A stretch of 49,597 nt of DNA from Eubacteriales bacterium (GCA_045660845.1 JAZREO010000115.1:1-49597), one strand, 5' to 3'. Counted from the stretch's first letter, positions 1 to 49,597 are shown. Notes: generated from the sequence alone by a model not told the origin. Translations and numbers: made by a program.

Positions 1-78
1 CATCCCAATGACCTTTTGATCAAAGGCAACGATCTTGGTGGTGGACCCACCAACATCTACTCCTAAAATAACAGACAT
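1..78 (-). CDS. 5' part of a probable type II pantothenate kinase (ASKHA fold); runs off the window edge
   Basis: Reverse strand from ATG at 78 reads MSVILGVDVGGSTTKIVAFDQKVIGM, an ASKHA phosphate-1 motif (GxDxGGSTTK). AAGGA RBS and a TTGACT-17-TATAAT promoter lie upstream. Not in the ORF track; only 26 codons are visible. Confidence 0.55.
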   Translation of the reverse strand, partial: MSVILGVDVGGSTTKIVAFDQKVIGM

Positions 79-145
79 AAAAAACACATTCCTTTTCCTT
101 GGATTGGTTTTATTATAAGCGGAAGTTTTAAAAAAGTCAAACAAT

Positions 146-180
146 AAAAAAGCGGAATGGCTGAGCCATCCCGCTTTTTT
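146..180. terminator. Intrinsic terminator after the uracil permease
   Basis: AAAAAAGCGGAATGGC/GCCATCCCGCTTTTTT hairpin with A and T tracts. Confidence 0.8.
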
Positions 181-194
181 GCAGAAGCATTTAA

Positions 195-1532
195 TTAGTC
201 TTTCTTCAGATTGAGAACAACATTGACAATGATGCCTAGGATCAGAGCGCAGGCAATGGAGGTCAGGGTCACCTTACCGAAGGTCAGGGTCAGACCGCCG
301 ATGCCGCAGATCAGGATGGTGGACACAACGAACAGGTTTTTATTCTGCTCCAGGTCTACCTTCTGGACCATCTTCAGACCGGATACAGCGATGAAGCCGT
401 AGAGCGCGATGCAAACGCCGCCCATCACGCAGGAGGGGATGGAGTTTACGAAGGCAACGAAGGGAGCGAGGAAGGAGATCAGAACCGCCAGGAAAGCAGT
501 GGTGCCAATGGTATAGACCGAAGCGTTGCCGCTGATAGCGACGCAGGCAACAGACTCACCGTAGGTGGTATGGGGGCAGCCGCCGAAGACGGCGCCGGCT
601 GCGGGGCCGATACCGTCGCCCAGCAGGGTGCGGTGCAGACCGGGATCCTCCAGCAGATCCTTCTCGATGATGGAGGAGATATTCTTGTGATCTGCGATGT
701 GTTCAGCAAAGACCACGAATGCAACGGGGATGTATGCTACCGCGATGGAAGCAATATAGGTGCCGTTCAGCTCGCTGATGCCCTTGAGGGCGGTGGCGAA
801 GGTCAGATCGGGAATCTGAATGAAGGTTTCAAGGGTGATGCCGTTTGCCCAAAGCGCGGTGATGGGGGAGTAGTCGATGACCTTAAGAGCATCGATGCCT
901 GCAACATTACCGATGACGGTGAAGACAGAGCCGACTGCATAACCGGCAAGGATACCGATGATGAAGGGGATCATCTTCGCCATCTTCTTACCGAAGGTGG
1001 AGGCGATGATGGTAACAAAGAGGGTGACCAGACCGCAGACAACGGCGATGAGGGTATGACCGCCGGCGGGAGCCTTCTGCAGGTCGCCGATGGCGTTGCC
1101 GGCAAGGGAAAGACCGATGATGGCAACGGTAGGACCGATGACAACAGCGGGCATCAGCTTATTGATCCAGCCCACACCGGCGAGCTTGACGATGATGGCG
1201 ATAACAACATACACCAGACCGGCAAAGACCGCACCGAGGATCAGACCCAGATAGCCGAGGCTCATGGAGACGCCGCCTGCGAAAGCAGCAGCCATGGAGC
1301 CAAGGAAGGCAAAGGAGCTGCCTAAGAAGACGGGGCTTCTGAACTTGGTGAACAGCAGGTAAACGAAGGTACCGATACCGGCGCCGAGAAGGGCGGCGGC
1401 AGGGGTCATGCCGTTACCGATGATGATGGGCACTACCAGGGTAGCTGCCATGATCGCCAGCAGCTGCTGGATGGCAAACACGATGTTTGCACCGAACTTG
1501 GGTTTCTCATGGGGTTGGAAAACGAGTTTCAT
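195..1532 (-). CDS. uraA: Uracil/xanthine permease (NCS2 family)
   Basis: Very hydrophobic 445 aa; FLGSSFAF, EHIADH, TLLGDG and TTYGE motifs; directly downstream of pyrR. Confidence 0.9.
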   Translation of the reverse strand: MKLVFQPHEKPKFGANIVFAIQQLLAIMAATLVVPIIIGNGMTPAAALLGAGIGTFVYLLFTKFRSPVFLGSSFAFLGSMAAAFAGGVSMSLGYLGLILGAVFAGLVYVVIAIIVKLAGVGWINKLMPAVVIGPTVAIIGLSLAGNAIGDLQKAPAGGHTLIAVVCGLVTLFVTIIASTFGKKMAKMIPFIIGILAGYAVGSVFTVIGNVAGIDALKVIDYSPITALWANGITLETFIQIPDLTFATALKGISELNGTYIASIAVAYIPVAFVVFAEHIADHKNISSIIEKDLLEDPGLHRTLLGDGIGPAAGAVFGGCPHTTYGESVACVAISGNASVYTIGTTAFLAVLISFLAPFVAFVNSIPSCVMGGVCIALYGFIAVSGLKMVQKVDLEQNKNLFVVSTILICGIGGLTLTFGKVTLTSIACALILGIIVNVVLNLKKD

Positions 1533-1544
1533 TCGAAATTCCTC

Positions 1545-2078
1545 CTAAATTTGATTTTCATATAGATCCACGTTTATGACCTCGTCATAAGGTGGAATAT
1601 GAACCTTAATGGTCTCGCTGCGGGCGGTGGGGACATTTTTGCCCACATAGTCGCCCCGAATGGGCAGCTCGCGATGCCCCCGGTCGATGAGGACTGCCAG
1701 CTGGATCCGGCTGGGACGCCCCCAGGAGAGGACTGCTTCCAGCGCCGCCCGGGCGGTCCGCCCGGTATAGATCACGTCGTCCACTAAAATGACAGTCTTG
1801 CCCTCCACCGGGCAGCCGGCTGCCACCGGAGGGGCGGGCTTATGGGTGAGATCGTCCCGGTAGAAGGTGATATCCACCGTCCCCCGGTGGACGGTTAGGT
1901 CGGAAAATCGTTCTATATTCGCGGCGATCAGTTCCGCCAGCGGCTCACCGCGGCGCTCCACACCGATGAGGGTAACTTCTTTTTCGGTGCCGATCCGCTC
2001 GATGATCTCATGGGCGATCCGCGCCAGTGCGCGGCGCACATCCGCTTCCTCCATAATTCGGGAACGAAATTTTTCCAT
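1545..2078 (-). CDS. pyrR: Pyrimidine operon attenuation protein / uracil PRTase PyrR
   Basis: RIAHEIIE, DITFYRDD, LVDDVIYTGRT, DRGHRELPI motifs; start moved to ATG 2078 after a GGAGA RBS. Confidence 0.95.
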   Translation of the reverse strand: MEKFRSRIMEEADVRRALARIAHEIIERIGTEKEVTLIGVERRGEPLAELIAANIERFSDLTVHRGTVDITFYRDDLTHKPAPPVAAGCPVEGKTVILVDDVIYTGRTARAALEAVLSWGRPSRIQLAVLIDRGHRELPIRGDYVGKNVPTARSETIKVHIPPYDEVINVDLYENQI

Positions 2079-2087
2079 AATCTCTCC

Positions 2088-2182
2088 TAAAAAAAATAGC
2101 CCTGCCATATGGCGCTTGGCAAGACCGTTCAAAATTTGCTATGGTGGTTCTTGCCGATGTCTCGCATCGATTTAAAGACCCT
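2088..2182 (-). promoter_or_regulatory. PyrR-binding attenuator leader
   Basis: Minus strand GTCTTTAAA-TCGATG-CGAGA-CATCGG-CAAGA resembles the PyrR binding stem, followed by a GC-rich hairpin and T tract just before the pyrR RBS. Confidence 0.7.
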
Positions 2183-2325
2183 GTTCTATCCTCTGCAAGT
2201 ATACCGCAATTTCTTTTGTTTGTAAACCCTTTTTTGACAGATTTTGCGAAATTTAATTCTTGACAAAGTCCCCCACGCAGTGTTACGATTTAAATAGTAA
2301 AAATAAAGAAAAGGAAGTGGCTTTC

Positions 2326-2955
2326 ATGGCGAATGTTATCGTCTTTGATCATCCTCTGATCCAGCATAAGATCTCTATTCTCCGAAATGTGGAGACCAGC
2401 AGCAATCAATTCCGCGCATTGGTAGAGGAGATCACCATGCTGATGTGCTATGAGTCCATGCGGGATCTGCCGCTGGAGGAGGTGGAGATCACCACCCCCA
2501 TCTGCAAGACCCGTACCAACATGATCGCTGGGATCAAGCTGGCGGTCATTCCCATCCTGCGTGCTGGACTTGGCATGGTCAACGGTGTATTAAACCTGGT
2601 CCCCTCCGCAAGAGTCGGACATATCGGGATGTATCGCGACGAGGAAACGCTGGAGCCCCATCCCTATTACTGCAAGCTGCCTGCCAATATCGGTAAGCGG
2701 TTGGCAATTGTTGTGGACCCCATGCTGGCAACCGGCGGTTCCGCCATCGATGCCATCAATCAGATCAAGGAGCTGGGCGGTAAGAAGATCAAGTTTATGT
2801 GTCTGATCGCAGCCCCCGAGGGCGTTAAGGCGCTGACCGACGCTCATCCGGATGTGGATATCTACTGTGCCCATGTGGATGAAGGGCTGAATGAGCATGC
2901 TTATATCGTGCCCGGCTTGGGTGATGCAGGTGACCGCATCTTCGGTACCAAGTAA
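2326..2955 (+). CDS. upp: Uracil phosphoribosyltransferase
   Basis: [39 protein letters not shown]; ATG 2326 after an AAGGAAG RBS. Confidence 0.97.
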
Positions 2956-2965
2956 TTGAATAAGA

Positions 2966-3006
2966 AAACACCTCCGTGTCGATCATCTTGACACGGAGGT
3001 ATTTTT
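2966..3006 (+). terminator. upp terminator whose 3' arm contains the spoIIR RBS
   Basis: ACCTCCGTGTC/GACACGGAGGT stem followed by ATTTTT and the ATG at 3007. Confidence 0.7.
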
Positions 3007-3633
3007 ATGAAAAAAACATTGATCTACATCTTAGTCCCGGCAATGGTCCTGCTGGTGTCTATGCTTTATCTGTTGCTCGCCGGGGAGCGGGATGCGGAGG
3101 AAATCCGCAGCGGAGTAGTACGATTTCATGTTGTGGCGGAGTCGGACAGCGCCGAGGATCAAGCACTGAAATTAAAGGTGCGGGACGGTGTTTTTACCAT
3201 GATCGAAGAGCTTTTTACCGGTTGCACCGGCAGGGAAGAAGCGCTGGCGGTCGCCTGTGCCAATCGGCAGCGGCTGACAGAGGAAGCAGAGCGGATCCTG
3301 CGGCAGAACGGCTGCACAGATCCGGTGACGCTGGAGATCGGAACTCGCTTTTTTCCCACCAAGGATTACGGGACGCTTTCCTTTCCTGCGGGGAAGTATC
3401 AGGCGGTGAGCATCCGCATCGGCGCGGCGCAGGGACAGAATTTCTGGTGCGTCCTCTATCCCGCACTCTGCATTGCGCCGGCGGTGGCGGCGGATACGGC
3501 AGAGGATGAAATGACCGCCATCCTCGGCGGTCAGACCACCGAATTTCTCAAAAAAAGCACGCATAAGCAACAGATCAAATTTGCATTGGTGGAGTGGTTT
3601 GAGCATTGCTTGCAAAAAATTCTAAAATCATAG
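3007..3633 (+). CDS. spoIIR: Stage II sporulation protein R
   Basis: N-terminal hydrophobic segment; VRFHVVAESDSAEDQALKLKVRD, FPTKDYG, PAGKYQA, GQNFWCVLYP motifs. Confidence 0.92.
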   Translation: MKKTLIYILVPAMVLLVSMLYLLLAGERDAEEIRSGVVRFHVVAESDSAEDQALKLKVRDGVFTMIEELFTGCTGREEALAVACANRQRLTEEAERILRQNGCTDPVTLEIGTRFFPTKDYGTLSFPAGKYQAVSIRIGAAQGQNFWCVLYPALCIAPAVAADTAEDEMTAILGGQTTEFLKKSTHKQQIKFALVEWFEHCLQKILKS

Positions 3634-3713
3634 AAGATTTTTGAAAAAACCTCTTTATTTTATTTCTTATTTATGTTATTATAATCGAAGAATAAAAGGT
3701 GGAGGTATCTCTA

Positions 3714-5051
3714 ATGAAAAAAGCAATCAGATTAATCAGCCTTTTAATGGCTTTAATTTTGGGTCTGAGTTTGTTCACCGGTTGCGCTTCCAACGATGAG
3801 AACGGTGCTGGGGACGATGAACTGGAAATGTATTCCATGACCATCGGGATTCCGGTGGCACCCGGCGATGAGGCGTGGGCAGATTGGGAACCGATCTTGT
3901 CGAGCGTTGTCAGTGATTTTGAAACGTTCTATAAGTTCGATGTGAAATTTACCAAGATCCCGACGGAGGAAAAGGAACTGAAGAAGTTCATAAAGAAGGT
4001 CGAAAACGGCAAGGTCGCCTGTTTCTTCTCTTCCCGGGAGGAATTTATTGATACCCTCATTGAAAAAGAAAGTCTTTTGACCTTTGAGGCGCTGCAGAAG
4101 AAGTATGAAGCGGTGCTGGAGGAGTCTCCCGACGGGATCTTCGCTATTTCGGAGGAGTCCGATCTGACCAACTATATGTACCCCCTCTTCGGCACTTTCC
4201 AGGGGCTTTATTATAACCGGTCCCTCTTTAAGGAACTGGGGCTTGAAAATCCTACCACCTGGGAAAACCTGCTGGCCGCCATCGATGCCATCAAGGCAAA
4301 GGGGCTCACCCCCATCGCCGCCGGCTTTGCCGATGAAGGTCTGGATTATTTGGTAGAGGAGCTGATCATGTCGGAGGGCGGTACCGCGGAGCACAGTTAT
4401 CAGCCTACCTTCGGCGTCATCTCCAGCTGGGAGCGTGCTGTTGCCGATATCAAGACCCTGCAGGGCTTGGGCGCCTTTACCGCAGATTGCTATAATGTCA
4501 ACTTTGAGGATGCAGTCCAGTCCTTCCTGGATGGTACTTCCCCTATGATCGTGGCTCCCTCCAACGCCTTTGGCGGTGAGCTTTCCGCAGACGATGTGAA
4601 GGTCGTCGGCTTCCCCAAAACCCCCACCGGGCGGCGGGAGGAAGGTGCCTTCGTCGGCGACATGACCCATGGGATCTACATCAGCAAGGCGTTCTTCAAT
4701 AAGGTGGATGAGGATGGCCGCTATTCCGATATCATTGTCGAGCTTCTGGGCAGCGACTATTTCGGTTCCGCTGATCTCTACGAGATCTTTAAGGAAGAAA
4801 GCACCATCTATGCAAACTTTAAATATTATGAAGAACTGGACGGTACTAACTACGAGGATTCTCTCGGGGCGCTGGTGAAGAATGCAACCTCGGCTGATCG
4901 CCCCATGAGCCAGCAAGCGCTGACCTTTGATACGACCGTATCCTGCTTCCGCAAGGCGCTGAACGGTGCTGATGTCCAGACTGTGCTGCAGGAGGCGACT
5001 GACGCGGAGATCGCTGCTGCAGAAGACGCCGCAGCAGCAGAGGAAAAGTAA
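3714..5051 (+). CDS. ABC-type (carbohydrate family) extracellular solute-binding lipoprotein
   Basis: Signal peptide with lipobox LFTGC; GLYYNRSLFKELGLENPTTWENL motif; GGAGG RBS before ATG 3714. Confidence 0.8.
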   Translation: MKKAIRLISLLMALILGLSLFTGCASNDENGAGDDELEMYSMTIGIPVAPGDEAWADWEPILSSVVSDFETFYKFDVKFTKIPTEEKELKKFIKKVENGKVACFFSSREEFIDTLIEKESLLTFEALQKKYEAVLEESPDGIFAISEESDLTNYMYPLFGTFQGLYYNRSLFKELGLENPTTWENLLAAIDAIKAKGLTPIAAGFADEGLDYLVEELIMSEGGTAEHSYQPTFGVISSWERAVADIKTLQGLGAFTADCYNVNFEDAVQSFLDGTSPMIVAPSNAFGGELSADDVKVVGFPKTPTGRREEGAFVGDMTHGIYISKAFFNKVDEDGRYSDIIVELLGSDYFGSADLYEIFKEESTIYANFKYYEELDGTNYEDSLGALVKNATSADRPMSQQALTFDTTVSCFRKALNGADVQTVLQEATDAEIAAAEDAAAAEEK

Positions 5052-5053
5052 GA

Positions 5054-5482
5054 ATGTTGAAAAAAATCCTGCAATGCTGCCGCTGGATCGGAAAGCATTG
5101 GGCAATCTCGCTGGCGTCCTTTCTGATCGTCGCGATCACCGCCATGACCTTGATCTGCTGGAATGCTTTTGGCAAGGAGAAGGCGGAGATCGTACCGGTC
5201 TATGTGACGGTCACCGGTCTCGGCGAGGGGAAAGATATGGAAAAACGGGAACTGATGGTGGAGGAAAGCACCACTGTTGGGGAGATCTTCTCCCTTAAAT
5301 ATCCCGAAATTTACGAGGAGTTCCAGCAGCCACTGGTGATGAATAATGTCTTCCAGTCTTTTCAGGGCATCCGTCCTACCGCAGGCAAGCAATTTTATGT
5401 CAAGATCGACGGTACTTATGAAAATAACCTGACCCAGGCGTTCACCTATGAAGGATGTATCATCGAGATCGAATATCGATAA
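5054..5482 (+). CDS. Membrane-anchored protein, possibly DUF4430-like beta-grasp domain
   Basis: Single N-terminal TM; C-terminal pattern FYVKIDG...GCIIEIEY; starts 2 nt after the lipoprotein stop. Confidence 0.55.
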   Translation: MLKKILQCCRWIGKHWAISLASFLIVAITAMTLICWNAFGKEKAEIVPVYVTVTGLGEGKDMEKRELMVEESTTVGEIFSLKYPEIYEEFQQPLVMNNVFQSFQGIRPTAGKQFYVKIDGTYENNLTQAFTYEGCIIEIEYR

Positions 5483-5516
5483 ATAAAAATCCACCCCGTC
5501 AGGGTGGATTTTTATT
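5481..5516 (+). terminator. Intrinsic terminator
   Basis: AAAAATCCACCC-CGTCA-GGGTGGATTTTT. Confidence 0.8.
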
Positions 5517-5583
5517 TACAAATTCATTTTTATACGATATAATATATATTTGTTTAAAAACCAATCACAGGAGTGTGAAAAAA

Positions 5584-6414
5584 ATGTACCGTATTGTGAA
5601 AAAGGAGTCGCTGAACCCTACCGTTTCCAAAATGGTGATCGAAGCGCCTCTTATTGCTAAAAAAGCCCGAGCAGGGCAATTTATCATCCTGCGGGTGGAT
5701 GACCGGGGGGAGCGGGTCCCTTTGACCATTGCCGACTATGATCGGGAAGCGGGGACGGTCACCATCATCTATCAGATCGTGGGCGCGACCACCATGCGGC
5801 TGGATCGGCTGCAGGAAGGGGAGAGCCTGGCGGACTTTGTGGGTCCCTTAGGGAAGCCGACGGATGTGGAAGGCAAAAAGCGGGTCGCCGTTGTGGGCGG
5901 TGGCGTGGGCTGTGCCATTGCGCTGCCGGTGGCGAAAGCCATGAAGGAGTCCGGTGCGGTGGTGGATACCGTCGTAGGCTTCCGCAATCGGGACCTGGTG
6001 ATCCTGGAGAAGGAATTCAAGGCGGTCAGTCAGGAATACTGCCTGATGACCGACGATGGCTCTGCCGGTCAAAAAGGGCTGGTGACCGATGCGCTGAAGC
6101 AGCTGCTGGAGTGCAATCAATATGATGAGGTCATTGCCATCGGACCCTTGGTGATGATGAAATTTGTCTGCCTTCTGACCAAGGAATACGGCGTCAAGAC
6201 GGTGGTCAGCATGAACCCCATTATGATCGACGGCACCGGAATGTGCGGCGGCTGCCGGCTGACGGTGGGCGGCGAGACGAAATTTGCCTGCGTAGACGGT
6301 CCGGAATTTGACGGGCACCTGGTAGATTTTGACCAGGCAATGGAGCGGGGGCGCACCTATCATGCTTATGAGCAGGAGCGGTGCAATCTCATGAGAAAAG
6401 AGGTGCAGGACTAA
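5584..6414 (+). CDS. nfnA: NfnA-like FAD/NAD(P)-binding [2Fe-2S] subunit of ferredoxin:NADP+ oxidoreductase
   Basis: GQFIIL, GERVPLTIAD, GGGVG, MIDGTGMCGGCR, FACVDGPEF; stop overlaps the next start. Confidence 0.85.
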   Translation: MYRIVKKESLNPTVSKMVIEAPLIAKKARAGQFIILRVDDRGERVPLTIADYDREAGTVTIIYQIVGATTMRLDRLQEGESLADFVGPLGKPTDVEGKKRVAVVGGGVGCAIALPVAKAMKESGAVVDTVVGFRNRDLVILEKEFKAVSQEYCLMTDDGSAGQKGLVTDALKQLLECNQYDEVIAIGPLVMMKFVCLLTKEYGVKTVVSMNPIMIDGTGMCGGCRLTVGGETKFACVDGPEFDGHLVDFDQAMERGRTYHAYEQERCNLMRKEVQD

Positions 6415-7796
6415 TGGCTAATATGAGCATGGAAAAGCAAAAGATGCCGGAGCTTGCGCCGGAGGTCCGTAATAAAAATTTTGAGGAAGTTGCCCTGGGC
6501 TATACCGCCGAGCAGGCGGTGGAGGAGGCAAACCGTTGCCTGCAATGCAAGCATAAGCCCTGCGTGGGCGGCTGCCCGGTTCAGATCGATATTCCCGCCT
6601 TCATCAAAAAGATCCAGGAGCGGGATTTTGAGGGCGCTTATGAGATCATCAGCGCCTCCAGCGCCTTGCCGGCAGTCTGCGGGCGGGTCTGTCCCCAGGA
6701 AAACCAGTGCGAGGGGAAGTGTGTCCGGGGGATCAAGGGCGAGCCGGTCGCCATCGGACGGTTGGAGCGGTTTGCCGCCGACTGGCATATGGCAAACGCG
6801 AAAACCCAGCCGGAAAAACCGAAAACCAACGGGAAAAGAGTGGCGGTCATCGGCAGCGGTCCGGCGGGACTCACCTGCGCCGGCGATCTGGCGCGCAAGG
6901 GCTATGAGGTCACTGTCTTTGAGGCGCTGCACATTCCCGGCGGTGTACTTGTCTACGGCATCCCTGAGTTCCGCTTGCCCAAAGCGATCGTTGCGCGGGA
7001 GATCGAGGGACTTAAGGCAATGGGCGTTAAGGTGGAGACCAATATGGTCATCGGTCGGATCCTTTCCATCGATGAGCTCTTTGAGCAGGGGTATGACGGG
7101 GTATTTATCGGCAGTGGTGCCGGTCTGCCCCGATTTATGGGCATCCCCGGTGAAAACCTCAAGGGAGTCTTTTCTGCCAATGAATTTCTGACCCGAGTGA
7201 ATTTGATGAAAGCCTATGAGTCCGATAGCGAGACCCCCATCCAGAGAGGACGCAGAGTTGCGGTGGTGGGCGGCGGAAACGTGGCAATGGATGCCGCCCG
7301 CTGCGCCAAGCGATTGGGTGCAGAGGAGGTCTATATCGTCTATCGTCGTTCCATGGAGGAGATTCCTGCTCGTGCAGAGGAGATCCACCATGCCATTGAG
7401 GAGGGGATCATCTTCAAGACCCTCACCAACCCGGTGGAGATCTTAGGGGACGAGCACCAGAATGTCACCGGGCTTTCCTGCGTGGAGATGACGCTGGGCG
7501 AGCCGGACGAAAGCGGGCGCCGCAGACCGGTGGTCAAAGAGGGCAGTGAGCATACTTTGGAGATGGATGTGGTCATTATGGCCATCGGAACCTCTCCCAA
7601 CCCGCTGATCCGCTCCACCACTCCGGGACTTGCGACCAATAAATGGGGCTGCATCGTCACCGAGGAGGAGACCGGATTGACCTCCCGTGAGGGGGTCTAT
7701 GCCGGCGGTGACGCAGTCACCGGCGCGGCAACGGTCATTCTTGCCATGGGTGCCGGAAAGCAAGCAGCCAAAGCGATTGATGAGAAATTAAAATAA
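6414..7796 (+). CDS. nfnB: NfnB-like subunit (GltD-like glutamate synthase small-chain family)
   Basis: RCLQC..C..GCP and CGRVCPQENQCE Fe-S motifs, GSGPAGL, GGGNVAMD, GGDAVTG; paired with the NfnA-like gene and no gltB nearby. Confidence 0.82.
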   Translation: MANMSMEKQKMPELAPEVRNKNFEEVALGYTAEQAVEEANRCLQCKHKPCVGGCPVQIDIPAFIKKIQERDFEGAYEIISASSALPAVCGRVCPQENQCEGKCVRGIKGEPVAIGRLERFAADWHMANAKTQPEKPKTNGKRVAVIGSGPAGLTCAGDLARKGYEVTVFEALHIPGGVLVYGIPEFRLPKAIVAREIEGLKAMGVKVETNMVIGRILSIDELFEQGYDGVFIGSGAGLPRFMGIPGENLKGVFSANEFLTRVNLMKAYESDSETPIQRGRRVAVVGGGNVAMDAARCAKRLGAEEVYIVYRRSMEEIPARAEEIHHAIEEGIIFKTLTNPVEILGDEHQNVTGLSCVEMTLGEPDESGRRRPVVKEGSEHTLEMDVVIMAIGTSPNPLIRSTTPGLATNKWGCIVTEEETGLTSREGVYAGGDAVTGAATVILAMGAGKQAAKAIDEKLK

Positions 7797-7799
7797 TAG

Positions 7800-7837
7800 A
7801 AAATGCCTTGTATATTTTTCATACAAGGCATTTTTTA
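7800..7837. terminator. Bidirectional terminator
   Basis: AAAATGCCTTGTAT/ATACAAGGCATTTT between convergent genes. Confidence 0.8.
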
Positions 7838-7847
7838 TCATTTGGGA

Positions 7848-8984
7848 TTACCGGGGCTGGGGAAGCTTCACAATATTGAAATAGCTGTCGAGAAGGGTGT
7901 AGAGGGGCTGGAAAAATCGCATGATGTTCCAGATGCTGATACCGGCGATTCCCAACTCCCGCACCAGCCCCAGTTTCGCCTGGTAGCTGCGGGCGTCTTC
8001 ATACCATACCTCATGCTGACGACGGCGGGTGTCGTAGTACCGGAACCAGGGGGATTCCGCTGTTTCGTCGTATTGGATCTCCGCGCCGTATTTCCGGGCG
8101 ATGGCGATGGCTTCATAGTTGCCGATAGACCGGGCGGGGCGTCCCTGCTCATAGGGCAGCGTCCAGTCGTAGCCGTAGTTCGGGATCCCCATCAGCAGCT
8201 TTTCACGGGGAATTTCCCCCACTGCGAAGTTCATCACCTGTGTCACATTGGGCAGCGGTGCCACTGCCATGGGCGGACCGAAGGTGTGACCCCATTCATA
8301 GGTCATAATCAGCGCCATATCCGCTGCCGCGCCCATGCCAGCGTAGTCGTGGGCTTCATAAAGCAGTCCCGGCTGTTCCCGGGAGGTCTTGGGCGCCAGG
8401 GCGATAAAGACCGGGTGGGGTGCCAGCTCCGTCTTCAGAAATTCCACCAACTCGGTGTAGTTCGTTCGGAGCCGTCCGGGGATATATTCCATATCCACAT
8501 CCACGCCGTAGTACCCTTTTTGCTCAATCACCGCCCGAAGTTCATTGGCAAGCCGCTGGCGGCGGTCCGCATTGTCCAGGATCCGGACAGCGCGCTCGCT
8601 GTTGAACCCGCCGCTCTCGTCCACCGTGGTCAGCACCAGCATGGGCGCGACCCCTGCCGCTTTGGCGGCGGCGATCAGTTCCTCATCGTCCTTGAGGATG
8701 ACCAGTCCGCCTTCGTCGGTAACCCCGTAACTGAAGATGGAAAGATAGGTCAGGTAGGGCAGGGTCTTGCGCAGTACCTCCCGGTCAATAAAGGGGTAGG
8801 CATAGCCGTTGACCTGTAGGGGTCCGCTCCGCTCCTCCGGGGAGGGGACAATCAGGCTATCGCCGATGACTAAGTATTTGTTTGGATCGATGCCGTTTGC
8901 CCGCACCAGTTGATCGACGGAAACACCGTATGACTTGCCGATCTTATAGAGGCTGTCGCCGGGCTGGATGGTTACGATGGTCAT
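7848..8984 (-). CDS. LysM + GH18 spore cortex N-acetylglucosaminidase (YaaH/SleL/YdhD family)
   Basis: N-terminal LysM (IQPGDSLYKI), GH18 DxDxE motif GVDVDMEY, MTYEWG, GIPNYGYDW, HEVWYED. Confidence 0.88.
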   Translation of the reverse strand: MTIVTIQPGDSLYKIGKSYGVSVDQLVRANGIDPNKYLVIGDSLIVPSPEERSGPLQVNGYAYPFIDREVLRKTLPYLTYLSIFSYGVTDEGGLVILKDDEELIAAAKAAGVAPMLVLTTVDESGGFNSERAVRILDNADRRQRLANELRAVIEQKGYYGVDVDMEYIPGRLRTNYTELVEFLKTELAPHPVFIALAPKTSREQPGLLYEAHDYAGMGAAADMALIMTYEWGHTFGPPMAVAPLPNVTQVMNFAVGEIPREKLLMGIPNYGYDWTLPYEQGRPARSIGNYEAIAIARKYGAEIQYDETAESPWFRYYDTRRRQHEVWYEDARSYQAKLGLVRELGIAGISIWNIMRFFQPLYTLLDSYFNIVKLPQPR

Positions 8985-9028
8985 AAAAAACACTCCTTTC
9001 ATAGAAGTATATGAAAGGAGTGTTTTTT
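8985..9028 (-). terminator. manA terminator overlapping the yaaH-like RBS and a probable SigE promoter
   Basis: Perfect IR AAAAAACACTCCTTTCATA/TATGAAAGGAGTGTTTTTT. Confidence 0.75.
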
Positions 9029-9029
9029 A

Positions 9030-9944
9030 TTATACTTCGGAGGTCAGCAGCAGGGCGTCGCCCTTCAGGGTGAAACTGCCGTAGCCGGCGGGGATGAAAT
9101 AGGCGGTGCCGGGGGTGAGGGGCAGGTCTTCCTCCAAGGTGCCGCTGCCCTTTAAGCAGATAAGGAATTTGAAGGAGCTTTCATCGCAGGTCAGCGTTTT
9201 TTCACCGGAAACAGCAAGTTTTTTTGCGGTGAAGTATTTACATTCCGCGATGACCTCACCGTCTGCGGCGGGGCGGGAGAGAGGGGTATATTCGAACTTA
9301 CTAAGGTCACTTACCGCTTTGGCTTTTTCCACATGCAACTCCCGGGGATTACCGGCGGCATCAGTGCGTCCGTAGTCGTAGACCCGGTAGGTAATGTTGC
9401 TGTTCTGCTGGACCTCACAGATCAGGCAGCCCTTGCCGATGGCGTGAATAGTGCCGGCGGGGATGAAATAACATTCGCCCGGGGTGACGGGGAAGAAGTT
9501 GAGAAGGGCGGTGAGGGTATTTTGCTGAATGGCGGCTTCCAACTGAGCGGGGGTGATCGCTTCTTTAAAGCCTAAGTAAATACCGGCGCCCTCTGCGGCG
9601 TCCACGATATACCACATTTCTGTCTTTCCATAGCTATTTTCATGCGCCAAGGCGTATTCATCGGAGGGGTGGACCTGCACCGAGAGGTCGCTGCCTGCGT
9701 CGATCAACTTGATCAGCTGAGGGAAGTTTTCAAATTTTTCCAGGTTGGTACCCCATTCTGAGCGGGTGACCGCGTCTGCAAGAGGGGTGCCGTCATCTAA
9801 GAGAGTCAGCCCGTCCGGGTGAAAGGAAAGCTCCCAGGTCTCGGAAAGGGTGGGGGCATCGGTCTTTTTGCCGTAATCTTGGATCAGCCTGGTGCCGCCC
9901 CAGATATAATTTTTAACAGCGGGTGTCAGTTTTTGAATTTTCAT
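9030..9944 (-). CDS. manA: Mannose-6-phosphate isomerase, class I
   Basis: YIWGG, ETWELSFHP, LSVQVHP, GKTEMWY, IPAGTIHAIG, EVQQNSNITYRVYDY. Confidence 0.92.
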   Translation of the reverse strand: MKIQKLTPAVKNYIWGGTRLIQDYGKKTDAPTLSETWELSFHPDGLTLLDDGTPLADAVTRSEWGTNLEKFENFPQLIKLIDAGSDLSVQVHPSDEYALAHENSYGKTEMWYIVDAAEGAGIYLGFKEAITPAQLEAAIQQNTLTALLNFFPVTPGECYFIPAGTIHAIGKGCLICEVQQNSNITYRVYDYGRTDAAGNPRELHVEKAKAVSDLSKFEYTPLSRPAADGEVIAECKYFTAKKLAVSGEKTLTCDESSFKFLICLKGSGTLEEDLPLTPGTAYFIPAGYGSFTLKGDALLLTSEV

Positions 9945-10070
9945 AGTGAACCTCCATGTTTGATGATATCATTATAAAATGATTGGACAACTTTTTCAAG
10001 TCTTTAATTTGTGTTTACTTTTTTAAAATGGTGTGATACTATAAAGTGAGAATATCTGGAAGGAGTATCC

Positions 10071-10976
10071 ATGGAATTTTTGTATTTCTTAGAAAACCTG
10101 CGCAATCCGGTATTGGATTTCATCATGCAACAGCTCACCCATCTGGGGGAGGAGACCGTTTTTATGGCGGTGGCGATGTTTTTCCTCTGGTGCGTCGATA
10201 AGATGAAGGGATACTATCTGCTGACCATCGGCTTTTTGGGGACGCAGATCAATCAACTGCTGAAGGTGACCTTCCGTATTCCCCGGCCTTGGGTCAGGGA
10301 TCCTGATTTTACCGTTGTGGAGAGCGCAGTTCCTGAGGCGACGGGCTATTCTTTTCCCAGCGGTCATACCCAGAGTGCAGTCGGTACTTTCGGTGGCATC
10401 GCCCGCTGGACCCGGCGCCGGTGGCTTCGGAACATCTGCATCGGGATCTGCGTCATCGTCCCGCTGACTCGGATGTATCTGGGCGTTCATACACCCTTAG
10501 ATGTGGGGGTTTCGGTTCTGATCGCTGCAGCGCTGATCTTCGGTCTTTATCCCCTGCTCCATAAAGCGACAGAGCATCCAAAGGGGATGCGGGTCTTATT
10601 GATCGTTTTGTTGCTCTGGTCGGTGGGTCAGGTGCTCTTTATGGAATTTTTTGCCGGCGCTGCCGAGGAAGAACTATTCAGTGCCTTGAAGAATGCTTAT
10701 AAGATGCTGGGTTCTGTGGCAGGCTTTGCGGTGGTCTACGAGCTGGATCAGCGGTACATCCGCTATAAGACAGACGGTTGCTGGTGGGTCCAGCTGCTGA
10801 AATGGATTCCCGGGCTTTTGCTTTCAGTCGGCATCAAGGAGGCGCTGTATCTGGCGCTGGACTTTTTGCCCGGCGAGCTGCTGCACCGGATGATCGCCTA
10901 CTTTGTTTTGGTCCTTTTTGCAGGGGCAGTCTGGCCTCTGACCTTCCAATATATCCGAAAGTTGGAAAAGAAATAA
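10071..10976 (+). CDS. PAP2-family membrane phosphatase
   Basis: KxxxxxxRP, YSFPSGH, RMYLGVH motifs; multiple TM segments. Confidence 0.9.
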   Translation: MEFLYFLENLRNPVLDFIMQQLTHLGEETVFMAVAMFFLWCVDKMKGYYLLTIGFLGTQINQLLKVTFRIPRPWVRDPDFTVVESAVPEATGYSFPSGHTQSAVGTFGGIARWTRRRWLRNICIGICVIVPLTRMYLGVHTPLDVGVSVLIAAALIFGLYPLLHKATEHPKGMRVLLIVLLLWSVGQVLFMEFFAGAAEEELFSALKNAYKMLGSVAGFAVVYELDQRYIRYKTDGCWWVQLLKWIPGLLLSVGIKEALYLALDFLPGELLHRMIAYFVLVLFAGAVWPLTFQYIRKLEKK

Positions 10977-11020
10977 ACAACCCCAGATTGTACTGTCCGT
11001 ACAATCTGGGGTTGTTTTTT
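10975..11020. terminator. Bidirectional terminator
   Basis: AAACAACCCCAGATTGTAC/GTACAATCTGGGGTTGTTT. Confidence 0.8.
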
Positions 11021-11030
11021 GCAGGGCATT

Positions 11031-12428
11031 TTACTGTTTCATTAAAATCTTCACGCCGTCCTTACCGTCCTCCAGCATGACGCCCATGGCAGCCAGCTGG
11101 TCGCGGATCTCATCGGCGCGGGCAAAGTTCTTGGCAGCGCGGGCGGCAGTCCGCTCCTCGACCAAGGCTTTGACCTCGGCGGGGATCTCCATTTCCTGCT
11201 CGCCGGTGACGATGTTCAATACGCCGGTCAGTTCCAGGAACAGTTCCTTCATGGCATTGAGGAAGGGGAGGGAATGGGTATCTGCCAGCTGGGTATTGAT
11301 CCAGCGGGTTAGGTCGAAGATGGCGGAGAGAGCGTCTGCGGTGTTGAGGTCGTCGTCCATCTTCTCCAGGAATTTTTCTTTGAAGGCAGGCAGTTCCTTG
11401 AGCAATTCTTCTTCCTCAGCGGTCAGCTTGCCGGAAGATGCCTTGATGGCATATTCCAGATTATTCTTGGTGGTATACAGTCGCTGCAGGCTCGCCTTTG
11501 CAGCTTCCAGGACATCCTTACTGTAGTTAATGGGGCTGCGGTAGTGGGAGGAGAGCATGAAAAGGCGGATGGCTTCATAGCCATAGGCCGCTGCCGCATC
11601 CCGGACGGTAAAGAAATTACCGGCGGACTTACTCATTTTGCGGTTATCCACATTGATATGACCATTGTGCAGCCAGTAATGGGCGAAATCACAGCCGTTG
11701 GCGGCTTCACTCTGGGCGATCTCATTTTCATGATGGGGGAAGATCAGGTCTACGCCGCCGCAATGAATGTCGATGGTCTTGCCGAGAAATTTGCACGCCA
11801 TGGCGGAGCACTCAATGTGCCAGCCGGGGCGACCCATGCCCCAGGGAGATTCCCATGCGGGCTCGCCGGGCTTTGCCGCCTTCCAGACGGCGAAGTCCAT
11901 GGGATCCTCCTTCAGGTCGTTGACATCGATGCGAGCACCGCTTTCCAGCTGATCCATAGGCAAATGGGAGAGCTTGCCGTAGTCCTTGAATTTCTTGGTG
12001 GAGTAGAAAACATCCCCGCCGGACTCATAGGCGTAGCCCTTTTCAATAAGATCCTCGATGATATGGATGATATCGCCGATGCAATGGGTGGCGCGGGGAT
12101 GGATGGTGGCCTTGCCGACACCTAAGCCTTGAGCATCGGTGTAGTATTCCTCGATGTAGCGGTCGCCCAGCTCAGCCAGGGTGACCCCCTCCTCGTTGGA
12201 CTTTTTGATCATTTTATCGTCCACATCGGTGAAGTTCTGGACGAACTTGACTTTATAGCCCCGGTACTCAAAGTACCGTCTGAGCACATCGAAGGTGATG
12301 AAGGGACGGGCGTTACCGATATGAAAATAGTTATAAACGGTAGGTCCGCAGGCGTACATCAGCACCTTACCGGGGGTGATAGGGACGAATTCTTCCTTTT
12401 GACGGGTCAACGTGTTAAAAAGTTTCAT
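11031..12428 (-). CDS. cysS: Cysteinyl-tRNA synthetase
   Basis: CGPTVY, HIGN, GRPGWHIECS, KMSKS; true start MKLFNT at 12428 after GGAGG. Confidence 0.97.
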   Translation of the reverse strand: MKLFNTLTRQKEEFVPITPGKVLMYACGPTVYNYFHIGNARPFITFDVLRRYFEYRGYKVKFVQNFTDVDDKMIKKSNEEGVTLAELGDRYIEEYYTDAQGLGVGKATIHPRATHCIGDIIHIIEDLIEKGYAYESGGDVFYSTKKFKDYGKLSHLPMDQLESGARIDVNDLKEDPMDFAVWKAAKPGEPAWESPWGMGRPGWHIECSAMACKFLGKTIDIHCGGVDLIFPHHENEIAQSEAANGCDFAHYWLHNGHINVDNRKMSKSAGNFFTVRDAAAAYGYEAIRLFMLSSHYRSPINYSKDVLEAAKASLQRLYTTKNNLEYAIKASSGKLTAEEEELLKELPAFKEKFLEKMDDDLNTADALSAIFDLTRWINTQLADTHSLPFLNAMKELFLELTGVLNIVTGEQEMEIPAEVKALVEERTAARAAKNFARADEIRDQLAAMGVMLEDGKDGVKILMKQ

Positions 12429-12429
12429 A

Positions 12430-13065
12430 TTATTTATCCTCCATTTTTTTCTCAAGTTCTTCAATTTTTGCGGTAAGCCGGGCAAGCTCCTGGGCAATGG
12501 GGTCCGGGACATGGACCTGGTCCAGAGGATCCTCCTCCACCTTTTTGCCGTTTTGCTTGACGATTTGGGCAGGGACGCCCACCGCCGTCGAATGAGGCGG
12601 TATTTCCTCCAGCACCACCGCATTGGCGGCGATCTTGCTATGGCTGCCGATGGTAAAGGGACCTAAAATTTTGGCACCGCTGCCCACCATGACATGGTCC
12701 CCTAAGGTGGGGTGGCGCTTGCCGGAATCCTTTCCGGTTCCGCCCAGGGTGACTCCCTGGTAGAGCAGACAGTGATCACCGATGACGCAGGTCTCGCCGA
12801 TGACGATACCGGTACCATGGTCGATCACCAGCCCCTTGCCGATCTCTGCCGCCGGGTGGATCTCTACGCCGGTACGGAACTTGGCATACTGGGAGACCCA
12901 GCGGGCTAAAAAGAAACATTTATGGCGATAGAGCCAATGTGAAAGTCGGTAAAAAAGCACTGCATGAAAGCCGTTATAGAGCAAAAAGATCTCCGCCTTG
13001 CTGCGGGCAGCAGGGTCCCGCTCCATAAAGGCGTCCAGATCCTCACGCACCTTTTTGAATAACAT
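12430..13065 (-). CDS. cysE: Serine O-acetyltransferase
   Basis: RDPAA, TGVEIHP, IDHGTGIVIGET, KRHPTLGD hexapeptide repeats. Confidence 0.95.
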   Translation of the reverse strand: MLFKKVREDLDAFMERDPAARSKAEIFLLYNGFHAVLFYRLSHWLYRHKCFFLARWVSQYAKFRTGVEIHPAAEIGKGLVIDHGTGIVIGETCVIGDHCLLYQGVTLGGTGKDSGKRHPTLGDHVMVGSGAKILGPFTIGSHSKIAANAVVLEEIPPHSTAVGVPAQIVKQNGKKVEEDPLDQVHVPDPIAQELARLTAKIEELEKKMEDK

Positions 13066-13075
13066 AAACTACCTC

Positions 13076-13300
13076 CAAAAAAATAAGCCTCTGTTGCCAT
13101 AGGCAACAGAGGCGTAAAACACGCGGTTCCACTCTGATTTATCACTCAAAGGTCCCGGTAACGGAGGACGCCGCCTTTCACTGACGCAAAAGGAACCACT
13201 GCGGAGCGCACACTTGGGGAAAACGCTGCTTATCGGGCTTTCAGCCGCCGACCCGACTCTCTGCTAAGGGCGAATTCCTTACTATTTCCGCAGGAAATGT
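13076..13300 (-). ncRNA. T-box riboswitch (Cys) upstream of cysE-cysS
   Basis: Minus strand shows AGAGA and GCTGAA stem I motifs, probable UGC specifier, CCGTTA, T-box AATCAGAGTGGAACCGCG and terminator GCCTCTGTTGCC/GGCAACAGAGGC + T tract. Confidence 0.92.
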
Positions 13301-13480
13301 ATCAACATTTTAATTTATTATATGATAAAGAGGAGAAAATTGCAAGACTTTTTCATTTTTTTGCTCTGCTCTACGGAAAAAATTGTGAAAATCTTTAGAT
13401 TTTTCCATTTTTCTTCACACTTTTTTCATGAAGTTGAGGTATAATATAGTCAAGTAAAAAATCTGGAGGGTTAAAAACCG

Positions 13481-14878
13481 ATGAGTGAATATAATTTTGA
13501 TCCCATGACCGGCGAGCCCATCAAAAAGGACGAGCCTGTGATCGAGCCTACCCCGACGGAGGACACGACCTATCATTATGTCCGTCCGGAATTCGGCGAG
13601 ACCCGATTCCATGAGCCGGAGTCGCCGAAGGCAGAAGAAACCGAGTCCTATTATCAACCGCCCCAACCGAAGAGGCCTAAAAAGGAGCCGAAGCCTATCA
13701 CCGCCAAGGTGTTTGTTCCGGTGGTGGCAAGCGTGGCGGTGCTGGCGATGGTACTGGGTCTTGCGGGCGGTCTGATCGGCGCACGGTATTTTGGAAGCAA
13801 TACGGTTACTGCCGGAACAGCAGTGATCTATAAGACCACCAAATTGAAGGATGCGGACGGTGGAAACGCCAAGGAAACCCTCACCGTCCCCGAAGTGGCG
13901 GCGCTGGTCAAGAACAGCGTGGTGGAGATCACCACCGAGCAGATCGTCACCGGTTCTTTTATGCAGCAGTATGTCAGCGAGGGCGCCGGCAGCGGCGTCA
14001 TTATCACCGCGGACGGCTATATCGTCACCAATCACCATGTTATCGAAGGTGCCACCAATATCAATGTTCGGCTGGCGGACGGCACCGAGTATGCCGCTAA
14101 GCTCATCGGCAGCGATGCCAAGAGCGATCTGGCGGTCATCAAGGTGGAAGCAACAGAGCTGACCCCGGCTGCCTACGGCAGCTCTGCGGAGCTGGCGGTG
14201 GGTGAGACGGTGGTTGCCGTTGGAAACCCCTTAGGCGAGCTGGGTGGAACCGTCACCTCCGGCATCATCAGCGCACTGGATCGAGAGATCACCATTGAAA
14301 ATACCACCATGCGGCTCTTGCAGACGGACACCGCCATCAATCCCGGCAACTCCGGCGGCGGAATGTTCAATACCAGCGGTCAGTTGGTGGGCATCGTCAA
14401 TGCCAAGTCCGCCGGTGAGGAGATCGAGGGATTGGGCTTTGCCATCCCCATCAACACTGCTGCCAAGGTGGTGGAGGATCTCCTGAATGTGGGCTATGTT
14501 ACCGGCAGAGTGGATCCCGGGTTCACCTTTGTGGAGGTCAATGACGCCATGACCGCCATGATGTATCGGGTCAGCGAGATGGGGCTCTATATCTCCGCAG
14601 TGGGCACCGATTCCGATGCGGCAAAGGCAGGCTTCCAGTCGGGAGATTATGTGGTTTCTGTGGAGGGCACCAAGGTCTCGACAGAGGCAGAGGCAAATGC
14701 CTTGATTGATGCCAAGTCGGTGGGTGATACCCTTACCATGGTCATCAAGCGGAATGGGAATGAGCAGACCATGACGCTGACCCTCAGCGAGTATATCCCC
14801 TCTGCCACCCAAAATCAGACCAAACCCCAGCAGCAAGGGCAGGTAAATCCGAATTTTGGCAACATTTTCGGATTTTGA
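13481..14878 (+). CDS. htrA: HtrA/DegP serine protease with PDZ domain
   Basis: TM anchor, GSGVI, TNHHV, DLAVIK, QTDTAINPGNSGG, C-terminal PDZ. Confidence 0.93.
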   Translation: MSEYNFDPMTGEPIKKDEPVIEPTPTEDTTYHYVRPEFGETRFHEPESPKAEETESYYQPPQPKRPKKEPKPITAKVFVPVVASVAVLAMVLGLAGGLIGARYFGSNTVTAGTAVIYKTTKLKDADGGNAKETLTVPEVAALVKNSVVEITTEQIVTGSFMQQYVSEGAGSGVIITADGYIVTNHHVIEGATNINVRLADGTEYAAKLIGSDAKSDLAVIKVEATELTPAAYGSSAELAVGETVVAVGNPLGELGGTVTSGIISALDREITIENTTMRLLQTDTAINPGNSGGGMFNTSGQLVGIVNAKSAGEEIEGLGFAIPINTAAKVVEDLLNVGYVTGRVDPGFTFVEVNDAMTAMMYRVSEMGLYISAVGTDSDAAKAGFQSGDYVVSVEGTKVSTEAEANALIDAKSVGDTLTMVIKRNGNEQTMTLTLSEYIPSATQNQTKPQQQGQVNPNFGNIFGF

Positions 14879-14883
14879 TAACG

Positions 14884-14911
14884 AAAAAACACCGCATGGC
14901 GGTGTTTTTTC
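14884..14911 (+). terminator. Intrinsic terminator
   Basis: AAAAAACACCGC-ATG-GCGGTGTTTTTT. Confidence 0.8.
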
Positions 14912-14947
14912 TATTGTATTTTTTATAAAGGGATCTAAGAGATGGTC

Positions 14948-14976
14948 TTGACTTTTTTACCGGGCAAATTTATAAT
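14948..14976 (+). promoter_or_regulatory. SigA-type promoter of uxaBA
   Basis: TTGACT-17-TATAAT. Confidence 0.7.
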
Positions 14977-15012
14977 ATTATAATAATAGTTATAATTATT
15001 GGAGGTAGCATC

Positions 15013-16419
15013 ATGCTTGCGTCAATGGAAAAGAAAAAAAGACCTATTCGTGTTATGCAATTCGGTGAGGGGAATTTCCTCCGCGCCTTTGCGGACTATA
15101 TTTTAGAAACTGCCAACGATAGCGGTATCGCCGATACCAATGTGGCGATCGTCAACCCCCTGCCCTATGAGCTGCCGGATCGGTTTGCCAAGCAGAACTG
15201 TACTTATAATGTTGTTGTACGCGGTCTGCAGGACGGCGAGAAGGTGGATCGGGAGCGGATCATCACCTGCGTGGAAAAGGCGATCAGCCCGGTCAGCGAA
15301 GCAGAGGCCTACCGAGAGCTCTATCTTTCCCCGGAGCTGCGGTTTGTTATCTCCAATACCACCGAGGCGGGCATCGTCCTGGATCGGGAGGATGATTATA
15401 ACCTGCCCTATCCCAAGAGTTTCCCCGGCAAGGTCACCAAGCTGCTCCATGAGCGGTTCCTGCATTTTAAGGGCGCTGCCGATAAGGGCTTATTCTTCCT
15501 GCCGGTGGAGCTGATCGAGGAGAACGGCACCAACCTTAAACGCTGCGTGCTGGAGCTTGCCAAGATCTGGAATCTGGGCGAGGAGTTCGCTGCTTGGGTA
15601 GAGGGCAACTGTGTGTTCGCCAATACTTTGGTAGACCGCATCGTTTCCGGCTATCCCAGAGATACCATTGAAATGTACGATAAAAAATTGGGCTACCACG
15701 ATGACCTGCTGGTGGTCACCGAGCCTTATCACCTTTGGGTCATTGAGGCGGATCCCCGCCTGCAGAAGGAGCTGCCTCTGGATACGGTGATGCCCAATGT
15801 GGTGTTTGCACCGGTCCGCCCCTACCGGGAGCGCAAGGTGCGTCTGCTCAACGGCAGCCATACGTTGCTGACCCCTGTGGCGCTGCTCTGGGGCAAGACC
15901 TATGTTCGGGAATGTATGGGTGATGAAAAGCTGGCGGCTTACCTGGAAAAGGCGGTCATGGAAGAGATCCTGCCGGGCATCGATTGCCTGCCCCGGGAGG
16001 AACTGCTGGACTTTTATCATGCTGTGGTGGAGCGGTTCGCCAACCCCTTCATGGATCATGCGCTGAAATCCATCAGTCTGAATACCGTTTCTAAGTATCA
16101 TGCCAGAGTGCTGCCCTCTGTTCAGGCATATTATGAGGCAAATAAAAAGGCACCTCGCCTGCTGACCTTTGCTTTCGCCGCAACCCTGGCGTATATGACC
16201 TCTGCGGAGGATGTCCAGGATACCGAAGATGTTCTGGCGTTTTTAGCTGCCCACCGCAGCGACGATGCGGAGCAGCTCATGGAGGCTGTCTGGGCGGAAG
16301 GGCTCTTTGCCAAGGAGATGCAGGAACTGCCCGGCTTTGCCGCGCAGGCGCTGGCTGATCTGAAGGCGATTCGTGGCGAGGGCATCGAGGCCGCCTTGAA
16401 AAAGGCAATGGAGGCATAA
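15013..16419 (+). CDS. uxaB: Tagaturonate reductase / altronate oxidoreductase
   Basis: QFGEGNFLRAF, ISNTTEAGI, SFPGK, NTLVDRIV, RERKVRLLNGSH, RFANPF. Confidence 0.92.
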   Translation: MLASMEKKKRPIRVMQFGEGNFLRAFADYILETANDSGIADTNVAIVNPLPYELPDRFAKQNCTYNVVVRGLQDGEKVDRERIITCVEKAISPVSEAEAYRELYLSPELRFVISNTTEAGIVLDREDDYNLPYPKSFPGKVTKLLHERFLHFKGAADKGLFFLPVELIEENGTNLKRCVLELAKIWNLGEEFAAWVEGNCVFANTLVDRIVSGYPRDTIEMYDKKLGYHDDLLVVTEPYHLWVIEADPRLQKELPLDTVMPNVVFAPVRPYRERKVRLLNGSHTLLTPVALLWGKTYVRECMGDEKLAAYLEKAVMEEILPGIDCLPREELLDFYHAVVERFANPFMDHALKSISLNTVSKYHARVLPSVQAYYEANKKAPRLLTFAFAATLAYMTSAEDVQDTEDVLAFLAAHRSDDAEQLMEAVWAEGLFAKEMQELPGFAAQALADLKAIRGEGIEAALKKAMEA

Positions 16420-16422
16420 AAG

Positions 16423-17889
16423 ATGAAAGATTTTTTGCGGCTGAATGACCGCGATAACGCGGTAGTCGCCTGCCGGGAGCTGCAGCCGGGTGAGGTGCTG
16501 GAAAACGGCATCCGGGTGCTGGAAACAGTCCCCAAGGGGCATAAGATCGCGGCAGAACCTATTGCTAAAGGGAAGGACGTTATCAAATACGGCTACCCCA
16601 TCGGCTATGCGGTCTGCGATATTCAGGCAGGTCAGTGGATCCATACTCATAATATCAAGACCAAGCTCTCCGAGACCACGGAATATGTTTATAATAAGCG
16701 TAGCTGCACCCTCCCTCTGGTGGCGCCCGATACCTTTATGGGCTACCGCCGGGAAAACGGCGGGGTGGGTATCCGCAATGAGATTTGGATCATCCCCGCT
16801 GTGGGCTGTGTTAATAAGATCGCGGAAGCCATGGCGAAGTTTGCCGCCGAGGAGTTGCCGGAAAATGTGGATGGCGTTTTTGCCTTTCCCCATCCGTATG
16901 GCTGCTCTCAGATCGGGGACGATCATGAAAACACCAAGCAGTTGCTGAGTGCGCTCTGCAATCACCCCAATGCAGGCGGTGTCCTGCTGCTGGGGCTGGG
17001 TTGTGAAAATAACCAGATCGATGCTATGCTGCCTCTTATCCGGGAGGACCGGATGAAGCGGGTCCGGACGCTGGTCTGCCAGCAGGTAGGCGACGAAATG
17101 GAGGAGGGTGCCAAGCTCATCAACGAGCTGAAGGCGCTCTGCAGCAAAGATCGGCGGGAGCCGGTCCCTGTCAGCGAGTTGATCGTCGGCATGAAGTGCG
17201 GCGGATCGGATGCCTTTTCCGGGATCACCGCCAACCCCTTGGTGGGTGCCTTCTCCGACTTGATGGCGGCGCAGGGCGGTACCACCCTCCTGACGGAGGT
17301 GCCGGAGATGTTCGGCGCAGAAAATCCGCTCCTTGCCCGGAGCCGGGATGAGGAGATCTTCCGGCAGGGCGTGGAGATGATCGAGGATTTCAAAAATTAT
17401 TACCGTAAGAACGATCAGCCTATCTATGAAAATCCCTCCCCCGGCAATAAGGCGGGCGGCATCACCACCCTGGAGGAAAAATCCCTGGGCTGCATCGAAA
17501 AGGCAGGATCCAGCGAGATCCAGGCGGTGCTGAAATATACCCAACCGGCGACGGTCAAGGGTCTGCAGATCCTCAGCGCGCCGGGCAACGATCTGGTCGC
17601 CACCACCACCCTGGCGGCGTCCGGTGCCCATCTGGTGCTTTTTACCACCGGGCGGGGTACCCCCTTTGCAGGACCGGTCCCCACAGTGAAGATCTCCACC
17701 AATTCTGATCTCTATCAGCGCAAGTCCAATTGGATCGATTTCAATGCCGGCGAGCTGCTGGAGAAGGCGGAGATGGCGACTCTGGCAAAGGAACTTTACG
17801 ATTATGTCCTGAAGCTGGCGTCCGGGGAAGTGGGCGTCAAGCAGGAGAGCCGCGAGCTGGCGATCTTTAAGACCGGCGTTACATTATAA
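16423..17889 (+). CDS. uxaA: Altronate dehydratase
   Basis: SAF domain, GIRNE, HPYGCSQ, KCGGSD, ENPSPGNKAGGITTLEEKSLG, FTTGRGTP. Confidence 0.93.
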   Translation: MKDFLRLNDRDNAVVACRELQPGEVLENGIRVLETVPKGHKIAAEPIAKGKDVIKYGYPIGYAVCDIQAGQWIHTHNIKTKLSETTEYVYNKRSCTLPLVAPDTFMGYRRENGGVGIRNEIWIIPAVGCVNKIAEAMAKFAAEELPENVDGVFAFPHPYGCSQIGDDHENTKQLLSALCNHPNAGGVLLLGLGCENNQIDAMLPLIREDRMKRVRTLVCQQVGDEMEEGAKLINELKALCSKDRREPVPVSELIVGMKCGGSDAFSGITANPLVGAFSDLMAAQGGTTLLTEVPEMFGAENPLLARSRDEEIFRQGVEMIEDFKNYYRKNDQPIYENPSPGNKAGGITTLEEKSLGCIEKAGSSEIQAVLKYTQPATVKGLQILSAPGNDLVATTTLAASGAHLVLFTTGRGTPFAGPVPTVKISTNSDLYQRKSNWIDFNAGELLEKAEMATLAKELYDYVLKLASGEVGVKQESRELAIFKTGVTL

Positions 17890-17925
17890 TAAAAAAAGAG
17901 AAGGTTCGGCAGAACCTTCTCTTTT

Positions 17926-18429
17926 TTATTCGATTACATCTTCCGGCGGGATGTCCCGCGCTATGGAATAGTTGCTATAGGCGGGGTCCTCCGTCACCTC
18001 CCGCAGCACGGTGATAAAGGGCGGCAGGGTGAATTCCTCGCTTTCTGATTTCAACTCTACCTCCATAATCGCCTGGCGGCTCCAGAAGGGAAAGATATCG
18101 ATCTCAAAGGTATGCCCTGCGTAGGGCAGGCAGTAGCGGGTCTTGCGAATGGTTTGCCGCCGGGGATCCCGGGTGGCTAAGCGGCGGTCATATTCTTCCT
18201 TCGTCAGCTCCCGCTCGATCTCGATGCGGCGCATGGACGACATGTTGCGTTTACAGGTCTCGATATAAGTTACTTTTCTGCGCTCCTCGGTACGGCGTAC
18301 GCGCACAGATCCCTCTGACGCTGCCAGATAGGTCTGGGAAATTTCTTTGATCCTGCAAAGGGTGCCCAGATTGAGAAGATCGGGACGAAGGATCAAAAAT
18401 TTTCGTTCAATCTCGTATGGGGGCATCAT
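17926..18429 (-). CDS. CYTH-domain (adenylate cyclase/triphosphatase-like) protein
   Basis: EIERKFL, QTYL, RVR, KTRY, EIDIF, EVEL, EVTEDPAYSN; start approximate. Confidence 0.85.
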   Translation of the reverse strand: MMPPYEIERKFLILRPDLLNLGTLCRIKEISQTYLAASEGSVRVRRTEERRKVTYIETCKRNMSSMRRIEIERELTKEEYDRRLATRDPRRQTIRKTRYCLPYAGHTFEIDIFPFWSRQAIMEVELKSESEEFTLPPFITVLREVTEDPAYSNYSIARDIPPEDVIE

Positions 18430-18537
18430 CTTCACCTCTTCCATATTTACATTATAAAGGTTTGATTTATAAAAAGCAAGAAAAATTGACAAGATATGAA
18501 CGGAATGTTATGATATTATGAAGAAAGGGGGGAGCTC

Positions 18538-19689
18538 ATGGAGAAAAGTCATAAAATCCCGGGCGGCGTGGCATCGGTACTACAAAAAATAGCGGCCGCC
18601 GGGCAGGAAGCCTATTTGGTGGGCGGATGCGTCAGGGACCGGTACATGGGCTGTCCACCCCATGATCATGATGTCACCACTTCCGCTTTGCCGGAGGAAC
18701 TGCTGGAAATTTTCCGTGGGTCGAGGGTGATCGAAACCGGTCTGCAGCACGGGACAGTGACGGTGCTGACTGCCGACGGACCGGTGGAAGTGACCACCTA
18801 CCGGCAGGACGGCACCTATTCTGATCACCGCCATCCCGACGCTGTAACCTTTACCCGTTCTTTGAAAGAGGATTTAGCGCGCCGGGACTTTACCATGAAC
18901 GCCATGGCAATGGACCTGGAGGGGAATATCGTCGATCCCTTTGGCGGGCGGGCGGATATCGACGCCCGATTGATCCGCTGCGTGGGAGAACCGGACCGGC
19001 GGTTCCAAGAGGACGCCCTTCGGATCCTCCGGGGACTACGGTTCGCTGCCCGACTGGGCTTTAAGCTGGAAAAAGAAACAGCTGCCGCTATGGAACGGAA
19101 GAAGAACTTGCTGCTGAAGATCGCTCATGAGAGGGTGTTTGCGGAGCTCCAAGGACTGCTGGAGGGAGCTTATGCCGCTGAAGTGTTGGCAGCCTACGGC
19201 GGTATAGCGACAACGGTCCTGCCGGAGCTGAACTTAGAAAAACTTTCTCACCTGCAGGCTTTGCCGCCCCGTCCTACCCTGCGGCTGGCAGCACTTTTGC
19301 AGGAGCAGGGGGCGGACGCACTTCTGACGCGCCTGAAGGTGCCGGGCGCCTTTCGGCAGGAGGTACGGATGCTGGTGCGAGAGCGGGAGAACCGCTGTCC
19401 GCCGGAGCGTATCGCCGTCCGCCGTCGATGCGTGGCGCTGGGGGCGGAGAATTTTATCAAGCTCTGTCAATTCCAGCAGAATGAAAAAGCAGGAAGGCTG
19501 GCGGAGCAGCTATTGCAGGAGGGGGCGTGCCTTTCTGTTAGGGATCTGGCGATCACCGGAAAGGACCTTATGGCGCTGGGACTTAAGGGTCCCCGGATTG
19601 GTGACACTCTTACGTTGCTGCTGGAGCAGGTGACAGAGGAGCAAGTACCCAATGAAAAAGAACCATTACTGAAATCTTTAAAGAAATAA
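18538..19689 (+). CDS. cca: Class II tRNA nucleotidyltransferase (CCA-adding enzyme)
   Basis: YLVGGCVRD, DHDVTT, EVTTYR, EDLARRDFTMNA, RFQEDALRILR, ERVFAE. Confidence 0.88.
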   Translation: MEKSHKIPGGVASVLQKIAAAGQEAYLVGGCVRDRYMGCPPHDHDVTTSALPEELLEIFRGSRVIETGLQHGTVTVLTADGPVEVTTYRQDGTYSDHRHPDAVTFTRSLKEDLARRDFTMNAMAMDLEGNIVDPFGGRADIDARLIRCVGEPDRRFQEDALRILRGLRFAARLGFKLEKETAAAMERKKNLLLKIAHERVFAELQGLLEGAYAAEVLAAYGGIATTVLPELNLEKLSHLQALPPRPTLRLAALLQEQGADALLTRLKVPGAFRQEVRMLVRERENRCPPERIAVRRRCVALGAENFIKLCQFQQNEKAGRLAEQLLQEGACLSVRDLAITGKDLMALGLKGPRIGDTLTLLLEQVTEEQVPNEKEPLLKSLKK

Positions 19690-19730
19690 AAGAAGCTGTA
19701 AAAAACATTCGTTCTTTACAGCTTCTTTTA

Positions 19731-20201
19731 TTATACGATCTTAATGCTCTCGATGATCTGGGGTTCTTCGGGCATATCCATAAAGTTGGTGGCGACTGCG
19801 GCGATCTTATCGACCTCCTCGATCCCCTCCACCACCTTACCGAAGGCAGCATAGTTGCCGTCCAAGAAGAAGCCGTCGGCGTGCATGATGAAAAACTGGC
19901 TGCTGGCGGAGTTTGGATCCTGCGCCCGCGCCATGGAGATGACTCCACGCTCATGGCGAATGGGGTTCTCAAAGCCGTTGGCTGCGAACTCGCCAGGGAT
20001 ATTTTCCTCACTGCCGCCCATTCCGTTGCCCAAGGGGTCGCCACCCTGGATCATAAAGCCGCTGATGACCCGGTGGAAGGTCAGACCATCATAAAAGCCC
20101 GCCTTCGCCAACTTTTCAAAATTGGCGACCGTCTTAGGAGCCTTATCGGGATAAAGCTCTAATTTGATCGTTCCGCTGTTTTTGATTTTGATTTCTACCA
20201 T
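19731..20201 (-). CDS. Cyclophilin-type peptidyl-prolyl isomerase
   Basis: APKTVANF, FHRVISGFMIQGGDP, GVISMAR, SQFFI, YAAFGKV; start at ATG 20201 after AAGGAG. Confidence 0.93.
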   Translation of the reverse strand: MVEIKIKNSGTIKLELYPDKAPKTVANFEKLAKAGFYDGLTFHRVISGFMIQGGDPLGNGMGGSEENIPGEFAANGFENPIRHERGVISMARAQDPNSASSQFFIMHADGFFLDGNYAAFGKVVEGIEEVDKIAAVATNFMDMPEEPQIIESIKIV

Positions 20202-20215
20202 AATTTTTCTCCTTG

Positions 20216-21226
20216 TCAAATATATAAGCTGCCGATAAACATCAGCAGGCAAAGTACACAGTAGGTGATGGTGCCGGAATTGCACCAAGCCAGCTTGAAT
20301 TGGGTGGAAAGGGTCAGCCACCGGTCTCCGGTCTTTTTCAGGTTTAGTTCCTTTGCCCTGCGGAATAAAAGCACCGCTCCACAGACTGCCAGGGTAAGCA
20401 TCGCCATGGAATAGACGCCGCTGACAATGTTCCATGGATTGATGGATGTGGGGGCGCTGGCCAGGTCGGAGGTCATTTTATTGATAAAGTCCGTAATGAT
20501 GGAGCCGGTGAAATTGATGATCATGTGCATCAGGATGGTATGCAGAATGTTACCGGTCCGGACGTAGACATAACTGAACAGCAGCCCTGAAAAGGCGGCG
20601 TAAAAGAACTGATAAAAGTTGCCGTGCATGAGTCCGAAGAAGAGCCCGCTCGTCAGCACCGCCAGCACCTCGCTATAGGGTAACAGCCGGTCAATGATCA
20701 GCTTGCGGCACATCAGCTCCTCCGCAATAGGCGCCACGATGACAATCAGGATCAGATTGCTCAGTGGGGAGGACTCGGTGATCTGCTGATCGATGGCGTT
20801 GGTGATCTCGGTACCCCGGATCGTTTCGATGACGGTCATCAGTCCGCCCGCAATATAGTTCCCCGCCAGCATCAGGAAAAAGGACACTGCCAGAAAGGTG
20901 ATCCAGCCGGAAAAGCCTAATTTCTTCCTTTCCGGTGCCTTTTTCGGCATCCCTGCCAGCAGCAGAGCGAAAAGGGGAAAGCCCAGGAGATAGGTGGGGA
21001 CCAGCTGCTGGAGCAGCGCAAACGCCTCATGCTTTGTCATTTCCGGAAAAAAGGCGGTAGATACCGAATAGATGGTCATAGCGACTATATTGACAAGCAC
21101 CAGATAGCCTGCCAGCGCCCAGCCGATGCGCCGGAGATGGCGCCGTTCCTGCTGCTTATAGGCGGGGTTGCGCTCCGGCGGAAGATCGTAATGGGGATCA
21201 TATGAGGTATAGGGGTTTTGCACCAT
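20216..21226 (-). CDS. CPBP (CAAX/Abi) family intramembrane metalloprotease
   Basis: APIAEELMCR, FGLMH, HMIIN motifs; multiple TMs. Confidence 0.88.
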   Translation of the reverse strand: MVQNPYTSYDPHYDLPPERNPAYKQQERRHLRRIGWALAGYLVLVNIVAMTIYSVSTAFFPEMTKHEAFALLQQLVPTYLLGFPLFALLLAGMPKKAPERKKLGFSGWITFLAVSFFLMLAGNYIAGGLMTVIETIRGTEITNAIDQQITESSPLSNLILIVIVAPIAEELMCRKLIIDRLLPYSEVLAVLTSGLFFGLMHGNFYQFFYAAFSGLLFSYVYVRTGNILHTILMHMIINFTGSIITDFINKMTSDLASAPTSINPWNIVSGVYSMAMLTLAVCGAVLLFRRAKELNLKKTGDRWLTLSTQFKLAWCNSGTITYCVLCLLMFIGSLYI

Positions 21227-21316
21227 AGAAACCTCCGTTTATTTTAGATGACCCAATTATAGCATAAGCGGCGCTGTTTTTCAACAGCGCCGCCATGAAT
21301 TTATAAACAATTAAAA

Positions 21317-23716
21317 TCATTCCACCGGGTTTAAGTGCCAGATGTTTTGGGCGTATTCGGTGACTGCCCGGTCGGAGGCGAAGATGCCTGCTTTGGCGAT
21401 GTTCACCAGGGACATGCCGTTCCAGCGGAGGGTGTCGCCGTAGATCTCGTTGATCTTGCCCTGGGCGTCCTTATAGGCATTAAAGTCTGCCAGCACCATA
21501 TAGGGATCGGGTCCGATCAGATACCGGACGATGGATTCGAAGTTCTTGCCGCCGATGCCGTCCTTGAGGATGGAGTCCAAGAGCTCCCGCATATGGGGGT
21601 CGTTGCGGTAGATCTGGTCGGGGTGGTAGCCTTCTGCCTTCCACTTATTGACCTCGGGGGTGGTGAGACCGAAGAGGAACATATTCTCATCGCCCACCTG
21701 CTGGTGGATCTCCACATTGGCGCCATCCAGAGTACCGATGGTCAGAGCACCGTTGATCATGAACTTCATGTTGCCGGTGCCGCTGGCCTCCTTTCCTGCC
21801 AGGGAGATCTGCTCGCTGACCTCTGCGGCGGGCATCAGGATCTCGGCGAGAGATACCTTATAGTCCGCCAAAAAGACCACCTTCAGCATATCGCCCACAG
21901 CAGGATCATTATTGATCATATCGCCAAGGGCGCAGATAAAGCGGATGATCTCCTTTGCCATGATATAGCCGGCGGACGCCTTGGCGCCGAAGATGAAGGT
22001 ATGGGGCTGGATCTTAAGTCCCTCATTCTTGATACGGCGGTAAAGGTCATAGATGTGCAGCGCGCAGAGCAGCTGGCGCTTATACTCATGCAGACGCTTC
22101 GCCTGCACATCAAAGATGGAGTCGGGGTTGACCTTGATGCCGCAGGAATTTTCGATATACTGGGCAAGGCGCAGCTTATTGGCACGCTTGATCTCGGTCA
22201 GTCGGTGGAGGACGGTCGTGTCGTCCTTATACTGCAGTAGCTTCTCCAGCTCGGCGCCGTTTTTAACAAAGCCGTCGCCGATCAGCTCCTTCAGCATGGC
22301 GGTGAGACCCGGGTTGGACTCGCAGAGCCAGCGGCGGTGAACGATGCCGTTGGTGACGTTGGTCAGCTTGCCGGGCATGATATCGTGGTAATCCTTAAAG
22401 AGATCCTCTTTGAGGATGTCGCTATGCAGGGCGGAAACACCGTTGACGCTGTAGCAGCAAGCGACGCAGAGGTTTGCCATCCGGACCATGCCGTCGCCGA
22501 TGACCGCCATCTGGTCGATGGCGCCCCGCTTTTCCGGATGATGATTATAAATATCCTCACAGAAGCGGCGGTTGATCTCCTGGACGATGGTATAGATACG
22601 GGGCAGTCTGCCGGAGAAGAGGTGGATGGACCATTTCTCCAGTGCCTCGCTCATGACGGTATGGTTGGTATAGGCAAGGGTCTTGCAGGTGATACCCCAG
22701 GCGGCGTCCCAGGAATAGCCGTGGTCGTCCATCAGAAGGCGCATCAGCTCGGGAACGCAGAGAGCGGGGTGGGTATCGTTGATATGCACCACCACCTTAT
22801 CAGCAAGGTTATCCAGGGTTCCGTACTTTTTCAGGTGATCCTGCAGAATGTTCTGCAGGGATGCGCTGACAAAGAAGTACTGCTGGCGCAGACGCAGATT
22901 TTTGCCCTCCTCATGATCGTCGGCAGGGTAGAGGACGCGGGAAATGGCTTCCGCCTTGGCATCCCCCTCGCAGCTCTTGAGGTACTCGCCCCGGGAGAAG
23001 AGGGACATATCGAAGTTCTCCAGACTCTTGGCGCCCCAAAGCCGCAGCTTATTGACGATCTTGGAATCGTAGCCGGAGATCATCAGATCATAGGGAACTG
23101 CCAATACCTTATAGTAGTCCTTATGAACGGTTTTCAGTCCATCGTCACTCCAGAGCTCTTCCACCTGACCATCGAAATGGATCTCCTGGGCTTCGTCCGG
23201 GCGGGGGACCAGCCAGCCGCCGCCCAGCTCCAGCCAGTTATCGGGGAATTCCATCTGCCATCCATCGATGATGACCTGGCGGAAGATGCCGAATTCATAC
23301 CGAATGGAAAAACCGGTGGCAGGATAGTTGCAGGCGGTCAGAGAATCCAGATAGCAGGCAGCTAAGCGCCCGAGACCGCCGTTGCCGAGACCTGCGTCCG
23401 GCTCCATCTCGTAGAGCTGCTCCAGATCCACATTCATCTCCTGGAGAACGGCGCGGACACCATCTTCCATTCCCAGGTTGTAAAGATTATTTTTAAGGGA
23501 GCGACCAATGAGAAACTCCATGGACATATAGTAGACCTTTTTGCTTTCCTGGCGCGCTACTTCCTTGGATGCAGCTTTGCGACGGCGCTGAAGCTCCGCC
23601 AGCACCATGCTGACAACGCTTTCGTACATCTGCCGGACTGTCGCATCCTCTGCGTCGCAGGCGAACTTCGCTGCGACTGCAGCTTGAATTTTTTCTTTGA
23701 TTTCCTGTTGGGTCAT
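21317..23716 (-). CDS. glgP: Glycogen/starch phosphorylase
   Basis: LGNGGLGRLAAC, INDTHP, YTNHT, KRLHEYKRQ, EASGTGNMK. Confidence 0.96.
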   Translation of the reverse strand: MTQQEIKEKIQAAVAAKFACDAEDATVRQMYESVVSMVLAELQRRRKAASKEVARQESKKVYYMSMEFLIGRSLKNNLYNLGMEDGVRAVLQEMNVDLEQLYEMEPDAGLGNGGLGRLAACYLDSLTACNYPATGFSIRYEFGIFRQVIIDGWQMEFPDNWLELGGGWLVPRPDEAQEIHFDGQVEELWSDDGLKTVHKDYYKVLAVPYDLMISGYDSKIVNKLRLWGAKSLENFDMSLFSRGEYLKSCEGDAKAEAISRVLYPADDHEEGKNLRLRQQYFFVSASLQNILQDHLKKYGTLDNLADKVVVHINDTHPALCVPELMRLLMDDHGYSWDAAWGITCKTLAYTNHTVMSEALEKWSIHLFSGRLPRIYTIVQEINRRFCEDIYNHHPEKRGAIDQMAVIGDGMVRMANLCVACCYSVNGVSALHSDILKEDLFKDYHDIMPGKLTNVTNGIVHRRWLCESNPGLTAMLKELIGDGFVKNGAELEKLLQYKDDTTVLHRLTEIKRANKLRLAQYIENSCGIKVNPDSIFDVQAKRLHEYKRQLLCALHIYDLYRRIKNEGLKIQPHTFIFGAKASAGYIMAKEIIRFICALGDMINNDPAVGDMLKVVFLADYKVSLAEILMPAAEVSEQISLAGKEASGTGNMKFMINGALTIGTLDGANVEIHQQVGDENMFLFGLTTPEVNKWKAEGYHPDQIYRNDPHMRELLDSILKDGIGGKNFESIVRYLIGPDPYMVLADFNAYKDAQGKINEIYGDTLRWNGMSLVNIAKAGIFASDRAVTEYAQNIWHLNPVE

Positions 23717-23736
23717 TGTTTGCTTTTTTCTCCTTG

Positions 23737-25155
23737 TTATAAAGACTGATAAAGTTCCTGATAGGCGATGACGCTGGGCCCCCAGCTATAGTCACCTTCC
23801 ATAGCGTTCTTTTGGGCTTGGATAAAGTTTTCTTTATCCTTGAAAAGCTCCATGGAGCGCCAGAGGGCGTTTGAGAAGTCCTCGGCGTTGAAGGTCTGGA
23901 AGGTAATGCCGCGTCCAGTTCTGTCCGCGGGGTTATAGGGCAGGACAGTATCCGCCAGCCCGCCGGTGGTATGGACGATGGGCAGGGTGCCGTATCGCAT
24001 GGCGATCATCTGCGCCAGCCCGCAGGGCTCGAATTCGCTGGGCATCATGAAGAAGTCACAGCCGGCGTAGATCCGCTGAGCAAGACCAGCGTCGAAGGCG
24101 AGGATCACACGAAGGGTGCCGGGATGCCGCTCTGCCGCTTCCCGGAGGAACTGCTCGTACCGGGCGTCGCCGGTGCCGAGGATCACGACCTGCACCTGCT
24201 GGCTTGCCAGCCAGTCCAGCTTGGCAGCGACCAGGTCCATCCCTTTCTGGTGGGTCAGCCGGGTCACCATGCCGAAGAGGGGGACCTCATCGGTAACAGC
24301 CAGTCCCAGCTCCTCCTGCAGAGCGTTTTTATTCTTGACCTTTAGTTTCAGGGTCTCTGCTGAATAGTTTTGGGCGATGCGCTGATCGGTGGCGGGGTCA
24401 AAGAGATCGGTATCGATGCCGTTGAGGATCCCGGAGACCTTCCAGGCACGTGCCTGCAAAATATGCTCCAGCCCGCAGGACTTAGGGGGCGTCATGATCT
24501 CCTGCGCATACCGCTCCGATACGGTAGTCACCCGGGTGGAGCACTCAATGGCGCCCTTCATCAGGTTGATGCAGTTATCGTAGTACAAGAGCGGCTTGAC
24601 CTCCTCGCCCAGCCCGAAGATGTTGCCCAGCTGGTAGGGGTCGTATTTACCTTGAAATTCGATATTATGAATGGTATAGACTGTGCGGATGCCGCCGTAG
24701 CCCGGGCGGTCCCGGAACTGCGTATCCAGCAGCACCGGCAGGAGCCCGGTATGCCAGTCGTTGCAGTGGATGATGTCGGGGTAAAAATCGATCTGCGGCA
24801 GGCACTCTAAAATGGCACGAGAGAAGAAGGCGAAGCGTTCGCCATCGTCAAACTCGCCGTAGGGCTGGGGGCGGTTGAAATAGTATTCATTATCCAGGAG
24901 ATAATAGGTTACGCCCTCCACCTGCGCCTCGAAAATCCCGCAGTATTGGCAGCGCCAGGCGTTATTAAAATAAAAGGAGGTGCGCAAGGTGCATTGCTCC
25001 TTCAGTTTCTCGGCGATGGAGCCGTAGAAGGGCAGGATCACCCGGACATCGTCCCCAGCGCGGCAGAGCGCCTTGGGTAGCGCACCCGCCACATCGCCCA
25101 GACCCCCCACCTTGATAAAGGGGGCGGCTTCGCTTGCAGCGTAAAGAATTTTCAT
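23737..25155 (-). CDS. glgA: Glycogen synthase
   Basis: KVGGLGDV, HCNDWH, TIHN, RLTHQKG, EPCGL. Confidence 0.96.
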   Translation of the reverse strand: MKILYAASEAAPFIKVGGLGDVAGALPKALCRAGDDVRVILPFYGSIAEKLKEQCTLRTSFYFNNAWRCQYCGIFEAQVEGVTYYLLDNEYYFNRPQPYGEFDDGERFAFFSRAILECLPQIDFYPDIIHCNDWHTGLLPVLLDTQFRDRPGYGGIRTVYTIHNIEFQGKYDPYQLGNIFGLGEEVKPLLYYDNCINLMKGAIECSTRVTTVSERYAQEIMTPPKSCGLEHILQARAWKVSGILNGIDTDLFDPATDQRIAQNYSAETLKLKVKNKNALQEELGLAVTDEVPLFGMVTRLTHQKGMDLVAAKLDWLASQQVQVVILGTGDARYEQFLREAAERHPGTLRVILAFDAGLAQRIYAGCDFFMMPSEFEPCGLAQMIAMRYGTLPIVHTTGGLADTVLPYNPADRTGRGITFQTFNAEDFSNALWRSMELFKDKENFIQAQKNAMEGDYSWGPSVIAYQELYQSL

Positions 25156-25158
25156 GGT

Positions 25159-26271
25159 TTATACCTTCTTACCTTTACCGATGACGAAGGGTAGCGCCGG
25201 TGCACCGCACATCTCGCAGCCCTCGCTCACGGTCACATTCTTATCGGCGATGGTGCGGCAGACCTTGGCGTTCTTGCCCACCACGCTCATTTGCATTAAA
25301 ACGGAATCTTCCACAACAGCGCCTTCTTCCACAGTGACCCCGCGGAAGATGACAGAGTTTTTGACAGTGCCTTTGATGACGCAACCGTCGGCGATGAGGC
25401 TGTTTTCCACAATGGCATGATAGTCATACAGCGTGGGAACAGAGTCCTTGACTTTGGTATAGACCGGACGGTCCGCAGGGAAGAGATCTGTTCTCAGTTC
25501 CGGTTTTAGCATATCCATACTGGCAGCAAAATAATCCTCTACTGTCCGGATGATGCGGGCATAGCCGGCATGGTGATAGGCGAAGATCCGATGGGTCTCC
25601 AGGTTCTTCTGAATCAGTTCTCGATTCATGTTAGTATAATCGTTATTGTCCGCTTCGTCAAGGAATTCCAGCAGATCTTTTTTATGCATAACATAGGTGC
25701 CCAGAGCAAAATTGCGGGGTTCCGCAGTGAGCTCATGGAGATAGGTGATGCTTTCGATCCGCCCTTCCGCATTGGGATGGACCATCATTTCGCCCACTCC
25801 GGCAGGGATCTCGCCATAGGACATGGTCAGATAAGCATCGTTTTTCAGGTGCGCGTCGATCAGCGCCTCCATATCGATATTGGCAACCGTCCCGCCAAAC
25901 GCCATCACCACCAGCTCGTGGCGCTGGTCGGCGATAAAGCCTTTGACTGCCCGGAGGGCATCCAGCCGTCCGCGGACCAAAACAGAATGTTCCGGTCTGG
26001 AGAGGGGGGAGAGGACCTTAATGCCGCCCTGGCGGCGGTTGAGATCCCAGTCCTCTCCGCTGCTCATATGGTCGATCAAGGAGCCGTAGTTTTCCTTACA
26101 GATGACGCCGATATCCTCGATACCGGCGTTGACCATGCCGGAAAGGGCGAAGTCAATGGTACGGTATCTGCCCGCGAAGGGTAAGGCGGCGGGGGTGCGG
26201 GATTGGGTCAGCTCATTTTTGGGAGTGTTTTCGCTGTAATGGTCGCAAAAGATAATACCGAGCGTTTTCAT
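25159..26271 (-). CDS. glgD: Glucose-1-phosphate adenylyltransferase subunit GlgD
   Basis: PFAGRYRTIDF, YTKVKDSVPT, NSLIADGC; lacks the GGxGxRL motif; follows glgC. Confidence 0.9.
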   Translation of the reverse strand: MKTLGIIFCDHYSENTPKNELTQSRTPAALPFAGRYRTIDFALSGMVNAGIEDIGVICKENYGSLIDHMSSGEDWDLNRRQGGIKVLSPLSRPEHSVLVRGRLDALRAVKGFIADQRHELVVMAFGGTVANIDMEALIDAHLKNDAYLTMSYGEIPAGVGEMMVHPNAEGRIESITYLHELTAEPRNFALGTYVMHKKDLLEFLDEADNNDYTNMNRELIQKNLETHRIFAYHHAGYARIIRTVEDYFAASMDMLKPELRTDLFPADRPVYTKVKDSVPTLYDYHAIVENSLIADGCVIKGTVKNSVIFRGVTVEEGAVVEDSVLMQMSVVGKNAKVCRTIADKNVTVSEGCEMCGAPALPFVIGKGKKV

Positions 26272-26272
26272 A

Positions 26273-27490
26273 TTATTTGCCCTCCTTCACCGTATTGGGC
26301 TTGATCATTTCCGTGGGTCGGACCACCTGACCGGATTTGACCACCGCGCCGGAGCCGACTACCGCAATGCCCCATTCGCCGTCGTGATAATGCTCCGGCT
26401 CGGCACCGATCACTGCACCATCCTCGATGACTGCATCGGAGGCGATGATGGCGTATTTGATGGTGCAATTCTTGCCGATCTTAGCGTTCTGCATCACCAC
26501 TGCTGAGTTGAGGGAGGTGCCGTCATCGATGGAAACGCCGTTGAAGAGCACGCTGTACCAAAGGCTGCAGCCGGAAAGGGTGCAGTTTTCGGTGACCATC
26601 GATTCGCCGATCTGAACATCTTTGCCGATGTACTGCGGCATTAGGTTATGGTCATGGCGGGCATAGATCCGCCAGGTAGGATCGGAAAGGTTGAGGGGGA
26701 TGCGGGGATTCAAGAGGTCCATATTTGCCTCCCAGAGGCTCTCAATGGTTCCCACATCCTTCCAGTAGCCCTCAAAGGGATAGGCAAACATCCGCTCGCC
26801 GGCGGCGAGCATCTTGGGCAGGACGTCCTTGCCGAAATCCTTGGAACTTTGGGGATCGGCTTCATCCTCGATGAGGTATTTGCGCAGTTTCTCCCAGGTG
26901 AAGATATAAATTCCCATGGAAGCCCGGTCGCTTTTGGGATGGGCGGGCTTCTCCTCGAATTCATAGATGCAATCATCGTCGTGGGCGTTGATGATGCCGA
27001 ATCGGCTTGCCTCCTCGATGGGGACCTGCAGGGTGGCGATGGTGGCATCGGCGCCCTTTTCCTTATGGAACGCCAGCATCCGGCTGTAGTCCATCTTATA
27101 GACGTGATCGCCGGAGAGGATCAGGACATACTCCGGATCGTACTTTTCTATGAACTGGATGTTCTGATAGATGGCGTTGGCGGTACCGGCATACCATTCA
27201 CCGGTGGAGCCGGAAACATAGGGGGGCAGGATGTGAACGCCGCCGTGCATCCGGTTGAGATCCCAGGGCTGACCGTTGCCAATATAAGTATGTAACTCCA
27301 AAGGACGGTATTGGGTCAGGACACCCACCGTGTCAATTCCGGAGTTGGTGCAGTTGGACAAGGGAAAATCGATGATCCGGTATTTGCCGCCGAAGGGGAC
27401 AGCGGGCTTTGCCATCTCCTGAGTCAGTACATAAAGGCGGCTGCCCTGTCCGCCTGCCAGCAGCATCGCCAGCATTTCTTTTCTTTTCAT
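26273..27490 (-). CDS. glgC: Glucose-1-phosphate adenylyltransferase
   Basis: [45 protein letters not shown]. Confidence 0.96.
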
Positions 27491-29370
27491 GATCTGCTCC
27501 TCTCGTTTTTGGTTCTGTAACTGTAATAAGTGGCGGAGAAGGGGGGGATGTGCAGATTGGCGGAGTATTCAAAGCCGTGGAAGGGCTTTTCCACCACGCT
27601 GATCCGCTTTTTAAAGCGATCCTCGCCGCCGAACCGAGCTTCATCGGAGCAAAGACGTAGGGTCAATGTACCTGCTTCGGGAAGCCCTAAATTATAATTT
27701 ATGAGGTCGTATTCCGAAAAATTCACTACCGCCAGGATGGTCTCTTTTTTGCCTTTTCGGAGGAAGGCAAGGACGCAGTTATTGGTATCGTCCAGAGAGA
27801 TCCATTCAAATCCCTCCCAGCTTGTATCCTGCTCCCAGAAGGCAGGACGGGCGGTATAGAATCGATTCAGTTCTTTCACATAACTTTGAAGTTGCCGATG
27901 GGGCTCATAGTCCAAGAGCAGCCAGTCCAGACCCTGCTCTTCGTTCCATTCGATGAACTGCCCGAATTCTCCGCCCATAAAGAGCAGCTTTTTGCCCGGG
28001 TGCGCCATCATATAGCCGTAGTAGGCCTTGAGATTGGCGAATTTCTCCTCGTAGGTGCCGGGCATTTTGGAGATCAGCGAGCATTTACCGTGGACCACCT
28101 CGTCGTGGGAAAGGGGGAGGATATATTTTTCCGAGTAGGCATAGGTCATGGAGAAGGTCAGTTTATCCTGCATCCCATGCCGGAAGAGGGGCGGCTCCTT
28201 CATATACTGCAAAGAGTCGTTCATCCAGCCCATATTCCACTTGAAGTCGAAGCCCAGTCCGTCGAAGTCGGTGCCGGTCACATGGGGCCATGCGGTGGAC
28301 TCCTCCGCGATGGTGATGGCGCCCGGAAAAGAGGCGTGAACCTCATAATTGAGTTTCTTTAAAAGCTCCACCGTTTCTAAGTTACCGGCTTCGCCGTACT
28401 GATTGGCGCTCCACTCACCGTCCTGCTTGCCGTAGTTGCGGTAGAGCATGGACGCCACCGCGTCTATCCGGAGTCCGTCAATATGGTAGTTTTCCAGCCA
28501 ATTACAGGCGCTGGAGATGAGGAAGCTGCGTACCTCCGGGCGTCCGTAGTCAAAGATGCGGGTGCCCCAGTCCGGGTGGTCCCGCATGAGGGGGTCGGTG
28601 TATTCATAGCAGATGCCGCCGTCGAACTCAAAAAGTCCTGCCGCATCTCGGGGGAAATGAGCGGGCACCCAGTCCATGATGACGCCGATTTCCCGCCTAT
28701 GGCAGCGGTCGATCAGTTCCATCAGCTGATGGGGCGTACCGTACCGGGAGGTGGGGGCAAAATAGCCCATCACCTGATAGCCCCAGGATTTATCAAAGGG
28801 ATATTCGCTGAGGGGCATCATCTCAATATGGGTATATCCCATCTCGCATACATAGTCTAAGAGGCGGTCTGCAATCTCGGTATAGGTGAAATAATTGCCG
28901 TCCTCCTTCAACTGCCAGGAGCCTAAATTCATTTCATAGATGTTCATGGGGCGGCGGCTTAAGTCGGACTTTGCCCGTTTTTTCATCCATTCTGCGTCCT
29001 GCCATTGGTAACCTGAGGGGTCGTAAAGTTTGGAGGCGGTATCCGGGCGAAGGGCGAAGTGGTTTGCGTAGGGATCCGCTTTATAGAGGGTATCTCCCGA
29101 GGGGGCGCCGATGGCGTATTTATAGGCGTCATAGATGGAAAGACCATCTATGGTTACTTCCCAGACGCCCCGGTCATCGGTTTTTGCCAGCGGGACTGCA
29201 GAAATGTCCCACCCGCAAAAATCTCCTACCAGCGATACCCATCTTGCGTGGGGCGCCCACACCCGAAAGACCCATGCCCCATTCTCCAATCGGTGGCTGC
29301 CGAAATAGCGGTGAGCGCGGAAATTATTTCCGGTGAAAAAGAGATCTTTAGGGAAGATATTCGGATCCAT
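27487..29370 (-). CDS. glgB: 1,4-alpha-glucan branching enzyme
   Basis: [41 protein letters not shown]. Confidence 0.96.
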
Positions 29371-29603
29371 TTTACACCACTCCTTTTAGATTAACTTACT
29401 ATAAGTTATTATAACTCATTTTATAGAAAAGTGACAGCGATTTTTGCCGAAACTCTAAAAATCCATTAATTGCATAAAACGCAGCATCCATTTTTGGATA
29501 TTTTTTACAATTTATAGATCTTAAAAACAAAAAAATTGTAACAAACGCTAAAGAATTGCCGTTTTCCTCTTGACAACAAAGAGAAAATGCATATCATATA
29601 GAT

Positions 29604-31400
29604 ATGGTTCATTTTAATAGCAGAAAAATTGAATATAAGCGTCCCTTCGGTGCGGTACGGGCGGGTGAGCCGCTCTTTTTGAGGTTGGAATTGCGGGAGG
29701 AGCCGGTCTGCCGGCGGGTGAAAGCCATCTTCCGGTATGAGACCGGCGAGACCGAGACCGGGTATCTGGAAAGAGAGGGGGAGACCCAGATCTTTTCAGG
29801 AACTTTGCGGCTGGAAACAGTGGGGCTTTGTTTTTACCGGTTTGAGGCAGAAAAGGAAGACGGAACATTGCTTTTTATCGGTACCTCAGACGGTGTCTGT
29901 GCCAAAATAGGGGATTGGTTGCCGGAATGGCGGCTGACCGTCTATGAGCGGGACTTCGAGACTCCCAAGGAGCTGGGGGGTGGCGTCTGGTATCAGATTT
30001 TTCCCGATCGTTTCTATAAAGGGGAGATGGCTCCGCCTCGCCCGGCGAAGGGACCGCGTATCTATCATGAGACTTGGGCGGAGCGTCCGCTCTTTGTCCA
30101 GGACCGCCCGGATTTCCGGGGCAATGATTTTTTCGGTGGCAATTTAGCCGGTATCCGGGAAAAATTGCCCTACTTAAAGGAACTGGGAGTGGACCTCATC
30201 TACCTGAATCCCATTTTCGAAAGCGGGGAAAACCATCGCTACAGTACCGCGGACTATGAGCAGGTGGACCCGCTCTTAGGTGAAAACAGTGACTTCGAAA
30301 CCCTCTGCCAAGCGGCGAAAAGGGAAGGGATCCGCATCGTCCTGGACGGCGTCTTTTCCCATACCGGCGCGAATAGTAAGTATTTCAATCGGGAGGGACT
30401 TTATCCCGATGTGGGGGCGTATCAGAGCCCGGACTCGCCCTACTACCATTGGTATCATTTTATTGAATATCCCCAAAAATATGATTGCTGGTGGGGATTT
30501 GATTCTCTGCCCTGCGTGGATGAGCTGGCACCAGACTTTATGGAATACATCAACGGGGAACGGGGTATCGCCCGGCTTTGGATGGAGAGGGGTGCTTTCG
30601 GCTGGCGGCTGGATGTTGCTGATGAGTTGCCGGACGGTTTCCTGGAAGCCTTCCGCAGCCGGGTGAAGTCCACCCGAGAGGATAGCCTCATCATCGGCGA
30701 GGTCTGGGAGAATGCGGTAGAAAAGGTCAGCTACGGTGCTCGCCGCCGTTTTTTGCTGGGCAAGCAATGTGATACTGTAATGAACTACCCCTGGCTGGAA
30801 GCCATCGTTGCCCTGCTGAAGGGGGGCAGAACCGAGGAATTTTATAATGTGGTAATGGACATTATGGAGAGTTATCCTCAGCCGGCGCTGCGCTGCCTGA
30901 TGAACATTCTATCCACCCATGATACAGCGAGAATTCTCAACCGCTTAGGAGCGGACTTCATCCCGCCCCGGGCGTTCCAGGCGGATAATTATCTCTCGGC
31001 GGAGCAGCGGGAGCGGGGAAGCACATTGCTGAAAAAGGCAGCTCTGTTGCAGTTCTCCTTACCGGGGATTCCTTGTATTTTTTATGGTGATGAAATTGCC
31101 ATGGAGGGTTATGGGGACCCCTACTGCCGCGGCACCTATCCCTGGGACGGCGGTGACCGGGGAATGCTGGACTTTTATCGGAAATTGGGTAACATCCGCA
31201 GGGAGCACCGGGATGCCTTTTCCGGCGACTGTACCTTTATTGCCTGGAAGGAAGGGCAACTGGTCTTTGACCGAGGGGAGATCCGCATTGCCCTGAACTT
31301 CGGCGAGACTCCCTTGCCGGTGGAAGGAAAACCCTTGCTGACGGAGCAATATGCCGAAGGGACCATAGCTCCCGGCGGCTTTGGTTGGTTCAAAAAATAA
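29604..31400 (+). CDS. GH13 neopullulanase/amylopullulanase-type glycosidase
   Basis: YQIFPDRF, YLNPIF, DGVFSH, GWRLDVADE, GEVWE, THDT, FYGDE; divergent from the glg operon. Confidence 0.88.
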   Translation: MVHFNSRKIEYKRPFGAVRAGEPLFLRLELREEPVCRRVKAIFRYETGETETGYLEREGETQIFSGTLRLETVGLCFYRFEAEKEDGTLLFIGTSDGVCAKIGDWLPEWRLTVYERDFETPKELGGGVWYQIFPDRFYKGEMAPPRPAKGPRIYHETWAERPLFVQDRPDFRGNDFFGGNLAGIREKLPYLKELGVDLIYLNPIFESGENHRYSTADYEQVDPLLGENSDFETLCQAAKREGIRIVLDGVFSHTGANSKYFNREGLYPDVGAYQSPDSPYYHWYHFIEYPQKYDCWWGFDSLPCVDELAPDFMEYINGERGIARLWMERGAFGWRLDVADELPDGFLEAFRSRVKSTREDSLIIGEVWENAVEKVSYGARRRFLLGKQCDTVMNYPWLEAIVALLKGGRTEEFYNVVMDIMESYPQPALRCLMNILSTHDTARILNRLGADFIPPRAFQADNYLSAEQRERGSTLLKKAALLQFSLPGIPCIFYGDEIAMEGYGDPYCRGTYPWDGGDRGMLDFYRKLGNIRREHRDAFSGDCTFIAWKEGQLVFDRGEIRIALNFGETPLPVEGKPLLTEQYAEGTIAPGGFGWFKK

Positions 31401-31440
31401 AATGTAAAAACGGCAGAAGATAGGACGCTTCTGCCGTTTA

Positions 31441-31668
31441 TTATTTTAAAAGGGGAATCAGTTCTGTGCAAACATGACTATCGTTTGTAATTGTCATCAT
31501 GTAACAAATGCCATGGGTTCTTTTGGTTATAACCTTAATTTCATTGTCCATCAAGACGACGATGGTGTTCTTATCATAGAGATAATTTTCAATGTGTAGA
31601 GAAATAAGGTCTGTCAGCTTGATTTTATGTTGGAGCAATAGTTGATAAATTTTTTCTTTTATATCCAT
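31441..31668 (-). CDS. Small AT-rich hypothetical protein
   Basis: 75 aa ORF with AGAGGTG RBS and a TTGACA-17-TATTCT promoter upstream. Confidence 0.55.
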   Translation of the reverse strand: MDIKEKIYQLLLQHKIKLTDLISLHIENYLYDKNTIVVLMDNEIKVITKRTHGICYMMTITNDSHVCTELIPLLK

Positions 31669-31686
31669 AATACACCTCTAACAAAG

Positions 31687-31729
31687 AATACCCCATATGG
31701 AGTATTTTGTCAACTCCATATGGGGTATT
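31687..31729. promoter_or_regulatory. Paired operator sites between divergent genes
   Basis: 17-bp perfect IR AATACCCCATATGGAGT / ACTCCATATGGGGTATT; each half is itself a near-palindrome around CCATATGG. Confidence 0.7.
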
Positions 31730-31768
31730 GTCTTATAGTTTTGTTAGAAACTATATTTGGAGGATCAA

Positions 31769-31978
31769 ATGTTGCGTTTCAGAGATTTGAGAGAGGATCA
31801 TGACCTGACCCAGCAGCAATGCGCAGAAATTGCGAATATCAGCAAAAATTCTTATATTCGCTATGAAAATGGGATGCGGGCAGTACCCAGTGATGTGGTT
31901 ATTGTCTTGGCAAAGTATTATAATGTATCTGCGGACTATTTGTTGGGATTGATTGACCAACCAAGAAAATTAAAGTAA
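31769..31978 (+). CDS. Small XRE-family HTH regulator
   Basis: LREDHDLTQQQCAEIANIS..Y.RYENG...P......LAKYYNVSADYLLG; GGAGG RBS. Confidence 0.85.
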   Translation: MLRFRDLREDHDLTQQQCAEIANISKNSYIRYENGMRAVPSDVVIVLAKYYNVSADYLLGLIDQPRKLK

Positions 31979-32008
31979 AAACAGGAGAGCGATGCTCTCC
32001 TGTTTTTT
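31977..32008. terminator. Bidirectional terminator
   Basis: AAAAACAGGAGAGC-GAT-GCTCTCCTGTTTTT. Confidence 0.8.
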
Positions 32009-32016
32009 GCTATGTT

Positions 32017-32847
32017 CTACCGGACTTCCCGGATCAGTTCGCCGAGGGCGGTCTCGAATTTTACGCCGTACCAATGGGTGGGGTCGCCCTGGGTGTTTTC
32101 GATACATTTTACCGTCTAGTCGGCGGCGATCTTCGCCGCCTCCGGAGCAGATTTACCGTTCATGTAGGCACCGGTAAAGGCGGATGCATAGACGTCGCCG
32201 GTGCCGTGGCTCCCCTTGGGGAATTTATAGTGCTCATAATAAGAATAGTTGCCGTTTTCATAGACCACCACGCCGGTCTTGCCCTCGGCGTAGGAAACGC
32301 CGGTCAGGACGATGGTCTTGGCGCCGCCATCAGAGAGCGCCTTCAGCAGACTGTCGATGTAAGCCCGGTCATAGGTTTCTTTATATTCCATGCCGGTGAG
32401 GAAGCAGGCCTCGGTGATGTTGGGCAGGATGATGTCGGCGACGGAGCAAAGGGTCTTCATTGCCGCTGCATACTCTAAGTCAAAGGCGGGATAGAGTTTT
32501 CCATTGTCTGCCATGGCGGGGTCCACGATGCGGACGCCCTGCTCGGTCAGCATGGTGTTAAAAATATCTTTGACATACCCGATCTGCCGGGTGCTTCCCA
32601 GGTAGCCGGTATAGATGGCATCGAACTGGATGCCTTCTTTTTGCCAATGCTGATGGATCCCGGGGATATCGTCAGTCAGATCCCGCACCGTAAAGCCGGT
32701 GAAACCGGCGGTATGGGTGGAGAGCACCGCCGAGGGCAGGATGCAGGTCTCCATACCGCAGGCTGAGAGAATGGGCAATGCCACCGTCAGGGAGCATTGA
32801 CCGAGGCAGGAAATGTCTTGAATGGTTAAGATCTTTTGATAGGACAT
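32017..32847 (-). pseudogene. pdxK: Pyridoxal/pyridoxamine kinase interrupted by an in-frame TAG at 32116-32118
   Basis: QDISCLGQCSL, LSTHT, YTGYLGS, VDPAMADNG, PNITEA, HGTGD. The frame continues after TAG as TVKCIENTQGDPTHWYGVKFETALGELIREVR* to 32017. May be a sequencing error rather than a real pseudogene. Confidence 0.75.
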
Positions 32848-32923
32848 AATATGTACCTCCTTGGTGATATAATCCTATTATAGCGGATTTTGGTCTTGAC
32901 GAAATATCCAGTTTTATGGTTTT

Positions 32924-34000
32924 TTATATGACCAGATCCTTGCGACGTGCCCGGCGGACCCGGTTGATGTGTCGCTCGAAATCGCCACTGCCGATCAGTT
33001 CTGCCAGAACATATTGTTCAAAGACCGGAACTGTGCAGGAATAAAAGCCCAGCCGTTGCTCAAAGGCGGGGAGCAGCTCCTCCGGCAGCAGCATATATCC
33101 TACCCGCATGGAGGGGGCAACGGTCTTGGAAAAGGTGTTGAGATAGATCACCGAACTGTCGGAGAGGGAAAAGATGGGGTCATCGTTTTTCATGGAGACG
33201 GTCAGTTCCGAATCATAATTATCTTCGATGAGAATTCCACCCCGCTTTTTCGCCCATTGGAGATATTCCGCCCGCTTGGAGGCACCGGCGGTGATGCCGC
33301 TTGGAAAACTGTTGAAGGGAGTGATGTGCAGGACAGTGGCGGCGGTCTTTTCCAGCTCGGCGGAGCGGATGCCGTCCTGCCCTAATTTCAGCAGATCGCA
33401 TTGGATGCCGCTTGCCTCATAGACCCGGCGAATTTTATCGTAAGAGGGGTCCTCTAAGGCAAAGATGCGGTCTTTGCCCAGCAGCTGGGCAATGAGACTG
33501 TAAAGATATTCCGCGCCGGAGCCGATGATGATCTGCTCGGGGCGGACCCGGATGCCGCTGCTTCGCGCCAGATAGGCGGCGATAGCACTCCGCAACTCGG
33601 CGCAGCCGTGGTTGGGGGACTTGACTAAAATGCTCTCGCCGTAGTCACTGAGTACCTTCCGCATGGTCTTGGCAAGTACTGAATAGGGAAAGCGGCATTT
33701 TGCGCTGTGTGCCGTTCGGCGGGGGACACGCTCTGCCGGGGCGGTGGAGAGAAAATCCTTCTCTCGGTAAATGATATAATAGCCGCTGCGCTGCCGGGCT
33801 TGGATATAGCCTTCGTCGTCCAAAATGGCGTAGGCGTGCTCTACTGTGATGACGCTGACCCCCGTCTCCTCTGCCAGCAGCCGTTTGGAGGGGAGTTTGG
33901 TGCCATAGGGAAAGACTCCGCTGACAATGTCCCGCCGGAGCTGTTCGTATATTTGCAGGTACGCTGCCTTGCTGTTGTTTCGGTCGATATAGTTTTTCAT
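32924..34000 (-). CDS. MocR/GabR-family regulator (GntR wHTH + PLP-binding domain), PdxR-like
   Basis: KLPSKRLLAEETGVSVITVEHAY, IEDNYDSE, YLNTFSKTVAPSMRVGY; upstream of pdxK. Confidence 0.88.
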   Translation of the reverse strand: MKNYIDRNNSKAAYLQIYEQLRRDIVSGVFPYGTKLPSKRLLAEETGVSVITVEHAYAILDDEGYIQARQRSGYYIIYREKDFLSTAPAERVPRRTAHSAKCRFPYSVLAKTMRKVLSDYGESILVKSPNHGCAELRSAIAAYLARSSGIRVRPEQIIIGSGAEYLYSLIAQLLGKDRIFALEDPSYDKIRRVYEASGIQCDLLKLGQDGIRSAELEKTAATVLHITPFNSFPSGITAGASKRAEYLQWAKKRGGILIEDNYDSELTVSMKNDDPIFSLSDSSVIYLNTFSKTVAPSMRVGYMLLPEELLPAFEQRLGFYSCTVPVFEQYVLAELIGSGDFERHINRVRRARRKDLVI

Positions 34001-34206
34001 GTGGTTATATGAAAATCTCCTGTTTTAATGAATTGGGTATATCCAGTATGGTATTATAGCCCTTTGGCTTGAAAAAAACAAGAGGATGCAGAAAAATAAA
34101 AGAGGCTGTTGATACAGCCGCTGAAAGTTGTTTATTAATGGGGCTTTTGACGAAGTAGGGCGTGAAATAGAGCGGGTGGGGGAGGAGATACTCTCCGTTG
34201 CACCGA

Positions 34207-34343
34207 TTTTTCGAGCCGCTGGTCGGCGGCTTGCGAAAAATCGCCGCACTCCGAGACACAGCAGTCCGCCTGTTATCGACAGGCGGCTGCCTCAACGAAC
34301 CTTTTTGCCGATGGCAAAAAGGTTCGATCTCCGAGGATCGTCA
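34207..34343. repeat. Array of three GC-rich hairpins plus an antisense copy of the tRNA-Lys 3' end
   Basis: Stems GAGCCGC/GCGGCTT, CCGCCTGT/ACAGGCGG, CGAACCTTTTTGCC/GGCAAAAAGGTTCG; then GTTCGATCTCCGAGGATCGTCA. Confidence 0.6.
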
Positions 34344-35834
34344 AATAAAAACAGCACCCATTCGGGTGCTCTTTTTATTTGGTGAACTGCCCGATTTGAA
34401 ATCCGAACTATTTATTTTATCAAAACTAATTGTTTCGCTGTTTTCTTTGTAATTAAAGTTTATGATCATTCTATCGTCATAGACATAAATTGAATTTACA
34501 AAATAGTCTATAAGCTGTTGCCTGTGTTTAGGCTTAGTCATATCATAGGTGCGAAAGGCTTGTAGCCAACATAAAATCTGTTCTCTTGTAATTATAGGGT
34601 TTTCAATTTGTTCTTTTATAATTTTATCTTCCAAGCGGTTCTTGGTTTCTTCAAGTTCGTCAAGTCTTTGTTTTGTTGATTTGGTAAAAATGCCTTGTTC
34701 AATAGCATTTAAAATATTTTCAATGCTTTTTTCGGTTTCTTTCAGTTGTTTTTTTAGCTGTGAAAGAATCGTATTTTCACTTTTCGATAATTCAAAGGCT
34801 TGATCTGCGATGTATTCTAACATATCATCATCAAACAATGTTGTTATCGTGTGCTTTACAACTAAGTCTTCAAGGTACTGTTTTTTGATGGCTTTTCTTT
34901 TGCATCCGGTTTTTAATTTTGAACTCCTGCATTTATAGTAATAATATGTATTTCCCGTACAACTTGTTCCGCTTTCTCCTACCATTGATTGTCCGCAATC
35001 GCCACAAAATATTTTAGTTGTTAATAGAAACAGTTCATCAGCGGTAGTTTTTGTTCTCGCAGGAGAATGTCTGTTTTTATCAATACGCTTTTGTACTCTG
35101 TTAAATAAATCTTTTTCAATGATAGCCGGTATTCCGTTTTCTATAATAACATCATCGTAGCAATATTCTCCAATGTAACGCCGATTTCTTAAAAGACGAG
35201 TAAAGAAACCTCTCGAAAATTGGGTAGTTGTATCTATCTCACGCTTTTTTAATGATTCCGAAATTTCTTTTATGGTTTCGCCCTCAGAATATCGTGTAAA
35301 AATTTCTTTTACTATCGAAGCCGCAATAGGTTCAAGCTCATATTTTCTTTCTTTGTTGATTCTGTAACCATAAGTGATCGAACCGCCATTACTTAAACAT
35401 TTTAGCGCATTTTCGTGGTGTCCTCGCTTTACCTTTTCGGAAAGTTCAGCAGAATAAAATTCTGCATATCCCTCTAAAAGACTTTCAAGCAGTATTCCTG
35501 TGCTGTCCTCGGCAATACTTTCCATAGCTGAAACAACCTTTACGCCGTTTTTCCGAAGTATCCCCTTATAATGTGCGCTGTCATAGCGGTTTCTTGCAAA
35601 GCGGTCAAGCTTCCAAACTAAAACAACAGCAAATAGTTTATTGCTACTTTCTTTAATCATTCGTTGAAAATCTGGACGATTGTCCGTTTTTGCAGAAAAC
35701 GCACGGTCAATATATGTAGTTATGATTTTCATACCATGCCTTTCGGCGTAAGCGGTACACTCTCTTATTTGCCCTTCAATGCTTTCTTCTCTTTGGTTGT
35801 CTGAAGAATATCGGGCATAAATTACTGCATTCAA
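34341..35834 (-). CDS. Large serine recombinase (resolvase + recombinase + zinc-ribbon domains)
   Basis: YARYSS catalytic motif, KLDRFAR, CGDCG and YYKC zinc ribbon, coiled coil; TTG start; last 12 codons lie outside the element. Confidence 0.95.
   Translation of the reverse strand: MNAVIYARYSSDNQREESIEGQIRECTAYAERHGMKIITTYIDRAFSAKTDNRPDFQRMIKESSNKLFAVVLVWKLDRFARNRYDSAHYKGILRKNGVKVVSAMESIAEDSTGILLESLLEGYAEFYSAELSEKVKRGHHENALKCLSNGGSITYGYRINKERKYELEPIAASIVKEIFTRYSEGETIKEISESLKKREIDTTTQFSRGFFTRLLRNRRYIGEYCYDDVIIENGIPAIIEKDLFNRVQKRIDKNRHSPARTKTTADELFLLTTKIFCGDCGQSMVGESGTSCTGNTYYYYKCRSSKLKTGCKRKAIKKQYLEDLVVKHTITTLFDDDMLEYIADQAFELSKSENTILSQLKKQLKETEKSIENILNAIEQGIFTKSTKQRLDELEETKNRLEDKIIKEQIENPIITREQILCWLQAFRTYDMTKPKHRQQLIDYFVNSIYVYDDRMIINFNYKENSETISFDKINSSDFKSGSSPNKKSTRMGAVFI
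34344..34379 (-). terminator. Terminator, inferred to be the original tRNA-Lys terminator
   Basis: AATAAAAAGAGCACCC-GAAT-GGGTGCTGTTTTTATT directly after the duplicated TCACCA. Confidence 0.75.
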
Positions 35835-35851
35835 AATTTCACTTCCTTTCT

Positions 35852-36220
35852 TTATTGTTTTGTTTCTTCTTTAAGCATTTCGGTCAAGGTATCTTTCAGT
35901 TTCTGACTAATCGGAGAAGCAGGATCAAAGCACATATTTACGAATTTTCTCAGTTCCTTGTCCTCTTTTGTCATAGCTTCAACAAGATTGGGTTTGTATT
36001 CGTATAACCTGCCCTGCGGCTGATCCGTTCTTGCAAAGATATAATCCATAGATACATCAAAAAAGTCTGCATACCACCGCAAAACCTTTATAGGCGGTGC
36101 CGCCTGTGCATTTTCGTATCGGTTTACACTTGCCTGTGTTCCGCCCATCAGCTTTGCAATTCTTGCTTGTGATAAACCAGCGTTTGTCCGTAATGCTCTT
36201 AATCGGTTGTTTAATTCCAA
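35852..36220 (-). CDS. XRE-family HTH regulator, probably co-transcribed with the integrase
   Basis: LRALRTNAGLSQARIAKLMG..QASVNRYEN...FDVSMDYIFAR; TTG at 36220 fits the GAAAGGGG RBS (GTG 36229 is an alternative start). Confidence 0.85.
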   Translation of the reverse strand: MELNNRLRALRTNAGLSQARIAKLMGGTQASVNRYENAQAAPPIKVLRWYADFFDVSMDYIFARTDQPQGRLYEYKPNLVEAMTKEDKELRKFVNMCFDPASPISQKLKDTLTEMLKEETKQ

Positions 36221-36244
36221 ATTTAACACCCCTTTCTATATATG

Positions 36245-36273
36245 ATTATACGCTATCTGTATATAATTGTCAA
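36245..36273 (-). promoter_or_regulatory. Consensus SigA promoter of the xre-integrase unit
   Basis: TTGACA-17-TATAAT on the minus strand. Confidence 0.8.
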
Positions 36274-36410
36274 CACTACATTTGAATATAATAAAACGGC
36301 TAAAGCAAATACTTTAACCGTTTTATATAGAGAATTTTTTTGTTTTCAACGCTTTCTTGTGGTTGAATATTCATTTTCTTTAATTGTTGTTATGTCTATT
36401 TCTTTATTTT

Positions 36411-36965
36411 TCACTTTTCATCAGTAATGTGATTTTTTATATTATTCCATGTCAAATCATTTGTATTTTCACTAATAAATGTGATTGCCTTGTATATATC
36501 TTCTTTGTCTTCTGATGTTAAAGGCAAGTCTATATCTGTAATAATCATATTATTAAATACAGTATTCGCATCATATTTACCGATATACCTAGATATACCA
36601 ACTCTGTCTATGAGCATATGCATATTCTGTGAATTTGGATCAACCTCTAAAGGCTGGAACGAAATTAGAATGTTGATTTTATTATCGCCTTCTTCATCAG
36701 CCGGATAGTTAACATACTTCCAATATGTCAGATCATAATTAGAAATTCTGCCACCGGATGTATATTCTTTCCTGCCACATCCACCTCTCATAGAAATTTC
36801 TAATTCTTTTTTGTGTTTTAAAAATCTTTTTAGTTCCAAACACTCTTGTTTTCTAAATTCCACATATAAATTTTTAATCTCATTAAAATCATATTCGTTT
36901 TTCAATGTACTTGTATCTTTTAGAGAAAGTTTTAATTCTCCATTTTTATCTTTTACAAATTCCAT
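36411..36965 (-). CDS. Hypothetical cargo protein
   Basis: 184 aa AT-rich ORF with AGGA RBS; no motif recognised. Confidence 0.7.
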   Translation of the reverse strand: MEFVKDKNGELKLSLKDTSTLKNEYDFNEIKNLYVEFRKQECLELKRFLKHKKELEISMRGGCGRKEYTSGGRISNYDLTYWKYVNYPADEEGDNKINILISFQPLEVDPNSQNMHMLIDRVGISRYIGKYDANTVFNNMIITDIDLPLTSEDKEDIYKAITFISENTNDLTWNNIKNHITDEK

Positions 36966-37018
36966 ATTTCCTAGTTCTTTTCGATTTTTATAGTTTGTTT
37001 ATCAACTAAACATTTGTA

Positions 37019-37852
37019 TTACCAATTCGTAGCCCATTCGTTCATATTAAAAAGGTAATTACCATTTTCATCATAAACATTGCCTTTGCTGTCTCTATAG
37101 GTGTAGTGAACTCCGGTTTCATCCTCAAATTTAAACTTTTCCATTCCATTAAAATTAGAAGAACTATTATTAGAAGCGTTGGAAGAACTAGAATTATTTC
37201 CACTAGAGGAATTGCTACCAGAACCAGTGCTGCTATTATTGGCAGTTTGCTTCTGAACTTCTTCGGCAGCCTTCTTCGCAGCAGCTTCCTCTGCTTCCTT
37301 TTTAGCCTTTTCTTCTGCTTCTTTCTTCAGTCTTTCTTCTTCAGCTTTTTCAGCGGCTTCGATTTCAGCAATTTTATCTGTATAGATTTTTATTTGTTCA
37401 TCAATTTTTGAAATTATACTTTCTTTGCTTGTGATTTCATCAGCCTCTATTTCAATCTTTAAGTCGTTCAGATTGACGATAAAAGTATTTAATTCTTCTT
37501 TCGTTATATCATCAGAAATCACCACCGGATTTTTAGTAAGCTCTGCTTCATAACAATCTATCAGTGTGACTTTCATATCATCAAGCGTGATATTAAAGTT
37601 TTCTTTGTTTTCGTCATACTCGGAATATTTTTCAGTATTAGAAATAAATTCTTTCAAAATATTATATTTTTCCGATCTGCTTTCAGCACTTTCAAAAGAA
37701 GAATATACATTTTCTATTGCGGTATTAATATCATCAATATGATTTTGTTTTTTGACATTAAACACTGTAATGGTCGCAGTAATTGCAAGCAAGATCAGCA
37801 CTAAGATGATCAAACCCCAGATTATAAATTTTCTGTTTAATAGTTTTTTCAA
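37019..37852 (-). CDS. Membrane-anchored extracytoplasmic cargo protein (TM, helical domain, E/K/A coiled coil, S/N-rich linker, short C-terminal domain)
   Basis: Composition of the translation; GAGGAGG RBS best fits TTG at 37852 (start uncertain). Confidence 0.75.
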   Translation of the reverse strand: MKKLLNRKFIIWGLIILVLILLAITATITVFNVKKQNHIDDINTAIENVYSSFESAESRSEKYNILKEFISNTEKYSEYDENKENFNITLDDMKVTLIDCYEAELTKNPVVISDDITKEELNTFIVNLNDLKIEIEADEITSKESIISKIDEQIKIYTDKIAEIEAAEKAEEERLKKEAEEKAKKEAEEAAAKKAAEEVQKQTANNSSTGSGSNSSSGNNSSSSNASNNSSSNFNGMEKFKFEDETGVHYTYRDSKGNVYDENGNYLFNMNEWATNW

Positions 37853-37879
37853 GATCATTCCTCCTCGCAAAGTATTCTA

Positions 37880-38096
37880 TAAATAAAAAATGCGCCTACC
37901 GAAGTAGACGCATAAAAAACGCAAACTCCAATAGTCGCCAAACCAATCTGTACAAACGAATAATTCCTTGCAAACAGAAATGGAACTTGCATTTTTTGCA
38001 AAATTCAATCTGTTTGCAATTAAGATACGCAAAAAAGATATAATATCCCTAAGGTATTATATGTTTGTACATTATTTGATTGATTTGGCGACTATT
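37880..38096 (-). ncRNA. Candidate structured RNA or attenuated leader ending in a UUCG terminator
   Basis: Nested inverted repeats forming a three-way junction, TTGAAA-17-TATAAT promoter (38125-38097), terminator ATGCGTCTAC-TTCG-GTAGGCGCAT-TTTTT. Confidence 0.6.
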
Positions 38097-38171
38097 ATTA
38101 TATCATTCTATGTCAAAAATTTCAATATAGCCAGAGTAAAATAATATTTTAATTGATTTTTGAAATAGGGT

Positions 38172-38816
38172 TTAGCTTTTTTTGAAATGCAAGGTTTTTA
38201 AATGCTTTTTGTAAAAACTTGGGTGCTCTGTTACTTTACCTATGATTTCAATCAGTTGTTTTTGAGAGAGTAAAAGATATGGATGGGCAATATTAATTCG
38301 CGTTCCTTCTTTTTTTACTTTCTTATACCTGTTTTTTGCTGTCTGTAAATATTCTTTATAAGCTTGTTCCTTCATTTCGGCATCATTTATATTTTCGTAT
38401 TTTGTGTACGCTTTTGCAACATCCTTAAATAAAGTGTATAGCCTATCATTCATATATAGAATGAGCGGTCTATCTTCGGAAAAAGTGACTAATTTCGTTG
38501 GGGTTATTGCATCCTCAATTGCTAAGGTGTCTTCATTATATTCAGAATAAATTATTTTGCAGAATAAATTAATAAAGTCATCAATATTATCTGAAACAGT
38601 ATCAAAACCAAGTAATCTTTTAATATCTATTCCTAGTGCTTCAGCGAGAAACTCTAAATGCTCAATGTTCATTCCCTCGCCTTTTTCTATTCTTGATATC
38701 GTCGATGCTGAAACGCCACTTTTATATTCAAGATCTTTTAGTGTCATTTTTTGGTGACTTCTTTCATCTTTGATTCTTTTTCCGATTTCTGTTTTATTTA
38801 TCATATTGTCTATCAT
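38172..38816 (-). CDS. XRE-family HTH regulator with extended C-terminal domain
   Basis: IGKRIKDER..QKMTLKDL...SGVSASTISRIEKG; AGGAG RBS before ATG 38816; divergent from the mobilization genes. Confidence 0.85.
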   Translation of the reverse strand: MIDNMINKTEIGKRIKDERSHQKMTLKDLEYKSGVSASTISRIEKGEGMNIEHLEFLAEALGIDIKRLLGFDTVSDNIDDFINLFCKIIYSEYNEDTLAIEDAITPTKLVTFSEDRPLILYMNDRLYTLFKDVAKAYTKYENINDAEMKEQAYKEYLQTAKNRYKKVKKEGTRINIAHPYLLLSQKQLIEIIGKVTEHPSFYKKHLKTLHFKKS

Positions 38817-39022
38817 GTTGTCACTCCTTGATTTTTCAATTTTGAAAAATACATCAGGTTTGAAAAAATTCAATTGTCTGTATTTTTCCTATGGTATCAT
38901 AATAACAGAAAATCGATTTTCAAGCAATATACAATAGAGAAAGAGGTGAAAGCAACACTACAACTCAAATCAATCAACATTCCATTGTTATATTAAATTA
39001 AATTTTAAAGGAGAATTTTATT

Positions 39023-39388
39023 ATGGCCAATAAATTAATTGTGAATTTAGCCACTGTTAATGGCGGCTTTGATTATTGTATTTTAACCTCCAAGGCCCCT
39101 ATCCCACTGTATGAAAATGGGACAAAATTAGAAAAATCGGGTGGTACTAAACTTAGTGTTGTATTACAAGGAAATCGTTTTACGCCGTTGAATGTAAAAA
39201 TTGAGGGTGACAATAACGTATTACCTAATCTTACAGATGAACAAATCAACGATGCTTGTTCTTCGTTAAAGCTCATTCCCGTGAGATTTACCGACTGTAA
39301 AATCGCTTTGTATTCAATTAATAACAATATGGTGATGTCGGCAACTGCAAGCGGATGCGAAATTTTATCAAATAAAAAGGAGAGCTAA
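39023..39388 (+). CDS. Small probable OB-fold ssDNA-binding / relaxosome accessory protein
   Basis: 121 aa, beta-rich; first gene before the FtsK-like ATPase and Rep, the position held by Orf22/23-like proteins in Tn916/ICEBs1-type modules (inference). Confidence 0.55.
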   Translation: MANKLIVNLATVNGGFDYCILTSKAPIPLYENGTKLEKSGGTKLSVVLQGNRFTPLNVKIEGDNNVLPNLTDEQINDACSSLKLIPVRFTDCKIALYSINNNMVMSATASGCEILSNKKES

Positions 39389-39404
39389 CAAATAAGTAAA
39401 AGAG

Positions 39405-40538
39405 GTGTTCATCATGATAAAAAAATTAATTATACGCATTATGGCTATTTTAGGTTATATAGCCGCAGTCATTATAATTTTCAAGAATAGAAATGTGATT
39501 CCTGCACCGTTGGGTATGATTACAAGGGATTTGGTTTTAATAGCACTTTCGATATGTTTTTTGATAATTATAACCGAGCTCTTGCGTTATCCTTTTGGCA
39601 AAAGAAAATTTGACAAAGCGTTTAGAAAAATCGGATTAAAAAATGCTTTGTCTGAATACCCTGTTTTGCTTTCTGCCAAAAGAGATAAGCACAAAGAACA
39701 CGGCGTTATATACACCATAAAAAACATGGGAATACCGATAACCGATTTTGATAATTCCACCCCTGCGTTACAAGCTGCACTTGACTTAATGATATATAGG
39801 CTCGATTATGGTAGAAACGCTAAAAAAACAAAAATTCATGCCATACCATTTAAGTATGATAAACCGAGAATTATTTCTACAGATAGTACCGATTTAGCTG
39901 ATGATATGATTAATATACTCTGCATAGGTGCCACCGGATCTGGCAAGTCATATGCTTTATTGACAATTTTGGGATTGTTTGCTAAAACTAACGCCAAGAT
40001 TTATATATGCGATTATAAAAACGGCTTTTCAAAATTTGAAAACACCCAAAATTTTTATGGTTATGAAGATATTGCTGACGGAATACAAGCCGTATATAAA
40101 GAGTTTTCAGAACGGCTCAAAGAAAATAACCAAGAAAGAAATAATAACAAAGTTGTTCTACTTATTGATGAATACGGTGCATTTATTTCAGCGATAGACA
40201 AGAAAAATGCTGAACAGTATAAAACAATGGTTGCAAATATGCTTTTTATGGGTCGCAGTCTTGGCATTATAGTCCTGATCGGGATACAAAGGGCGGATAG
40301 TGAATATTTTAAAGCCGGTGCAAGAGATCAATTCAAAATGGTGTTAGCACTAGGCAATCTATCCAAAGAGCAAAAATCCATGTTATTCTATGACTATAGA
40401 GACAAGTTGAATCATAATAACGGCGTAGGCGAGGGGTATTTGCTTATTGACGGAAAAGGCGTTGAACGAGTTAAGGTGGCGACTATTAAAAACTTCGACA
40501 CGCTTAATGCGAATATTACTGAAGCAATGAACCGCTAA
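39405..40538 (+). CDS. FtsK/SpoIIIE-family ATPase (TcpA-like coupling protein)
   Basis: Two N-terminal TMs, Walker A GATGSGKS, Walker B LLIDE, GRSLGI, QRAD; start may be ATG 39414. Confidence 0.85.
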   Translation: MFIMIKKLIIRIMAILGYIAAVIIIFKNRNVIPAPLGMITRDLVLIALSICFLIIITELLRYPFGKRKFDKAFRKIGLKNALSEYPVLLSAKRDKHKEHGVIYTIKNMGIPITDFDNSTPALQAALDLMIYRLDYGRNAKKTKIHAIPFKYDKPRIISTDSTDLADDMINILCIGATGSGKSYALLTILGLFAKTNAKIYICDYKNGFSKFENTQNFYGYEDIADGIQAVYKEFSERLKENNQERNNNKVVLLIDEYGAFISAIDKKNAEQYKTMVANMLFMGRSLGIIVLIGIQRADSEYFKAGARDQFKMVLALGNLSKEQKSMLFYDYRDKLNHNNGVGEGYLLIDGKGVERVKVATIKNFDTLNANITEAMNR

Positions 40539-40539
40539 A

Positions 40540-40601
40540 ATGTATGGGCGGTGAGGCGAAGCGTAAACCGCCCATACATAATTAACTTGATTATTGTAAT
40601 C
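40540..40601 (+). other. Candidate rolling-circle origin / oriT
   Basis: 13-bp perfect IR ATGTATGGGCGGT/ACCGCCCATACAT without a T tract, then AACTTGATTATT, directly upstream of the Rep gene. Confidence 0.55.
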
Positions 40602-40639
40602 TAATATCAGAAAATAGCCATCAAAAAAGGGGGTGAAAA

Positions 40640-41587
40640 ATGAAGTTTGAAAGAATAGATAGCAACAAGGAACCTGATTTAGATAGCGTTGTTCAATTAA
40701 AGAAAATGGGAAATATATATGAAATCAAGTCTATGAGCAAAACACCAACAATGCCTATAAAAAAGATTGATAAAGATCACTTTGTTGAAATTGAAACAGG
40801 TGAAATAAAATCATTTAAACACAATGAAAAAAGAATTGATAACCTTTCAAGCGTATCGCAATCAATAAAACATTTGAGAGAATATATTAATGCTAATATA
40901 ACAAATGCAAAGAATGTTCTTTTCATAACATTAACCTACGCCGAAAACATGCAAGATGCAGATAAATTATATCAAGATTTCAGAAGATTTAATATGCGTT
41001 TGAAATATTACTTAAACAAAAATAAACTGCCAAGTCCGGAATATTTCTTGGTAGTTGAGCCACAAGCAAGAGGGAGCCTCCATGGGCATTTACTATTGCT
41101 TTTTCAAGAATCCGCGCCGTTCATACCTAATGAAAAGTTAGCTGATATTTGGGGACATGGTTTTGTGAAAACAAAATCGTTAAAGAATGTGGATAACATC
41201 GGGGCGTATCTGTCTGCATATTTGGGCGATATGGAATTAGATGAATCTATATTGATAAATAACCATAATGCAAAGGGTTTTAAGGTTGTTGAAAGCGTTG
41301 AAGAAAATAGCCAAAGGCGATCAAAAGCAATCGTCAAAGGTGCACGCCTTAAACTCTACCCTAAAGGGTTTCGTATTTTTAGAAAAAGTAAAGGAATTGT
41401 TGCACCTGAAATCATATCTTGCACATATGCAGAAGCATTAAAGGAAATAGGTAATAGCACTTTAACTTATGCGAAAACAATTAAAATATCTGATGATGAC
41501 GGAAAAACTTGTAATATCATTAATTATCGTCACTACAAGAAAAAACAAAATAACGGGGGTGTTCTTAATAATAAAGAAACACGGTGA
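40640..41587 (+). CDS. HUH rolling-circle replication initiator / relaxase
   Basis: Motif I FITLTY, motif II EPQARGSLHGHLLL, WGHG, motif III YLSAYL. Confidence 0.85.
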   Translation: MKFERIDSNKEPDLDSVVQLKKMGNIYEIKSMSKTPTMPIKKIDKDHFVEIETGEIKSFKHNEKRIDNLSSVSQSIKHLREYINANITNAKNVLFITLTYAENMQDADKLYQDFRRFNMRLKYYLNKNKLPSPEYFLVVEPQARGSLHGHLLLLFQESAPFIPNEKLADIWGHGFVKTKSLKNVDNIGAYLSAYLGDMELDESILINNHNAKGFKVVESVEENSQRRSKAIVKGARLKLYPKGFRIFRKSKGIVAPEIISCTYAEALKEIGNSTLTYAKTIKISDDDGKTCNIINYRHYKKKQNNGGVLNNKETR

Positions 41588-41741
41588 TTATGGAACAGGT
41601 ATTGAAGTTCATGTTATTCAGTCTGTTGCTCGGTGTCTTTTGCCAGATATATTGAAATTCTATGAAAGGGAAGAGGGACAAAAATACTACAAAGAATGGA
41701 AAAATAAGCAGGAACAGACTGAGAATAGAACCAAAGCATAA
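41559..41741 (+). CDS. Small protein at the element end (candidate directionality factor)
   Basis: ...QSVARCLLPDILKFYEREEGQKYYKEWK...; overlaps the rep 3' end and is followed by a terminator; start uncertain. Confidence 0.5.
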   Translation: MFLIIKKHGDYGTGIEVHVIQSVARCLLPDILKFYEREEGQKYYKEWKNKQEQTENRTKA

Positions 41742-41744
41742 ATG

Positions 41745-41777
41745 AAAATGGATAGCCAAAAACGGCTATCCATTTTT
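41745..41777. terminator. Terminator of the mobilization operon
   Basis: AAAATGGATAGCC/GGCTATCCATTTT. Confidence 0.8.
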
Positions 41778-41789
41778 CTCATACCCTAT

Positions 41790-41842
41790 AATAAAAAACA
41801 AATCCGAACACACCCTCAAAGAAAACAGGGGAATGTTCGGAT
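41790..41842 (-). terminator. Element-supplied terminator-like hairpin downstream of tRNA-Lys
   Basis: Minus strand ATCCGAACA-TTCCCCT...AGGGTG-TGTTCGGAT followed by TTGTTTTTTATT. Confidence 0.6.
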
Positions 41843-41853
41843 ACTTGTTTTCG

Positions 41854-41929
41854 TGGTGATCCATCGGAGATTCGAACTCCGGACCCTTTGATTAAAAGTC
41901 AAATGCTCTGCCAGCTGAGCTAATGGATC
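41854..41929 (-). tRNA. tRNA-Lys (anticodon TTT)
   Basis: 76 nt: acceptor GATCCAT/ATGGATC, D arm AGCTCAGCTGGCAGAGC, anticodon arm TTTGA-CTTTTAA-TCAAA, T loop GTTCGAA, encoded CCA. Confidence 0.97.
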
Positions 41930-41946
41930 ATTTTCAACGCTAATAC

Positions 41947-41975
41947 ATTATACAGGGTGTCAATTTATTTGTCAA
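41947..41975 (-). promoter_or_regulatory. Consensus SigA promoter of tRNA-Lys
   Basis: TTGACA-17-TATAAT on the minus strand. Confidence 0.8.
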
Positions 41976-42047
41976 GAAAAATATTCTCGAAAAAATAAAG
42001 GTATTTTGTCTGTTTCTTTGTATAAATAAAATAGGAGGAATAAAAGG

Positions 42048-43055
42048 ATGAATTTTCGAGAGCAGCAAGAAACATTTGAAGCGCAGCAACTTTCTTCCTT
42101 TGCCTGCCTTTCCCGGGACAGCCGGGGGCGGACGGAGGCGGTGGAGCCCTGCCCTTTGCGTACTTGCTTTAGCCGGGACCGGGACCGGATCATCCATTCC
42201 AAGGCATTCCGGCGGCTGAAGCATAAGACCCAGGTCTTTTTAAGTCCGTCGGGGGATCATTACCGTACCCGCCTGACTCATACCCTGGAGGTTTCCCAGA
42301 TCGCTCGTTCTATTGCTCGGGCACTCCGGCTGAATGAGGACCTGACTGAGGCCATCGCCCTGGGTCATGATCTGGGTCATACTCCCTTTGGTCACGCTGG
42401 AGAGCGGGCGTTGAACGCCATCGCATCCATCCCCTTCCGGCATAATGAGCAGAGCGTGCGGGTGGCGGCGATCTTGGAGCGGCTCAACCTGACCTATGAG
42501 GTGCTGGACGGCATGGCGGGGCACACAGGAGACAAGCTTCCTGCTACCTTTGAGGGGCAGGTGGTCCGTCTATCTGACCGGATCGCTTACATTAATCACG
42601 ATATCGACGACGCCCTCCGGGGCGGCATCATTCGGGAAGAGGACCTGCCTCAGGCGGCAACGGCTGTCTTAGGGCAGAGCTCCGGGCAGCGGATCAATAC
42701 CTTGGTCCGGGGCGTGGTGGACCACAGTCTGAATAACGACCAGGTCTCCCTCTTGCCGGGGGTCACCATCGACCCGGAGGTGGGCAAGGCGCTGGACACG
42801 TTGCGTACCTTTATGTTTGACCAGGTCTATACCGGCTCTATGGCGAAGACCGAGGAGGCGAAGGCGGAGCGGCTGATGCAGCGGCTTTTCCGTTACTTTA
42901 TGGAGCGACCGGAGCGTATCCCTGCCGAGTATCTGCCGGTGATGGAGCAGGAGGGCACGGAGCGTGCAGTGCTGGACTATCTGGCGGGCATGACCGACAC
43001 TTATGTTGTGACACTTTATAAGGAAATATACTTACCGAAAGGATGGGAATTTTAA
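42048..43055 (+). CDS. dgt: Deoxyguanosinetriphosphate triphosphohydrolase-like protein (HD domain)
   Basis: RDRDRIIHSKAFRRLKHKTQVF, RTRLTHTLEV, HDLGHTPFGHAGE, DRIAY..HD, AGMTD. Confidence 0.92.
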   Translation: MNFREQQETFEAQQLSSFACLSRDSRGRTEAVEPCPLRTCFSRDRDRIIHSKAFRRLKHKTQVFLSPSGDHYRTRLTHTLEVSQIARSIARALRLNEDLTEAIALGHDLGHTPFGHAGERALNAIASIPFRHNEQSVRVAAILERLNLTYEVLDGMAGHTGDKLPATFEGQVVRLSDRIAYINHDIDDALRGGIIREEDLPQAATAVLGQSSGQRINTLVRGVVDHSLNNDQVSLLPGVTIDPEVGKALDTLRTFMFDQVYTGSMAKTEEAKAERLMQRLFRYFMERPERIPAEYLPVMEQEGTERAVLDYLAGMTDTYVVTLYKEIYLPKGWEF

Positions 43056-44806
43056 TGGCGCTGGACAGCCGTTTTCTGGCGGAGCTGAAGGGGCGCAATC
43101 ATATCGTGGATGCCATTGCGCCCTATGTGCAGCTCAAGCGCAACGGCACCCGCCATACCGGTCTTTGCCCCTTCCACGGCGAAAAGACCCCCTCCTTCAC
43201 CGTCTTTGAGGATACCGCGTCCTATTATTGCTTTGGCTGTGGTGCCGGGGGGGATGTCATCACCTTTGTGATGAAGTATCAGAACCTGGACTATATAGAG
43301 GCGGTCCGCTATCTGGCGGAGCGGTCAGGGATGACCCTGCCGGAGGAGGAGAGCCGTAATGCCGCCTATCAGCGGCAGAAACGGGAGCGGATGTATGAGA
43401 TGCATAAGCTTGCCGCCCGGTTCTTCTATCATAACCTGATGAGCCCCAGGGGAAAGGAAGGCTTGGACTACCTGACCAATCGGGGTATTACCAAGGACTC
43501 CATCGTTCGCTATGGGCTGGGCTTCGCACCGGACTCTTTCAATGCACTAAAAGATTATTTGCGGGAAAAAGGCTTCTCCCCGGATGAGATGCTGGCGGCG
43601 GGTCTTTTAGCCCGCAGCGAGCGCAGCAGCGGAACATACGATAAGTTCCGCAACCGGGTGATGTTCCCCGTCTTTGACCTTCGCGGGAATGTGGTTGCCT
43701 TTTCCGGGCGCATTTTGGGGGACGGACAACCCAAATATTTAAACTCTCCCGAAACCGATATCTATACCAAGGGCAACTGCGTCTTTGGCTTGCATTTAGC
43801 CAAAAATGAGCCGGAGGGGACGCTGATTCTCTGCGAGGGCAACCTGGATGTGGTCTCCCTCTCTCAGGCGGGTTTCACCGGTGCGGTGGCGCCCCTGGGC
43901 ACTGCTTTTACTAAGGAACAGGCACGGATCCTGGCGAAATATGCCAAGACCGTCGTGGTGGCATTTGATAACGATTCCGCCGGCTTGAAGGCGACGGACA
44001 AAGCCATCCGCTTTTTGGAGGAGCAGGGCATCCCGGTGCGGGTGCTGCAGATGAGCGGGGCAAAGGACCCGGACGAATTTATCAAGACCTACGGTAAGGA
44101 GCGATTCGCCATGCTGCTGAAAAGCTCCAAAACGCCGGTAGAATTTCAGCTGGAGAAGCTTCGGGCGGGGCTGGATCTGAATGATACTGCCATGAAGGTG
44201 GAATACTTGCGTCAGGCAATGAATGTGCTGACCGCCATCGAAAGCGCGGTAGAGCGGGATGTTTATGTCCTGAAACTCAGCCGGGAGCTGGGGATCAGCG
44301 CCGAGTCTGTCCGGGATGAGGTGGCGCGCAGCTTCAAGCGCAAAAAAGCCGCCGCTCAGCGCAAGGAGATCCGCAATGGTGAGCAGGAGTTGAAGGGTAC
44401 CTATGACCGGGTCAACCCGGAGCGTGCCGGAGCACCGCGCGCCGCCAGAGCGGAGGAGATGGCGATCGCCATCCTGGTCCGCCATCCGGACCTTTGGAAG
44501 CAGGCAGAAAAAGAGTTGCTGCCGGAGGAGTTTGTGACAAGTTTTAACCGCCGGGTCTATGAATTCCTTTTGGAGGAATACCGTTCCCAGCCGGACGCCG
44601 CGGCGCCGGTCTTTGCCAAAGCCTTCGATGAGAAGGAAATGGCTCGTATATCGTTTTTCATCAACACTCCGGTGCTGCATGGGGATCCAAGAGAGCAGCT
44701 CCGGGAGTGCGTGGAAATATTAAAAAGTGAAGGTGCCAAGCGGGTGGACGCATCTGCCCTGTCACCGGAGCAGCTGATGCAGCAAATAAAGGAGATTAAA
44801 GGATGA
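43055..44806 (+). CDS. dnaG: DNA primase
   Basis: CPFH..KTPSF..CFGC zinc finger, [24 protein letters not shown]; ATG overlaps the dgt stop. Confidence 0.96.
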
Positions 44807-46044
44807 ACATCGAGAAAAAGGCATTTTACAAAGAACTGATCGAACTGGGCAAGAGCAAGGGCTCCCTTTCCAACCGGGAGATCATGGATATCCTGGACGA
44901 GGTAACGCTGGATCCGGAGCAGATCGAGAAATTATACGATATGCTGGAGGAGCAGGGCATCGAGATCATCGAGGACTCGGTGGACGATATGGAGGATATT
45001 TCCAGCATCGTCAAGATCGTGGAGCAGAAGGACGAGGACGCAGGACAGGCGGATGCCGGGGAGCATACTCTGGTGGACGATCCTGTCAAGGTCTACCTGA
45101 AGGAGATCGGTAAGGTCCCCCTGCTCAACGGTGAGGAGGAGATCGAGCTGGCAAAGCGGATGATCCGCGGCAATGAAGCCAGCCGCCTTCTGCGTTTGAT
45201 GGAGATGCGAGAGAAGGGCGAGGAGATCCCCGAGGAGGATCTGGAGGCTTTTGATAATCTGCCCGAGGAGATTCTGGTGGAGGAACTGGAGTTTTATCAG
45301 AAGGAGATCGCTGCCGGTGAAAAGGCGAAGCAGCGGCTATCCGAGGCGAACCTGCGCTTGGTGGTCTCCATTGCCAAGCGGTATGTGGGACGCGGAATGC
45401 ATTTCTTGGATCTGATCCAGGAGGGCAACCTGGGTCTTATTAAGGCTGTGGAAAAATTCGATTATGAAAAGGGTTATAAATTCTCTACCTACGCCACCTG
45501 GTGGATTCGCCAGGCGATCACTCGTGCCATTGCGGATCAGGCAAGAACCATCCGTATTCCGGTGCATATGGTAGAGACCATCAACAGAGTCATGCGGGTC
45601 AGCCGTCAACTGGTGCAGGAGCTGGGGCGTGATCCCACCAGCGAGGAGATCGCCCGGGAGATCAATCAGCCGGAGGAAAAGGTGCGTGAGATCTTAAAGA
45701 TCGCTCTGGACCCTGTTTCTCTGGAAACCCCCATCGGCGAGGAGGAGGACAGCCACCTGGGTGACTTCATCCCCGACGACGATATCCCTGCTCCGGTGGA
45801 AGCCACCTCTCAGATCATGCTGCGGGAGCAGTTGGTGGAAGTCCTCTCCACCCTGACCCCCAGAGAAGCAAAGGTGCTGGAACTGCGGTTTGGTCTTAGG
45901 GACGGGCGCCAGCGCACTTTAGAGGAAGTGGGCAAGGAATTCAATGTGACCCGTGAGCGGATTCGGCAGATCGAGTCCAAGGCTCTGCGGAAATTGCGCC
46001 ATCCCAGCCGCAGCCGTAAGCTGAAGGACTTTCTGGATAACTGA
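44803..46044 (+). CDS. rpoD: Primary sigma factor SigA/RpoD
   Basis: [48 protein letters not shown]. Confidence 0.97.
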
Positions 46045-46583
46045 TGAAAACGCTGATACTGAACGGTTCTCCCCGTAAAAACGGGGAGACTGCCGCCCTC
46101 TTAGCGGCACTGGAACTGCCGGGCGAGGTGGCGCAGATCGATGCCTTTTCTGCAAAGGTCAGCCCCTGTCTGGACTGTCGGTATTGCCGCACCCATGCGG
46201 GCTGCTGCATCCGGGACGAAATGCAGGACATCTACCGGCAGATCGAGGAGAGCGACTGCATTATCCTTGCCTCGCCGGTCTGGCTTGAAAGCCTGCCGGG
46301 ACCGCTGATGACCCTTGCCAGCCGGTTGCAATGCGTGTTTAGTGCAGTCCGGTTTCAAGGGCAGCCCAAGCCCGGCGGCAAAAAAGGTGCGGTGATCCTT
46401 ACCGCCGGCGGCTCCGGCTGCGGTGGTGCGTACCGCATTGCCGAAATGCTGTTGCGTCAGATGGGTGTCCGGGGGGAGATCCCTCTGGTCAGTAGCGTCC
46501 ATACGGATCGGATTCCTGCCGTAGCGGATGAAGATGCTATTGCTGCCGCAGCAAAACTTTCAGAATATTTCAGAGAGCCTTGA
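46044..46583 (+). CDS. Flavodoxin-family iron-sulfur flavoprotein / NADPH-dependent FMN reductase
   Basis: NGSPRKNGET, CxxCxxC....C, ASPVW. Confidence 0.8.
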   Translation: MKTLILNGSPRKNGETAALLAALELPGEVAQIDAFSAKVSPCLDCRYCRTHAGCCIRDEMQDIYRQIEESDCIILASPVWLESLPGPLMTLASRLQCVFSAVRFQGQPKPGGKKGAVILTAGGSGCGGAYRIAEMLLRQMGVRGEIPLVSSVHTDRIPAVADEDAIAAAAKLSEYFREP

Positions 46584-46628
46584 GAAGTTCCTCAAGGCTC
46601 TTTTATACGAAGGAAAGGGGAGAGCGCT

Positions 46629-47519
46629 ATGATTTATACGGTTACCTTTAATCCGGCATTGGATCATATCCTTTATCTGGACCGGCTGATTCCGGGCGAG
46701 ACCAATCGCTGCCGGAGGGAAGAACTGTATTTCGGCGGGAAGGGGATCAATGTCTCGCTGGTACTGAGAGAATTGGGTGTGGAGAGCACCGCCCTCGGCT
46801 TTATCGCCGGTTTTACCGGTGATGCCCTGGAGCAAAATTTGCGTGGACAGGGCATCCAGACGGATTTTATCCGGCTGAAAGAGGGCTTGACTCGCATTAA
46901 TGTCAAACTGAACGGGGAGAGGGAGACCGAGATCAATGCGCCGGGACCCGCCATCGACTCGGCGTCGCTTGCCGCCCTGATGGAAAAGCTGGACGCTTTA
47001 AAGGCGGGGGATACCCTGGTGCTGGCGGGGAGTATCCCTGCCACCGTTCCCGCCGATATTTATGAGCAGATCGCAGAGCGCTTGCAGGGCAGAGAGATCC
47101 GCCTGGTGGTGGACGCCGCCGGAGCACTGTTGCTGGAAGTATTGCCCTATCATCCCTTCCTCATCAAGCCAAATCATCGGGAGTTGGAGGAATTGGTAGG
47201 GCGCTCCTTGCATGGGTCCGGAGAACTTGCCGATGCGGCAAGGGCGCTGCAGAAAAAGGGGGCGCAAAATGTCTTGGTCTCCCGGGGAAAGGACGGCGCC
47301 CTGCTGCTGGATGAGAATGGTAAGGTTCATGAAATGTCCGCTCTCGGCGGCAAGCCGGTCAATACCGTCGGTGCCGGAGATTCCATGGTCGCCGGCTTTT
47401 TAGCCGGGATCGGCGGAGGGTATGAATACGCCTTGAAATTAGGCTCCTCCGCCGGTGGTGCCACTGCGTGCCAGCCCGGATTGGCAAAAAAATATGAGAT
47501 AGAAGAACTGCTGAAGTAA
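46629..47519 (+). CDS. fruK: 1-phosphofructokinase (PfkB family)
   Basis: TVTFNPALD, GGKGINVS, TRINVK, IKPNHREL, NTVGAGDSMVAGF. Confidence 0.88.
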   Translation: MIYTVTFNPALDHILYLDRLIPGETNRCRREELYFGGKGINVSLVLRELGVESTALGFIAGFTGDALEQNLRGQGIQTDFIRLKEGLTRINVKLNGERETEINAPGPAIDSASLAALMEKLDALKAGDTLVLAGSIPATVPADIYEQIAERLQGREIRLVVDAAGALLLEVLPYHPFLIKPNHRELEELVGRSLHGSGELADAARALQKKGAQNVLVSRGKDGALLLDENGKVHEMSALGGKPVNTVGAGDSMVAGFLAGIGGGYEYALKLGSSAGGATACQPGLAKKYEIEELLK

Positions 47520-47637
47520 TAAGAACTAATGCAAGAGGCTTTAAATGAGCAGACCTGCTTTCTTTTATTTAGTTGCTTTATGTATGATAGTGTGATAAAA
47601 TATTTGATAAGAAATCATGTGCCTTGGGGGTGTGGCT

Positions 47638-48420
47638 ATGCTGTTGGCTGTGGATATCGGCAATTCGAGCATTACCGTCGGCGGGTTCCGGGAGGAAGCG
47701 GAGCCTGTCTTTTCCATGCGCTTTGCGGCGGGGGAGCAACGTTCCGCCGATGAATATGCAGAGACCCTTCGTCAGGTGCTGCGGATGCGGGGAGTGGAGC
47801 CGGAGGAGATCACCGATTGCGCTATCTCCTCAGTGGTGCCGCCCTTGACCCATACCATTGAGCAGGCGCTGCAGTTGATCCACCCCTGCCAGGTGCTGAC
47901 GGTGGGCGCCGGGGTCAAGACCGGCTTTTCCATCCGCACCGATGTCCCAGCAGAGGTGGGTGCGGATATCATCGCAAACGCCGCCGCGGCCATGCGGCAG
48001 GGTGTCCCTGCAATCATTGTGGATATCGGGACGGCAACGACGGTCTTTGCGGTCAACGATCAAAAGGAGCTGATCGGTGGGGTGATCCTGCCGGGGATCT
48101 CCTCCTCGCTGGCGGGACTGCGTTCTTCCACTGCCCAGCTGCCCATTGTGACGCTGGAGCCGCCGAAAAAGGTGATCGGCAAAAATACCGCCGCGTGCAT
48201 TTCAACCGGCGTTTTGCAGGGTCATGCCTTTGCCATCGACGGCTTTATCGAGAAATTTAAAGAGGAGCAGGGCATGGCGGATGCGGCGGTCATCGCCACC
48301 GGCGGGCTTTGCAATCTGATCCTTCCTCTTTGCAGTCAGAGAATGCAGGCAGAGCCCTTTTTGACCCTCAAGGGTCTGCGGGTGATCTATGAAAATACCC
48401 GCAAGAAAAAAGTATGTTAG
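47638..48420 (+). CDS. coaX: Type III pantothenate kinase
   Basis: LLAVDIGNS, ISSVVP, EVGADII, VDIGTATT, GGVILPG, TAQLP, ATGG. Confidence 0.92.
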   Translation: MLLAVDIGNSSITVGGFREEAEPVFSMRFAAGEQRSADEYAETLRQVLRMRGVEPEEITDCAISSVVPPLTHTIEQALQLIHPCQVLTVGAGVKTGFSIRTDVPAEVGADIIANAAAAMRQGVPAIIVDIGTATTVFAVNDQKELIGGVILPGISSSLAGLRSSTAQLPIVTLEPPKKVIGKNTAACISTGVLQGHAFAIDGFIEKFKEEQGMADAAVIATGGLCNLILPLCSQRMQAEPFLTLKGLRVIYENTRKKKVC

Positions 48421-48512
48421 CCTTTGGCGTAGCATAAAGAATTTGAACTGCGATGCATCCGTTAGAGGGCGGAGCGTCAGCATCGGGTAAAGTCCCGAAA
48501 GGAGAAAAGAAG
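48419..48512 (+). promoter_or_regulatory. Structured leader upstream of the ECF S component (riboswitch candidate)
   Basis: CGATGC/GCATCG stem, inner TCCGT/GCGGA stem, alternative TCGGG/CCCGA hairpin next to the RBS. Confidence 0.4.
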
Positions 48513-49121
48513 ATGGATAGAAGCAAAAGACGGGCAAGAACTGTGTACTTAGCGCAGCTGGGACTATTGCTTGCGGTGGTGGTCGTGCTGCAGTATATCG
48601 GGAATTTCATCCCGGTGGTAGCGGGTATCAACCTGACGCTGATCCCCATTGTGGTAGGAGCGGCATTGCTGGGACCCGTGGGCGGTCTGATTTTAGGTCT
48701 TGCCTGCGGTGTGATGACACTTTTTACGCCCATGGCATTGGGAATCATGAATTATTCCTGGATCATGGCGATTTTGATCTGCTTGGGTAAGACCGGTATG
48801 GCAGGCTTTGCCGCCGGTTGGTTCTACCGTTGGATCGCAAAGAAAAACCGCCATGTAGGTATTGTAGTTGCCTCTGTTGCGACTCCCATCATCAATACCG
48901 GTATCTTTGTGGGCGGATGTGCGCTGCTGGTGGATTATTTTATTAGCAACCCTAACGGTGGTTTCGGTGTTGTTGCCGAGGGTACGAGCATGGTCGGCTT
49001 CTTCGGTATGGTCTGCGTGATGATCGCGCCGAACTTCATTATTGAATTTTTGGCCAATGCCATTGCCGCGACCGCCATCTACCAGGTGGTCAAGATCCTG
49101 GAAAAACGATTGAAGAAATAA
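48513..49121 (+). CDS. ECF transporter S component, probably for pantothenate (PanT-like)
   Basis: LTLIPIVVGAALLGP..G..LG, several TMs, INTGIF, NFIIE; directly downstream of coaX; ATG 48513 after AAGGAG. Confidence 0.8.
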   Translation: MDRSKRRARTVYLAQLGLLLAVVVVLQYIGNFIPVVAGINLTLIPIVVGAALLGPVGGLILGLACGVMTLFTPMALGIMNYSWIMAILICLGKTGMAGFAAGWFYRWIAKKNRHVGIVVASVATPIINTGIFVGGCALLVDYFISNPNGGFGVVAEGTSMVGFFGMVCVMIAPNFIIEFLANAIAATAIYQVVKILEKRLKK

Positions 49122-49133
49122 GAGGAAATAGTT

Positions 49134-49595
49134 TTGAAAAAAATCGCAAGTTTTACGGTCAACCATGATATTTTAGATCCGGGAATGTACCTTTCCCGCA
49201 TCGACGGCGATGCGGTGACCTATGATATCCGGATGAAGAAGCCTAATGGCGGGGAGTACCTGGATAACGGTGCCATGCATACCATTGAGCATCTTTTTGC
49301 CACCTATGCCCGCAATACAAAATGGGCGGCGGAGATCCTCTATGTGGGACCCATGGGCTGCCGCACCGGTTTTTACCTTTTGGTGCGGGATGCGGTATCC
49401 CAGACGGAAGCCATTCGCCTGGTGCAGGAGTCGATGGCGTTTATCGCAGATTTTGAGGGAGAGATCCCCGGCACCACGTCCATCGAGTGCGGCAACTACT
49501 TAGAGCACGATCTTGCAGGCGCAAAAAGGGAATCTGCCGCCATGGTAAAGGTACTTCATGGGTGGACGCCCGACCTTTTAAAGTATAAAGAATGA
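49134..49595 (+). CDS. luxS: S-ribosylhomocysteine lyase (AI-2 synthase)
   Basis: ASFTVNH, HTIEH, GPMGCRTGFY, CGNYLEH; TTG start. Confidence 0.95.
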   Translation: MKKIASFTVNHDILDPGMYLSRIDGDAVTYDIRMKKPNGGEYLDNGAMHTIEHLFATYARNTKWAAEILYVGPMGCRTGFYLLVRDAVSQTEAIRLVQESMAFIADFEGEIPGTTSIECGNYLEHDLAGAKRESAAMVKVLHGWTPDLLKYKE

Positions 49596-49597
49596 GA

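Follow-up and report, generated by a model that had tools for sequence, protein, structure and literature searches.

The analysed window, a 49,597-nt stretch of DNA, contains a 7.47-kb integrative element, either integrated rolling-circle-plasmid-like or mobilizable, that was probably inserted at the 3' end of a tRNA-Lys(UUU) gene by a large serine recombinase (LSR), through an attP site, a T-loop attB site and strand exchange at a TC dinucleotide. We put the probability of this reading at about 75%. The host is an uncultured gut Clostridia (Oscillospirales-like) genome. Compared to the host DNA (~55% GC), the 7,474-bp island is poor in GC (~32%); in the composition scan of the window, the GC fraction is 0.28–0.38 over positions 34500–41999 and 0.51–0.61 in the flanks, and the break is sharp. 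The island is bounded by two copies of the core TGGTGA, one at the recombinase-side junction (34380–34385) and one at the tRNA side (41854–41859). Both copies, which the sequence-only reading had reported as the sole duplication at the ends, were located by coordinate and script; since the adjoining bases are unlike (t/g on the left, a/t on the right), the repeat is exactly 6 bp. The earlier observation of the element and its ends is confirmed, and its interpretation as a whole is largely supported.

The recombinase gene lies on the minus strand (34341–35834) and encodes a protein of 497 residues in the integrated state. In Pfam it matches Resolvase (PF00239, residues 3–143, E = 3.3e-30), Recombinase (PF07508, residues 170–254, 1.4e-15) and Zn_ribbon_recom (PF13408, residues 270–327, 1.8e-11); in PHROGs it matches the integrase family phrog_95 (8e-107). 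The translation contains YARYSSDNQ at residues 6–14, giving the pattern R8-x-S10-x3-Q14, in which Ser10 would be the nucleophile. Cysteines are located at positions 277, 280, 302 and 311, and residues ~335–420 read as a Glu/Lys/Leu-rich, heptad-like segment. The predicted protein thus carries a catalytic domain with the Arg-x-Ser motif, followed by recombinase and zinc beta-ribbon domains in the order of a large serine recombinase. It is the only recombinase found by Pfam, NCBIfam and PHROGs in nine ORFs, eight of at least 121 residues and one 90-residue ORF overlapping the Rep gene, in keeping with the serine-integrase element proposed from the sequence. The gene spans the junction: codons 486–497 and the stop codon are host DNA. 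From the joined circle, a protein of 509 residues is predicted, and its C-terminal tail would be 24 residues in length, against 12 in the integrated form. This junction-spanning gene with a host-encoded end was absent from the sequence-only reading.

Besides the recombinase, the element encodes seven proteins of at least 121 residues. On the minus strand are a 125-residue XRE-type HTH regulator (35852–36229; HTH_3/HTH_31, with an RstR-family repressor match of 2.9e-14 that lies under the curated cut-off), a 184-residue protein without Pfam, NCBIfam or PHROGs match (36411–36965), a 283-residue protein (37019–37870) and a 233-residue HTH regulator (38172–38873; HTH_3, HTH_26, HTH_19). The 283-residue protein has only weak matches in the three collections; its translation is hydrophobic near the N terminus, charged and rich in Glu/Lys/Ala in the middle, and rich in Ser/Asn in the tail. 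On the plus strand are a 121-residue protein without match in Pfam, NCBIfam or PHROGs (39023–39388), which could be a directionality factor, a 377-residue FtsK/SpoIIIE-like P-loop ATPase (39405–40538; phrog_1358, 8.4e-18) and a 315-residue rolling-circle replication initiator, Rep (40640–41587; PF23343 REP_ORF2-G2P, 4.4e-21; phrog_3419, 7e-18). The ATPase, a putative DNA translocase or coupling protein, has hydrophobic N-terminal segments and weak FtsK_SpoIIIE, AAA_22 and EssC matches. Rep is 38–45% identical to the Reps of 1.5–2.7-kb Firmicute plasmids. For the eight proteins, VirB4 and VirD4 gave no significant match, and NCBIfam returned a single weak VirB4-like line (E = 0.0019). The combination of a rolling-circle Rep and an FtsK-like ATPase without a full type IV secretion system, together with an outward-facing integrase at one end that holds the att site within its gene, is that of an integrative mobilizable or AICE-like element. 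A prophage was considered and rejected: the eight proteins have no structural or lysis PHROG, and the single 'terminase' line (5e-6) comes from the FtsK-like ATPase, whose P-loop gives a weak match. A tDNA island of the tyrosine-integrase (Islander) type was likewise rejected, as PF00589 is absent and the repeat of 6 bp falls short of the displaced tRNA fragment, tens of bases long, that marks such islands.

The element might be a fixed relic, inserted by an LSR in the past and since deprived of excision or transfer because it has no directionality factor or no conjugative helper system. Indeed, neither a directionality factor nor a relaxase family was recognised in its ORFs by Pfam, NCBIfam and PHROGs, no circular junction or excised form was present in the contigs of runs X1–X3 from another sample, and no near-identical copy was found in species-representative genomes (best 62%) or metagenome contigs (best 54%). 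The contigs of the sole run with related sequence contained no empty site of the same organism. Against a relic, all eight ORFs are open, the LSR retains all its domains and both att arms are perfect, and the strong GC contrast argues for a recent arrival. Moreover, a ~95% identical contig from an independent bovine-gut metagenome assembly covers 40175–41882, from the Rep gene through the right end into the tRNA; this variant from another sample adjoins the same tRNA end and differs in its middle part. We therefore regard a relic as possible but unlikely.

The target gene, tRNA-Lys(UUU), is intact on the minus strand at 41854–41929 (ARAGORN, anticodon ttt; Rfam, 71.6 bits). TGGTGA is accordingly the reverse complement of TC (acceptor bases 71–72), A73 and CCA, that is, of tRNA bases 71–76. 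According to the proposed mechanism, the element's own LSR would insert the 7.47-kb DNA at the 3' end of the gene, so that the integrated tRNA owes bases 1–72 to the host, and the element contributes A73-CCA together with a new hairpin terminator. Identity at bases 73–76 would be selected for by a working tRNA wherever the crossover falls. As revealed by RNA folding, the new terminator (41794–41852, minus strand) consists of a ATCCGAAC/GTTCGGAT hairpin, in which 41802–41809 pairs with 41835–41842, and a subsequent U-run; its energy is -25.2 kcal/mol (z = -4.9), and one of 200 shuffles folded equally well. The tRNA-proximal half of this hairpin is the P' arm, so the stem of the new terminator would be the P' arm itself. 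Comparable hairpins are located downstream of the tRNA in four related loci (L045, L081, L100 and L059). With an intact tRNA reported by both programs and a strong hairpin with U-run predicted by folding directly after the CCA, the proposal that the element keeps the tRNA whole by providing A-CCA and a terminator holds well. The original terminator, identified by a terminator scan at 34347–34379 (hairpin 34353–34370, T-runs on both strands), is host DNA and now lies 7.5 kb from the tRNA. The same hairpin, a member of a multi-copy repeat of the genus, is located right after the tRNA CCA in G028, a related species of the same genus, and in other same-genus genomes. Displaced to the far end, it would form the B' arm of the recombinase-side junction, and the displaced host DNA would complete the LSR reading frame with 12 codons.

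Joining the two ends gives GTTCGGAT-N15-TC-A-CCA-N11-ATCCGAAC. The P arm (34386–34408) is a 15-nt spacer followed by the 8-mer ATCCGAAC at 34401–34408 (GTTCGGAT on the gene strand), inside the LSR coding sequence; the P' arm (41835–41853) is the 8-mer GTTCGGAT at 41835–41842 with an 11-nt spacer. As confirmed by script, the joined arms form a perfect 8-bp inverted repeat around a 32-nt spacer, centred between the core G and A. Except for one extra ATCCGAAC at 41802, the 8-mers are unique in the window. With 48 bp from arm to arm and a non-palindromic TC, the site is built like the short att sites of LSRs (~40–50 bp). When the two 60-nt ends were shuffled, a symmetric perfect repeat of at least 8 bp centred in the core arose in 353 of 20000 cases; with random 60-mer pairs from the element, the count was 489 of 20000. 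Taken alone, the inverted repeat is only moderately unlikely (p ~0.02), and its weight comes from the comparative data.

These data were drawn from relatives and phages. In G019, the same tRNA-Lys harbours an element of 12.7 kb whose far end encodes a 39–40% identical LSR and whose core is TCACCA(AA); the arms of this element, GTTCGTAT/ATACGAAC, differ from GTTCGGAT/ATCCGAAC by a paired, compensatory change. At 63 of 82 homologous LSR loci, the gene contains the pattern GTTCG-NN-T, N15, NN, N, CCA in a constant position near its 3' end. Among 164 loci scanned, 38 elements could be delimited at both ends (Lys 2, Pro 3, Tyr 1, Met 3 and Val 29), a set dominated by one lineage (Val and Met, 32/38); in all 38, the CCA is followed by 10–11 nt and then the complementary arm. 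The intact attP pattern is present in at least 114 viral-contig stretches. Eighty of them were examined and yielded 84 instances; for 71 of these, the end of a same-strand LSR homologue is at most 120 nt away. The patterns used for the 82 loci, the viral contigs and the delimited elements presuppose the motifs counted, whereas the link to an LSR gene and a tRNA is independent. The reconstructed attP is thus borne out by a layout that recurs in relatives and that free phage-like contigs contain in intact form; this design, an LSR with an att site imitating the tRNA, is common to many gut phages and small elements. The claim that the centre falls exactly at the core dinucleotide fits the window element with its 11-nt right spacer, but in most relatives this spacer is 10 nt (37 of 38 delimited elements, 58 of 71 viral sites), placing the arm symmetry about base 71, half a base away from the 71|72 step.

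The attP arm, which is similar to the tRNA T-loop, is 15 nt away from bases 71–72, and the T-loop 8-mer GTTCGAAT is 10 nt away from them; the latter would be the attB counterpart of the outer 8-mer, 5 bp nearer the centre. With TC as centre, the arms occupy half-site positions 17–24 in attP and the T-loop 12–19 in attB. In the model of the Listeria LI integrase, the zinc-ribbon motif occupies 16–24 in attP and 11–19 in attB (PMC3783163). The difference between 15 and 10 nt fits the 5-bp shift of that model, a shift established for LSRs, and we take the two outer attP 8-mers to be the motifs of the zinc-ribbon domain. In the host B' arm downstream of the tRNA, no arm-like motif was found at the expected offset: the mean over 63 distinct flanks, about five of which are pattern matches away from an LSR end, is 2.27 of 8 matches, equal to chance. 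The symmetric two-half-site picture therefore fails for attB, in which the motif is carried by the tRNA (B) half only.

Strand exchange would take place at the 2-bp overlap TC (bases 71–72; proposed crossover 41858–41859). Counted back from the CCA, end identity in the 38 elements is 6 nt (n = 6), 7 nt (n = 21), 8 nt (n = 8), 9 nt (n = 1) or 11 nt (n = 2); it is never shorter than bases 71–76, which favours a crossover at 71–72. In four independent pairings of tRNA and LSR (the window, G019, L045 and the Met insertions L115/L348/L352), base 71 is the precise limit of identity, as an obligatory match at 71–72 predicts. The same element and enzyme could instead exchange strands at another core dinucleotide (CA, AC, CC or CA in A73-CCA): all five core dinucleotides are identical at both junctions, and the odd, 31-nt spacer of most relatives picks no single step by symmetry. 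A later centre, however, would make the arms unequal (for AC, 17 versus 12–13 nt) and move the arm and the T-loop out of the 16–24 and 11–19 windows of the LI model, and the identity limit at base 71 speaks against it as well; we consider another dinucleotide rather unlikely. The last two acceptor-stem bases, suggested by the sequence-only reading, are thus the best-supported crossover position, although the exact dinucleotide, like present-day activity, is something we infer.

The predicted empty site is present in G028, one base off the predicted sequence. In this genome the uninterrupted order is left gene, terminator repeat, 6 nt, tRNA, right gene, and the junction reads gtttttatt/TGGTGA/TCCATCGG, with a single TGGTGA (minus strand, GATGGATCACCAAATAAAAACAGCACCC), in agreement with the element boundaries. 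In 13 same-genus genomes the CCA is directly followed by host sequence and the element is absent at this place. Two genomes, G026 and G008, contain a 29-nt partial duplicate of the same tRNA-Lys end, as tyrosine integrases leave.

A misjoin of a low-GC contig into a metagenome-assembled genome could be suspected, as the assembly consists of 162 contigs and the island is foreign in composition. Such an artefact is very improbable: the tRNA-side junction recurs in the independent bovine-gut assembly, both junctions match the precise layout of 37 other delimited elements, and G028 and G026 share the gene order of the host flanks. Integration by another enzyme, for example a tyrosine integrase in trans with the LSR as cargo, is hardly credible, for although tRNA 3' ends are classic tyrosine-integrase targets (PMC4383910) and the 29-nt duplicate is found in G026 and G008, the element has no tyrosine integrase by Pfam, the repeat has only 6 bp, and the att motif is part of the LSR gene itself and accompanies its homologues at the 63 of 82 loci and in the 71 viral contigs.

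The remark that tRNA targeting is more usual for tyrosine integrases is right in that serine cases are rare in the literature, but such cases are not new (PMC3218068, PMC3146451). Serine-recombinase integration in tRNA genes, called rare by the authors of PMC3218068 in 2011, is described there for Mycobacterium AICEs (tRNA-Leu) and phiRSM1. In gene types, the small elements of that paper resemble ours, with a serine recombinase, a replication initiator and an FtsK/SpoIIIE-type translocase in a tRNA gene; they belong to another phylum, and instead of RepSA, RepAM or Prim-Pol our element has a Rep of the small-plasmid ORF2/G2P type. Because FtsK-only double-strand transfer is tied to mycelial actinomycetes, the Clostridia ATPase would more likely be a coupling protein for a helper system. 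The filamentous phage phiRSM1 (cited in PMC3218068) also uses a serine recombinase at the 3' end of a tRNA gene, tRNA-Ser; different from the LSR, its small resolvase-like enzyme lacks recombinase and zinc-ribbon domains, and its host is Gram-negative.

In the Dehalococcoides ssrA islands (McMurdie et al. 2011, PMC3146451), which are proposed to be mobilizable, the CcrB-like large serine recombinase DsiB acts on the 3' portion of tmRNA, a tRNA-like gene, and the recombinase gene, at the edge of the island, contains the direct repeat. These islands carry an extra small serine recombinase, DsiA, whereas the element has one recombinase and a 6-bp repeat at bases 71–76. LI integrase, from a Listeria innocua A118-type prophage, uses an attP of ~50 bp and an attB of ~40 bp (Rutherford et al. 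2013, PMC3783163). It shares with our enzyme the order of resolvase, recombinase and zinc-ribbon domains and a motif 5 bp inward in attB; its attB, in comK, has motifs in both half-sites, different from the tRNA half only in our case.

The integrase of Roseburia phage Shimadzu is an LSR with 44.5% identity over 98% of the protein. The 3' end of its gene contains the att site (Cornuault et al., bioRxiv 10.1101/575076), so that the free and integrated forms differ in their C-terminal tails (22 residues, compared to 12 versus 24 here), and a second copy is inserted in a tRNA. By eye, the free genome has the same spacing just beyond the integrase gene, with arms at 15 / 6 / 10. T-loop-like arms or a 5-bp offset are not described for Shimadzu in the available text of that preprint. 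Unlike our element, which at 7.5 kb encodes Rep and an FtsK-like ATPase but has no virion genes, Shimadzu is a tailed phage of 45 kb, and its core does not encode CCA.

The only tRNA gene of the window is tRNA-Lys(UUU), which occupies 41854-41929 on the minus strand (ARAGORN; Rfam 71.6 bits). Its last six bases, composed of the acceptor-stem TC (bases 71-72), the discriminator A73 and CCA, read TGGTGA on the plus strand at 41854-41859. A second copy of TGGTGA lies at 34380-34385, and the bases adjoining the two copies differ on both sides; the 6-bp duplication proposed for the ends of the element was thereby borne out. The element is 7,474 bp from core to core, and its GC content is 0.28-0.38, compared to 0.51-0.61 outside. 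Eight ORFs of at least 121 aa lie between the core copies. One encodes the large serine recombinase (LSR; 34341..35834, minus strand; 497 aa), which contains Resolvase, Recombinase and zinc-ribbon domains and matches the phrog_95 integrase family at 8e-107. The others encode two XRE-type HTH regulators, one FtsK/SpoIIIE-like ATPase with hydrophobic N-terminal segments, one rolling-circle Rep (PF23343) that is 38-45% identical to the Reps of 1.5-2.7-kb Firmicute plasmids, and three proteins without any family match. Pfam, NCBIfam and PHROGs identified no tyrosine integrase, virion gene or type IV secretion gene among these ORFs, and an Rfam scan of 33800-42300 returned nothing beyond tRNA-Lys. 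The element is single-copy in its genome (1.44 Mb, 162 contigs) and belongs to the LSR-borne integrative elements. By the housekeeping genes nearby, the host belongs with uncultured gut Clostridia, near MAGs of Oscillospiraceae, Acutalibacteraceae and Ruminococcus. Two more LSR-like genes or fragments, 34-36% identical and both near contig ends, are present in the same genome (G000:C70:31938-32456 and G000:C91:1264-2274). One lone GC dip (0.36) is located at 31500-31999, amid host sequence of 0.52-0.56.

Both flanks of the element were searched in 60 related genomes. G028 has an uninterrupted series of left gene, terminator repeat, six bases, tRNA and right gene, and the junction reads ...aaataaaaacagcacccgattgggtgctgtttttatt-TGGTGA-TCCATCGG; this is the empty site that the sequence-only reading had predicted for related genomes, with one base changed. 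In G026, both flanking genes are on one contig, about 5 kb apart or less, and the element is absent. In 13 same-genus genomes, CCA is directly followed by the host hairpin and T-run, not by the element. Taken together, these comparisons define the insertion to within the 6-bp repeat.

The left flank itself (34180-34379) is a genus-wide, multi-copy intergenic repeat with many matches per genome on both strands and a terminator hairpin at its end; two further copies are found in the window's genome (contigs C137 and C149). In G028 the palindrome of this repeat reaches into the acceptor end of the tRNA (gatggatcaccaaataaaaacagcaccc...gggtgctgtttttatttggtgatccatc). At the same tRNA-Lys, G026:C34 (loci L008 and L123) and G008:C59 (L021 and L124) carry one segment of ∼170 bp delimited by a 29-nt duplication of the 3' end of the tRNA, together with an inverted fragment of the tRNA body. 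This resembles what another kind of integration, of the long-repeat (tyrosine) type, would leave behind.

GTTCGGAT is located at 41835-41842, 11 nt before the core, and ATCCGAAC at 34401-34408, 15 nt after the core. When the two ends were joined computationally, these 8-mers formed a perfect 8-bp inverted repeat; the 32-nt spacer between them has the G-A step of the core at its centre, exactly as the attP had been reconstructed from the sequence. Of 20000 shuffles, 353 gave a repeat as good, as did 489 of 20000 pairs of 60-mers drawn at random from the element. Taken alone, the inverted repeat is weak evidence; the argument for the attP layout rests on comparisons.

A different element occupies the same tRNA-Lys in G019, and also in G001 as judged from a short contig. 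The G019 element is 12.7 kb in size, with its LSR, 39-40% identical to that of the window, at the far end. Its junctions have TCACCAAA in common, and its left spacing is 15 nt, as in the window. Compared to the window, both of its arms (GTTCGTAT and ATACGAAC) are changed and their complementarity is kept. In the fetched locus (L122; G019:C136:23000-38500) this element lies at ∼1079-13737, with GC content of 0.32-0.51, and the tRNA-side end of the G001 locus (L011) is the same as that of the G019 element.

The related-locus search of genome contigs yielded 80 loci with LSRs 43-62% identical to that of the window, mostly from Faecalibacterium and uncultured Clostridia; no relative closer than 62% was found in these contigs, and the best among 61 related genomes is 56%. 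Together with the window and G019, these loci make a set of 82. In 63 of them, GTTCG-NN-T, 15 nt, 2 nt, 1 nt and CCA follow one another at a fixed place, the 3' end of the LSR gene. Among the 19 loci without the pattern, seven stop short of the gene 3' end and one has a spurious match only; five, from Collinsella, have the same arm with ACA replacing CCA (observed in L073). Four others, 43-44% identical, show the opposite geometry, and in three of these the 3' end of a tRNA or tmRNA faces the gene end, followed by an arm like ATCCGAAC. Metagenome contigs contributed 80 kept loci, whose LSRs are 49-54% identical; each of their 82 half-motifs is in the integrated state, and no intact attP is among them. 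The seven other proteins of the element gave one weak HTH match only when compared with 81 related loci by tblastn. The cargo is thus not common to the relatives, which indicates that the LSR and its att site travel as a module from one backbone to another.

When 164 loci were scanned for both element ends, 38 elements could be delimited: two in tRNA-Lys, three in tRNA-Pro, one in tRNA-Tyr, three in tRNA-Met and 29 in tRNA-Val, the tRNA of metagenome loci being assigned through 3' ends of 16 nt identical to those of ARAGORN-called loci. All 38 have CCA, 10 nt (11 nt only in the window) and one arm complementary to the arm inside the LSR gene. Counted back from CCA, the junction identity is 6 nt in six elements, 7 nt in 21, 8 nt in eight, 9 nt in one and 11 nt in two; it covers bases 71-76 at minimum and is never shorter. 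It ends exactly at base 71 in four independent pairings, namely the window, G019, L045 in tRNA-Pro(CGG), and Val-type elements in tRNA-Met. Identity at bases 73-76 would persist by selection on the tRNA anyway.

Several loci (L054, L059, L062, L064 and others from Faecalibacterium, and metagenome loci L326-L404) hold tiny elements of 2.3-2.8 kb, composed of the LSR gene and ∼1 kb. They sit in tRNA-Val(GAC) and tRNA-Val(CAC), with several copies per genome (three loci in F. hattorii), and the same type occurs in tRNA-Met, with which it shares six bases only. In L062, an inverted copy of the tRNA-Val 3' end is located just past the LSR gene (11480-11584), and the P' arm, one of the two element-side arms of attP, lies further on; at this locus, elements may be arrayed in tandem or in inverted orientation.

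Intact attP was found in viral sequences. At least 114 stretches of a viral-contig collection match a pattern of the two 8-mers and CCA at the spacing of the family; from the 19 specified bases we would expect one or a few by chance, a rough estimate as the collection size is not given. Among the matches listed, 80 loci were fetched, containing 84 instances of the pattern. Of the 84, 71 lie next to an LSR homologue (35-47% identical) that ends at most 120 nt from the left arm on the same strand; 58 of these sites have a right spacer of 10 nt, and 13 one of 11 nt. The pattern presupposes its motifs; the link to a recombinase gene is independent of it. Roseburia phage Shimadzu, deposited as a free genome, encodes an integrase 44.5% identical to the window LSR, and arms with the same 15/6/10 spacing could be read by eye just past the integrase gene. 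The authors of the Shimadzu report place the att site inside int, describe two integrase forms that differ in the last 22 residues, and mention a second copy inserted into a tRNA (10.1101/575076). Two 'Bacteriophage sp.' fecal scaffolds (L125 and L126) were considered as circular forms and rejected; they have no terminal repeat and carry host-like terminators after CCA.

The central dinucleotide of the exchange would be TC, tRNA bases 71-72. With TC as the centre, both attP arms fall at half-site positions 17-24. The corresponding sequence of attB is the T-loop 8-mer of the tRNA, GTTCGAAT (G53-U60), which agrees with the arm in 7 of 8 bases and falls at positions 12-19. Judged by sequence position, this is an exact fit to the Listeria LI integrase model, in which the zinc-ribbon motif is at half-site 16-24 in attP and 11-19 in attB (PMC3783163). 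In the tRNA-Val group, arm and T-loop are the identical 8-mer, GTTCGAGT. On the other host side (B', the old terminator side), no arm-like motif was found at the expected offset, the mean for 63 distinct flanks being 2.27 matches of 8; about five of these flanks come from pattern matches away from any LSR. Thus, sequence specificity in attB appears to be confined to one half-site. In most relatives the spacer is 31 nt long, so that their arms are symmetric about base 71 rather than about a step, and steps 70-71 and 71-72 are equally symmetric; only where the identity spans 6 nt, in six elements, does the mismatch at base 70 rule out 70-71.

With exchange at 71-72, bases 1-72 of the tRNA would remain those of the host, and the element would contribute A-CCA as well as a new terminator. 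This terminator is a hairpin (-25.2 kcal/mol, z -4.9) of the P' arm and a second copy of it 25 nt on, with a U-run behind; for the Pro, Tyr and Val elements, too, the tRNA is followed by an analogous hairpin. On the recombinase side, the LSR frame crosses the core and reads on through 12 codons of the old host terminator. In the reconstructed circle form it would run 24 codons into the other end of the element, giving 509 aa instead of 497 aa.

Islands in tRNA genes are usually credited to tyrosine integrases. Integration of serine recombinases into tRNA-type genes has been reported and is treated as rare. Examples are the Mycobacterium AICEs in tRNA-Leu and phiRSM1 in tRNA-Ser (PMC3218068), and the Dehalococcoides tmRNA islands, whose repeat is embedded in the LSR gene (PMC3146451). 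In streptococcal ICEs in rumA, attR is inside the integrase gene (PMC4701971); among streptococcal IMEs with serine integrases, none was found in tRNAs (PMC5357655). We found no paper on T-loop-like arms in the attP of serine integrases or on a one-sided attB, subscription literature and supplements being outside the search; the supplements of PMC12084326 (Faecalibacterium elements) and large catalogues of LSR att sites may already list such sites. As far as searched, a recurrent tRNA-mimicking att design, which many gut phages and mini-elements seem to share, is undescribed.

Comparison across relatives lends good support to the overall model of the sequence-only reading. The joint reading, to which we assign a probability of about 0.45, is that, for one widespread LSR clade of gut-Clostridia phages and mini-elements, the near-universal T-loop serves as the zinc-ribbon motif in attB; one specific half-site and bases 71-76 would be enough, an acceptor-end mimic in the 3' end of the LSR gene would pick the tRNA, and the P' arm would double as replacement terminator. 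If so, switching the tRNA target (e.g. Val to Met, with six shared bases) would take few base changes in attP, and tRNA genes in many hosts could serve such LSRs as docking sites, with no need for a pre-installed landing pad. The window site, the relatives in five tRNA species and the viral stretches suggest that LSR elements in tRNA genes are common in gut Clostridia; they are probably under-annotated, and the 6-bp repeat is too short for repeat-based island finders. For enzymology, these would be natural attP/attB pairs whose attB consists of a tRNA half-site and an essentially free one, suited to probing how much of the two-half-site model LSRs need. For engineering, they offer candidate integrases with computable att sites in conserved genes.

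Contigs of three sequencing runs (X1-X3), assembled from another sample, contain no joint across 34386-41853 and no circle junction. The only run in which related sequence was found (share 0.12) is a bovine gut metagenome, available as contigs only. Two parts of the element have counterparts there: the LSR and HTH genes (34378-36165) at ∼94%, and Rep with the right end and 29 nt of the tRNA (40175-41882) at ∼95%. The contig with the second part is an independent assembly of the tRNA-side junction. Between these two modules (36166-40174), run X1 matches in a few short fragments only, which suggests that the bovine variant carries different cargo on the same backbone. Within this interval, the minus-strand leader of ORF 37019-37870 (37881-37946) has a good promoter match upstream (38125-38097) and ends in one GC-rich hairpin and T-run (37913-37890), directly before the ribosome-binding site. 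It belongs to no Rfam family. About 60 nt of the leader is matched in run X1 by several unrelated contigs at high summed depth; an attenuator and a conserved leader are possible readings.
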